Assembly: GCA_044892505.1 (NCBI GenBank)
Contig: CM097882.1
Span: forward strand, 118,296,001-118,360,000
DNA length: 64,000 nucleotides
DNA from: Schmidtea nova
Taxonomy: Eukaryota
Direction of reading: 5' to 3'
A program made the position numbers and the translations under genes. Position 1 is the stretch's first letter. Every line of letters starts with the position of its first letter. Positions 1-64,000 of this stretch are shown one piece after another. A model generated the notes under the pieces. It was not told the origin of the DNA, ran no database searches, and saw only the letters and a program-made list of their open reading frames with translations.

Positions 1-1980
1 CAAAGTAATGTTAATTTAAATAATGATAAAACTTTTGTAAATATTTCTAAACCTAATCAAAATTTAGAAATTACTGTTTTTAACGATAATAAAATAGTTA
101 AATTTAAGAAACCCTCACATAAATATATAAATCGTAAAAATGATATTTTTGATTTTAAAAGTCTGGTACGTATTGTCACTAAACGTGAACGCCAGCAACT
201 TTTCAATAAATTTCCAGATTTAGTTGCATTTATTAAAGAAAAAGAATCTATAAATAAATATGTAAAAATTAACAAATTTCTATCTTCAAATGAAATTAAG
301 CAAAATCCTTTAAATATTAGAGACTTTGATTACTTTTTCTATAGAAATTCAAATATCTGTATATCAATGAATATACAAACTAAATCAAATAATATTCAAG
401 ATCATAAACCTGTTGGTAATAAAAAATATATAAGTTTGATTGATGATAGAATAGTTGAGACATATGCTGTACTATCCGACTATATCTCTGCTCCTATGTC
501 AATTAGGAAGTTCTTATATAATCTGTCGGCTGAACTCTCAGAAACTGTCGCAATTAAGAACGAAAAACATAGGGAAACAACCATTAATAAAATGTTAGCT
601 ACAATAAAATATAAAAATCAACTCCCAGATTACTTAATTAAATCAAAAATTAAATATGAAAATGGGGAATTTTTAATATTAGATTTGACTAACTCTAAGA
701 TAAAATTAAATGGTTCAAATGATTCCAAATCAACAAATTCTTCTGAACTATCGAGAAGCCAAATGAATAATCTTTACGCTTCATTTCCAGATCTTAAAGA
801 AGTCTGTTTTGTAGAAAACCCAGCGACAAGATCTTCAGCAATTATTAAATTAATTGAATCATTAAAACTCAAAAATTTATTTCCATCAAATATCTTTTAT
901 GAAGGGGGTAAGTTTTATTATTCTGATTCTAAATCCGCTATATCAAATAGTTCTCCTGACATCATGTTTAATCTTGGTCTCTTTGATTTGGTTAGCATGT
1001 CTGAAGTTGATATTGAATTAAAATCGATTTTGCAGAATAATGATAGTCAATTCAAAATAGTGGATGTAGTATTCTATCTGAATTATTTGGCTTTGACTAA
1101 TTCTTTGAAGCTCTTTAAAAACCAAACTTACTCTGATTACGTTAAACATTATTTACGAAATTGTTGTCTTATTAACTCACTTTGCACAATTGACGAAATT
1201 GATTCTTTTTTATTGGAAGACTGTGAAAGTTGGGCTACTGAAATTGTTCAGAAGATCCCCAAATCGTCCTACTTTTATACAAGCTGTCAGGAAAAACTTT
1301 TAAAACTGAAGCAATGGGATCTTTCTTTAGAAATTAAAAAGATAAATAATATCATTTCGTCCCAAACAATATCAAGCTTAAACAGTTTCCTTGACGTTGT
1401 GAATTTAAATTTTACTTCTAAATCTAAACAAATTAATATTTTAAATAAATTAATGGAATCAATAAATGAAAACAAAACTGTTGATGACACACATGAAACT
1501 AAAGCTAAAAGACTTGTTTACTTTTTGCTGAGAGATGTTAAAAAATATCTAAATAAAAACAAGAAATTTAGATTATTTCAATCTTGCAATAAATATTGTA
1601 CTGTTGAAATGAGTCAACAAATCTCTTCAATAATTGCTGACCTCAATACTGTTGTCAACCAAGTGCTTAGTGATGAAACAATTTCCCTAATATCTCATGA
1701 TATAGTTCCAATTGATAAATCTAGTGAAATTGAAAAGATCGTTACTATTGAAGAAATCAACTGCATAAAATGCAATAATAAACTTGAGAAATGCATTTCA
1801 ATCAGAGAAGGAGTCAACATCAATATATGTGAAAAGTGTTTAGTTGAAGCAATTTCAAATGACAAACAGAGTCCTGATGCTCCTAGCTCGGATATAGAGG
1901 AAGCAATAGAACCAACCACAAAGAGATCAGGTCCAAATACTAGAACAACATTCAAGAAACAACCACCCAAAGCCAAATGA
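1..1980 (+). CDS. Upstream ORF of the retrotransposon, 5'-truncated by window (frame open from base 1, not just from ATG 367)
   Basis: Hand translation of 1-366 in the same frame has no stop (QSNVNL...NICISM); two copies of an FPDL-containing domain; C4 motif CIKC-x18-CEKC at 1762-1839; ends at TGA 1978-1980. Confidence 0.75.
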   Translation, partial: QSNVNLNNDKTFVNISKPNQNLEITVFNDNKIVKFKKPSHKYINRKNDIFDFKSLVRIVTKRERQQLFNKFPDLVAFIKEKESINKYVKINKFLSSNEIKQNPLNIRDFDYFFYRNSNICISMNIQTKSNNIQDHKPVGNKKYISLIDDRIVETYAVLSDYISAPMSIRKFLYNLSAELSETVAIKNEKHRETTINKMLATIKYKNQLPDYLIKSKIKYENGEFLILDLTNSKIKLNGSNDSKSTNSSELSRSQMNNLYASFPDLKEVCFVENPATRSSAIIKLIESLKLKNLFPSNIFYEGGKFYYSDSKSAISNSSPDIMFNLGLFDLVSMSEVDIELKSILQNNDSQFKIVDVVFYLNYLALTNSLKLFKNQTYSDYVKHYLRNCCLINSLCTIDEIDSFLLEDCESWATEIVQKIPKSSYFYTSCQEKLLKLKQWDLSLEIKKINNIISSQTISSLNSFLDVVNLNFTSKSKQINILNKLMESINENKTVDDTHETKAKRLVYFLLRDVKKYLNKNKKFRLFQSCNKYCTVEMSQQISSIIADLNTVVNQVLSDETISLISHDIVPIDKSSEIEKIVTIEEINCIKCNNKLEKCISIREGVNINICEKCLVEAISNDKQSPDAPSSDIEEAIEPTTKRSGPNTRTTFKKQPPKAK

Positions 1981-4900
1981 AGATGTGTGCCTGCATCAGC
2001 TCAATCTTCTGCCATTCCTTCTAATGAGACTGATGCAGAGAGCACAATCAACAACAACTATTTAAACTTTGACGATCGTGATCCTGAAATGTGGTTTTCC
2101 GATAATGATATTGACTGGTATTTGGAGCAAAATATTGACAATCCACTGCACGGATACATAAAATGCTTCGTTGTGAATATTCTTTGTTCAGATATGCATC
2201 AAGACATTGTTAGAATTCCTCAAACCATAATCAATGCTGAAACAGTTTTTTGTCCCCTAAATATCAACAATTCGCATTGGATCCTATTTGTTTATAGCAA
2301 GAAGTATCTATCATCCTATTTTATTGACCCAATCTATGCTAATCGACATAAACCAATTAACAAACAAATGGCATTGAGAATAAATCTGAAATTAAATAAG
2401 TTCTTCAAATTAAATATAACTGTTACCCATCAACCACATGTACATTTTGAATATCAAAAAAATAATTTTGACTGCGGTCCATTCACTTGCGCTTATGCAG
2501 TGATTATCAGTAAAGATTGGACAAGCTTTCCAGTTGGATTCATTGAACAAATACGGAAGGATGTACATTTATATCAGAAACAGTTACAGATTTCTAAACC
2601 AAAGTCATTAGGCGGTGCAAATCTAAAGATGGACATGTCTAAAATCAACATTAAAAAAGCACTTGCCAAGAAAAGAGTAGTGAATAACAATACAATTATA
2701 ACCAAAATATTAAACACTCAAAAGCCATGTGTGTCATCAATAATTTGTAAATATTATCAAAATAACACTGCAATTACAGTTTTGTCTGCTGAATTGACCC
2801 TTAATTTAATTGCACAAAATAAATCTTTTATTGCTGATAATGTAACATTTAAGCAATTTAAAGGAGTAGATCATATAATCGCTGTCATTCCTAAATTCAA
2901 CGATTGGTGCCTCTTTATCTACTCAAATACTCTTGAAAACAGTCTCATGTTTGATTTTAGTTACCGAAACATTGACGATCGACTAATTGAAATTGGAGAA
3001 AAGATGACTGAATACCTCAATAAATTCTGTCTTGGCCGTAATATTGAATTCTTAGCTAATCATCGGATTTCTCATCCTACCTTTTTCTCTTATGATGATC
3101 AATTGTTTGCCAGCTCTTTCATTGTACTTTTTGAGAAACTTGTTTTTAGAAAAATCTTGGAAAATGATAAAATATATGATTCGCTAAGTACTATAAAAAA
3201 TCAAACTTGCATAGAAATTACTCCTAGCCTAAGCTCTATCAATGGTAAGATAAGTGAGAAAATCATCAGTGATTATTTTCTCAATCTAAACTTATCTAAT
3301 AATTTTATTCTTTTAAATAAAACCATGTGTGCTGCAATTTCAGATGATTGCACTCAATACTTGAGAGACTTTTTAAACATTGAGTGCATGATGAAAGCGA
3401 ATGTTATCTTTGCAATCATTTCGCCTCCAAAGGTTCATGATTTGCTCATGATAATCGACTACAACACAGATGAGCACTATTTTCTTAGCCCTGTGATTAA
3501 TGAAGTAAATATAATAACAGAAGTTTATTGTCACAAACTTTTTCTTAAAATAAACGAGATTAGGGAAAGCACTGGACGTGCTATTAAAACTCGTCACTGT
3601 CCTCATGATGTTAAAGGTTCTGGATTGTTTAGTAAAATTTTATTCTGTGCTTTTATGAGAAACTATGCACAAGACCGACCTTTGGTAAACATCAATCTTC
3701 ACGAAATTGCCAATCTGATAAATGTGCTTGTACCAATTGTTGATAAAAATGACAATGAGATGGAAAAAAGACGTCAAAAATTAAAACTTGTAAATTCGTT
3801 AAAATTAAACTTAAAACAACGAGTAGAAAAGATCAACCGACTTTTAGATACACTTAAAAATTCGAGTGTTGATGAAATAATCTCTTGTATTCTTTCAAAC
3901 ATTCCTCGTCTTGAAAATCTTAATGCAAATCACACTCGAAGCCCATATCTGGGAAATAAACCATTAAAAAGTAAGAAATTGAAAAGCTCTACAGAATTTT
4001 TAACTAATATGAAACAAACTGTTTATAGGATATTGGGTGAAAATTTTGAATCGGTTGCTCCGTCTTTCCAGGAAATTATTTCCAACTTCACTCATCCAGA
4101 TGCATTTCCTGCCAGTTGGGAAAGCATTTTAAAATTCACCAAGATATCTAATGTGATGCTTGTTTTAGATCCAATGACACCTGCAGAAATTCGTACTAAT
4201 CTTGAAAAAACTGAAAACACTTCACCAGGGCTTGATAATGTTTGTTACAAAGACCTTCTGTTATTTGATCCAGACTGTAAACTTTTGGCCTTTTTATTTA
4301 ATAAAATAATTCAACTTGAAATAATTCCCACAAGTTGGAAATCTTTTAAAACAATACTAATTCCGAAACCAGATAAAAATGGTCAATACCATAAAGTGTC
4401 ATCTTGGAGACCAATAGCGTTATTGTCTGTTATTTACAAAGTATTTGCTTCAGTCCTAGCAAATCGTCTTAGTACATGGATCAGAAATAACTCACTATTA
4501 CACGTTGGCCAAAAGGGTGGTTCGGAATACGAGGGATGTATTGAACACAATTCCATTCTTTCTGCGATTATCGAACACTCGAAATATAGTAAATCCTCGC
4601 CTGTGACTATAGCTTGGCTCGACATAAAAGACGCGTTCGGTAGTGTTCCACACGACTACATGTGGACACTTTTAAGACACATGAACGTTGGTGAAAACTT
4701 TATAAAGATCTTAAAATTATTCTACACGGACACAAGCTCATTTTATTGCTGTAATAAAATGCAGACACCAGACATTGCGATAAAGAAAGGTGTCAAGCAA
4801 GGTTGTCCAATCTCAATGATACTCTTTTCAATAGCTATCAATCCAGTCCTTGAAGCTATTAAATTGTCGAACATTACTCCATTTATGATAGGGACTTCTC

Positions 4901-6582
4901 CTGTACAAGTGCTAGCTTATGCTGATGATATAGCTCTTATCGCGACGAATACATCTGACTTACAGACTTTGGTGGACGTCGCTATCAGTACTGCTAATAA
5001 AATCGGATTTGAATATCGTCCTGAAAAATGCGCATATATTCAATATCCAAAGGTTGAAACTGTAAGTGAAATTGCTGTCAACAAAGAATACATAAAAAAG
5101 ATTACGACAAATGAATTTTACCAATACTTGGGTGTACCAATAGGTGAGAATAATGATCAAAGTCCCTACGAAATCGTCAGCAAAGTCATTGAGGACACAA
5201 AAAAGATTGCTAATTCTGATCTTCATGGCTGGCAAAAACTTAAGGCTTATAAAATTTTTTTACATTCTCGACTAATTTTCCCATTTAGAACTAGGGAAAT
5301 AAAAACCAGTTCTTTAGCTGACCCCAGTAAAAATTCTAGAATAAATGTTAATAATACTAGTCTGCTGAGAAGCCATCTAAGAAAGATATTAAACTTACCG
5401 AATCATTCTGAGATTAGTTATTTTTACAATGCAACTGAAACTGGTGGAGCTGGTTGCATTGATCTACTTGACGAGTACCACACACAGACGATTGTCTACT
5501 TTTATCGTTTGTTAACATCACCCTGTGAATACTCGAAAAAGATAAATAGTTTTTCACTCTTGTCTGTAACAAGTCCAAGACTTGGAATTAAAAATCCAAC
5601 TCTTCGGCAAAGTTTAGAATGGGTCAATGGGAAAGAGAGTAAACAAAATCACAGTGGTAGTAAAACTCGCTTTTACCGATTACGAACATCGATAGCTTAC
5701 TTTGCCAGAAATCACAACATTAAACTATCATTTGAAACTGTCAACGAAAATCCATCAATTCGTATTACTACAACATCAACTGGCACGCGCATTTTATTAC
5801 CAACGTTAAGAAAGGCGTTGTCAAAAATACTGCATTCTGCAATACAAGTTTCTTATCTGGAAAAATGGGAAAGTAGTAATCATAGTAATCTTCTCGTGTC
5901 AGCAATTAAACTCTGTCCGCTTGTAAATAAACTTATTTTCCGATCCGATTTGACAGAATTCGAATGGAGATTTGTTCATCGTGCACGAACCAACACATTG
6001 TCAACATTCGCCAAACCACATAAAACTGGCGAGAATCGTCTGTGTCGAAGGTGTAAATCTGAGGATGAAACGATACTTCACGTTCTACAAAAATGTAAAA
6101 TCAATCAATCTTTAGCTACAAATAGACACAATGCTTGTATAGATAAAATCAAAAATGAACTTAAAAATCCAAATTTACTTGTTGTCGTCGATCATAAATG
6201 TTCCCTTGTACAGAATTCGACTGAACGCGTTGACTTTCTAATAACAAATACAGAAAAGAAAACCATACTTTTAGTAGACATGAAATGTCCAATTGATTCT
6301 GTTTCGAACTTTGAAAAGATTGACAAATTGAATTTGGGAAAATACGAAAAGCTGAGATCTGAAATACAAGAAGTTAAACCAGACTTTAAGGTTGAACTGT
6401 TTACCTGTATAATTGGCTCTTTGGGATCATTTGAACCTAAAACAATTGACTTGTTATTAAATATGGGGGTCCAGGAGAAAAGAATAAAGAGTCTTTTGAA
6501 AGATTGTGCAATTAGTAATATTGCACATTCAGCTAAAATTTGGTACTTTCATACCAATGGCTTCCTACCAAACTTTGTGTAA
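1981..6582 (+). CDS. Ulp1-like protease (x3) - reverse transcriptase - zinc knuckle - RLE endonuclease polyprotein
   Basis: CPLNINNSHW/FIDP/QKNNFDCG (Ulp1 H-D-C); SPGLD, LIPKP, WRPIAL, LDIKDAFGSV, GVKQGCPIS, YADD, YQYLG (RT); CRRC..ETILHVLQKC, RHN, RVDFLI..LVDMKCP, K..KY (RLE). In frame with ORF1; no ATG at its start. Confidence 0.92.
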   Translation, partial: RCVPASAQSSAIPSNETDAESTINNNYLNFDDRDPEMWFSDNDIDWYLEQNIDNPLHGYIKCFVVNILCSDMHQDIVRIPQTIINAETVFCPLNINNSHWILFVYSKKYLSSYFIDPIYANRHKPINKQMALRINLKLNKFFKLNITVTHQPHVHFEYQKNNFDCGPFTCAYAVIISKDWTSFPVGFIEQIRKDVHLYQKQLQISKPKSLGGANLKMDMSKINIKKALAKKRVVNNNTIITKILNTQKPCVSSIICKYYQNNTAITVLSAELTLNLIAQNKSFIADNVTFKQFKGVDHIIAVIPKFNDWCLFIYSNTLENSLMFDFSYRNIDDRLIEIGEKMTEYLNKFCLGRNIEFLANHRISHPTFFSYDDQLFASSFIVLFEKLVFRKILENDKIYDSLSTIKNQTCIEITPSLSSINGKISEKIISDYFLNLNLSNNFILLNKTMCAAISDDCTQYLRDFLNIECMMKANVIFAIISPPKVHDLLMIIDYNTDEHYFLSPVINEVNIITEVYCHKLFLKINEIRESTGRAIKTRHCPHDVKGSGLFSKILFCAFMRNYAQDRPLVNINLHEIANLINVLVPIVDKNDNEMEKRRQKLKLVNSLKLNLKQRVEKINRLLDTLKNSSVDEIISCILSNIPRLENLNANHTRSPYLGNKPLKSKKLKSSTEFLTNMKQTVYRILGENFESVAPSFQEIISNFTHPDAFPASWESILKFTKISNVMLVLDPMTPAEIRTNLEKTENTSPGLDNVCYKDLLLFDPDCKLLAFLFNKIIQLEIIPTSWKSFKTILIPKPDKNGQYHKVSSWRPIALLSVIYKVFASVLANRLSTWIRNNSLLHVGQKGGSEYEGCIEHNSILSAIIEHSKYSKSSPVTIAWLDIKDAFGSVPHDYMWTLLRHMNVGENFIKILKLFYTDTSSFYCCNKMQTPDIAIKKGVKQGCPISMILFSIAINPVLEAIKLSNITPFMIGTSPVQVLAYADDIALIATNTSDLQTLVDVAISTANKIGFEYRPEKCAYIQYPKVETVSEIAVNKEYIKKITTNEFYQYLGVPIGENNDQSPYEIVSKVIEDTKKIANSDLHGWQKLKAYKIFLHSRLIFPFRTREIKTSSLADPSKNSRINVNNTSLLRSHLRKILNLPNHSEISYFYNATETGGAGCIDLLDEYHTQTIVYFYRLLTSPCEYSKKINSFSLLSVTSPRLGIKNPTLRQSLEWVNGKESKQNHSGSKTRFYRLRTSIAYFARNHNIKLSFETVNENPSIRITTTSTGTRILLPTLRKALSKILHSAIQVSYLEKWESSNHSNLLVSAIKLCPLVNKLIFRSDLTEFEWRFVHRARTNTLSTFAKPHKTGENRLCRRCKSEDETILHVLQKCKINQSLATNRHNACIDKIKNELKNPNLLVVVDHKCSLVQNSTERVDFLITNTEKKTILLVDMKCPIDSVSNFEKIDKLNLGKYEKLRSEIQEVKPDFKVELFTCIIGSLGSFEPKTIDLLLNMGVQEKRIKSLLKDCAISNIAHSAKIWYFHTNGFLPNFV

Positions 6583-6934
6583 ATAAAAATAAATAAGGAT
6601 AATTAAACAAATTTAAAACTTTGTTAAAAGCTTTGTTAAATAAAACCTTTATTTTTTTAAAAATATGTAAATATTTAAAATTTTTATATCTGACAAATCA
6701 ATTGGTTTAAATTTTTGAAATGAAACTTTCTGCGACGAAACCATTTATATTCTAGAGTGGTAATTTCAACTAAGAAATGTCGCAAAGCTGGATAGAAAAT
6801 TCCAATGAAAGATCAGATCCACAAACAGATGAAGCAGTTTTATTTTTTTATATTATTGTTGTTGTAATATTCCATGCAGAATATTTTATCTGAACTTGTA
6901 AAAAAACAAATTTGTTATATTTAATAAAATTTTT

Positions 6935-8187
6935 ATTTCTAATTGTGAGACCCCAGTTTTAACTCTCAAGGTTGAATAATTTTTTCTTTGGCCGTTTTTA
7001 TGAAAATTTTGTTAAGGAATCGGATTCAGCGTATTGAATTTGATATAAATAGAAATTTTGGTTAAAATCTCACAAGTATTAGTCGAGAAAATCAATTAAA
7101 ATTTTTTTATATGTGAGAGGCCCAGGTTCAACTCCCACTTTGGACTAATTTTTTTTTTCTATTTTTTGTAACAAATTCGGATTCAGCATATTGAATTTGA
7201 TATAAATAGAAATTTTGGTTCAAATCTGACAAGTATTAGTCGAGAAAAATCATTTAAAATTTTTTTATATGTGAGAGGCCCAGGTTCAACTCTCACTTTG
7301 GACTCATTTTTTTCCTATTTTTTGTAACAAATTCGGATTCAGCATATTGAATTTGATATGTATACAAGTTTTCATAAAAATCGGACCATAATTGACTAAT
7401 ATAGAAATAAAGATAAAGTAATTAAAAAATAAATTTGATTAATTTAAATAAAATTATCAAATACTACTGATAAAGTAGTTAGTAAACAGATTGTATAAAC
7501 TTGTATATTTTTATATAAAGACCATTCCGGATTATTTTTTTACCATTAAGATAGTTGATTACATATTTTCTAAATAATGGCATGAATTAAGAATAAAAAT
7601 ATATGTTATATCTTTAAACTTTTATGAACTTCATGAAAGCATTACGAATCTGAATCCTGATGAGAAATCTTGCATTTATATAACTTGAAAACTATATAAT
7701 TATAATACTAATATAGATTTTCGATAATTTAATGGATCGCAGTTGAGCGCAGCGGAGCGCAGTGGGCGGTTGGCGGTTGGTGGTTGGCGGTTGGTGGTTG
7801 GTGGTTGGTGGTTGGTGGTTGGCGGATGGCGGATGGTGGATGGTGGATGGTGGATGGTGGTCGGCGGCGGGCGGTCGGCGGGTAGTGATTACCTGATGGT
7901 GTGTTGGTCACTAAGTGTGCCAGTTACTACCCATAAGTGTGCTGGTCAATAAGCATGGCGGGCACGCGCGGATGATGCAATGGACAATAAGCGTGCCGGA
8001 CACGTGCGGATGATACAAAAAACTCTAAAAGCAGTAGTTGCCATTGGCAACACGTGCCATAAGTGTGTCTTTGCACAAGAGTGCTGGTCAAGTACGAGTG
8101 ATGTAATGGTCAAGTGTCCGGTGTTATGTAACTTTAAAAAATTTAAGGGGGGGGGGGGTACTGTATCTGACGGGGACACATCCTACT
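6935..8187 (-). mobile_element. Polinton/Maverick-type terminal inverted repeat (copy A), facing the next element
   Basis: Near-identical inverted copy of 8193-9431; ends ...GGACACATCCTACT (reverse AGTAGG...); AG/AGT-repeat termini and long TIRs are Polinton hallmarks. Confidence 0.8.
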
Positions 8188-8192
8188 ATAAT

Positions 8193-9431
8193 AGTAGTAG
8201 TAGTAGGATGTGTCCCCGTCAGATACAGTACCCCCCCCCCTTAAATTTTTTAAAGTTACATAACACCGGACATTTGAACATTACATCACTCGTACGTGAC
8301 CAGCGCACTTGTGCAAAGACACACTTATGGCACGTGTTGCCAATGGCAACTACTACTTTTAGAAATATTTTGCATCATCCGCACGTTCCCGGCACAATTA
8401 CTGACCATTGCATCATCCGCGCGTGCCCGACATGCTTATTGACCAGCACACTTATGGGTAGTAACCGGCACACTTAGTGACCGACACACCATCAGGTAAT
8501 CACTACCCGCCAACCGCCAACGGCCATCCGCCATCCTGCCAACCGCCAACCGCCATCCGCCATCTGCCATCTGCCAACCGCCAACCGCCATCCGCCAACC
8601 GCCCACTGCGCTCCGCTGCGCTCAACTGCGATCCATTAAATTATCGAAAATCTAGATTAGTAATATAATTATATAGTTTTCAAGTTATATAAATGCAAGA
8701 TTTCTCATCAGGATTCAGATTCGTAATGCTTTCATGAAGTCCATAAAAGTTTAAAGATATAACATATATTTTTATTCTTAATTCATGCCATTATTTAGAA
8801 AATATGTAATCAACTATCTTAATGGTAAAAAAATAATCCGGAATGGTCTTTATATAAAAATATACAAATTTATACAATCTGTTTACTAACTACTTTATCA
8901 GTAGTATTTGATAATTTTATTTAAATTAATCAAATTTATTTTTTAATTAATTTATCTTTATTTCTATATTAGTCAATTATGGTCCGATTTTTATGAAAAC
9001 ATGTATACATATCAAATTCAATATACTGAATCCGAATTTATTACAAAAAATAGAAAAAAATTAGTCCAAAGTGGGAGTTGAACCTAGGCCTCTCACATAT
9101 GAAAAAGATTTTAAATTATTTTCTCGACTAATACTTGTCAGATTTGAACCAAAATTTCTGTTTACATCAAATTCAATACGCTGAATCCGAATTTGTTACA
9201 AAAAATAGGAAAAAAAATTAGTCCAAAGTGGGAGTTGAACCTGGGCCTCTCACATATAAAAAAATTTTAAATTATTTTCTCGACTAATACTTGTCAGATT
9301 TTAACCAAAATTTCTATTTATATCAAATTCAATACGCTGAATCCGATTCCTTAACAAAGTTTTCATAAAAAACGTCAAAGAAAAAATTATTCAACCTTGA
9401 GAGTTAAAACTGGGGTCTCACAATTAGAAAT
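8193..9431 (+). repeat. Left TIR of the palindromic element
   Basis: Homology with copy A ends at 9431; contains C10 tract, CCGCCA-type 7-mer array, ~157-bp tandem units. Confidence 0.85.
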
Positions 9432-9736
9432 CCATAGCCTTTCCAACTAAGCTACATTCCACACTTTTAATAAACAAAATTTTAACATATATTTGATTTT
9501 TCTNNNNNNNNNNNNNNNNNNNNNNNNNNNNNNNNNNNNNNNNNNNNNNNNNNNNNNNNNNNNNNNNNNNNNNNNNNNNNNNNNNNNNNNNNNNNNNNNN
9601 NNNNNNNNNNNNNNNNNNNNNNNNNNNNNNNNNNNNNNNNNNGACACAAAATAAAAAAAAAGACATTTTCAAATAACAAAATTTATTTCAATAACAATTT
9701 TCATTCTGGAAATATCGACATTAAGAACTAGTCATC

Positions 9737-10108
9737 TCAGTCGTTCAATGTATTTACTCCTAAATAATGCCCGAATGCAAAACTTTCATTTTTACCCACC
9801 CACTGACGCTTATCATCGTTGTTACTTAAAGCAATTTTAGTATTCTTAAAAGTATACAATTGATGATTTTGCTTCCCAATTCGAGTTTGAGGAACAGAAA
9901 AGATTTGATTATTATTGTAGCAATCAAGATAAGAAAGATGTTTTATCTCAGTTCCTTCTAAATATACTCCCTTCGCTTTATTACTTACAGATTCACCCAA
10001 AAGACTGTAGCACTTCGGACTTAAGAAAACCCATTCATTGGATCCAAGTCCAAATTTGCCAATGACTGAGTCAGGATTTCTTGAATACAATGGATGTTCA
10101 GGAATAAC
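9737..10108 (-). pseudogene. Protein-primed family B DNA polymerase, C-terminal remnant (copy 1)
   Basis: EHPLYS..VIGKF, LSPKCY, KAKGV, HQLYT...KIALSNNDDKR, AFGHY match the Polinton pPolB C-terminus; upstream part decayed. Confidence 0.8.
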
Positions 10109-11283
10109 CTATATAGTTTTAATAATAACAATAGTAATATTAATACTTGAAACCAATCAAAATGAAACTTGACACTTAAAAAAGTCAAATTTCTTTTTTA
10201 AAAAACTTGATTTAGAAATTTTTTTTCCATTCTTCATCCATACCAGATTTGGTAAAACAATATGATATAAGTAACTGAATTTGTAGTGATTAGTTGACAA
10301 CTAGTTAAAAAGTTTCAAAATCTATATATATTGCACAAAACCCTTATTAGCGCAATAATTAACAAGTTTTGAACCTGAAGCATGAAAATCAATCCAAATT
10401 AGTTAAGTTATCAAAATATTTTAAATATTTCTGTTATTATATATTTATTATAGAAAGGATGTTTCAAATTTATTTTTTAATTAATTTATCTTTATTTCTA
10501 TATTAGTCAATTATGGTCCGATTTTTATCAAAACATGTATACATATCAAATTCAATATGCTGAATCCGAATTTATTACAAAAAATAGGAAAAAAAATAGT
10601 CCAAAGTGGGAGTTGAACCTGGGCCTCTCACATATAAAAAAATTTTAAATGATTTTTCTCGACTAATACTTGTTTGATTTGAACCAAAATTTCTATTTAT
10701 ATCAAATTCAATATGCTGAATCCGAATTTGATACAAAAAATAGAAAAAAAAATTAGTCCAAAGTGGGAGTTGAACCTGGGCCTCTCACATATAAAAAAAT
10801 TTTAATTATTTTCTCGACTAATACTTGTCAGATTTTAACCAAAATTTCTATTTATATCAAATTCAATACGCTGAATCCGATTCCTTAACAAAGTTTTCAT
10901 AAAAAACGTCAAAGAAAAAATTATTCAACCTTGAGAGTTAAAACTGGGGTCTCACAATTAGAAATCCATAGCCTTTCCAACTAAGCTACATTCCACACTT
11001 TTAATAAACAAAATTTTAACATATATTTGATTTTTCTNNNNNNNNNNNNNNNNNNNNNNNNNNNNNNNNNNNNNNNNNNNNNNNNNNNNNNNNNNNNNNN
11101 NNNNNNNNNNNNNNNNNNNNNNNNNNNNNNNNNNNNNNNNNNNNNNNNNNNNNNNNNNNNNNNNNNNNNNNNNNNNNNNNNNNNNNNNGACACAAAATAA
11201 AAAAAAAAGACATTTTCAAATAACAAAATTTATTTCAATAACAATTTTCATTCTGGAAATATCGACATTAAGAACTAGTCATC

Positions 11284-11655
11284 TCAGTCGTTCAATGTAT
11301 TTACTCCTAAATAATGCCCGAATGCAAAACTTTCATTTTTACCCACCCACTGACGCTTATCATCGTTGTTACTTAAAGCAATTTTAGTATTCTTAAAAGT
11401 ATACAATTGATGATTTTGCTTCCCAATTCGAGTTTGAGGAACAGAAAAGATTTGATTATTATTGTAGCAATCAAGATAAGAAAGATGTTTTATCTCAGTT
11501 CCTTCTAAATATACTCCCTTCGCTTTATTACTTACAGATTCACCCAAAAGACTGTAGCACTTCGGACTTAAGAAAACCCATTCATTGGATCCAAGTCCAA
11601 ATTTGCCAATGACTGAGTCAGGATTTCTTGAATACAATGGATGTTCAGGAATAAC
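11284..11655 (-). pseudogene. pPolB C-terminal remnant (copy 2)
   Basis: Identical translation to copy 1. Confidence 0.8.
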
Positions 11656-14600
11656 CTATATAGTTTTAATAATAACAATAGTAATATTAATACTTGAAAC
11701 CAATCAAAATGAAACTTGACACTTAAAAAAGTCAAATTTCTTTTTTAAAAAACTTGATTTAGAAATTTTTTTTCCATTCTTCATCCATACCAGATTTGGT
11801 AAAACAATATGATATAAGTAACTGAATTTGTAGTGATTAGTTGACAACTAGTTAAAAAGTTTCAAAATCTATATATATTGCACAAAACCCTTATTAGCGC
11901 AATAATTAACAAGTTTTGAACCTGAAGCATGAAAATCAATCCAAATTAGTTAAGTTATCAAAATATTTTAAATATTTCTGTTATTATATATTTATTATAG
12001 AAAAGACATGTTAGTTGATATCAGTTGATAATAGTTAAAAATTAACTAATAATACGTGGTAATCATTATTTTTACAAGTTCTCAATGAAAGTAGTAAACA
12101 ATGATTTAATTATAATTGTAAGAATACTAAGAGAAATTCCTAAGAAAAGTGACTCTCAAAAGTAATTTAAATATCATCTTCAAAAATTTATTAACAAAAA
12201 TTTAGTTTCAAAACTTTTACTCACAAAAATTTAGTTTCAAAAATTTATTCACAGAATTTAGATTCAAAAAATTATTCACAAATTTTAGTTTTAAATTTAT
12301 CCACAGTATTTAGATTAAAATCTATTTTTTACCCAGTTTTTGTTCACTAACCAGTTAGTAACCCATTAATTATTGATAAAATATTTACTAATTTGATTTA
12401 TATTTAAAGTTAATTTCGTAATATTTTAAATTAATATATATCATTTGAATACAATTTTAAAAATTACTTTGACTTAAATTAACTTTTGAAACTTAGAATA
12501 AATTTTAGTAAACAAATCTAAATTTTTTAAATTAAAATTGATTTTTTTTCCAAATTGAATTTTGTCGGGAAAATATAGTTAGTTACACAATCAATTTTAT
12601 ACTAATTAATTAAAACTTATTTAAAATTGATGTCTTGAAGATTGGCTACATTAATGAGTTCCAAAATCATTTCAAAATGATACCAGGATATTTATGAATT
12701 TATTTGCAATTATTTATTTTACTAAAAGCAAAAATTATTATCATTTATTTGAAAATATGCGGATTTTTAAATTGAAACTTAAATAAAATTTTAATTGTTG
12801 GCTAATTAAAAGTAATTTTTATAGGTTTAAAATTAATCTAAAATTAAAATAATAATCGATTGATCAATGTACAAAATTTTATATTACTTAGTCAGCAACT
12901 TTAACAATTGAATAATCTTTTAAATAAATTAGACAACTGAATTTTTAAATAAGACGAAAAGAAAAAGAATAATAGAAATTTCTATATGCTTTAATTTCAA
13001 AATTGTAATGCTTAATTTTCAAATATTTTGGTTAATAAAGTATTTATTTTGAACCAAAACTAGTAGTTAGAATACTAAAGTTTACTTTATTATAACATTT
13101 AAAATGAAAAACAAATCAATTTACTCATTATCAATTAGTTACTAATTATTAATAAATTCGATAATAATTTAATACACGTTAAAATTAATTTAAATAGATC
13201 TTTTTAAGAATTGATTTCATTAGATTTCAAAAATTTTTAGAATAAATTTTAAAATATTTTTAATAAAAGAACTAAATGCAATAAACTCGATTGATTGACA
13301 ACCATTGACAACAAACTCATTTGTGCAATAAGATGTTTTGTCAGCGTATTTATTATCACTAGGTTATGAAACCATTAATGAATGCTGTTTTTATGTATTG
13401 ATTGAAGAAAACATGTAATAAAAACTAAAATCAACCAATTAAATTATCCAAATTCGCTCCAGTGTGTTCATTATTTGTATAACATGTGGTATTTTTATAC
13501 TGATATTTTCCTATCGATTTGAATACAATTACTATACATTGCTACAAAAATCACTAAATTTGGGTATTAAACTGATATAACTCAAATTGAGGCTCCCTTT
13601 TAAAATTACTTGCACCTTTTTAATTGATATTCATCATAAAACCTATTTAATTATCGATAATGTATTATACCTCCATATTTCTTAGTATTCTCAAAAGTAT
13701 AACACAATTTATCACGTAATTATATAAAATCAGTATTGATAAATTTTAAATAAAATAGCTACAAACTTCTTAGTTCAATAAAACTTACTCAAATATGTCG
13801 TTAACTTTGAAATAACTCTTAAGAAACCGCATAAAATCACCAAATTAAACGTGAAAATTTTATCAAATCTTATTACTCTTGATATTATTAATATCTTTAC
13901 TAAATTATCACATGATCCATCATTGAAAATTACATTATTATTCTGCTAAATTAAAATACCAGTAAATTAATTAAATTGTTAATAAAAATTGTTAATAACA
14001 AAACACAATTTATGAAATAGCTACAAACTTCTTAGTTCAATAAAACTTACTCAAATATGTCATTAATTCTGAAATAACACTTAAGAAACTGCATAAAATC
14101 CCCAATTAAAACGTGAAAATTTTATCAAATCTTATTAATCTTGATATTATTAATATCTTTACTAAATTATCACATGATCCATCATTGAAAATTACATTAT
14201 TATTCTGGTATATATTAAAATATCATTAAATTAATTGTTAATAAAAAGCTATGTAGTCATATATATTTTAAAATCCCATAAAAATGACCAAATATCATTC
14301 AAATCATGACAAAAAGCTATTTTGTCATATATAATTTAAAATCACATTAAAATCACAACAAATCATTCAAAACTCAATATTCAAGTCATTATAACTGATA
14401 CTGACTATGCTTAGTGGCTTTGAGTTTCAAATTTTACCATAAAGTAATCAATAAATAATCCTAAAATTTGATATAATCTGAATTAAAAGTTTCGACCATT
14501 TAATTAACAAAGAATATTGAATTAACACAAAATTATTTACGTTAAGACATTTCAAATTATCAACATTACTTGATATAAATCCTTAACTTCATTGAATTTC

Positions 14601-16025
14601 CATAAAATCAATTAATTACATAAATTACCTGTTAAAATTTATTTTACATCTAAATTCTTTCAATTATCTTCATAAATTTTCCACAATTCACTTAAAAATT
14701 GTAATGAAATTACTTTGGAAGTTATTTGAATTTTTATTAGTTTGCTATAAAATTATTATAATCACTGTAATAATCGAAAATATTTATAATCACTGTAATA
14801 ATCTAAATTTTAGTCATAACCTTTGATTAAATTGACATTAATTTCAATCTTAAATATATTTTAAATTTAATGAAATCAACAATTTGCATAAAATATTAAT
14901 TGAGAGAAAATAAGTTGGAAATTTTAAAAAGAAATTTGAAATACAATCAATGTGTATTTCTAAAATATTAATTATCTTTGAATTTAATTAGAATAAATTG
15001 TATTTAATTTTAGCAAATATTTAGTTTATTTCGAAAAAAGTATTTGAATTATTGCCAAATAAAAAGTCATGGTAACTAAATATAATTATAATATTATGAT
15101 TTTAATTTAGAATTAATTAATTTGCATGATGATTTCTGAATTTAATTTTAATGTAGAATTAAATACTGGTCATTTATATTTTGTGAAGAAATTCCTATTA
15201 CTAATTTTAAAAAATCAAAGTTATTTTAAAAAGTTTCAAATAATACAAATTAAAATCTATATAAATAGTATATAAGTGAATATACAATATGAATCTTTTA
15301 CAGGTAAAAACCATCACAAAAGAGGTTCTGCTACCAAAGGTTCTGCTAGAAAGGTTCTGCTACGTGATAAATTTAATGAAAATGTATCAATAATAGTATA
15401 TAAGTGAATATACAATATGAATCTTTTACAGGTAAAAACCATCACAAAAGAGGTTCTGCTACCAAAGGTTCTGTTAGAAAGGTTCTGATACTAAGGATAT
15501 ATTAGAAAAGTTCTGATACTGAATATAATTGTTAATAATGAATTTTACCAAAATATTTATTGATTTTTCATTTTAAATATTTTCAGTGAATTATTAATAT
15601 TAATAATTTTTATTATTACCACGTAATAATTTTGTAACATTAAATCTGTTTCGATTGTTTTTTATGATATTTATAAAAGTTGATATAATATGAAAAATTT
15701 ATTCACAAAGGGCAATTTATGTATGTGATGCAGTTATCTGTTTGTGTATAGTAACTTTTCATTGAATTGTGTCAGTTTTTATCATAATTCGATGCATTAC
15801 ATTATTTTTTGATATAATCTGTCTATTAAAAGATTTTGCATAAATAATTAATTATCATATATTTTGCATAAATAATTAATTATCATATTAAAATAAAGTG
15901 TGTATCTGCACACAAAAATATCAATAAATAAAAATTAATAAAAATGTTAAACGAAATCTGATTGGTCAATTTAAATTATGAAAACATATATATAAATTGA
16001 TTAAAAATTACAGATTTCATTAAAA

Positions 16026-16566
16026 ATGTATCAACTTAAAAGTAAGTTTAAATAATTTTAAATGATTATTTTTAATATTTTATTCTAGAATCTTCGAACA
16101 AAAAGATGTTGAAACAAGAAGTAATGAAAATTATTCTTGAAGAAAATTCTATTTCGGCATCAAATTTGGTTAGGAATCCTGCAGTTCAATTTCTACAATA
16201 CTCGATGGAATATTTAAAATTTCCAATAATTTATTCATTTAAAGTATATATTTATTTAATTAAAATAAATTTCTAATAATTATTTTATAGGAACCTGTTA
16301 CATTGAAACAATGCATGTATAATCTTCAAGTGGGGAAAATTGGAGATATTGATAGACGAAATATTTCAGAAATTTTGTTAGCAATCAACAAAGAAATACA
16401 ATTTAATGAAGCTTTTACGTATATGAATTGCATTAAAGATTGTAATTTGAAAAATCCCGATGAAAATTCAATATATCAAATTAAGATAATGATTCAAGGC
16501 TTCAAAGAATCTAATGATGTTGTCAAACCTGTTTGGAAAATTATAGAAACAAATATATGTGAATAA
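16026..16566 (+). CDS. Spliced 148-aa hypothetical protein (exons 16026-16041, 16089-16243, 16291-16566)
   Basis: Two 47-nt GT-AG introns join into a stop-free frame MYQLKKSSNKK...KFPIIYSFK|EPVTLKQC...VKPVWKIIETNICE; homologous to 33804-34220. Confidence 0.7.
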
Positions 16567-17262
16567 AATTTATTTATCAAATCTTTTCATTTCATTTCAT
16601 TTTATTTTATTTTATTGTTTGTTTTGGTTAATTTAAATTTTTAATAAAAATTATTTTGTGTGTTAAATTTATAACCAAATATTTAAAATCGATTAATTTT
16701 TTATTAAAATAAAAATAATTAATTTTTTATTTTATTTTATTTTTTGTTTTGGTTAATTTAAATTTTTAATAACAATTATTTTTTGTGTTAAATTTATTAC
16801 CAAATATTTAAAATCGATTAGTTTTTTATTAAATAAAAATAATTAATTTTATTATCATAATTAATCTAAATTGATTTTGTTTTAATAATTGATTATACGT
16901 TTAAAATTCAAATTCAAATTAATTTTCTTTAATATTTCCCGGCAACAATAATTAATTCGGAATTTGATATATATTCGAATATATATCAAATTCCGAATTA
17001 ATTATTGTTGCCGGGAAATATTAAAGAAAATTAATTTTAATGTTTATTTTAAACGTATAATCAATTAATAAAACAAAATCAATTTAGAATAATTATGATA
17101 ATAAAATTAATTATTTTTATTTTAATAAAAAACTAATCGATTTTAAATATTTGGTAATAAATTTAACACAAAAAATAATTGTTATTAAAAATTTAAATTA
17201 ACCAAAACAAAAAAATAAAATAAAATAAATAAAATGAAAAGATAAGATTTGATAAATAAATT

Positions 17263-17803
17263 TTATTCACATATATTTGTTTCTATAATTTTCCAAACAG
17301 GTTTGACAACATCATTAGATTCTTTGAAGCCTTGAATCATTATCTTAATTTGATATATTGAATTTTCATCGGGATTTTTCAAATTACAATCTTTAATGCA
17401 ATTCATATACGTAAAAGCTTCATTAAATTGTATTTCTTTGTTGATTGCTAACAAAATTTCTGAAATATTTCGTCTATCAATATCTCCAATTTTCCCCACT
17501 TGAAGATTATACATGCATTGTTTCAATGTAACAGGTTCCTATAAAATAATTATTAGAAATTTATTTTAATTAAATAAATATATACTTTAAATGAATAAAT
17601 TATTGGAAATTTTAAATATTCCATCGAGTATTGTAGAAATTGAACTGCAGGATTCCTAACCAAATTTGATGCCGAAATAGAATTTTCTTCAAGAATAATT
17701 TTCATTACTTCTTGTTTCAACATCTTTTTGTTCGAAGATTCTAGAATAAAATATTAAAAATAATCATTTAAAATTATTTAAACTTACTTTTAAGTTGATA
17801 CAT
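17263..17803 (-). CDS. Mirror copy of the spliced 148-aa gene
   Basis: Reverse complement of 16026-16566; last exon translation identical in ORF track. Confidence 0.7.
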
Positions 17804-20800
17804 TTTTAATGAAATCTGTAATTTTTAATCAATTTATATATATGTTTTCATAATTTAAATTGACCAATCAGATTTCGTTTAACATTTTTATTAATTTTTA
17901 TTTATTGATATTTTTGTGTGCAGATACACACTTTATTTTAATATGATAATTAATTATTTATGCAAAATATATGATAATTAATTATTTATGCAAAATCTTT
18001 TAATAGACAGATTATATCAAAAAATAATGTAATGCATCGAATTATGATAAAAACTGACACAATTCAATGAAAAGTTACTATACACAAACAGATAACTGCA
18101 TCACATACATAAATTGCCCTTTGTGAATAAATTTTTCATATTATATCAACTTTTATAAATATCATAAAAAACAATCGAAACAGATTTAATGTTACAAAAT
18201 TATTACGTGGTAATAATAAAAATTATTAATATTAATAATTCACTGAAAATATTTAAAATGAAAAATCAATAAATATTTTGGTAAAATTCATTATTAACAA
18301 TTATATTCAGTATCAGAACTTTTCTAATATATCCTTAGTATCAGAACCTTTCTAACAGAACCTTTGGTAGCAGAACCTCTTTTGTGATGGTTTTTACCTG
18401 TAAAAGATTCATATTGTATATTCACTTATATACTATTATTGATACATTTTCATTAAATTTATCACGTAGCAGAACCTTTCTAGCAGAACCTTTGGTAGCA
18501 GAACCTCTTTTGTGATGGTTTTTACCTGTAAAAGATTCATATTGTATATTCACTTATATACTATTTATATAGATTTTAATTTGTATTATTTGAAACTTTT
18601 TAAAATAACTTTGATTTTTTAAAATTAGTAATAGGAATTTCTTCACAAAATATAAATGACCAGTATTTAATTCTACATTAAAATTAAATTCAGAAATCAT
18701 CATGCAAATTAATTAATTCTAAATTAAAATCATAATATTATAATTATATTTAGTTACCATGACTTTTTATTTGGCAATAATTCAAATACTTTTTTCGAAA
18801 TAAACTAAATATTTGCTAAAATTAAATACAATTTATTCTAATTAAATTCAAAGATAATTAATATTTTAGAAATACACATTGATTGTATTTCAAATTTCTT
18901 TTTAAAATTTCCAACTTATTTTCTCTCAATAAATATTTTATGCAAATTGTTGATTTCATTAAATTTAAAATATATTTAAGATTGAAATTAATGTCAATTT
19001 AATCAAAGGTTATGACTAAAATTTAGATTATTACAGTGATTATAAATATTTTCGATTATTACAGTGATTATAATAATTTTATAGCAAACTAATAAAAATT
19101 CAAATAACTTCCAAAGTAATTTCATTACAATTTTTAAGTGAATTGTGGAAAATTTATGAAGATAATTGAAAGAATTTAGATGTAAAATAAATTTTAACAG
19201 GTAATTTATGTAATTAATTGATTTTATGGAAATTCAATGAAGTTAAGGATTTATATCAAGTAATGTTGATAATTTGAAATGTCTTAACGTAAATAATTTT
19301 GTGTTAATTCAATATTCTTTGTTAATTAAATGGTCGAAACTTTTAATTCAGATTATATCAAATTTTAGGATTATTTATTGATTACTTTATGGTAAAATTT
19401 GAAACTCAAAGCCACTAAGCATAGTCAGTATCAGTTATAATGACTTGAATATTGAGTTTTGAATGATTTGTTGTGATTTTAATGTGATTTTAAATTATAT
19501 ATGACAAAATAGCTTTTTGTCATGATTTGAATGATATTTGGTCATTTTTATGGGATTTTAAAATATATATGACTACATAGCTTTTTATTAACAATTAATT
19601 TAATGATTTTTTAATATATACCAGAATAATAATGTAATTTTCAATGATGGATCATGTGATAATTTAGTAAAGATATTAATAATATCAAGATTAATAAGAT
19701 TTGATAAAATTTTCACGTTTTAATTGGGGATTTTATGCAGTTTCTTAAGTGTTATTTCAGAATTAATGACATATTTGAGTAAGTTTTATTGAACTAAGAA
19801 GTTTGTAGCTATTTCATAAATTGTGTTTTGTTATTAACAATTTTTATTAACAATTTAATTAATTTACTGGTATTTTAATTTAGCAGAATAATAATGTAAT
19901 TTTCAATGATGGATCATGTGATAATTTAGTAAAGATATTAATAATATCAAGAGTAATAAGATTTGATAAAATTTTCACGTTTAATTTGGTGATTTTATGC
20001 GGTTTCTTAAGAGTTATTTCAAAGTTAACGACATATTTGAGTAAGTTTTATTGAACTAAGAAGTTTGTAGCTATTTTATTTAAAATTTATCAATACTGAT
20101 TTTATATAATTACGTGATAAATTGTGTTATACTTTTGAGAATACTAAGAAATATGGAGGTATAATACATTATCGATAATTAAATAGGTTTTATGATGAAT
20201 ATCAATTAAAAAGGTGCAAGTAATTTTAAAAGGGAGCCTCAATTTGAGTTATATCAGTTTAATACCGAAATTTAGTGATTTTTGTAGCAATGTATAGTAA
20301 TTGTATTCAAATCGATAGGAAAATATCAGTATAAAAATACCACATGTTATACAAATAATGAACACACTGGAGCGAATTTGGATAATTTAATTGGTTGATT
20401 TTAGTTTTTATTACATGTTTTCTTCAATCAATACATAAAAACAGCATTCATTAATGGTTTCATAACCTAGTGATAATAAATACGCTGACAAAACATCTTA
20501 TTGCACAAATGAGTTTGTTGTCAATGGTTGTCAATCAATCGAGTTTATTGCATTTAGTTCTTTTATTAAAAATATTTTAAAATTTATTCTAAAAATTTTT
20601 GAAATCTAATGAAATCAATTCTTAAAAAGATCTATTTAAATTAATTTTAACGTGTATTAAATTATTATCGAATTTATTAATAATTAGTAACTAATTGATA
20701 ATGAGTAAATTGATTTGTTTTTCATTTTAAATGTTATAATAAAGTAAACTTTAGTATTCTAACTACTAGTTTTGGTTCAAAATAAATACTTTATTAACCA

Positions 20801-22173
20801 AAATATTTGAAAATTAAGCATTACAATTTTGAAATTAAAGCATATAGAAATTTCTATTATTCTTTTTCTTTTCGTCTTATTTAAAAATTCAGTTGTCTAA
20901 TTTATTTAAAAGATTATTCAATTGTTAAAGTTGCTGACTAAGTAATATAAAATTTTGTACATTGATCAATCGATTATTATTTTAATTTTAGATTAATTTT
21001 AAACCTATAAAAATTACTTTTAATTAGCCAACAATTAAAATTTTATTTAAGTTTCAATTTAAAAATCCGCATATTTTCAAATAAATGATAATAATTTTTG
21101 CTTTTAGTAAAATAAATAATTGCAAATAAATTCATAAATATCCTGGTATCATTTTGAAATGATTTTGGAACTCATTAATGTAGCCAATCTTCAAGACATC
21201 AATTTTAAATAAGTTTTAATTAATTAGTATAAAATTGATTGTGTAACTAACTATATTTTCCCGACAAAATTCAATTTGGAAAAAAAATCAATTTTAATTT
21301 AAAAAATTTAGATTTGTTTACTAAAATTTATTCTAAGTTTCAAAAGTTAATTTAAGTCAAAGTAATTTTTAAAATTGTATTCAAATGATATATATTAATT
21401 TAAAATATTACGAAATTAACTTTAAATATAAATCAAATTAGTATATATTTTATCAATAATTAATGGGTTACTAACTGGTTAGTGAACAAAAACTGGGTAA
21501 AAAATAGATTTTAATCTAAATACTGTGGATAAATTTAAAACTAAAATTTGTGAATAATTTTTTGAATCTAAATTCTGTGAATAAATTTTTGAAACTAAAT
21601 TTTTGTGAGTAAAAGTTTTGAAACTAAATTTTTGTTAATAAATTTTTGAAGATGATATTTAAATTACTTTTGAGAGTCACTTTTCTTAGGAATTTCTCTT
21701 AGTATTCTTACAATTATAATTAAATCATTGTTTACTACTTTCATTGAGAACTTGTAAAAATAATGATTACCACGTATTATTAGTTAATTTTTAACTATTA
21801 TCAACTGATATCAACTAACATGTCTTTTCTATAATAAATATATAATAACAGAAATATTTAAAATATTTTGATAACTTAACTAATTTGGATTGATTTTCAT
21901 GCTTCAGGTTCAAAACTTGTTAATTATTGCGCTAATAAGGGTTTTGTGCAATATATATAGATTTTGAAACTTTTTAACTAGTTGTCAACTAATCACTACA
22001 AATTCAGTTACTTATATCATATTGTTTTACCAAATCTGGTATGGATGAAGAATGGAAAAAAAATTTCTAAATCAAGTTTTTTAAAAAAGAAATTTGACTT
22101 TTTTAAGTGTCAAGTTTCATTTTGATTGGTTTCAAGTATTAATATTACTATTGTTATTATTAAAACTATATAG

Positions 22174-22545
22174 GTTATTCCTGAACATCCATTGTATTCA
22201 AGAAATCCTGACTCAGTCATTGGCAAATTTGGACTTGGATCCAATGAATGGGTTTTCTTAAGTCCGAAGTGCTACAGTCTTTTGGGTGAATCTGTAAGTA
22301 ATAAAGCGAAGGGAGTATATTTAGAAGGAACTGAGATAAAACATCTTTCTTATCTTGATTGCTACAATAATAATCAAATCTTTTCTGTTCCTCAAACTCG
22401 AATTGGGAAGCAAAATCATCAATTGTATACTTTTAAGAATACTAAAATTGCTTTAAGTAACAACGATGATAAGCGTCAGTGGGTGGGTAAAAATGAAAGT
22501 TTTGCATTCGGGCATTATTTAGGAGTAAATACATTGAACGACTGA
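22174..22545 (+). pseudogene. pPolB C-terminal remnant (copy 3, right arm)
   Basis: Identical translation; frame opens after TATATAG at 22173 (VIPEHPLYS...). Confidence 0.8.
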
Positions 22546-22865
22546 GATGACTAGTTCTTAATGTCGATATTTCCAGAATGAAAATTGTTATTGAAATAAA
22601 TTTTGTTATTTGAAAATGTCTTTTTTTTTATTTTGTGTCNNNNNNNNNNNNNNNNNNNNNNNNNNNNNNNNNNNNNNNNNNNNNNNNNNNNNNNNNNNNN
22701 NNNNNNNNNNNNNNNNNNNNNNNNNNNNNNNNNNNNNNNNNNNNNNNNNNNNNNNNNNNNNNNNNNNNNNNNNNNNNNNNNNNNNNNNNNNNNAGAAAAA
22801 TCAAATATATGTTAAAATTTTGTTTATTAAAAGTGTGGAATGTAGCTTAGTTGGAAAGGCTATGG

Positions 22866-24306
22866 ATTTCTAATTGTGAGACCCCAGTTTTAACTCTCAA
22901 GGTTGAATAATTTTTTCTTTGACGTTTTTTATGAAAACTTTGTTAAGGAATCGGATTCAGCGTATTGAATTTGATATAAATAGAAATTTTGGTTAAAATC
23001 TGACAAGTATTAGTCGAGAAAATAATTTAAAATTTTTTTATATGTGAGAGGCCCAGGTTCAACTCCCACTTTGGACTAATTTTTTTTCCTATTTTTTGTA
23101 ACAAATTCGGATTCAGCGTATTGAATTTGATGTAAACAGAAATTTTGGTTCAAATCTGACAAGTATTAGTCGAGAAAATAATTTAAAATCTTTTTCATAT
23201 GTGAGAGGCCTAGGTTCAACTCCCACTTTGGACTAATTTTTTTCTATTTTTTGTAATAAATTCGGATTCAGTATATTGAATTTGATATGTATACATGTTT
23301 TCATAAAAATCGGACCATAATTGACTAATATAGAAATAAAGATAAATTAATTAAAAAATAAATTTGATTAATTTAAATAAAATTATCAAATACTACTGAT
23401 AAAGTAGTTAGTAAACAGATTGTATAAATTTGTATATTTTTATATAAAGACCATTCCGGATTATTTTTTTACCATTAAGATAGTTGATTACATATTTTCT
23501 AAATAATGGCATGAATTAAGAATAAAAATATATGTTATATCTTTAAACTTTTATGGACTTCATGAAAGCATTACGAATCTGAATCCTGATGAGAAATCTT
23601 GCATTTATATAACTTGAAAACTATATAATTATATTACTAATCTAGATTTTCGATAATTTAATGGATCGCAGTTGAGCGCAGCGGAGCGCAGTGGGCGGTT
23701 GGCGGATGGCATGAATTAAGAATAAAAATATATGTTATATCTTTAAACTTTTATGGACTTCATGAAAGCATTACGAATCTGAATCCTGATGAGAAATCTT
23801 GCATTTATATAACTTGAAAACTATATAATTATATTGCTAATCTAGATTTTCGATAATTTAATGGATCGCAGTTGAGCGCACCGGAGCGCAGTGGGCGGTT
23901 GGCGGATGGCGGTTGGCGGTTGGCAGATGGCAGATGGCGGATGGCGGTTGGCGGTCGGCAGGATGGCGGATGGCCGTTGGCGGTTGGCGGGTAGTGATTA
24001 CCTGATGGTGTGTCGGTCACTAAGTGTGCCGGTTACTACCCATAAGTGTGCTGGTCAATAAGCATGTCGGGCACGCGCGGATGATGCAATGGTCAGTAAT
24101 TGTGCCGGGAACGTGCGGATGATGCAAAATATTTCTAAAAGTAGTAGTTGCCATTGGCAACACGTGCCATAAGTGTGTCTTTGCACAAGTGCGCTGGTCA
24201 CGTACGAGTGATGTAATGTTCAAATGTCCGGTGTTATGTAACTTTAAAAAATTTAAGGGGGGGGGGGGGGGGGGGTACTGTATCTGACGGGGACACATCC
24301 TACTAC

Positions 24307-24307
<1 letters not shown>
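22866..24307 (-). repeat. Right TIR of the palindromic element, with a private ~200-bp tandem duplication (~23509-23907)
   Basis: Reverse complement of 8193-9431 plus duplicated GGCATGAATTAAG...GGCGGAT block; G19 tract. Confidence 0.85.
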
Positions 24308-24350
<43 letters not shown>

Positions 24351-24360
24351 TATTATTATT
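24308..24360. repeat. (TAT)n microsatellite flanking the element terminus
   Basis: Direct reading; one TAC interruption. Confidence 0.95.
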
Positions 24361-25572
24361 TCTGTTAAAGTTTCTAATCAAAATCGAAAATAATTCTAAT
24401 AATGAATTTTAAAAATTTTTAATATTACTGCTAATGTCCTGTGTTAGGTCAGTAAGCGATATGATACTTTGTTTTTTTAGACAATAAATCAAAATTATTT
24501 TTTTCTTTTTTTCATTGAATACAATTTTTTGGGACTACCTTTTTGGGACTAGAGTTTTTTTCAATTTTTTTACTTTTAGTAACAATTGAAAACGAAAAAA
24601 TAATTTATTAAATTTCAGACTTAAAATATTTTAGTTGGAAACTGAAAACTGATAGCAATTGAAAATATAAATACATTTAAAATATTATTAAATTGAATAA
24701 AAGTCCCAATGAGGAAAAGATGTAAAAAATACAAAATTATTAAAAAGTGCATTTACTCATTAATCATTGTGAAACAAACAAACAATAAGTTGGTTTGACG
24801 TTTAAGGATTTAAAAATACCTGCGCGGGATAAATTTGGATTAAAACTCGAGATCGAAAAGGTTTCATGTAGAAAACCCGAAAATGTATAAAATCCACACA
24901 ATGATGATGTAACATGAAATTCTGAATATTTAGTTGATTGATATTGAAACTATTGTAAAACCTGTGATATTTGATTAATAAAATATTTCATTTGTTGGGT
25001 GTGTATTATTGATTTTATGGAAAAGAACACTGGAGTCATAAAGCTACTGATATTCGACTAATATTATAATAAACCCAAAAACTTTCATAAATTTTCAAAG
25101 AAAATATTACTAATCCAGCTCTTTAGGTTATAAAAAATGGAGATAAATTGTATTAAAAAAATTCAATCATTATAATTAGGTTTCGAGAATTTATATACGT
25201 CCTGTTTCGAGATATTACGGTTCCCTCTCATTACCAAATAAGGCAGAGTACTGCTAAATAGCCGCCTTAAATTTCGCTAATATTTGGATTGACGTTATTT
25301 TTTGAATTAAGGAAATTCGAATAAAGAATTAATGGTTTTCAACAGTTCGAATCTTACATTGAGAAGGATCTTGAATCAATTTCGAGTGAATTTAATAGAA
25401 AGATCCGAATACAAGGACGAAATTCGATGGGCTTTTCAACTGAGCAATGGGGAAATATACTTGACAAGAGATTTTGAAAATGATCCTTATCAAATCCTTC
25501 ATCCTACATGTCGAGCCCAAGTAATCTTTACCAAATTATAATAAAAACAAACTCATTCATTAATTCACTGGT

Positions 25573-25833
25573 TTGTTCCAGATAAATTGCTTGAAATTTT
25601 CAATGGACGCTTCGATGATCTGTGCGGGTTTCGAAGGTAATTTGTATAGGTTGTGGAAGATCAAGAAGGGTATTTCTGTGTGTCGTTTTCATTCGGTTCG
25701 TGCCCCGAAATTACTGAAAGATTTATTTTTCACAGGTGACAATAAGTTTGTTATTATTGTTAATTATTCCGGATCAATTGGCAATTCTTCCGAATGCGTC
25801 CTCAGCAGATTTAATGGATCCCAATTACAATAG
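25573..25833 (+). CDS. Possible exon or pseudo-exon of a WD40 beta-propeller (Atg18/WIPI-like) protein
   Basis: INCLKFSMDASMIC..EGNLYRLWKIKKGISVCRFH..LKDLFFTGDNKFV resembles PROPPIN blades; TTCCAG acceptor at ~25582; lacks FRRG. Confidence 0.35.
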   Translation: MFQINCLKFSMDASMICAGFEGNLYRLWKIKKGISVCRFHSVRAPKLLKDLFFTGDNKFVIIVNYSGSIGNSSECVLSRFNGSQLQ

Positions 25834-27076
25834 ATTTTCTTCAATTTCTTTTTGCTTCAGATACCATTTTTAATATTAAATTTTTTGTTTGACTTGACCG
25901 TTTGTCGATTAAATTTTAATGGTAAATTAAACGATGAAAAAGTGTGACGCGTGAACACTGATTGATATAATCAAAATGAATTAATAAATGACATTTGCGT
26001 ATTCTCAGGGATATTTCTCCTTGTTTAAACTTTTACCGAAAAAAAATATCTGTGCACTTGTTTTAATAAGTCTAAATTGAAGGGAACATTGAAATTCCTG
26101 ATCCGATAACACAAGTTTGGTTTAAAATTCATTCTTGACATTGCTCAGTACTGAATGGCCTGGATAATGAGCATTTCGACATGTTTAAGGAATTCACTTG
26201 CGGTTTACGTTTATAGACCAACAGAATTATGTGAAAAATCAGAACAGCTCTTGTGGGTAAACGATAAAGAAAAGTTTTAAGTTGTAGGTGTGTGTGTGTG
26301 TGTGAAAGCTATAAAGATATAAATTATAAAATGCGAAAACTTGCGTTGGATCTGATCAAGGAAATTCAAAGGTTCAATGCAGAGAGGATATAAATGATAA
26401 AAATGATTATAACCTTATAGTTTTGTTTGTGTTGTGGCTGTATTTTTATTATTTTTATTATCATTATTATTATTTTTTATTGTTGTTATCGCTACTGTTG
26501 TGGGCGTCCGGTGAGACACAGGATAACCCCCCTTGTTATCTATTTGCTGATTGTTTTTCCTTAAATACAAAATTTAAAAAATAAAAATCAATTCCTATAG
26601 TAATTAAATTACTATAGGAATTTGAAAAATTAAGAAATCGTTAAAAAAGCAAACAATTATAAAATTAAAGAAATTATCAAAAACTGAAAACCATATTGAC
26701 AGAATTTGAATCGTGACAAAAGAAGAAAACAACGATTGAAAAAAAGGATTGTGAAAATTGGAAATTTTAGATAAAATAACTGATCATTTTACTTCGTGAG
26801 AACCGATATTCTACTTGTTATTTTTTAATAAAACTTATTATTTTGTTTGTTAAAAATTGTAAAACAATCAACCACACGCACTTACACGCAATGAGTGTAA
26901 GTGTAAAAAACCGACATACATTTCACTCCAACTGTACCAACACCTTTTTTTATCGGAGACTCTGTTGGGTTCTATAGCTCTTCTTATCCATAAATATAAT
27001 CGCACAAATACCAGCTTTGGAATTAATACAACTATTACTATAGCTATCGCATATAATTAAAATTAATATAACAAAT

Positions 27077-27090
27077 TGGTGTCAGAAGCG
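27077..27090 (+). promoter_or_regulatory. Primer-binding site (tRNA-Leu type)
   Basis: TGGTGTCAGAAGCG 3 nt after putative LTR end; TGGTGTCAGAAG is the common Leu-tRNA PBS of Gypsy elements. Confidence 0.65.
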
Positions 27091-27319
27091 AAAAACATTA
27101 GAAACACATTCGACGAAATTTTTTTTTCAAATCACCTTTTCTTTTATAGTTATTATAAAACTATAAAGGAAGGTGAGATCTTTTGACCGAACACAGTAGG
27201 TCATATACTTTTAATAAACTCAAGTTTGTTTTCACAATCAAATATCACAAAAAAATAAGTAATTTAAAGAGCACAAAAGCTAATCTTGTGATTAACCCAA
27301 TCCCAAACTTTTTATCAAC

Positions 27320-28611
27320 GAAAACGGTTCTGTACTAGCATGGTTAAAACTAGACAAATTGACATTATCGTTGAGCGGTATAACCTCACCAAGACTAATA
27401 TGCTCGCAAATTATAACGGCACTCCCAAGCAATATACGCAAAACATATGCCGATCAAATAGACAAGATCTTAAATAGTGACAACCCATTCGAAAAACTGT
27501 GCAGCATATTAACAAATATTAATATACCAAATAATAAACAAATGCAAGAATTTTGCCCCAATAAATATATACCAAATAATTTCCCAAAACCACTAAAACA
27601 GAATTCGGAGTACGTCCAAACAAAATTAGCAAACTTTGACCTAAACGAACAGGGATCATACCAAACATTAGCTACTAAAGATAACGAAACTGAAAATAAA
27701 ATGGTGGCAAGCATGGTCCATAAAATAAATGCAGGAGCTTACCCCAGTATTAACAGCACACATGACAACAAAAATAAAATACCTAACCATAAACAAGATG
27801 AGAATGAAAACGAAAAAACAGAATTTAACGAAACAAATAAAATCCTAAATAACTTAATAAGGCAACTTGACAAAATAGCAACTGAAAATAAAAGGTTCAA
27901 ACTTGAACTAAATGAAATTAAAGAAAAAAACCTAAAACAAAACTACTATCCAAATCAAACATTATATAGGCTCAACAGGCCAAAGCCAAACTCAAGAAAT
28001 CAACATCAAAACTTTCAGAACAATAAAGACAAAGAAACTGGAAACAGAAAGAAAATCTGGAAACCAGAAATCAGACTAGCAAATCAAGAATTTTGTTGCT
28101 TCCATTACAAATTTGGAGAAAAGGCATTCAAATGCACAAAACCGTACAGATACAACAAAATAAACTCAGAAAAATTGAAAAGTTTGCCAGTAGTTGCTCC
28201 TACATTTGACGAAATAAACACAGAAAAACTGAAAACGCTACCAGTAGTTGCACCTACATTCGACAATAAACATTACGCTTTTACAGTATGTTCAAATAAA
28301 ATAGAATTCCTAGTTGACACAAGTTCAGTGATATCACTACTACTACATATTTTGTACAAAAATGCAAAAAGATCAAAACAAACTACTTACTGCAGCCAAT
28401 GGATCTAACATAAAACTTTTGGTGAACACGATATAACCCTAACAATAAAAAACAAAACTTACAAATGTACATTCCCGATAGCCAAAGTTCAACAAGCAAT
28501 AATAGGTGCAGATTTTCTATCAAAATACAATTTTCTGGTCGACTACAAAAACAAACGACTTATAGAAAATTCAAACGCAACAAATTTACAATACAACATG
28601 ATATGTGAAAC
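27320..28611 (+). pseudogene. gag: Gypsy gag + aspartic protease (frameshifted)
   Basis: AW..GITS..IITALP..D.I..PFEKL gag N-terminus; CCFHYKFGEKAFKC knuckle; FLVDTSS and IGADFL protease motifs. Confidence 0.75.
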
Positions 28612-28856
28612 TAGGGTTTGCAAATTACCCGAAATCTTAATACCCGGGTAATCGAGTATTATTTTGTTTAAATACCCGGGTACTCGGGTACTCGAAAAAA
28701 AATTATTTTATGAATAAAAACAAAGTAAAGAACTAATTTTTAATTAATATAAACAAAAACAAAACAAATTCATTTATTCAACAAAAAATAAAGAAAAAAT
28801 TAATAGTGAAATTTCACAATACATAAGTATAAATACAAAAATAACTACAAAAATAA

Positions 28857-29110
28857 CTAATTATTTTTATTAAAATAATATTTTAAAAATACCAATGCGT
28901 TAACAGTATCTGTGCCTAATCTATTGCGTACTTTATTAATAGTATTACTAGCAACTGAAAATACCTTCTCAGATGATGTTGATGTTGGGCTTATTGACAA
29001 TAGAGCTTCATATAAATTGTTCATATTGCTACTAAAACTATGATTCAATATGTACAGTTTGATTAAAATACAACTTTTTTTAACTTATTAGACAAATCCA
29101 TTGAATATTT
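28857..29110 (-). pseudogene. hAT transposase C-terminal dimerisation domain
   Basis: LYEALLSISPTSTSSEKVFS...RNRLGTDTVNALVFLK. Confidence 0.8.
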
Positions 29111-29949
29111 CCTTGAATCAATTTATAGTTTTATACACTTCTACGGAGGAAATAATGTTTTATCATTTTACAACCATTTTGTATCATCACAAAGTATCCA
29201 AAATCATTGCTTAATAAATACAGGAATTGTCAATATCTTTACTATTTTGTATTAAATTTACTCTGAAAATAATTAAATTATGTAAAAATGATTAATATTT
29301 AAGGAAAATGAAAGAAAATATACATGTTCTTGAATATCACAAGTGAATGACACAAGAAATACAAGTGTAATTAAGTTTCAATACAAATGCAATCAAGTTG
29401 CAATACAAGTGCATGACACATGCATAACATGACAGTACAAGTGTTTCAAACATGCGTCACAGTGATTTATATCAACAATTCAGACTTGAAATATGATAAG
29501 TAGTCGAACGTTTCTATCAGAACCCTAGTAGCAGAACCTTGCTAACAGAACACTAGTAGCAGAACATCTTTTGTGATGGTTTTTATCTGCAAAAGCTTAT
29601 TACTCGAACATTTATTTAATTATTACTGTTACAATTCAACTTCATTCAACATTAATTGTTCTAATATTCTCACCCATTAATATTTTCTACATTGCTTTTA
29701 AAATATCTATTGGATTTTCTCACTTTAAAGTAGAACCTACTGTAATGTTTGAAAGATTTATTTTCACTCATAATTCATTATTGTTATATTTTCATCAATT
29801 TTATTCAGTAGCAGAACATTGCTAACAGACCATTGCTAGCAGAACCTTTAGTAACAGAACATCTTTTGTGATGGTTTTTATGTGCAAAAGTTTATTATTC
29901 ACACATAATAAAATAACAATCATTAGCATATAAGCTTCGATCAATGTAA

Positions 29950-32150
29950 CAGACAAATTGTGAAAGCATATTACATTTACTGATACACTTTTAATGACAA
30001 TTATTATGTGAATATTTCTTGTTTGATGAATTTCTATGTATTTTGATGAATTTCAATATATTTTTGATATTGTGTGGGTATATTCTTGTAATTGCACTAT
30101 AGAAGGATGATATTTCATGTATGTAATGATATTTCATGATGATATATTATGTATTTAATGATACTTTGTGATGACATTTCATATATATTTCATATTTTGT
30201 ATGTATTTCTAATATTTTTGCACTATAATGTGATAATATTTTGTGTATGTTTGTATTTTTGATATTTTGTACGTGTGTCATGAATATCTATGTATTTTGT
30301 GATGACATTTCATATGACTTATTTTTAATATTTTGTGTGTATATTTTTGATGATTTCTATATATTTTCTTTCTCAATGTTATCAAACTAGTAAGATAATA
30401 TTTGATGTATCTAATGTCACTTTGTGAATATTTTCATGTATTTTCGCTATAGTATGATGACATTTCATGCATTCGATCTCATTTTAAAGTAGAATTTACT
30501 GTAATGTTTGAAAGATTTATTTTCATTCATATAATTTTCATTAATTTTATACAGTAGCAGAACATTGCTATCAGAACCCTAGAAGCATAACATCTTTTGT
30601 GATGGTTTTCATGTGCAAAAGCTCATTACTTGAACATTTATTACTGTTACATTATAGATTTATGATATATGTGATTATATTTTGTATGTGTAATGAACTT
30701 TTGATATTTTGTACATGATGATTTTCTAAGTATGTGTATATGATTTTCTTTGTGTATGTAGATATTTCTTTAATGATTATTGTTGTGAATTTGATTAATT
30801 TTTGTATCTTTTTGATGATTATCTATGTAATTGCACTATAGTGTGATGATATATTGTGATGATATCCTTTGTATGATGCATTCTTTGAAATTATGTATGT
30901 ATTTTACACTAGTATGATAATATTTCATTCATTTGACTATAACATGACAACTTTTCATGTGTATGATACCCTTTGTGTGTGTGTATATGATATAACTTTT
31001 AATATTATGTGTATTTGCATTATAACATGAAGATATTTCTTGTCCGTATTTGCATTAAAGCATGATGACATTTTATGTATGTAAAGATATTTCACATGTG
31101 TAATGATATCCTTTGTGTATAGGATTTATTTCTATGTACTTTTGATATTTTCTATGAAGATATTTCATGTATGTGATAATTATAGTTTATCTATGTAATG
31201 ATACTTGTACGTATTTTGATGATTTTCTATGTATTTTTATGTTATCAAACCATAATATGATAATCTTTTGTTTGTATTTTTAATATTTTCTTTGTGAATC
31301 TTGGATATTTTGTGATGACATTTCATATATTTTGTATGTATTTCTAATGTTTTTACACTATAATGTGATAATACTTTGTGTATATGCTTTTAATTTTGAC
31401 ATTTTATTTGTATTTTGCATTATGGTACAATAATAATATTTCGTACATCTGATAAGCTTTTGTGTATATATTTCCACTAGTGTGATAATATTTCTTTTTA
31501 TGATTATTATTGTCTGTATTTCTAGTATTTATGATAAACTTTGTATATAATTTGTGTGTATGATGATTTTTTGTGATGAAATTTCATGTATCGTATGATA
31601 TTTCATGTATATAACGTTACTTTGTGATAATATTTCATGTAATGATATTTTGTGTGTATTTTGCATTATAGTATGATAATATTTTGTGCATGTGATAATC
31701 TTTTGTGTAATAATATTTCATGTGTGTGTGTGATGAATTTCTATATATTTTGTGTGTATGATTCTCAATAGTACGTAGATATTTCTTTCATGTGATAACC
31801 TTTTGTGTAATAATATTTCATATATGTAATGTTATTTTATATGTGTGTGTGATGAATTTATATGTATTTTAGATATTTTGTGTGTATTTTTAATGATTTT
31901 CTATGTTATTAAACTATGTTATTAAACTATATTATGATGACATTTTGTATGTAGTTTGCATAATAGTATAAGAATATTTGATGTATTTAAAGATACTTTG
32001 TTCTGATATTTCATGTATATATATATTTCATATATTTTTGATATATTTGTACTCTAGTATAAAAATAATTTGTGTAAGGATCTGTATAGTATGATAATTT
32101 GTCATGTATTTACCTGCTCAGTGTGATGATATTCATATTATTAGTCTAAA
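29950..32150. repeat. Degenerate TG/AT-rich low-complexity tandem region
   Basis: Recurrent TGATGATATTTCATGTAT-like words; no ORF. Confidence 0.6.
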
Positions 32151-32550
32151 TTAATAGTGTGTTTACGAACCTGAAAATATTTCCAGCTTTGAGATATATA
32201 AAATATAACCACATGTGTGTTAGTATATTTGCAAGTGGTAAAGTAGTTGTATTAGGTTTAAAAACTAGGGATTATTTAAATATAGTTGATAATATTATTA
32301 TCGATATAAAATAAATTATCGAAGATAAAGCCTTTGTTGATTTTATAATAACATGTGACTCATGATTGCAATAAATCTGCAATATTAATGCACTATTCTG
32401 ATTGGTCCAGTGTGTATATCGATAATAAATACATGTTATGCATACTCGAATCTGATTGGTTCAGTGTGTAATATTTTGTACATGCCTTGTGTTTCTATCG
32501 TATATATATACAATTAACATTTTGCTATCATTTATATTCACAATCACAAA

Positions 32551-33243
32551 ATGCCCGAGATAATGAAATATGGTAAATTTTAAAGTTTACTATTTTTTCA
32601 TTTTTATAATTTTTTCATTATAGAGAAATTAATTTCCGTACTTTACGGTAAACTTGAGGAAATCTATCCGATGCTGATGCCGAAGCTGACCTATGTAGCA
32701 CCGGAGCTCTTTCCCTACAAAATTCAATGCCTGACTGGGATCGATATTCATCAGGTCTTACTGGATCATCTGGCTAATCGGGACAGTGAAATGCCATATA
32801 TGGCGGAGCACATCTTGTGCGCATACCAATGCGGCCATTGTATGGACCGTATACAGAAGTATCGGGTCTGGATGTTACGAAACGCCCTCCACCAATTTGA
32901 AATGGATTCCAAGAAATTGGAAAAAATTGACGAGGAGGACGAGATTCCAAAGCAATGGCCAAATTCAACACCCGAAGCGTCGGATGATGAAAAATCGCCA
33001 GATTGGGATAAATCGCATGATTGCGATAAATCGCATGATTGCGATAAATCGCATGATTGCGATAAATCGCATGATTGCGATAATTCACCTGATCATTTAG
33101 ATGAATTGCCAGAATTACAATTATCTTTTGGTTGTTGGACTCCTATGGATCAATGCGACGAAAACAAATGTATTGAATCGCCTCAATCGCCTGATTGCAA
33201 TCAATGCCATCGCAAGCTTTCAAATATAGAGATTGCAGAATAA
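32551..33243 (+). CDS. Spliced ~213-aa Cys/His-rich acidic hypothetical protein (exons 32551-32572, 32624-33243)
   Basis: 51-nt GT-AG intron extends ORF 32671 to MPEIMKYEKLISV...; CAYQCGHC motif; 18-bp repeat DKSHDC x4; GC-richer than flanks. Confidence 0.65.
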
Positions 33244-33803
33244 ACATTATAAATGTTATATGTTTTTATTTATTTGTGTATTTTCATTTTATGTAGACAC
33301 ATTTTATGTATTCACATTTTATTATTTAATAAATCTTTTATTATTGTTATTTTAGTTTTTTCTGTTTCAGTTTCTTATTTTGTTAATGAGTTATTTATTC
33401 GGTTTTTAAATAAATTTTTTAAATAATTTTAAAATAATTTTTAATTAGTTTTTTGAAATGAAATAGGTTTACTAGTAATTTTTATTAAGTTTTAAATAAG
33501 TTTTATTTAAATGAATTATGTTTAATAGTAAGTTTTATAAATAAAGACAATTTCAATAATAAATACATATGCATCAATTAATTACAACAAAGTCATGTAT
33601 TCCAAAATCAGTTTCAACAAAATAAACATACATGTATAATTAACACACGAAAAAGACATGCAACAAAGACATACCTGCAACAACGACATGTATGAAGACA
33701 TGCATAACATGTGCAGTTAGAATGCGTCATTTTGATTGGGCAAAGGTATTACTCATCATTATAAATACAAAGACATTTAGTAGAGATTGTCACAATTTCA
33801 AAA

Positions 33804-34220
33804 ATGCCAGCACGTAAATCAACTTATGATATCAGTGAAGAAAGAAAAATCAATAATGAATTGAAACCAGTGCAAATGTATTACGATTACAAAATTTATT
33901 TCTTGGTACAAGAAATACCGTTTCGTTTGTCGTATCCAGTGAAATTAACAAAGTCATTGTATGACAATTTAGCTGCAAATCTATGTAAAGAAGATGTTGT
34001 TGCACTAAATAAAATTTTATTTAAAATCAATAACAATTTAAGTTGCAAGGAAACTATATGGATCAACAACCGAAAAACACGTTTCCATGATGCGTTTCAA
34101 TCTATCGATTACAAGGATCAAGAAAATTGGTTTATTACCATAATCATTCAGGGATATAAAATCGATACAAAAGATGTTATAACTCCGATTTGGAGAATTG
34201 ACAGTGCACGATATGCATAA
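33804..34220 (+). CDS. 138-aa hypothetical protein, paralog of the 148-aa gene
   Basis: Intact ATG-TAA ORF with upstream ATTGG and TATAAATA; PVKLTKSLYDNL~PVTLKQCMYNL, ITIIIQGYK..VITPIWRI~IKIMIQGFK..VVKPVWKI. Confidence 0.7.
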   Translation: MPARKSTYDISEERKINNELKPVQMYYDYKIYFLVQEIPFRLSYPVKLTKSLYDNLAANLCKEDVVALNKILFKINNNLSCKETIWINNRKTRFHDAFQSIDYKDQENWFITIIIQGYKIDTKDVITPIWRIDSARYA

Positions 34221-35109
34221 ATGTTATTTTATAAATGTTATATTCAATAAATTTTAGTATTTTCAATTTTAGTTTTTTTTTTTTTTTTTTTTGATTGTTC
34301 TATTTTTTATAAGGTTTTTTATAAAATTTTNNNNNNNNNNNNNNNNNNNNNNNNNNNNNNNNNNNNNNNNNNNNNNNNNNNNNNNNNNNNNNNNNNNNNN
34401 NNNNNNNNNNNNNNNNNNNNNNNNNNNNNNNNNNNNNNNNNNNNNNNNNNNNNNNNNNNNNNNNNNNNNNNNNNNNNNNNNNTTATNNNNNNNNNNNNNN
34501 NNNNNNNNNNNNNNNNNNNNNNNNNNNNNNNNNNNNNNNNNNNNNNNNNNNNNNNNNNNNNNNNNNNNNNNNNNNNNNNNNNNNNNNNNNNNNNNNNNNN
34601 NNNNNNNNNNNNNNNNNNNNNNNNNNNNNNNNNNNNNNNNNNNNNNNNNNNNNNNNNNNNNNNNNNNNNNNNNNNNNNNNNNNNNNNNNNNNNNNNNNNN
34701 NNNNNNNNNNNNNNNNNNNNNNNNNNNNNNNNNNNNNNNNNNNNNNNNNNNNNNNNNNNNNNNNNNNNNNNNNNNNNNNNNNNNNNNNNNNNNNNNNNNN
34801 NNNNNNNNNNNNNNNNNNNNNNNNNNNNNNNNNNNNNNNNNNNNNNNNNNNNNNNNNNNNNNNNNNNNNGAGAAGAAGAACGCGCGTTCCACGCGCGTTC
34901 AATGCGTACTGTTATTTGTCTTAAACAACAAGAGGAGAAGAACGCGCGTTCCACGCGCGTTCAATGCGTACTGTGATCCTTATTAAACACTAAGATACGT
35001 GTGCAAAAATTATTATTACAAGTTTTATTAGTCTTTGTTTCGTTGCACATGGATTGCAATGTCTTTGTTGTAATTCAGGTAGGAAATAGAAAAAATTATA
35101 ACACACACA

Positions 35110-35700
35110 CACACACCATAATTACCTTTCGAATGATATGTATATTATAAGGTTTGAATAAGGATTTGTAACACACACTCGTCTGGCAAATTGTAACACA
35201 CACACTCATCTCACAATTACCTTTTGTTTGATATACATATTATATAGTTTTAAAAATTTGAACCTTGGACCCTTTAAGGGTATGACCATTGTGTGCACCC
35301 TTCAATTACCTTTTGTTTGATACATATATTATATAGTTTTAAAAATTTTGAGTCTTGGACCCTTCAAGGGTCAACCACCCACCTTCGAGGGTTGACCATC
35401 ATACTCAACTCTCAATTACCTTTTGTTTGATATATAACTTGTAATGTTTAAAATTATTTGAAGGATTTTGACCCCTTGAAGGTTGAGCACACACCATACA
35501 CCTTCGAAGGTATGACCATTGTGTGCACATCGGTATTACCTTTCGAATGATGTATTACACACAAGGTTTGAAAAATCTGAAGGTTTTTGACCCTTTGAAG
35601 GTTAAGGACACACCATAGACCCTCGAGGGTATGACCATTGTGTGCACCTCTCAAAGACCTTTCGAATGATACCCTTGTTTGAAGGTTTGACCTTATTTGA
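35110..35700. repeat. About six degenerate 90-120 bp tandem units in second TIR
   Basis: ATTACCTTT...GACCCTT..AGGGTATGACCATTGTGTGCAC recurs. Confidence 0.75.
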
Positions 35701-35736
35701 CCTTTGGAAATTCAAATTCAAAATTTGAATTTGAAA

Positions 35737-35966
35737 TGAGTCATCGATGACGTCATAAAATTCAAATTTGAAATGAGTCATCGATGACGTCATCGATGAG
35801 TCATGCCGATGAGTCATCGATGAGTCATGCCGATGAGTCATCGATGAGTCATGCCGATGAGTCATCGCGATGAGTCATCGATGACGTCATCGATGAGTCA
35901 TAAAAAAATTTTCCTAACCCCCCCCGGGGGGGGGTGACGTCATTTCCTTTGTTCTGCGATGACTCA
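35737..35966. promoter_or_regulatory. Array of AP-1 (TGAGTCA) and CRE (TGACGTCA) consensus sites, 24-bp period core
   Basis: Counted 11 TGA(G/C)TCA and 4 TGACGTCA in ~230 bp. Confidence 0.6.
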
Positions 35967-35987
35967 TGCTCCACATAACTGCCTACT

Positions 35988-37585
35988 GTTATAGATTCGA
36001 TACTTTTTTGTAAATTGTAGTGTTCAGCTTCTATACGTTCATCATCCTCTATTTCAATTTCTGACTCTTCATCAATTTCACTTTGATTACTTCCTCTTCT
36101 AAAAACAGCCTGTAAAACATTTATTTTGCAAAATTCTTTGTAATAAATTTTGAATAGTTTAAAAAATCATTTTCATTTTGTTTTGGAAAAGTACCATGGT
36201 GTAAGAATAATAGTAATGATATTAATTCTTTATTTCTACGTTTTTCAATTTCAATCTTCAATATTTCAAATAAATTCACCGAAAATTTTGTATTAATTTG
36301 CTTCAATCTTTGGAAAACGTATAACATTGTACCTTCTGCTGTCAATAAATTAGCACTGTCTTTACTCAGTTGTTCTACAGCTAACATGGTTGGCTCAAGT
36401 GTAGTTGACACACTTTTTAAAACACTAACATAATCTTCATTAAAACATTGGAAACCAAGTTCATCTAATGCATTATTTATGCAATTAATTAGTTTTAGGA
36501 ATCTATTTATAGATTAAGCCAATGAGTTCCAACGTGTTGGTACATCTAATATCAATTTTAGTTCATGTACTTATTGTTGTCGTACATGTTTTAATAAAAT
36601 TTCTGTTCGTATTGATGAATTTCTGAAAAATTTAATCATTTTTCTCATTTCGTATAATGCTGGTTTAATATCTGAAATTAAGACATGATTTTGTGAATTT
36701 TCTACAATTACTAAATTTTCGTCATCTTCTTGGTCATCTCCTTCGTCTCCACAGAAAAGCTCATCCTCATCATCTTTTTCAACATTTGCAATATCATCTG
36801 AATTAATCTTTTTATATATAACTTTAAGTACAGCCAAATGTACAGCATGGTTATAACATAGCTGTTTCTCAGCGGTAATAAGTGAACAGTATTTAACCAT
36901 CACGCTGGCACTATCATTTGTTGAAAGAACAATATCTTTCCTTAGACTTACACCAAATTCTCTCAAAATATTTCCCACCAATTCTTTGGTTTTTTCAGCT
37001 GTACACTTTTCTGTGATTGTTACTAAGCCAAGAGCAAACTGTTGCAAATTCGATGACCGTAAATTAACATTCAAATATCTCCGCATTGAAATGTCTGTCC
37101 ACTCATCAACGGAAATACTAAATTTTCTTCTTCAAACTTAATAATTTCTGTAATTCGTTTTTTGTTTCAACTTTTTTTTCCTCAAAAAAATCTAATATAT
37201 TCTTGCGAACTGTATTGCAGCTTCTCGGCATATTATAATGGCGGCTCGCAACATATCCTCTAATTGCATCAGAATGAACAATGGCATTGAACGAAAATCC
37301 ATCCTTGGCTGCGCATTTTGATAAAATTTCATTCAAACTTTCCTTTTTTATGAAATTCGTAATTAATGAATTAGATGACTTATTTTGTTTAGATGTTGAA
37401 GCCTCAGAATTTAATTTATCAAAGTTGCTTGCATTAATAAAAATTCTGTGAAGTTTTAGATGGTTAATTAAACCAGTAGTATTTCCCCCCTTACAACTTA
37501 GTCGTGCTCCGCAATCATAGCATTTAGCTTCGCCTTTATCTATTTTTTGAAAATGATTCCATGCTTCAGACTTTCGTTTGCTCAT
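35988..37585 (-). pseudogene. hAT transposase, BED finger + catalytic domain, frameshifted
   Basis: WNHF..AKCYDC..NTTGLINHL (BED); VDEWT; STNDSASVM; CYNHAVHL; DVPTRWNS. Confidence 0.9.
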
Positions 37586-38028
37586 TTTAGCAACGGGTAA
37601 ATAAAACTAAAAAAAATATATAACTTTCTGTAAAAAATAATTTATTTATTATTTATAGAAAAGAGCATACATAAAGTAAAATAAATATAGTTTTAAATGA
37701 ATTAAGATTTGACTAGTGAATTAAACCGATTTACATTTGACAACTGAAATCAATATAAATAAAAATCAGCTGATTTTAACTCAGTATTGCTATTGCAATA
37801 CTACCCAATATTGTCAACATTTCTTAAAATCCCTATGAGCAATAATACTCATTTTAGTTAAACTTTAGTTTCGGAATTTTCATATAGTGATTTAGATATT
37901 TTTTTAAATAATTTAACCGAATTTTGAATCCCGGGTACTCGATTCGAATTACCCGGGTATTAAATTACCCGTGCAACTACCGAAAATGGCGGGTATTCGA
38001 GTACTCGGGTACTTGATTGCAAACCCTA

Positions 38029-39273
38029 ATGTGAAACCAAGACGAAGATTGACATAGGTGTTGTTACATTAAACACTGAAATCAGTAAACTACTTATTCG
38101 ATTCAGTGTATTAACAGAACCAATACAATTTAGCGATGATTCAGAACACATAACTGAACATGTGATAATAACCAATGGAAATCCAGAACAAGCAAAGGTA
38201 AGATCACTGGATCCCAAAAAATAGAAATTACGAAAAACATATTCGACGAATTTCTGGAAAACAACATTGTCAAACATTCAAATTCAGAGTGGTCTTCCAC
38301 TTTGATGTTAAAACAAATAGCAAATGGTAAATGGAGAGCTTTTGGTGATTATTGACTTCTAAACAAAATCACAGAGCCAGACAGCTACCCATTACCAATT
38401 ATAAAAACATAACTAACCGAATAAAGGGCGGAAAATGTTTTTCAAAAATAGATCTGCATAACGCATGTCATAAAATCCCAATAAGGAAAGAAAACATAAA
38501 AAAAACTGCAATAACAACACCGAATGAAATGTTCGAATACAACCGAATACCTTTCGGTCTACGAAACGCAGCAGCAACTTTCCAGAGATTTATGGATCAA
38601 ACAATGAAAAGCAATAAAAACACAATCGCCTATCTGGACAACATTTTAATAACCAGCCAGACAAGGAAACACATTTAAAAGACATAAAGAACGTGTTCGA
38701 GACATATAAAACGCAAAACTAAAAATCAACACACAAAACTGCGAATTCTTGAAAACCGAAATAAACTTCTTTGGACTTACCCTAAACGAAAAAGAAACAC
38801 GACCAATCGAAAACAAAATAAGCAACATTAAAAATTACAAATTGCCAATTAATACTAGGGAATTGGGAAGATTCTTGGTAATGGCAAACTTTTACCACTC
38901 TTATATTCCCAACTGTAGCAAATTAATGGCACCATTAAATGACATAATTAAAACAAAACGAAACGTCAAAATAAATTGCACATAACAGACAACCGAAGTA
39001 TTCGAAAAAGCTAAATAAAGCCTATCACAAGCAATATTAGTCAGATATCAAGATCCAGAATTAGAATATCAACTAACTACAGATTGTTCAGGTTTCGCAA
39101 TGGGTGCAACAATTTATCAGGACAATCAATTTAAAAAACAACCAATAGGATTCTTTCAAAAAAACTAAAGTCACATCAAATCAGATATTCGACTTTTGAC
39201 AAAGAACTTCTAGCAATACATGATGCAATTAAACATTTTCAACACTTGCTAGAAGGGCAAACTTTTAAAATTG
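38029..39273 (+). pseudogene. pol: Gypsy pol remnant (RT + RNase H)
   Basis: DSYPLP, FSKIDL, TAITTP, PFGLRNAAATFQRFM, YLDNILI; TDCSGFAMGA, YSTFDKELLAI; multiple stops and frameshifts. Confidence 0.88.
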
Positions 39274-42011
39274 GTGGGTTGTTGACCGTCAATATGACCT
39301 TGATGTTGCTATTGCTCACATCAACAACTCAACATACAAAACATTAGCATAACCATCTTGTTGCCCGTCACAATGTAACGTTGGTAATACAACAAATGGG
39401 TGGGTATTCGCAGTCAGTGAGCGTCGAAAATTCGAAACTATGATTGACCGAATAACTCCTGGGTCCAATGGCTACCGATAGAAGGTTTAATGCCCATTTT
39501 GTCCCTTTTACAACAATTTAACTGCAGATATCTATTTCAAATTAGCAAAATGAAATAATTTCATCTATAGAAATTTATTAATTTGTCCCAATCAATCATT
39601 ATACACGGTATTATCAAAATACACAAGAATATTCGCGCATACATTTTATTCGCAAGCTCATACTCAACATATCATCGCAACTCAATTCGGGGATCAAATA
39701 TTCGTGGATATTCAATAGCCGTTAATCTCATCTAAATGATTATTACTTTCGTAATATTTTCACCCAAAATTATCATGTTTTTAGTTTTTAAAATTTTAGT
39801 ACACTTTAATTTTATGCTAGTCCTAATGTCTATCTTGCTGTATTTAAAATATATTTATAATTTTACTAAAACTTTTATATTTTAATTTTTGAAAATTTTG
39901 CCGCGGCCCTAGCAACGGGTAGCGAAGCAAATTTTTCCAATATTTTGTCAGTTTAATTTATAGATTTGTATAAGGTTTTATGAAATTTATTTTAATTTCT
40001 GAATTGTAGAATTTTATTCTTATTTAGGAAAAACGGATTTAGGGTGTCCCTGTGTTAATCTCATCGCGATAATCCTGGTAAAGAAGAATCTATATAGGTG
40101 AATATTCAAAAATGGCAATTGATGATTGGGTAATTTATACTATAGACATGTACATTAAATAATCATTATTTTAGATCGGAAAATTTAACTTGTCAATTTC
40201 GGAATCCATATTTTCTGGTTATATGGAGGAATGTACAGGTACTTAGTATTATTTATTATTTCCCTATGACCGTTCTAACCCTAGTTTGATGATTGGATAT
40301 TTGTATAAACGTGAAAAATCTCCTTCAAAAGAAAACTCAATCGAATTTCCAATTCAATGTATGGAATTTATTTTCTTTAAAATATTCACTCATGAGTGGA
40401 ATATCGATCTATAATCAATTCATCTAGACTTCAGGCATCTACTTGGCGTCTGATCTCCTAACAAAAGCAACGCTATACTAGCAGTGGTTCGAGTAATGCA
40501 ATCCAACAACATCTCTCATCATTCCTAATTTCTGATACTGATATCTGCATATCATTCAGCGGGTTATGAATTCAATTTATTCACCGGCAAGAAAGATTTC
40601 CCACGGCCATTTTCAAAGTTAATGAATTTTGTCGTATTGTTCACTGGCTGAAAAACTAATTGGGATTGCCTTCAAGTTTTGGAAACTTTACAAATCGGCA
40701 CTCCTGTAATTCTACCATTCTCCAATCCGTAACTTTGGTGTCTAAAGGAATAATGTTACAATCTGTGATTATCTCCCATTTGTATACTCAATAATTTCCC
40801 TTTTTATATTCAAAACCAATAAATTTTCATTGATATTTTCTTGTTATTTTCTTTCAATTTTTTTAATTAGAATTGCCCTGAATGATTTGTCAGTTATGAA
40901 CGTTGTAGACTCGAACTAAGTATACATGGGGTGGTAGTCTAGAATATTAATTTTACTAAATAATTTTAATAATTTTAATATACTATATTTGCAGGGTTTT
41001 GCTGCATGAATGTCTGAATTTCTTGACAATAAAATTAATCCATTATTTTTAGAAATTAAATGGGATATCGAAGTATAGAGAGGATAGTTGAGTGGAATGA
41101 TTGTCTCTGTTTAACCATATGAAAAGGGATTTTACATGAGTTTTCCCTAGATGTAGTATGCTGGGTAGAAGAAAGGAGGGAATGAGATGAAGTGATTTGT
41201 ATGAATGTATGGATTTTCATGTAGATTGTTGATTGCAAGTTTGTGTGTATGTACACTATTGTAAATTTAAGATGAATATCCTATTGTTGTGAATATAGGT
41301 GATGGTGTGTTGGTGAAATAAGTACTGATGGATGTGAATGCTTGTACAAATTCTGGATGTATGATGCCTTGTATTTAAATGAATGTTGCGTGTGGTATTA
41401 GTTATGGATGGGGTTAATGAATGTTATGGATGTATTGTCTTGCAAATATGGATGTATTATAGTTTTTGTGATATCGTGGGGGTTATTTACAAAATAATAT
41501 ATATTTATATATAAAATAATTTTAGAATTAAAATAATAATAATAATTTTTATAATTCTTTCTACAAATTTTAAATTTATAATTTTACCAAAGTTATGTAA
41601 TAATAAAATTTCTTATTTTTATAATAAAAAGTTTTTGATTTCAAATTTTTATATTTTAAGGATAAAAAATAAAAATAATTTTTAGGATTAAGATAATAAC
41701 TATATCAATTACAAATTTTTCTACAACATTTTAACTTTAGAATTTTATAAAATAATAAAATTTTAATATAATAATAAAATTTTTGATCTGTAATTTTTAT
41801 ATATTCCAATATAATTTTTGATTTAAAAATTTCTAGGAAAATTTTTGATTTATAATTTTTATATTATAATTTTTTTCGCAATACTGTATCTATAAAAGTA
41901 AAATTTTTTTATGACCACATTTGAAATTCCATAAAATTTCTACAATAATAAAATTTTTATTCACACATTTCGCAATCTAAATAATTCAATCTAAAAAATT
42001 TTATATATTAA

Positions 42012-42093
42012 CCCTTTCGCGGACAATGACGTGTATACACGTCATACTACTGCGTAAATAAACCTCAACTAAAAAAGTGCGTCCGCGAAAGGG
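42012..42093. mobile_element. 82-bp piggyBac-type MITE
   Basis: TTAA | CCCTTTCGCGGAC ... GTCCGCGAAAGGG | TTAA; internal 20-bp palindrome 42026-42045. Confidence 0.85.
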
Positions 42094-42619
42094 TTAAATT
42101 ATCATCAAAAATAAATTATAATTTTTTACAAAATTTAATTTCCATATATGGGTTTCTAAAAATAAGGCATATATAAAATTTCAAGCCTGTTCTTTTGCGA
42201 TCATTAATATTCAAAATTCTTTATGCAATTCTTAGAAGTTTTCATCAATGAGGTTCACGATTTCGAGTAAAAATTCAACGAACTATTATCGAGTATAATC
42301 TGTAAGCATTATTCAATATAACATTTTTACTGCTCTTTGAGTGGTCATTTACAAGTTTTTATACGTTTCATTTTTTCGATCAACTTTGCGAATTCTTTCA
42401 TAGTGAAGTAAAGATAACGTTTATTGAGCGAAAGCGATTGACGAGACGAATGTCTATTTCTGATTCATTTTTATTATGTTCGCATTTTTATATAGCCATA
42501 AGAGTTATGCATTTTGATGTAAATAAATATGTATATACAATACTATAAATAAAATATTCATTTGCGTCGTTTAATACCATATCGCATTTCAAAATAATGT
42601 AATAGGATTCTATACGTTA

Positions 42620-45060
42620 ATTACTTTGAACAGACCTTGCGCTTGGCCAATCCACTACTCCTCATATAGCCAGGTATGAGATGAAGCGTTTTTGGATGTA
42701 TGCGTTCACTTAGATGAAAAAATGGATCAGAACACTGAAAGGACTCCAGCGAACTAATGATTCACCAAAGCGACTAATGACGGTACAACGACTAGGTGGA
42801 CCATCATCAAACGTATGGAAATGGTTTTAATTTAAAAAAATAAATATGTATATAAATAAATAAATAAATATCAATATAATATGTTAGGTTGTGAGAAAAT
42901 ATGATCAAAGTAAATAGAAAACTTGAATAGAAAAAATTATAATAATCATTATATATTTTACCATAAGATAATACATTATTAACCTTCGAAAAAAAATAAA
43001 AATCAAATCAGAATACCTACATGGCATGATTTGCTAGCCTGCATAACATAAAATTTATGATTCTTACATATTCAAATAGCTTCTCCGCTTGGTTCGGATA
43101 CGACTTCTAGAAATTTTTCGAAGGGTTCGTCTTCCGAGAATTTTCTTAAACGATTTTAAGCAAAGTTATCTCTTAAAAATTCACTTCTAAAAACGTTTCA
43201 AAATTTTTAGCAACAAAATTCCAGAAAATTCTGCAAATTCTGACGAAATTGATGATGAAATCCATTTTGATGGCGGTATATATAGTTGCTCAAATTTGCA
43301 TTTTCGTTGAGGTATTAAAACAAATTGTTTTAGAAGGAATTATCCTATTCTTGAAAACTAATTTCAATAATTTTACGCAAAATTGAATTATTATTTTTGC
43401 ATAAAATTTTAAATAAATTCTAAATAATTTATTTTCAATCTAAAATTTCATTTTTAAATCAAAGTTTTTCCCAATTTAATTAATTTATCATAATTTCTGA
43501 CTAAAACAATTTTCTTTCATATTATTCGAATTTTTACACTAAAATTTGAAAATTTCCTCCCGAAAAGATGTTTATTTTTTCTATTACACAATTGATGTTC
43601 TCACGCTATACATGTGTTTTTCACGTATAAACTCAATGCGCATTTGTTCGTTCCAATTTTTTGACGTGTTTTGATTGACTATTTCATGTGTTCTGTTGCT
43701 ACTGAGCTGTACTTGGTGTTTTAGGTTCGTAGAATTTCAAATCTACTTTTTGCGCGCTCTCTACATATTATAAATTTCAAGTCTACTTCCTCGCGCGCTC
43801 TCTACATATTATAATACCGCGCTATTCAAAAAAATCTAAGTTTTTGCCCAACAAAATGTTTACTAATATGAAAACCTTGCCCTTGGCCAAGCCACTGTTC
43901 CCCAGTTGGGATGAAGTGATCATGGATGTTTGGGCGTATCACCTGAATCGGAAAAATGGGCTGATCGATTACGAATCGAACCAGCGATCCGCTCAGACTA
44001 CTTTCACCCGTACGGCTCAAGGCCAGAACAGATATCAGAGGGTATGGAAGTGGTTTTAATGAAATACATAAAAAAATACATAAAATATCATATAATACAC
44101 ATAGACTAAGGTTAAAATAAGGAAAATACCTAGGCCGGGTAGCGAGGGCATGATTTTGCGGGCCTTTATAATTAGGAAACAAAATTAAGTTTCTTACGAA
44201 TAATTCGATTCACGATCACAAATAATCTTCTTTCGTAATATTTTGGTAGAGTCACGCTGGTATATTAGTAGTAATAGATTCTTTGTTAAAATTTCCCTGA
44301 TAAAAACCTCAAAATTTTTAGCAACAAAATTCCTCCGCAAATCTTTTGCAAAATAGCATTATGATTTATGCTGATTCTCTCCATTTTGATGGCGGTATTT
44401 ATATAAAATTTTCTGCATTTTTAATTCCATTGAGGTATTAAAACAAATCGTTCTGGAAGGAGATTCTAATTTTCTTGAAATTAATTTCAACAATTTTCCA
44501 CAAAATTAAATTAATAATTTTACATCAAATTTTCATAAAACTTTAAATAATTTCTTTTTAATCCAAAATTTTACTTTTGAATTAAAGTTTATTCTAATTT
44601 GATTTAATTTGTTGTAATTTCGATCCAAATCATTTTCTTTTATATTTTTACGAATTTTTAAGATAAAATCGTAATCTTCCTTCTGCAAACATGCTAAATT
44701 TCCACAACCGAGGTTTTATATCATGAATGCGTTCTCCACGTGCATATTCAATGTGTTTTTTGTCTATTCTAGCTTTTTAGACCTGCTTCTTTTAACCATT
44801 TTGATTTTTCGTTGATGTTTTGATTAAAGAACTTTAGATTAGAGTCTTGCGCGCTCTCTACTTGTTATTGCACTTTGGTCCACTTTAAATTTAGGTGTGT
44901 TTTCACTTAACTACTTCGGTCTTACTTGATGTTTTGGTTAAATTAGAGTCTCGCGCGCTCTCTACTTTTTGTATTACCGCTTCATTTAAACAATTTGCAG
45001 TTTTGGCCCAACATATGTAGCATAACAACTAATAATAAATAACGATAAACAAATAACAGG
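42620..45060 (+). repeat. Tandem ~1.1-kb paralogous units of a small gene plus upstream region
   Basis: 43200-43500 ~ 44310-44620; GCGCGCTCTCTAC pairs in both units; decayed ORF at 42630-42830 also ends VWKWF*. Confidence 0.65.
43856..44059 (+). CDS. 67-aa hypothetical protein
   Basis: ATG-TAA ORF downstream of conserved motifs; decayed paralog upstream. Confidence 0.4.
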   Translation: MFTNMKTLPLAKPLFPSWDEVIMDVWAYHLNRKNGLIDYESNQRSAQTTFTRTAQGQNRYQRVWKWF

Positions 45061-47329
45061 CTATTAAAATTTACAATTGTTATTTTTAATCAAAATAATA
45101 ACAGATCAAACGATACTCACGAATTTAATTAGAGGAAATAGAGTTAGGATATGAATGTGGATTTATTCTTCTCTGCGCTTTTCTTATTTTTGAATTCCTT
45201 TTATTTTTACGTCTATGTCTTTCGTTATTGTTTGTTATCTTCCACATTAATTTTCCATCTTATTTAATTTCTGTTATTCCTATATTTTTTCTAATTTTCT
45301 ATTTTTCTAGATTTTCTATTAATTTAAATTCCTTAGATTAATTCCTTCAGTATTTTTTCAAATTTTCTTTAGTTTCTATCGTTGCTGCAATTGGATTTTG
45401 AACTTCTCTAGACATTCTTTTTTTCAATCTTTAATCGATTTTCTTATTGATTGTTTTTTTATTTCTAATTCATTCTTATAATTTAATTTTCTATTTAATA
45501 AATGAAATGGGAGGGAAAATACCACTCACACGCCACATACACACAATTAAAACAGAAACCTAACCCTTACAATAATAATACTGATAAAAATAATTCAACC
45601 TTTACAGTGTATGTAGTTCAGTTGCGGAGTTAAAACCACCATAACCCAGCATTATCATAGAATTATTAATGTTAAACTTACGCAGACGCAAAAACTGTAT
45701 TAATTTTGCAACAACCTAACAATATAATAATGTAATTATGGCAAATAAAGAAATTTACCAAGCTAATATCGTTGTTGGCTTATTATCTTACGAACGAATT
45801 AGTTACAAATAAATAGAACAAGAGATGGTTACTTATTTCTGTTAATTTAATTATTAATTTTATTTAGTACATACCATTTACCCCAGTCGGCTCTATAACT
45901 TCCAGAGTGAACAGCATAACTGCAGATAGGGTACATGATAACGCAGATAACGAATGGACTCCTAATAATATGGACCGCAGACAACCCATCACAATTATGA
46001 TTACGCACACTCGTGGGCCTAGCCATTAAATCAGTTTATCGAATTTCTGCTTTTGAAGAATTTCTGACGCCAATATTGGAGTATTTCTTTTATTTCAAAT
46101 TTTGAAAAAAAATCAATGCGATACTTTTAATTAATTATGAAATTTATCAATTATGAAATTTATTAATATATTTTGTAATTATTAAATCTTACAATGAGAA
46201 ATATACTGTTTACTTTCAGATTACAATACCTTATTTATTGTTTGGAACATACGAGTTTGGGTTATTAAAGTTATAAGTTTAGAGAAATTATGGAAACTTT
46301 ATTTAAAAATTGAGAGCAAAGAAATAGATCGGAAAGAAGTGACAGAAGTGTGGATCCTAATAATATTAATTTATCATTGTGATTATCTATAAAATTGGTT
46401 ATAATTTATTTATTCAATAATCAATTAAAATATTTTGATTCAAATTAGATGACCTTGTGAAATAATGTCGACATTCCAGTAACAATTATTTGATAAATTT
46501 GATCAGCACAATTAAAACAAAAATATTTCTTAATGAGTTTTAGTTTAACAATATTGATTTTCTGATGAAATGGTTTGTGATTATTGCCGGTATTCATTGT
46601 CAATAGTTCAGCATTGGCACTGCTGGCCACGGATCTGATATTTATGCTGTTGTTGGTAATTGATTGCAGATTGCAGTCAAATAGCATTTGAAACATCCGT
46701 GAATTTTCTGTGAGGTTTCACGTTTCCATGGTGAGGTTTCGCATTCCGGTTTTTGATTGGGCATCGATTGTCAGTAATTTAGTCGACAATTTAATCGAGT
46801 TTCAATTATAATTTTTTTAATTAAGAAATTTTAATAATCTATTTATTTCATTTCAAAAATAAATAAATATTTGTCGGGAATTGTTAAAGGAATAGTCAAA
46901 TATTAGATGTTAGTGCTGTTAATTCAGCAGAGACTGAAAATGATTTAACAAAATTGTCAAAATTTATAGAAAAAATAGAAAAATGTGAGAGAATAATGAT
47001 AAATTGAATGGGGAAATCAAGTGGATAGTAAGATGTAAGTACAAATGAATGCCGACATAATTAATTCAAGCAACCAGGAAGGTTAATAGGTCTCGTTTAA
47101 AGATATTTTGTGGGCATTAATGTTAAACTTTTAGATAAAAATAAATTGCTGTTCTTTATGTCTATTTACACGACTTCATGGTCAATATTAAAATTGTACT
47201 GAGCCACGAAACGCATGTTTTTTCGAAAATTTATAGAAATTAAATGTAAAACAGGTCTCAGAAATGAAAATTGGTCTTTCTCTTCTATTCTAATCTCTCA
47301 ATGCCAACTCAATCACAGATTCTCAATCA

Positions 47330-48700
47330 GGGGGAACGCGTAAGATTCAACCAGATCATCTAAATTATTTGAAAATAAAATAAAACAATTTATTTCGAAA
47401 AAAGTTTAAGTCTAACTGTTCCTAGGTTCTGGAATAAAAATATTATTTAAGATTTCAAAATTTTTTACATTCACAAATTTTGTAGAATTTTATGTATTTA
47501 TGGTTTAATAGTAAATAAATAAAAAATTGATATTTTATAAAAAGTATAAATGATGAAGGATTTGGCCCACAAAACCTTTATGGTCATCATTTTTAACATT
47601 TTTAAAACTATTAAATTAAAACTATTTATAGATATTTATAAATATAAACAAAAGTATAGATAAAATAAACAAAGTTTAGGTGTATTAACAAATTAATGAT
47701 AAATTTATCGATACTTTGTAATTTTTACCTATACTTTGTAAATATCTTTTAATTATCGTTAACTAATTTTTGATTGGCTGCTTCCACCTTGGATAAATTT
47801 GTACATTTAATTGTTGAAACCATAGCAGGATCTAATTCTATGGCAATGTTGAGGATACCTAAAATTCAAAATAAAATATAATCAATAAAATTACCTGGGG
47901 GAAAATTTGGTTGGATAAATAATGTGATCTTTTGGAGTCCGGAGAAGAAAAAGACACAGTCAAAACTTGGAAAATGAGAAGTTGGGAACAGACCAAAGAG
48001 ATCAAACAAGAAAGCAAAAACAAAGATCATTCCGAATTAATAAGTACAGACACGTGAAAGGAATTTGCAAAATGAAAACAAAAACAAGTAGGAAGATAAA
48101 AATCCTGACAGCTTGTCAAATAACAGAAGTGCGGAGAAAAGTCGGCTTAAAAAGGAAAAAGGGAAATCTGAAATTATCTAGACAGCTGTCATAGATAAAA
48201 CAGGAACTGGGAGAAAAACATGAGATGTCCGAGAATCAAAATGGAAAAAGGTAAAATTATCTCAAGTGCCATAAAATTTGATGAGCTTTAAAAAAGAGAA
48301 GGAGATACACTTTTAGACAGAAGTTGTGAAACAGAATATTGTGAATGGACGTTGTGAGAGACAGAAAGCGGGAGAAGAATTAGTTGAATTAGAAGTGAAG
48401 AGAATTGTAAAGAAACCTGAAGCAAAACTTAAAAAAGGAACTTAAAGAAGAGTTGAGAAGAAACAAAGAGATAAGCAACAGGTGCTGATCCAGTTAATAA
48501 TCGAGTGAAGTTCAGCGTAAATCCAAGTCAAACCAAGAAAGCAACCAGTAAAATTACCAATTGTTGTATCCCTCAGTGATGAGTGATTTTTCGAACCAAG
48601 ATTATGCAAAGGTGCTATTCTTCACCATCGTGTCGCAATAAGCACCGTATAATCAGTTGTTAGACTGCTGAGTTTGGGTCAATTCAGTGTTAAAAAAACA
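47330..48700 (+). mobile_element. Possible solo/3' LTR remnant
   Basis: AGGGGGAA purine tract followed by CGTAAG, then AT-rich and GA-rich blocks like the LTR-like segment at 53837; no partner copy. Confidence 0.25.
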
Positions 48701-50059
48701 TTTGTGATATTCAATTAAGTTTCCAGTGTTAATTGTTATTGTGATCAATTAAAAGGCACGCTTGGAGTCAGATATTTGATTGGTAACTTTTACCATTTCA
48801 CCAACAAACCCAGAACCCAACAGTAACAATATAATTATTGTTTAACTAGTAGTTACCCGTCGCAAGCAACGTTGGTAATTTAATTATTGGGCGAAATACT
48901 CGCAGAAAGTGAGGGTTGTTACCAGAACAATAATTGATCGAGTAATTTCTATTGGTTCAATGAATGGTTATCGACAGAAGATATGTGCTCATTTCAATGA
49001 TTGGTGTTGGACAATTCGAGAGAATTCAATCTAAACTTTTGAATCACACTGACGTATCTGTATTGCAACAAGCTGGAAATACTCACATCGAGTTAGCGAC
49101 TCGGAAGGTTAAGAAAATAAACAAAGAAAAAGAAAAAGAAAATTTCATTTTGATATATGCAGCTATTTGAACAATTGAAGCAATAAACAATGAGTAACCG
49201 GGACATGAGCCGGTACCGAATAAAATAATCAGGATAAGCAAAATATCAAACTGGCATACCTTGTATGATGAGAATGATGTCGTCTCTCCAAAAATTTAAC
49301 CAGAAATGCTCCCCAAATAGTCTGTTTCTCAACTGTAGAGAGCTGTTCTTTGTATAGTTTTCATAAATTTTAACTACTTTAATTTATATTTTTACAATTT
49401 ATTTTTACATTTTTATATTTACGCTATCAAAATAACGACAATTAATTATAAAATTTTTTGAATTTTATATTTATTTAATTCTTCAATGATTTTTTTGTTA
49501 ATTTGTTTTGTTAGTATTTTTTCGTGTTTACTTCTTGATCTTGTTCAATTTAAATTTTTACTTTTGTTTTTTTTACTTTTTTCCATAAGTGTTTATAATT
49601 ATTTTTGTTTATTTGGTATTTTCTCAGATATTTAAGTATATTTCTTGCGCGCTCTCTACATGTGATGTCCACACTCGCTTCCAAATTAATGGGATTTAGT
49701 TTTTGCCCAACACTTATGTTAGGGATGGACCTTATGTCCCAATGTAAGTATAAATATAATAAAATTAAAAATAAATAAAAATAATAAAAAATTAGAATAA
49801 TTCGTTACTTAAAATAGCAATTGTTAAATATAGATAAAAATAGTAATTATTAAGTACTATAAATAAATATAAATATTATACAGTAATTATAAAATAAATA
49901 ATATAAATGTATAAATAGTAATTAATAAATATTATAAATAAATAAAAGTACAGATTTAGTAATTATAAATTACTATTTTAAAATCAATTATATAAAAATA
50001 TATATAAATAACACATATTAAATTCAATGGGGAGTGACAAAATCTTCAGGAATCGATTT

Positions 50060-50570
50060 TGACATACACATCCCATCCTGTTTATTCGCATATAGAAATG
50101 CAGTTCACTCAGCGACAGGAGAAACGCCGTTTTATCTCATATATTTGCGTCACAGCAAGATGCCAGTAGATCTTATATTCTACCCAAAAGCATCACAATA
50201 CTTAGATGAAGAGGACTATCTGTTACAGATGCGAGAGAGAATGCAAGAAGCCTAGGAGAAAGCAGGCCTTAACATCAAATATAATCAAGAAGTGATGAAG
50301 GAATATCACGACAAAAACGCTAAACCACATGAGTTTCAAATAGGTGATTTTGTCATGTTAAAAGGGCACCCAAATAAGAAGGGTTTGTCACCGAAGTTAA
50401 TGAGAAATTTCAAAGGACCATATGAGATCCTGAAAACAACTGATACCAATCTAGTACTAAAATTAGTGGTTAACAAAAATGCTGAACCGATTATGTTGAT
50501 GCTAATCGTTGTAAAAAGTGTCCGTAACCACAAAATAAAGCTGAAAAGAAAGTAAATATAAACAAAGGAA
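50060..50570 (+). pseudogene. Integrase C-terminal half
   Basis: LFAYRNAVHSATGETPFYL, FQIGDFVML, KL..NFKGPYEI (GPY/F module); one in-frame stop. Confidence 0.85.
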
Positions 50571-51096
50571 TTCTGAAAGATGTCGCAACAGAATCATCAG
50601 AGAGATATCCATTAAGATCTAGACAAATACCTAAAACTGTTACCTTTTAGACCATTCTGAGTTGTTTCGTAAGCTTATTACAAGCCGTAAAATACGAGAG
50701 CTTTTAACCTCAAGCTGTACCGTTACGATGCCTAGAATTCCACCGCACATATAGAGAAATTACTAATAAAAAGACATGCAGGGAATCTATTACTTTCGGA
50801 GTATTCTTTTGTAGTCCAGGCAAGAGAACATGGACACGTGTGAACAAAGAATACACCCGAATAACCAATTGGGATCTGATAGCAGACTTCCCTTATCGTA
50901 TGGAGATTAAAGCATACAAAAACGAAAAGTTGATAAAAGCGAGAAATGGGCAATAACAGAATGGAAAACTTGAACAGACAAGTTACCTTATAAAGTAAAT
51001 TTTAAATATAAGGAGGAACTGATGATCTTCGAGTATAAAATCCCAAATTACCCTTATATATCAGCTAATATCACAATAACATAAAATGATACTAAG

Positions 51097-51585
51097 ATGA
51101 TTTTATTTTGGTTAAGTAATGATAAAATGATCCAAGAACTGGAATTTCTTGGCAAAACTTCAGTATCTATTGATATAAAATATTATGAATTCACTAGGAC
51201 CCCTAACAAACCAGCGAGATGGTATGAAATGTGTAAGGAAAACTTTAAAATCAAGCGAAATCTTACCATAACTCAAAATATTACATATAAAGCACAGCTT
51301 ATAACAAATTGTCGACATATTAGCGTAATAAAGAATCCTCACTTAAGGAGCAGGAAAGGGGATAGAATGTTTAGACAACAACCAGAAATACAAACGGATA
51401 CAAATTGTAAATGTCCTACAAGCTGTGCACTCAAACATAATCGTCAGACAATAATGTTATGGGTTATAGGAATGGGAGTAGTCACTATGATCCTAATTCT
51501 AAGAATCCTAGCTATATGGATAAATAAGTACCTACAAAACAATATAAATAGCATCAATAATCAATACCAACTCACCGAGTTATGA
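51097..51585 (+). CDS. Cys-containing protein with C-terminal transmembrane helix (env-like position)
   Basis: CKCPTSC then IMLWVIGMGVVTMILILRILAIWI; same frame continues past TGA into 51688-52143. Confidence 0.45.
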   Translation: MILFWLSNDKMIQELEFLGKTSVSIDIKYYEFTRTPNKPARWYEMCKENFKIKRNLTITQNITYKAQLITNCRHISVIKNPHLRSRKGDRMFRQQPEIQTDTNCKCPTSCALKHNRQTIMLWVIGMGVVTMILILRILAIWINKYLQNNINSINNQYQLTEL

Positions 51586-51687
51586 CAATTAGAGTTAACA
51601 ATTTATCAATTTATATTTATTGCTTTATTAGCAGTTAAACAGATTATCAGTATTGATATATCTATTAATGTTTTATTTCAGATCAAG

Positions 51688-52143
51688 ATGAGCATTCCAG
51701 TAGCAAAATATGGCAACAGCACCCAAACTCCAAAAATCTACACAATTACAAAAGAAGAGTATATATACAAATATATCTCTACCTTCGTACTAGAGGAAAT
51801 TCAGTTATCTCGAAATTACTGGCATTATCCTAATAGGGAGTCTATCCCGAATAATTTCAAATTTTACAACGCACCCCAGAGACAGTTGATCATCACGTCA
51901 ATTTGTTCTAAGGGACCAGTAGTAATAGCCGATGTAATGAGGGAGCTCAGAAATTGCCCCGATACAAAAGACTTATGGCTACACTGTGTCCATAAACCAA
52001 TAACAGTTTTGATTGCTGGAACTTTCCTTCCTGTAAAATTGGAGAGATATCAAACGTTAGCAATCTCAGAATCTGATGGGAGAGAGAAAAGAATCATGAT
52101 AGAAACACATGAGCATACAGAAACCTTATACTATCTACAATAA
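51688..52143 (+). CDS. Accessory ORF, unknown function
   Basis: 151-aa ORF inside LTR element. Confidence 0.4.
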   Translation: MSIPVAKYGNSTQTPKIYTITKEEYIYKYISTFVLEEIQLSRNYWHYPNRESIPNNFKFYNAPQRQLIITSICSKGPVVIADVMRELRNCPDTKDLWLHCVHKPITVLIAGTFLPVKLERYQTLAISESDGREKRIMIETHEHTETLYYLQ

Positions 52144-52150
52144 ACTGTAA

Positions 52151-52630
52151 CCGTCTTGGATATACAAGGTTACCGAAAAGGATATAGAAGAGTCAAAATC
52201 ATTCATTCGAAAAGAATTGCCCAGGGAGCAAATAGATCAATCCACCATATTCATCGCAGCTCAACTTTCGCAGTCAACCATTGTCGCAATAACCATATTG
52301 GACTACAATAGGCGTAGATTGTTAAATACCGTAGTAACTCATGTCAATCCCGTATAACATTACCAATCGCACAAACATGGCCTCTACGAAAAAGAAGTTC
52401 GGGGAAATTTCGATGTAGAAAAATGCGCCCAACAGATACGCAAGATCTGTGATGGTAAGATATTGGTCGGAATTCTCCTTAAGGAACTAATAAAAGTATG
52501 TGCCATCCCATTACAACGAATATTAGGAATCCACGACTTGGGCGCGGCAAAATGCTTGAAATGTAAAGGTCACACGAAGTGCGATGGAGCCTACCGAATT
52601 AACTTCTTGGCTAAATGTCTATCACTATCC
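52151..52630 (+). pseudogene. REX4/ISG20-like DEDDh exonuclease-fold remnant
   Basis: ITILDYNRRRLLNTVVTHVNPV*HYQSHKHGLYEK + (+1 shift) EVRGNFDVEKCAQQIRKICDGKILVGILLKELIKV aligns by eye to REX4-type domains. Confidence 0.5.
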
Positions 52631-52669
52631 TCACTATCCTAACACTATCCTCCTTGTCAAGAAGGAGAC

Positions 52670-53230
52670 TTGAAATCCGAAAACAAAGCTCGGACAATTA
52701 GAGCAGTATATATGAAACTTCAGGAGGAATGGGTTGATCGCATATCATTACCTCCAGAAAGTTTTACATCAGCTGGGAACACACCCATCAACCCTCAACA
52801 AACAATGGACATTACAGAAAACCAAGTACCAGTGAAAATAATCGAAGAGCTAGACGAGCCAGCTATCTCCATCATTGAAGAAGAAGAAGAAATAGAAGAA
52901 TTCTCATCTCCAGCAGTACCGGTCCCAGAAGAAGAAGATACATATGAGACTTGTGACGAAGAAATGACAAGTCCAAAAATTCCTAGTCCGAAAAAGATAT
53001 CCTCTATTTTCAAAATCCCAAATGTACCTAAGGCCATACAATCTATTTGCCGAGTCATAACATCACAACCCAAGCAACCCATCTGCACTTACAATCTGCA
53101 GACTACAACTGCAGTATCACATCAGAAAGCGTTAGGCAGCCTACCTGCAGCACTCCAACAACAAATACCCAAATCAATAAGAAGAAAATGGAAAATATTC
53201 AATCTATTAAAAGGACAAAAAAGAGAATAG
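52670..53230 (+). CDS. Acidic Pro/Ser-rich accessory ORF
   Basis: 186-aa ORF, probably disordered. Confidence 0.35.
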   Translation: MKSENKARTIRAVYMKLQEEWVDRISLPPESFTSAGNTPINPQQTMDITENQVPVKIIEELDEPAISIIEEEEEIEEFSSPAVPVPEEEDTYETCDEEMTSPKIPSPKKISSIFKIPNVPKAIQSICRVITSQPKQPICTYNLQTTTAVSHQKALGSLPAALQQQIPKSIRRKWKIFNLLKGQKRE

Positions 53231-55344
53231 CACATCCCAGTGCTCCTGCACTTACCAGCGACGACGAAGATTGTATCATGATAAAGACCGAACAAAAAAA
53301 ATGTAAAGTAAAGGAGTAAACCCCATCAATTAAAGAAAGAAATAAAATACCTACGACAATTGATATCGACGACCCAGATCAGTTCGGTGATAATCCTCTT
53401 TGGTGGAAACGGACAAATCTAAATTGGAAAAATCGCATCGATAATTATGATGGTAAAACCGTGAGAAATACCACTATTACAACTTGTCCAAACTATCGTG
53501 TATTGGATGTCGATGGTAAACCTTACATACTATCTTCTCTCGTCTACGTTAATGTGTTCACTGGCGAACCATTAGTTGCACGTTTCGAACCCGAAGAGCT
53601 CCAAAAACGAAGATCCAGAGAAAGCTACTCTATCAATCCCAAAGCAGATCAACAAATGTGATCTAGACAAATTTGACATTGATTTTAACTTTTGATTATA
53701 GTATTGTGAAATATAATTTGACTTTATTTATTGATAAATTGTGCAATATTTTCTGTGTACAGCGAATTATTTTTATTTTTCTTTGTATCTCGTGTATCGT
53801 CATCTGCTTTTCGAGACGAAAATCTTGATAGGGGGATGACATTTTAGGGATGGACCTTATGTCCCAATGTAAGTATACATATAATAAAATTAAAAATAAA
53901 TAAAAATACTAAAAAATTAGAATAATTCGTTACTTAAAATAGCAATTGTTAAATATAGATAAAAATAGTAATTATTAAGTACTATAAATAGATATAAATA
54001 TTATACAGTAATTATAAAATAAATAATATAAATGTATAAATAGTAATTATTAAATATTGTAAATAAATAAAAGTACAAATTTAGTAATTATAAATTACTA
54101 CTTTAAAATTAATTATATAAAAATATATATAAATAACACATATTAAATTCAATGGGGAGTGACAAAATCTTCAGGAATCGATTTCTAAGGAATTAATACC
54201 TCCAGATTAAATACCATCTGTCAAATTGAGATCAATTTAGTTTAAGAAGAGTGAAAGAAAAGAATAAATAGCAACAGCTGTCGAAATCAAGACAGTATTT
54301 AAGCAGTGAAAAGAAATAGACGAAAAAAAGGAAAAGAGAAAATTTCTGCGAAAGATTGTCAGACTTAGTATTGAAGAAAACTGAAAGAAGTGAAGCTACC
54401 AGGATAATTAAAGGATATTGACAACGACAGTTTAAATCAATTGAAAATCTATTCTCAATAAAACCAAGCTTTTGAAGCATTTGGAAGATCCCTTACTAGC
54501 AAGTATTGTTTATATTGATTTTATTAATCAGTTGAATTCCTGAATCAAACTCTAGATTTTGCATTAGGCAAATCCGTTTTTTCAAAATAAAATATTATAA
54601 TATTACCGTAAGTCAATCGTCAGACAGATTATACTTACCTGGGAGGCCCCAAAATCACTTTCTGTCTTACCCCTCTGTAATTTTTAAATGGTGTGAACAA
54701 TCAGTACCACCGGTTACTTGATTTACCATAACTTCTGCGGTATTTGATAACATTATTTGTAAACCTACCTTTAAACTTTTGTACACATTAATATACAAAA
54801 TAAAAGTATTTTATAAAGAAGCTTTACTTATTCATTTATATGATTGGAACACTTCTTTAATTAATTAATTATCTTATTTGGAGTCAATTTTGTGTTAAGA
54901 CCTTTTTTTACCCCCAACACTTTTGTTTAATAAATACTTATAAATATTTGATATTTGATTTATATTGTATAGGTCCTAACACTTAAAATATAAAGTTTAC
55001 AATTTTATTTCATTATTTTCTCGAAACACTTAAAAAATTCATCCGCCATCTTTAAATTTCAATAATTGTATAGATTAACAATTTATTATGGTTCTTTAAT
55101 CCATTGAAACTGTAAATGCATCTATTCTTTCCATGTTTTGTATATTCTTATATTTTTTCTATTTCTTTCTCTACTATATATAAAATAAAAATACTTTATA
55201 TAAATGTACAGGTAGGTGTGCATTTTTCTATACTATAAGGTAATTGATATTTTAATCTTATAGGTGATGCTAATGAGTGAAACACTGTTAAGAATAAAAA
55301 TTAAGTAGACAGTCATAAATTACGTGCATATATTATACACTAAA

Positions 55345-57910
55345 AGTAGGGTGGCCCTTAGCACATAGCAAAAAAATGGAAGTCATAATTTCATCTCTGG
55401 CACCAATCCAATCTGTGCCAAATATAGAAATAATGAATTGTGCAAAAAATCATTACGATTGGACAATATTTAGAGGATGCCCTCGAGTGTTTAAGTTTTG
55501 TAAGTACCACTATTTGAAGCTTCCAATGTTAAATTGCCACAGTTTTCTTGTTTAGTTCACATTTATTCTACACACAGTCACTCACAACAGCTTGTAAAAG
55601 TTCAGTTTACTGTAATATCACTTATTCAGAAATAACACAAACTGCAAAGTGCAAATGTTAAGAATTATGTCTCTGCCAGACTGCCAACTGTTCATCCGTA
55701 TTACTGTTATTTCGCAGTGTTCAATTGTTCACCAGTACTAGTACAATTTGCTAGTATTCGTTTGGTACAGTCAGGGAATTGTCGCCTGTGTTCATTCACA
55801 ATTTGAAGAAGAAACTGGAGTTGATCTTCATTTTTGGTCAATTTCTTCTTGTAATCCTGAATGAGAGCAACTCCACGCTCGGCTCTGTCGTTGACAACCG
55901 CCAAGCTCTTGACAATGCCCAGTGCTCGTGTGTACGACTCATCCTGTTTCCAGTCTGATGGATCCTTGTCGAGCAGTGCTTCGAGCAGATCAAGCAACTG
56001 GAACAGTTTCTTGGAGTTTGATGTACAGAACTGCTCCAAACCGTGTTTTCCCAGGAATGCATCAGACTTTATGCTGGGTCGCTTCGATGGATGATCCGGA
56101 GCTTCTTCGTCCATCGCGGCAATCATCAGTCTCTTTGAGTCATACGATAATCTGGAGTCAAACAGAGCCAGACCAATGAGCTCCTCGGACAGATACCACA
56201 AATGTAGACCAAGCTTCTTGCTGGTTGCAGCAGAAATAGCCGCATGAGGATAGTTCAGAAGTTGTCCCATAAGCTTGAAGTCATTCAGAGGTGCTTAAAC
56301 AGCCAGTGGTGCAGTCATCCAGGCTTTGAGGTGGATGATAACGGAAAAGATGGTGACATCACAAATACCACGTTCTTCTGAAGCAGTCATCTTGAAATGA
56401 CTTCGAAAAAGCCACATTTTGATGGAATAGAGGACTTTTGCCATCCATCGTGCCCTATGCATTGCGCCAGGCATTTGAAAGCGAATTCCACGTTCAGGAA
56501 CAGCGCCAAGAAATATGACTGCAAGCTCAAGGAATTCTCTGTAGTCATCTCTTGGCTGTTCAGCTCGCAAATATGTTCTGGCAAAACTCAGGATATCAGA
56601 ACGATATATAGCAACTAGTAACTCAACAGATGGGTCCGATGAAGCAACGTGAAAGGTGTCACGGTCTATGAATTACCATTGATCGTGGAACCGCTTGAAT
56701 ATGAGAATGTCTGGTCCTGTTGAAGTGCCAATCGAAGTCTTATCAAATGTTGCCCCGACAATTAGCTTCATAACGTGGTGACGACAGGCCAGGAATAGAA
56801 GATCTTTGTTTAGTTTGTGCTCGATCAGAGAACATGCTCCTGAACGTTGACCAGTATTAGATGCGGTAGTATCAAAACAAAGAGCAGCGACCTGATCTTC
56901 GACACCCCACTCTTCCAAACATTGAATGACTGCAGATGCTTGGGCTTCATCTGTCCCACAGGACAGCTTTGGGACGCCAAGTAACTGTTCGACTCCAACA
57001 TCCGAGATAAGGACTGGAAGACGATCTACATATTCATGTGTCGATAAATCTTCCATCAGCTTTCCGTCTCAGTGAAAAAAGGGACAGTTGATGAAAACTC
57101 TGATCACAAACTGGCTGATCTGGCAGACAGGTGACTTGCTCTAGCACGATGTATTGAGCTTCGGTTGATGTTTAAAGTGTTCACATCATGGCCAAGGCTG
57201 GAAGCTACTTCGCTTAGAACGAAGGTAGCATTCCGTGATGAAATCTTAGTTCTGTCCAAAGCTGATGTTAAACCAGGAGAAAGTACATTGATTTTTGCTC
57301 TCTTGGTCTTGGGTCCATCTAGTCGACTGCAAGTTTCGCTTCTATCAGTGAACTCGTGTTCATCAACCTCGTCATCATCTGAAGACGATGTAGTGTCAAG
57401 TGCAGCCTGGCTGGAATATACTTCAATTTCCTCTTGTGATCGCTTCTTTCGCTTCAGTTCTGCCTCCTTCCGATCCTGAAGACGTTGTCTCTTTAGTTCT
57501 TCTACCTTGTCAAGAGCCCCAATTGAGCCTGGTCGACCTTTTTGCCTTTGAGAGAGGAGAAATGCTCTATCTTCTGTAATAGTCATCAAAGTGAGGGCAT
57601 CCGCATGAGCAATGTCAAAGAGATTGTCAAGGCGTGCGATGAATTCATCCTCCATCGTCTTGTGTTCACTGGTTACCCAATTCTTATGCTTTTGTAGACC
57701 TTTCCATTCAACAAAATATGCTTCCAGCTTGTCGATGCAATGTTTGAATGCTCGAACCGGAATACCTGCCTTATTCCAAAATTCAAACACCTTTTCTATG
57801 GTTTGTCGACTAGAATCACGTACTGCCAGATTGTCAACTTTGTGAAGACGCAGCAAATAACCAAAAGCTTGGCGATATGATGGTAACTTTGCTCCAAGAA
57901 TGTCGGACAT
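55345..57910 (-). mobile_element. hATm-type DNA transposon, frameshifted transposase, 5' end missing
   Basis: End TAGGGTGGCCCTTA; LGAKLPS..FWNKAGIP, CFDTTASNTG, ACRHH, RDDYREFLEL, PGAMHRARWMAK, VVNDRAERGV. Confidence 0.8.
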
Positions 57911-57914
57911 GGTT

Positions 57915-58140
57915 AAAATATTAAAATATTAAATAAATTTGAAATACGGTTAAAAACATAATACATAATTATTACTCACCAACTTCCCGTAATAAATGTC
58001 TTTGTGGCTCTTAATTACAGACTGCTAGTCTAACAGTCTGTAATTAAAAGCAACAAAGACATTTATTACGGTAAGTTGGTGAGTAATAATTATGTATTAT
58101 GTTTTTAACCATATTTTAAATTTATTTAATATTTTAAGTT
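57915..58140. repeat. ~110-bp inverted repeat with ~9-nt loop
   Basis: ...TAATTACAGACTG ctagtctaa CAGTCTGTAATTA... with few mismatches. Confidence 0.85.
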
Positions 58141-61100
58141 AAATATCAATATATTTTATATAAATATTTTTTAGATATTTATGAAATTATGAAAAATGTA
58201 AGTAATTATAAATTTTATTTGACAATAATTGTGTTCCTTTTTCTTCATTTATTAGGCTGATTGTAAGCCAATTTTTTAAACCTGGACTCTATGTTTCAGA
58301 TACTTTTAGGTTTAAAACCCATTTGACGGCCGAATATTTGATAATCTTCATTCCGTTCCATTACACATTAAAGATTTTTTGTCAAATTCTATATATCTTT
58401 GAAATATTTAAAAATTTTAATTTATTTTACGTGTTTAGATGTTTTCCTTCTATAGGTTTGGCTGGTTGAGGCATTATAACTTCATTTTCTGTATTTCAAA
58501 AAATGTTTTTAATATAATTGTAAATTTACATTTCTCCTTGATCCTTTCCTTTAAATGACATCTTTGATTCAAACGAAACTTCTGAAATATCTTGATAAAT
58601 CATTTTATTTTTTAATTTTTAAATCCCTTATTAAAAATTGTCACTTAATTTAGGGTGGTGATTATCCGGTCACTTAAATTACATAAATGATCACTTAATA
58701 TTTTTGATCACTTTAATAAATCATAAGCTATCACTTCAATTACAGATTTGGTCACTTAAATTACTAACTTGATCACTCAAAATTAAATATAAGTGAGCAC
58801 TTAAATTTACCAAATATGGTCACTTAAATTACTTTAATAGTCACTTAAATAAAAAAAATGTAAGCTGTTCAAAATGTTTATTTGAAATTTAATTGAATTT
58901 TTATGTAAAAAAAATTTTAATAAGAAAAATGACAAACCATAACCACAAAATTTAAGTTAACATTTTAGAGTAAAATAAACAGAAGATGATTTATTTTAAT
59001 TTTTATGGCGTTTTGTTGCACCTCTAGCCAGTGATGCTTTGCGTTTTGTACTTTGACTTGGCTCCACTGGTACAACAGGAATTTAAATTAAAATAAGTGA
59101 CTAAATAAACAAATTAAGAGACAACTTTTTTAATTAAAGAGACCATTTAGACCTAGTGATCATTCAATATATTTAATAGACAATTTAATTAAATGACGAG
59201 CACATTTATGTAATTAAAGAGACAAATTTAATAAAAAATAAGTGACCATGTTTGTAATTTAAGTGACGAAATAATAATACCCGCTTAATTTATGTCAATG
59301 TGTTTGCATTTTTTATTATAGGGTTTTTTGTGTGTTGTGTATGTGATTTGTGACCTAATTTATTTTTCTTATCTTTTATAGTATAGGCCCGTAATTTATG
59401 ACTGTGCTTATAATTTTTGTCATTACACCAACAATCTGTAATTAATGGCTAAAAAGACACTTATCACAGGCAATTGGTAAGTAATTTTTATTTATTATGT
59501 TTTTAAATCATATTTTAAAGCTGTTCTAACATATTTTAATTTAATTAAATATGTTGGGTTTTATATAAATTCAATTATTTGTCGTCGGTAATTCTGACTC
59601 CTCACGTTCAGTAATCAATAACAAATAAGTCTCCCAACGTATATTTGTTTAAAATGATCTGTACAACTTGTTTAAAATTTACATTTCACTCACTGTTCAA
59701 CGTTTACCCGTTCGATCGAGTTCCTCTGCGGAATGCCCGGATTTTGTGAGATTTATATAAATACAATCACCTTTACTTTTCTTTTGATTCCAACTCTCTT
59801 GGTCTTCTATATTCGATTCTTCCGGTTCAATTCAAATTTACTCCTCTTTTACCCTTGTTATTTACTTTTCCTATTCGTTTCTTTACGATTCCTATAACTT
59901 TTTGTCCTTCCTCTTTTAACTAATCTCGTTTTTTCATGTCCCTACCTGAGGCTCAAAATGCCGATTGTTCTAAATTAGAATCTCCTTATATACTTGACTT
60001 AATCTGCGGATGATCAATTTGATTAATGAGTTTTTGGGCCAAATTGCTTCTATCTGACATTGCTTGGACAAGCGGTTCCTTTATTATTGTTTGAGAAGTA
60101 ACATTGATTAATTTCGTCCTTCTGGTGCTCCTTGATAATGACCAATTTTCCGTTTATCCCCATTAATCCTCCTGAAATCCAATTTGCTTGTTCTTCTTTG
60201 TTTATCAAGCTCGGGTTTTCGTCCCCGCTCGTTCTCCATTGGCCCCAGGCTTCCCATTAACTCGAGTTTTCTATTACCCAATTAATTAATTAATTAACAA
60301 TTTTTTGTTTTTAAACATTTAAGTATTTTTTGACCCCTCCCCAACATTTTCTGACAAAGTCACACTAACCATCTTGTTCATCACTAACCAACCTATACCT
60401 GTACCGTTTTTCAGATTCAATTCCGATAAATTAACAACACATTAATTTTTTCGCGGATTTGTACATTTTGTATTTCGTATCTGGTATTGTATTTCCCAAC
60501 TCTATTTCCATCGTAATTTCCTTTTCCGTGAATTTCTAGCTTGATCGCCATTTTACTTGTATTTTCTATTCAATTAACATTTAATTTTCATTAAAAATAA
60601 ATTTAGTTTAGAGACCTCAACAAATATTTTATTTAATATTTTAAGTTAAGTATCTAATTATTTTATAAATATATTTTTTAGATATTTATGAATTATTGAA
60701 AAGGTAAGTTATTATAATTTTTATTCGGCAATAAAATTACATTTGCTTATTTACATGTCCCTGAGATTTCCTCTTTGACTAAAGACTTTAGGAAGAACCT
60801 TTTAATATGATCATAATAATTTTTCTAATTCTTCCTCCACCAATCTTTTGACTAATTCTATACAAATTTTATAATCAGTTTATCTTTTAAAAATTTGGAT
60901 ATTGTTTTTGTGGATACATTGCAGCGAATCGTATCCAGGAAGTTTTTCATTTCTTCCAAAGTAGGCCAATAATTGTTCTATTTTCTTCACTTATAAGGCT
61001 GATATGTTTTCTGCCTCTTTTCTCTGCTGTAAGAAAGCCAATTTTTCCACCTCAACACTATGTTTTCATTAGTTTTAGGTTCAAAACCCATTTGCCGGCC

Positions 61101-61780
61101 AAATTCTTCATAATTTTCATCCCGTTTCATTACTTCTATTAGTAATATTTATCATGTTCCGAATATCCATAAAAGTTTAAGTTAAAAATTCAATTTGTTT
61201 TTCGTTTTTCGATGTTTTCTTTCTACAGTTTCAGCCGTTTGAGACATTATAGCTTCATTTTCTGCATTTCTAAAAATATTTTTTATTAAATTTTTTAATA
61301 TAATTGTAAATTTACATTTCTCCTTGATCTTTTCCAATAAATGGCATGATTGATTGAGACAAAGCTTCTGAAATATCTTCATAAATCATGATTTTTTAAA
61401 ATCCATTAATTAAAGACTGTCACTTAAATTATGTCCATGTGTTTGTACTTTTCATTATAGGTTTTTTGTGTGTTGTGTAAGTGTGTTTTTTTTACCTAAT
61501 TTTTTTTTCTTATTTTCTATAGTATAGGCCCGTAATTTATGACTGTGCTTTTTTTATTTGTCCTTATATGCAATAGGTATGTATATTTGTTCTATAAATA
61601 AAATAATTTATTATCATAGATACCTTAATTGTTGCCTGTCTGGCCATTATTTATGCTCTTTAGTGTAGAAAAGCAGCAAAATAAATTAGGTAAAAAACAT
61701 ACACGACACACAAGAAACCTATAATAAAAATACACACAAATGATCATAAATTAAATGCTAATCCGTAATTACAGGCATTT
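58140..61780 (-). mobile_element. Duplicated, decayed Tc1/IS630-like remnants (58120-58640 ~ 60610-61430)
   Basis: Minus-strand WPTLEEMKNFLDTIRCNVSTKTISKFL resembles a Tc1 HTH; shared TAGTATAGGCCCGTAATTTATGAC block at 59379 and 61520. Confidence 0.35.
58653..59283. mobile_element. Mutator-like MITE with GTCACTTAAATT subterminal repeats
   Basis: Imperfect ~30-bp TIRs GGGT.../...ACCCG; flanking CTTAATTTA x2; empty paralogous site TGTCACTTAAATTATGTCC at ~61419. Confidence 0.7.
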
Positions 61781-62818
61781 AAAATTTTAAAAAAATGATT
61801 TTTGGAAATTTTTGGAACATTATTAATGATTATGTGTTTATACAGTAAAATAAACATTTAAAGATTAATTAATTAACAAATAAATAAATTAATAAATTAA
61901 CAAAAAAATTAGAAAATCTTCCAATTTAAAAAAAAAACATAATTATATTTAATTTAAAAATTCTAATAATATTAAAATATAACAAAAATTTACTATAACT
62001 ACCAACTGCCGAATTATCAATTACAATCGCTGAAAAAATTATGTCAATTATTTATTACTTTAACGCTCTCGAACCAGCGTACCATGATTAATGACGAATC
62101 GTTATATACAAATGAAATACTCCATACATTACCAATATTTGTTCTACATAAATACTTGTATTGTCATAGATAACATCGGTAAATATTTTTCATTTCACGC
62201 AAAACCCTTAATTCAATCTAAGACCTAACTTTGCCAATTTGTGAGAATTTTGCTAAAGTAAAACAGCAAAACACTAGAAATGAAAACCTCAAAAAATAGA
62301 AATATCATCAAATCTCCGAAAAGGTTGTTGTAAAGTAATTTACATTTTCTAAAGCTTATTTTTCTAAATAAAACAATGACAGTTTTTCCAAAAATTGAAC
62401 CAATGATCATGGTTTTGTTCGGAACGATTTAATGAACAATTTTTCATGAAAATGATTAAAATTGTTTTAATTAACTGTACCTAGGATTTATAGTTTTCGC
62501 TTATAATGCACAGTAAGATTCACGGATGACCCTATCTAGGTCAAAGATAAGAGATAGAGAAATATTGGATTAGTGAGTAGAATTAGAAATTGGGTAAATT
62601 TTTGATTATTGAATAAAAATAAGGTGAATTATTAATTAGCGAATAACAATATATAGTGGGTAAATAATTGATTAATATACAAAATAAGAGTCATTAAAAA
62701 TGTACATTGAAAATTAGAAAGACAACCTCATCCTATAAAAATTCAGTTAAGAAATTACATAACAACAAAAATCTAAAGAAAATTTAAAAATAAGTTTGAT
62801 AATCTGAACAAAATGAAG

Positions 62819-63019
62819 TTAAATTCTTTCATCCGCAATTGCCTCTTGAATGGCATCATGTAATTGCTTTTTAAGTTTAATAACTTCTAGCTCTCTTGCA
62901 ATTACAATATCAACTAAATGTTTTATTCGAATTGCTTTTCTTTTACGACACAATTTAGCATTCTCAGATAAAGTTTTATCCCTGTCGATGGATTTAAGAT
63001 TTTTCGGAAATTGGTCCAT
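62819..63019 (-). CDS. Possible bZIP-like small ORF or exon
   Basis: NAKLCRKRKAIRIKHL followed by a weak heptad (LVDIVIA RELEVIK LKKQL). Confidence 0.3.
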   Translation of the reverse strand: MDQFPKNLKSIDRDKTLSENAKLCRKRKAIRIKHLVDIVIARELEVIKLKKQLHDAIQEAIADERI

Positions 63020-63598
63020 GGAGGAAATATTTAGCGACCGAATATAATTAATGGCAATTTAGAGAGATAAAATAGTTACAGATAAATCACAATCAAATAG
63101 TTTACCGTGATACTAAAAATTATTTTCAAATTGTAATTTATATATGACATAATCTACAACAATGACCTTTAATGAAACAATATAACATCTTCAAGTAACT
63201 TTATTAAAACAAGAATTGAACAGGATGATATTAGTATAAATTATGTAAAAAAAATAAAAAAAGATTGCAGATTAGGACAGTTATTTCGAGAATTTCTAAA
63301 TTTTAATAAATAATTTAAAAAGTATTTAAAATTCACCAAAGTTATATAATTTGGTTATTTAATTGTTCATATTTTTTATTATTTATAAGTTTACAGTCTT
63401 AAAAATAAAAATTCGAAAAGTAAATATTTACACTAACCTACTGATAAATGATTACAAATTAAAAAATTCACAATAAATAAAATTAATACAAATTCATTGG
63501 GCTTATTTTGTGAATAAATCTTAATTTGTTTAATTAAACATTTATAATTATTTCTTAATATAAATCAATCGTTGTTTATATAATACAAAAAACGCGCA

Positions 63599-64000
63599 AT
63601 GTTTGGCAGGTCATTAAGAGCTGAAACAAGAAGTCGAGCAAAAGAAGATCTAAAAAGAGTCTCTAAAACCACCGAAAGAGTTCGAAAATGGTAAAATGCG
63701 ATTGCTAACTACAGGCAAATGAAATGACAATTTTTTCGACAGGACCAAGAAATGGATATCCATTAAAGATACTACATTAATGGTTTTCAAATGGACTCCT
63801 GGTCCATATCAAGAGGGATTGTGTGGCAGTGGCGGCAAGAAGAGCGTTTACCGCACCAGCAACAACAATGTTAATAATGCAAGTAAAACCTCTCGATCTG
63901 TAGCATCAGAGCAATTTAGTAACGAAAGTAAAGATTATTCAGTCGATGACAACTTGCCACCAAATATAGCCGAGGAGAGCAACTGTTCAGAAGTGACAGA
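63599..64000 (+). CDS. BCL7: BCL7 family SWI/SNF (BAF) subunit, exon 1 (63599-63690) and start of exon 2 (63743-)
   Basis: MFGRSLRAETRSRAKEDLKRV..ERVRKW|TKKWISIKDTTLMVFKWTP matches the BCL7 N-terminal signature; 52-nt GT-AG intron; frame open to window end. Confidence 0.95.

Follow-up and report, generated by a model that had tools for sequence, protein, structure and literature searches.

Introduction

[quoted passage not shown] Clustered polymerase-end remnants of Polintons, with a TIR but no integrase, have been described in C. elegans and are tied to local inversions (10.1101/2024.01.15.575659). Yeast inverted duplications are centred on pre-existing inverted repeats and are completed by homology-mediated joins at repeated elements (PMC10622511; PMC7467729); where the central repeat was short (11 bp), its mismatches were corrected, not kept (PMC10622511). 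In phi29, template switching connected with convergent transcription yields subgenomic molecules of 1-8 kb (PMC4974454), and snap-back genomes of AAV replicate with helpers (PMC8235507). Such molecules are self-complementary, derive from one end of a linear replicon, keep both origins and depend on a helper. A hairpin plasmid attributed to Kikuchi in 1985 (cited in PMC4443254) and derived from pGKL1 is reportedly another self-complementary molecule made from one end. In maize, Mu killer is an inverted duplication of one transposon end; silencing loci of this type are defined by a hairpin RNA from read-through and by small RNAs directed against the family. Ac/Ds inverted duplications are reported to start siRNA silencing (10.1101/2020.01.07.897926).

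Here we analyzed a palindromic element in a 64-kb stretch of Schmidtea nova DNA (the window). A first-pass annotation had proposed the element as a candidate for an undescribed system; this is not supported, as snap-back and foldback products have been described for phi29, AAV and yeast chromosomes. Our literature search found no Polinton report of such a foldback mechanism.

Results

The element spans positions 8193-24307 and is a palindrome of 16,115 bp in total, with a left arm of 8,784 bp and a right arm of 7,331 bp. Self-BLAST aligned 11189-16730 with 22639-17098 (99.7% identity, 5,544 columns) and 8587-9503 with 23710-22794 (100% identity, 917 columns). The centre is a perfect spacerless core with 61-bp arms (16916-17037, axis 16976|16977); the runner-up perfect palindrome anywhere in the 64 kb had arms of only 11 bp. 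Three short N runs lie at corresponding places in the arms. The hairpin folding z-score of -41.7 carries no evidential weight, because such a score is trivial for any palindrome. Our analysis reproduced the coordinates, axis sequence and termini of the first-pass annotation, together with its arm order of TIR, polymerase remnant, AT-rich DNA and 148-aa gene. The perfect axis that it reported extends for 61 bp per side but not into the next ~225 bp, which are 4% diverged.

The left terminus is (AGT)4 at 8193 and the right terminus is (ACT)2 at 24307, with the Polinton end motif present at both palindrome ends. The inverted repeat spans the entire element and both termini represent one end of the parent in self-complementary form, which supports the earlier view that one (polymerase-side) Polinton-type end is present twice, inverted. 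The left TIR (8193-9431, forward strand) starts with (AGT)4 and contains a C-tract and 7-bp and 156-bp repeats; comparison with a third copy gave a TIR length of at least 1,239 bp (1.24 kb), inside the Polinton/Maverick range. The right TIR (22866-24307, reverse strand) has (ACT)2 as its last bases. The third TIR, of the same family (6935-8187, reverse strand), abuts the left end head-to-head and is either older or from another family member. Against 8188-9431 it showed 1,157 matches and 68 substitutions, and the inverted self-match covered 6935-9431 at 93%. A candidate tRNA-like unit in the 156-bp TIR repeats was rejected: ARAGORN called nothing in them, Rfam gave no match at E 5 and the folding z was -0.26.

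The flanks of the element were unrelated. The third TIR is separated from the left terminus by 5 bp (8188-8192) that are not repeated in the right flank, where a (TTA)17.7 microsatellite (24308-24360, forward strand) abuts the terminus. No TSD was found: left ends at 8190-8202 gave no 4-8-bp direct repeat, and all nine matches in the scan had a left end at 8188-8189, which is the third TIR's own end. Both the TSD absence and the third TIR lying head-to-head at the left end (6935-8187) had been missed in the earlier annotation.

Within the arms, the C-terminal ~115 codons of a protein-primed polymerase gene were identified at 11284-11655 (reverse strand), with a five-residue in-frame gap and the upstream ~90% of the gene absent. 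Further copies lie at 9737-10108 (reverse strand; tblastn E 1e-48 with P0001) and, also by tblastn, in the right arm at 22174-22545 (forward strand). Among 163 candidates, 12 relatives of 1,150-1,370 aa were recovered (best 68% identity, E 1.9e-42), five of which carried PF03175. The remnant itself gave no family in a Pfam search and no match in prokaryote genomes and phages. The protein-primed family B polymerase of a Polinton is thus present as a remnant only. An intron-split polymerase upstream of the remnant was considered and rejected, as no further tblastn piece was found in the window at E < 0.1.

The remnant is followed by an AT-rich interior (11656-16025, 20% GC) containing old internal repeats and no recognisable coding sequence (longest frame 76 aa). 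A ~127-bp repeated module with 14-bp sub-repeats (15248-15520) is shared, at 73-86%, with a second element (29.5-30.6 kb; lowest blastn E 6.5e-21). No retroviral-like integrase was found in the arms, where no frame exceeded 123 aa and none of the 36 short frames (at least 30 aa) had a Pfam match. The same arm frames revealed no capsid, packaging ATPase or protease, a search that heavily decayed pieces would escape. These results support the earlier classification of the element as non-autonomous. [quoted passage not shown]

The gene in question (16026-16566, forward strand) comprises 148 codons in three predicted exons (16026-16041, 16089-16243 and 16291-16566) with two predicted 47-nt GT-AG introns and an AATAAA overlapping the stop codon, in line with the 148-aa gene annotated before; its mirror copy (17263-17803, reverse strand) is identical in sequence. 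A two-exon, 137-aa model was superseded when a third exon, of 16 nt, gave 148 aa. An intronless 138-aa paralogue in the second element (33804-34220, forward strand; BLASTP E 5e-7) served to identify the family; the DNA downstream of the paralogue soon reaches N.

Structural modelling suggests that the 148-aa product is probably a T7-gp2.5-type OB-fold SSB. The hallmark of T7-type SSBs is an OB-fold barrel in which strand 2 is immediately followed by a long helix (PMC5686142), and this feature is present in the paralogue model (pLDDT 92), with helix 62-75 directly after strand 55-58. The top four structural matches of this model were T7-type or CP312R proteins (Z 7.0-7.6, rmsd 2.6-4.3, 99-130 aligned); the exon-3 model matched DUF2815 (Z 6.2, rmsd 3.3, 90 aligned), a match with which unrelated OB-folds tie. 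The best structural matches for both models were T7 gp2.5, Enc34 ORF6, DUF2815, ASFV CP312R and giant-virus relatives, which share the OB-fold and the long helix after the second strand. Compared with these, the proteins here are compact (138-148 aa), have 6-15% identity and no Pfam match, and lack an acidic C-terminal tail, the final strand lying no more than a few residues from either C terminus. Foldseek against PDB returned nothing at E <=0.001 (T7 gp2.5 ranked second, Enc34 SSB fourth), and the exon-3 model had no match among viral models at E 0.001 (best 0.013).

Sequence searches were less informative. A PDB sequence-profile search gave three weak unrelated matches (best E 0.28). Pfam identified no family on the exons and paralogue, and at an E cutoff of 1 no family recurred in more than two of the 39 aligned members. 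The word-seeded paralogue search yielded 0/8 candidates and the same search with the alignment 6/1,552, with uninformative names. The family comprises at least 38 unnamed proteins and is covered by no Pfam model. One member adjoins a Polinton polymerase remnant and has predicted spliceosomal introns.

Comparison of the two arms confirmed the asymmetries of 1.55 kb, 125 bp and 200 bp listed in the first-pass annotation. The 1.55-kb and 125-bp differences had been taken as private left additions, but the aligned sequences are more simply read as the right arm's loss of one tandem unit in each case. The right arm equals the left arm less one 1.55-kb unit. Unit 1 (8930-10456, forward strand) contains the inner TIR and a polymerase remnant, and its readable sequence is that of the right arm (100% over 917 + 814 bases). 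Unit 2 (10464-12003, forward strand) is contiguous with the interior, and the 7 nt at the junction between the units match neither source exactly. A patch in the 156-bp repeats of unit 2 (10529-10807, forward strand) represents another TIR allele, with 19 substitutions and two one-base indels relative to both arms, most of them common to the third TIR. At its 34 variable columns the patch agreed with the third TIR in 16 and with the arms in 12, and was private in 6. Intra-array conversion was rejected as its source, since the first repeat is nearer the third TIR (6 differences) than any arm repeat (8-12). The right arm carries the alleles of the outer unit 1, not those of the interior-adjoining unit 2, as expected if the compound left arm was copied and one of its units was left out.

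The 125-bp difference corresponds to a tandem pair (16600-16855, forward strand) with copies 4% apart, of which the right side has the inner copy only. The 200-bp difference is a tandem duplication in the right arm (23506-23910, forward strand) with 5-bp microhomology, and represents a candidate template-switch junction. Its inner copy matches the left arm exactly and its outer copy has two substitutions. The last 600 bp of the right arm, beyond this junction, are slightly more diverged (3/589 substitutions compared with 4/6,294 further in, P = 0.017, with the boundary chosen post hoc). The out-of-register junction was found in neither of the other TIR copies. The right and left ends also differ in C-tract length, terminal repeat number and three bases.

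The divergence between the arms changes in a single step at the centre. There, an imperfect and very AT-rich inverted repeat (16586-17243) surrounds the core, and 9 substitutions were counted in 286 aligned bases (16567-17262, ~290 bp per side) compared with 5 in 6,683 in the arms. The difference was significant with the core removed (9/225 versus 5/6,683, Fisher P = 6e-11), and also when clusters were counted once and indels included (6/286 versus 12/6,883, P = 5e-5). All 16 arm windows of 330 bp contained 0-1 substitutions, with no gradient. Several centre differences resemble slippage clusters, and several differences between the arms are homopolymer lengths. This pattern fits two ages: the inverted repeat, already imperfect, would be the older part from which copying of the arms set out. 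The divergence of the centre could also have been raised by a higher mutation rate, by later cruciform damage or by sequencing error at a hairpin, since the centre has a GC content of 10% compared with 16-29% across the 16 arm windows. We also considered the 61-bp perfect core as a separately repaired tip; this is not claimed, because the chance of zero substitutions is 0.11.

Discussion

The locus shares with the degraded Polinton/Maverick remnants of C. elegans (10.1101/2024.01.15.575659) the (AGT)2//(ACT)2 ends, a kilobase TIR, a remnant beside the TIR, and several clustered TIR copies with local inversions. Unlike those remnants, the entire element is one inverted repeat, there is no TSD and no integrase, capsid, ATPase or protease frame, and an intron-bearing SSB gene is present in both arms.

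The explanation we favor, to which we give about an even chance, is that a Polinton which was defective beforehand folded back at an old hairpin, and that the product was completed when copying moved to the end of another copy. The parent would have been an integrated element reduced to a TIR, the 3' tip of the polymerase gene, AT-rich filler and the SSB gene, whose stop codon was closely followed by an AT-rich, imperfect inverted repeat with arms of ~290 bp. Beyond this repeat, a break or a template switch by the polymerase would allow the 3' end to turn round and start synthesis with the left arm as template, such that DNA outside the old repeat was copied fresh and the repeat retained its mismatches. 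One of the 1.55-kb tandem units would have been passed over. Close to the terminus, synthesis would have moved through the 5-bp microhomology, 200 bp out of register, to the TIR of a different member of the family. That member would supply the terminus and the (TTA)n flank, and the other half of the parent would be lost. The geometry, the two-age pattern, the alleles, the microhomology at the junction and the missing TSD are observations; how the events followed one another, which way copying ran, the second donor, the pre-existing central repeat and the setting in a cell are what we infer from them.

Yeast foldback inversions (PMC10622511, PMC7467729) have an imperfect central repeat, fresh arms and a second junction in a repeated element, a combination that the present locus may share. 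Here the candidate second junction has microhomology and a distal excess of differences that amounts to three substitutions. The arms of the central repeat measure ~290 bp, compared with 3-15 bp in yeast, its mismatches would have been kept, and the event is confined to a mobile element. The correction of mismatches at the 11-bp yeast repeat speaks against the foldback explanation, as does the clean stop at a canonical terminus, which would require a second donor. The snap-back or foldback idea of the first-pass annotation fits well as far as a foldback or template-switch origin is concerned. Its proposal that the palindrome was mobilised in trans is not supported, given the absence of a TSD and the single copy in the window.

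The same pattern could also have been made in the tube by whole-genome amplification, during sequencing, or by an assembler that turned at the central repeat and exited via the TIR of another, near-identical copy. We consider such an artefact possible, if rather unlikely. It would account for arms that are 99.9% identical, no TSD, unrelated flanks, homopolymer-length differences and N runs at matching arm places. Amplification gave palindromes in 40-50% of the reads of one data set and inverted duplications in an assembly (PMC6218980), and foldbacks made up ~0.55-0.6% of nanopore genomic reads; HiFi reads were virtually foldback-free, which would count against an artefact if that was the platform here (PMC12870357). 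However, a single folded molecule would have given the right arm both the 1.55-kb repeat and the alleles of unit 2, neither of which it has; it would also have continued into the third TIR, whereas the right arm stops at the terminus. The different TIR alleles, the missing unit and this stop bear out the first-pass conclusion that the palindrome is not a simple read foldback. The absence of the 200-bp junction from the other TIR copies also argues against an artefact, and the centre differences would require an older repeat or error.

A snap-back satellite, the model of the first-pass annotation, is in our judgment unlikely. It would have folded back while a free linear copy underwent protein-primed replication, multiplied with the aid of a helper Polinton as a palindrome that has two SSB genes and an origin at either end, and finally been integrated as a unit. 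The right arm halts exactly at the canonical (ACT)2, as expected from copying a free end, and the axis lies behind the 3' end of a gene, reminiscent of the switching tied to convergent transcription in phi29 (PMC4974454). The polymerase has been reduced to a remnant, but the SSB gene keeps an open frame and canonical introns, and AAV snap-back genomes offer a helper-dependent precedent (PMC8235507); unlike the phi29 and AAV molecules, the palindrome is chromosomal. Against this origin are the lack of a TSD, compared with 5-8 bp in Polintons, the one copy in the window, and the differences in C-tract, terminal repeat number and three bases between the ends, which end-to-end copying should erase. 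Later alteration of the left flank is possible, but is an added assumption. That the element was a palindromic satellite, once a free helper-dependent replicon with two protein-priming ends, no enzymes of its own and two intact SSB genes, is a suggestion to which we give little credence. In such a satellite, the hairpin would let either arm be rebuilt from the other. Nothing in the present data shows that the element moves or replicates in its mirror-image form.

It is improbable that repeated gene conversion or copying between the arms kept an old palindrome symmetric, or that inward growth of the TIRs brought them together. The step in divergence at 16586/17243, with the centre as the region overwritten most rarely, and the unit 2 patch, which resembles conversion, would fit, and terminal repeats of linear organelle DNA and plasmids reach >15 kb by conversion (PMC3673629). 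Repeated events should, however, give a gradient and not the one step found, conversion alone does not make a spacerless axis, and the large asymmetries (1.55 kb, 200 bp) remain. A host inverted duplication that by chance includes a Polinton remnant is very improbable: the missing TSD and repeat-dense region would suit it, but the duplicated tract ends to the base at the element terminus and the flanking DNA is unduplicated.

If foldback repair is the whole explanation, the locus is a clear, well-dated example of Polinton-remnant rearrangement, and one at which a chromosome has retained a near-perfect 16-kb palindrome. Additional copies, each with a TSD of its own, would, if they exist, point to snap-back replication intermediates for Polintons and make a free-replicon stage testable. 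The satellite origin, if true, would make the element a defective-interfering-genome fossil and direct evidence of free linear Polinton replication in an animal-type host, and silencing of the family via hairpin RNA might follow. The element resembles Mu killer and the Ac/Ds duplications as an inverted duplication of one transposon end whose read-through could give a long hairpin RNA; it differs in belonging to another element class and in that each gene has a poly(A) signal before the centre. Independent of the palindrome, the structure models point to a probable SSB function for this family, which is unnamed and has at least 38 members.

A 16-kb spacerless palindrome with Polinton-type ends

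Self-comparison of the window confirmed the 16-kb spacerless palindrome proposed in the first-pass annotation. The element is 16,115 bp long (8193-24307), and its arms meet without a spacer at 16976|16977, where they are perfect for 61 bp; the second-best perfect palindrome of the window has arms of only 11 bp. Inverted alignment revealed 99.7% identity between 11189-16730 and 22639-17098 and 100% identity between 8587-9503 and 23710-22794, and three short runs of N lie at matching positions of both arms. The left terminus starts with (AGT)4 at 8193 and the right terminus runs to 24307 with (ACT)2; a passage of PMC8097293 gives (AGT)/(ACT) as the most frequent Maverick end motif. No flanking 4-8-bp direct repeat indicative of target-site duplication (TSD) could be identified at the true ends; Polinton TSDs are put at 5-8 bp in part of 10.1101/2023.08.22.554363. 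The right end adjoins (TTA)17.7, and 5 bp separate the left end from a third terminal inverted repeat (TIR) in opposite orientation (6935-8187, minus strand; 68 substitutions in 1,225 aligned bases).

A polymerase remnant and a probable SSB gene

Of 163 candidates compared with the 123-aa frame near each TIR, 12 were relatives, the best at 68% identity and E 1.9e-42; five carry a DNA_pol_B_2 domain. The frame aligns with the last ~115 residues of polymerases 1,150-1,370 aa long and has an in-frame gap of five residues; no further polymerase pieces were detected in the window below E 0.1. Because the truncation is the same in both arms, the parent Polinton would already have been defective prior to duplication. 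The 4.4-kb interior contained no frame longer than 76 aa, and none of its 36 short frames matched Pfam.

The axis-side gene (16026-16566, plus strand; mirror copy 17263-17803, minus strand) has 148 codons divided among three exons by two 47-nt GT-AG introns, whose splicing is predicted. Such spliceosomal introns, together with the retroelements and the hAT transposase nearby, suggest an AT-rich eukaryotic host, probably an invertebrate. BLASTP identified an intronless paralogue (33804-34220, plus strand; E 5e-7), which had 38 relatives at E ≤0.001. A profile built from 37 of these, omitting the relative P0014 and with its columns aligned with the window rows present, gave E 1.8e-18 for exon 3 and E 2.9e-4 for the exon-2 frame, compared with E 0.56 for the best unrelated segment (1,873 segments). 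In P0014 itself (1,225 aa), 15 stretches match the paralogue's middle part, as though a fragment had been arrayed in tandem; the Pfam hits of this protein resemble noise from repeats.

The predicted structure of the paralogue (pLDDT 92) gave 28 matches to viral models at E ≤0.001, mostly uncharacterised giant-virus proteins. The four best solved structures were ASFV CP312R, Enc34 SSB, a DUF2815 protein and T7 gp2.5 (Z 7.0-7.6), and all solved-structure matches fell below Z 8, a level called unremarkable by the comparison tool. A Foldseek search of the PDB with this model yielded no match at E 0.001. Support for this fold from the exon-3 model was weaker (Z 6.2, level with unrelated OB-folds). 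The long helix after strand 2, the hallmark of T7-type SSBs in a passage of PMC5686142, was present, but their acidic tail was absent. Taken together, this helix and the structural matches point to a probable SSB kept by the element. The earlier statement that no recognisable replication genes are present is thus put in doubt by the profile and structural matches. In phi29, SSB has an accessory role in strand-displacement replication, as described in part of PMC4974454, and the position of the gene suggests that it belongs to the Polinton and is not cargo. Among the papers listed in a literature search for SSBs, none was on a Polinton SSB, and the terms used retrieved no SSB passage from PMC11161782 or PMC8502044.

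Differences between the arms and the origin of the palindrome

The left arm contains two 1.55-kb tandem units. The readable sequence of the outer unit (8930-10456) is identical to the right arm, whereas the inner unit beside the interior (10464-12003) carries 19 substitutions and two indels relative to both arms, all within 10529-10807; 16 of the 34 variable columns in this patch match the third TIR, 12 match the arms and 6 are private. Given these alleles, the right arm is most simply a copy of the left arm in which one unit was skipped. The private duplications annotated for each arm stand as asymmetries, but the 1.55-kb case is more simply read as this skipped unit. In the right arm, the 200-bp duplication shows 5-bp microhomology, with an inner copy equal to the left arm and an outer copy carrying two substitutions. 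Distal to its junction we counted 3 substitutions in 589 bases, compared with 4 in the 6,294 bases on the inner side (P = 0.017, with the boundary set post hoc), and the right end has a C-tract nine bases longer and two fewer terminal triplets. These differences hint that the last 600 bp came from another family member.

The arms outside the centre differ at 5 of 6,683 bases, compared with 9 of 286 between both stop codons (9/225 without the perfect core; P = 6e-11 versus the arms). With clusters counted once and indels added, the values were 6/286 for the centre and 12/6,883 for the arms (P = 5e-5). The diverged zone begins ~20 bases past the stop codon and the AATAAA that overlaps it, and contains a 125-bp pair with copies 4% apart, the right side having the inner copy only. 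On the simplest reading, the centre is an older imperfect inverted repeat from which copying of the arms proceeded. Two points count against this: the zone has 10% GC, below all 16 arm windows (16-29%), and both damage and sequencing error tend to occur at hairpin tips.

We give roughly an even chance to an origin by foldback in an integrated defective Polinton, in which foldback at the old central repeat would have primed synthesis, synthesis would then have run along the left arm, and completion would have come by a switch onto the TIR of another copy. Passages of PMC10622511 and PMC7467729 describe yeast foldback inversions centred on natural inverted repeats and resolved at repeated elements; in yeast, however, an 11-bp repeat had its mismatches corrected (PMC10622511), whereas the central mismatches would have been retained here. 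In C. elegans, polymerase-end remnants with a TIR and without integrase occur at 10 loci, and Polinton-linked inversions are also described (part of 10.1101/2024.01.15.575659).

An artefact of amplification or sequencing is doubtful but keeps appreciable weight. Foldbacks arise in amplification (passage of PMC6218980) and nanopore sequencing (passage of PMC12870357), but neither the allele pattern nor the stop at the terminus is expected from a single folded molecule, and to that extent the earlier argument against a simple read-foldback artefact holds. The satellite favoured by the first-pass annotation shares the foldback step, which fits, but sets it on a free molecule, and we regard it as unlikely. 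Sections of PMC4974454 and PMC8235507 describe phi29 subgenomic molecules of 1-8 kb, formed via template switching linked to convergent transcription, and snap-back genomes of AAV; against a free-molecule stage stand the absent TSD and the two unequal ends. Long-term conversion between the arms, for which part of PMC3673629 is the source, fits less well and is very improbable. A host inversion-duplication unrelated to the element ends also fits less well, and is extremely improbable because no flanking DNA is duplicated.

Neighbouring elements

A non-LTR retroelement (1-6582, plus strand), which we take to be NeSL/Utopia-like, encodes a Ulp1 protease and reverse transcriptase in frames of 659 and 1,533 aa with one in-frame stop between; no Rfam RNA target was found near it, and it may be what cuts the third TIR short at 6935. 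The third and left TIRs (6935-9431) form a second palindrome of 2.5 kb (93% identity, 5-bp spacer); any of the following would account for it: insertion beside an older copy, the junction of a concatemer, or a foldback at an earlier time. The 156-bp TIR repeats (9009-9346 and copies) contain a word that we take to resemble a polymerase III B-box, then a T run; tRNA scan, Rfam scan and folding gave no support for a tRNA-like unit.

A second element (~29100-35940) splits a hAT transposase (zf-BED 37121-37606), of which 28857-29084 is presumably the remainder. Within this element lie the intronless SSB paralogue, a module in three copies that is also present in the arms, and a 219-aa frame (32584-33243) containing a six-residue repeat. 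There are also self-complementary ATGAGTCATCG-type repeats and, at the right end, a C8/G9 run; neither a polymerase nor a shared TIR was found in it. One direct repeat of 8 bp (29107 and 35942) is about chance expectation by our estimate. A 344-bp direct repeat (49716-50059 and 53841-54184; 97%) encloses several frames of 110-195 aa (51085-53661) with no convincing Pfam match. Stop-interrupted frames at 55707-57928 (minus strand), GC-rich versus background and without a Pfam match, presumably represent a DDE transposase; they adjoin a 217-bp self-inverted repeat (57921-58137) and contain the only ARAGORN call (57183-57269), which is probably spurious. Decayed LTR-retrotransposon pieces (27296-28651 and 38349-39347) include a reverse transcriptase (38349-38675) and what we assume to be a gag-like frame.

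Relationship to Polintons and foldback products

Mu killer is one comparison system, and a hairpin plasmid described in 1985 was reportedly derived from a protein-primed yeast plasmid. The 1985 paper is cited by title in a passage of PMC4443254. Overall, the satellite reading is rather unlikely to be true. Among the papers listed in the literature search, none reported palindromic or folded-back Polintons, a weak absence given that the original Polinton descriptions, Repbase, most subscription journals and supplements lay outside the search. Palindromes are not mentioned in the available parts of the Polinton papers 10.1101/2023.08.22.554363, PMC8097293 and 10.1101/2024.01.15.575659; those in the accessible part of 10.64898/2026.07.28.741278 are short and terminal. 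With no integrase, capsid module or TSD found, the palindrome is not a complete Polinton; it derives from one, and in how it works it resembles a product of foldback or snap-back.
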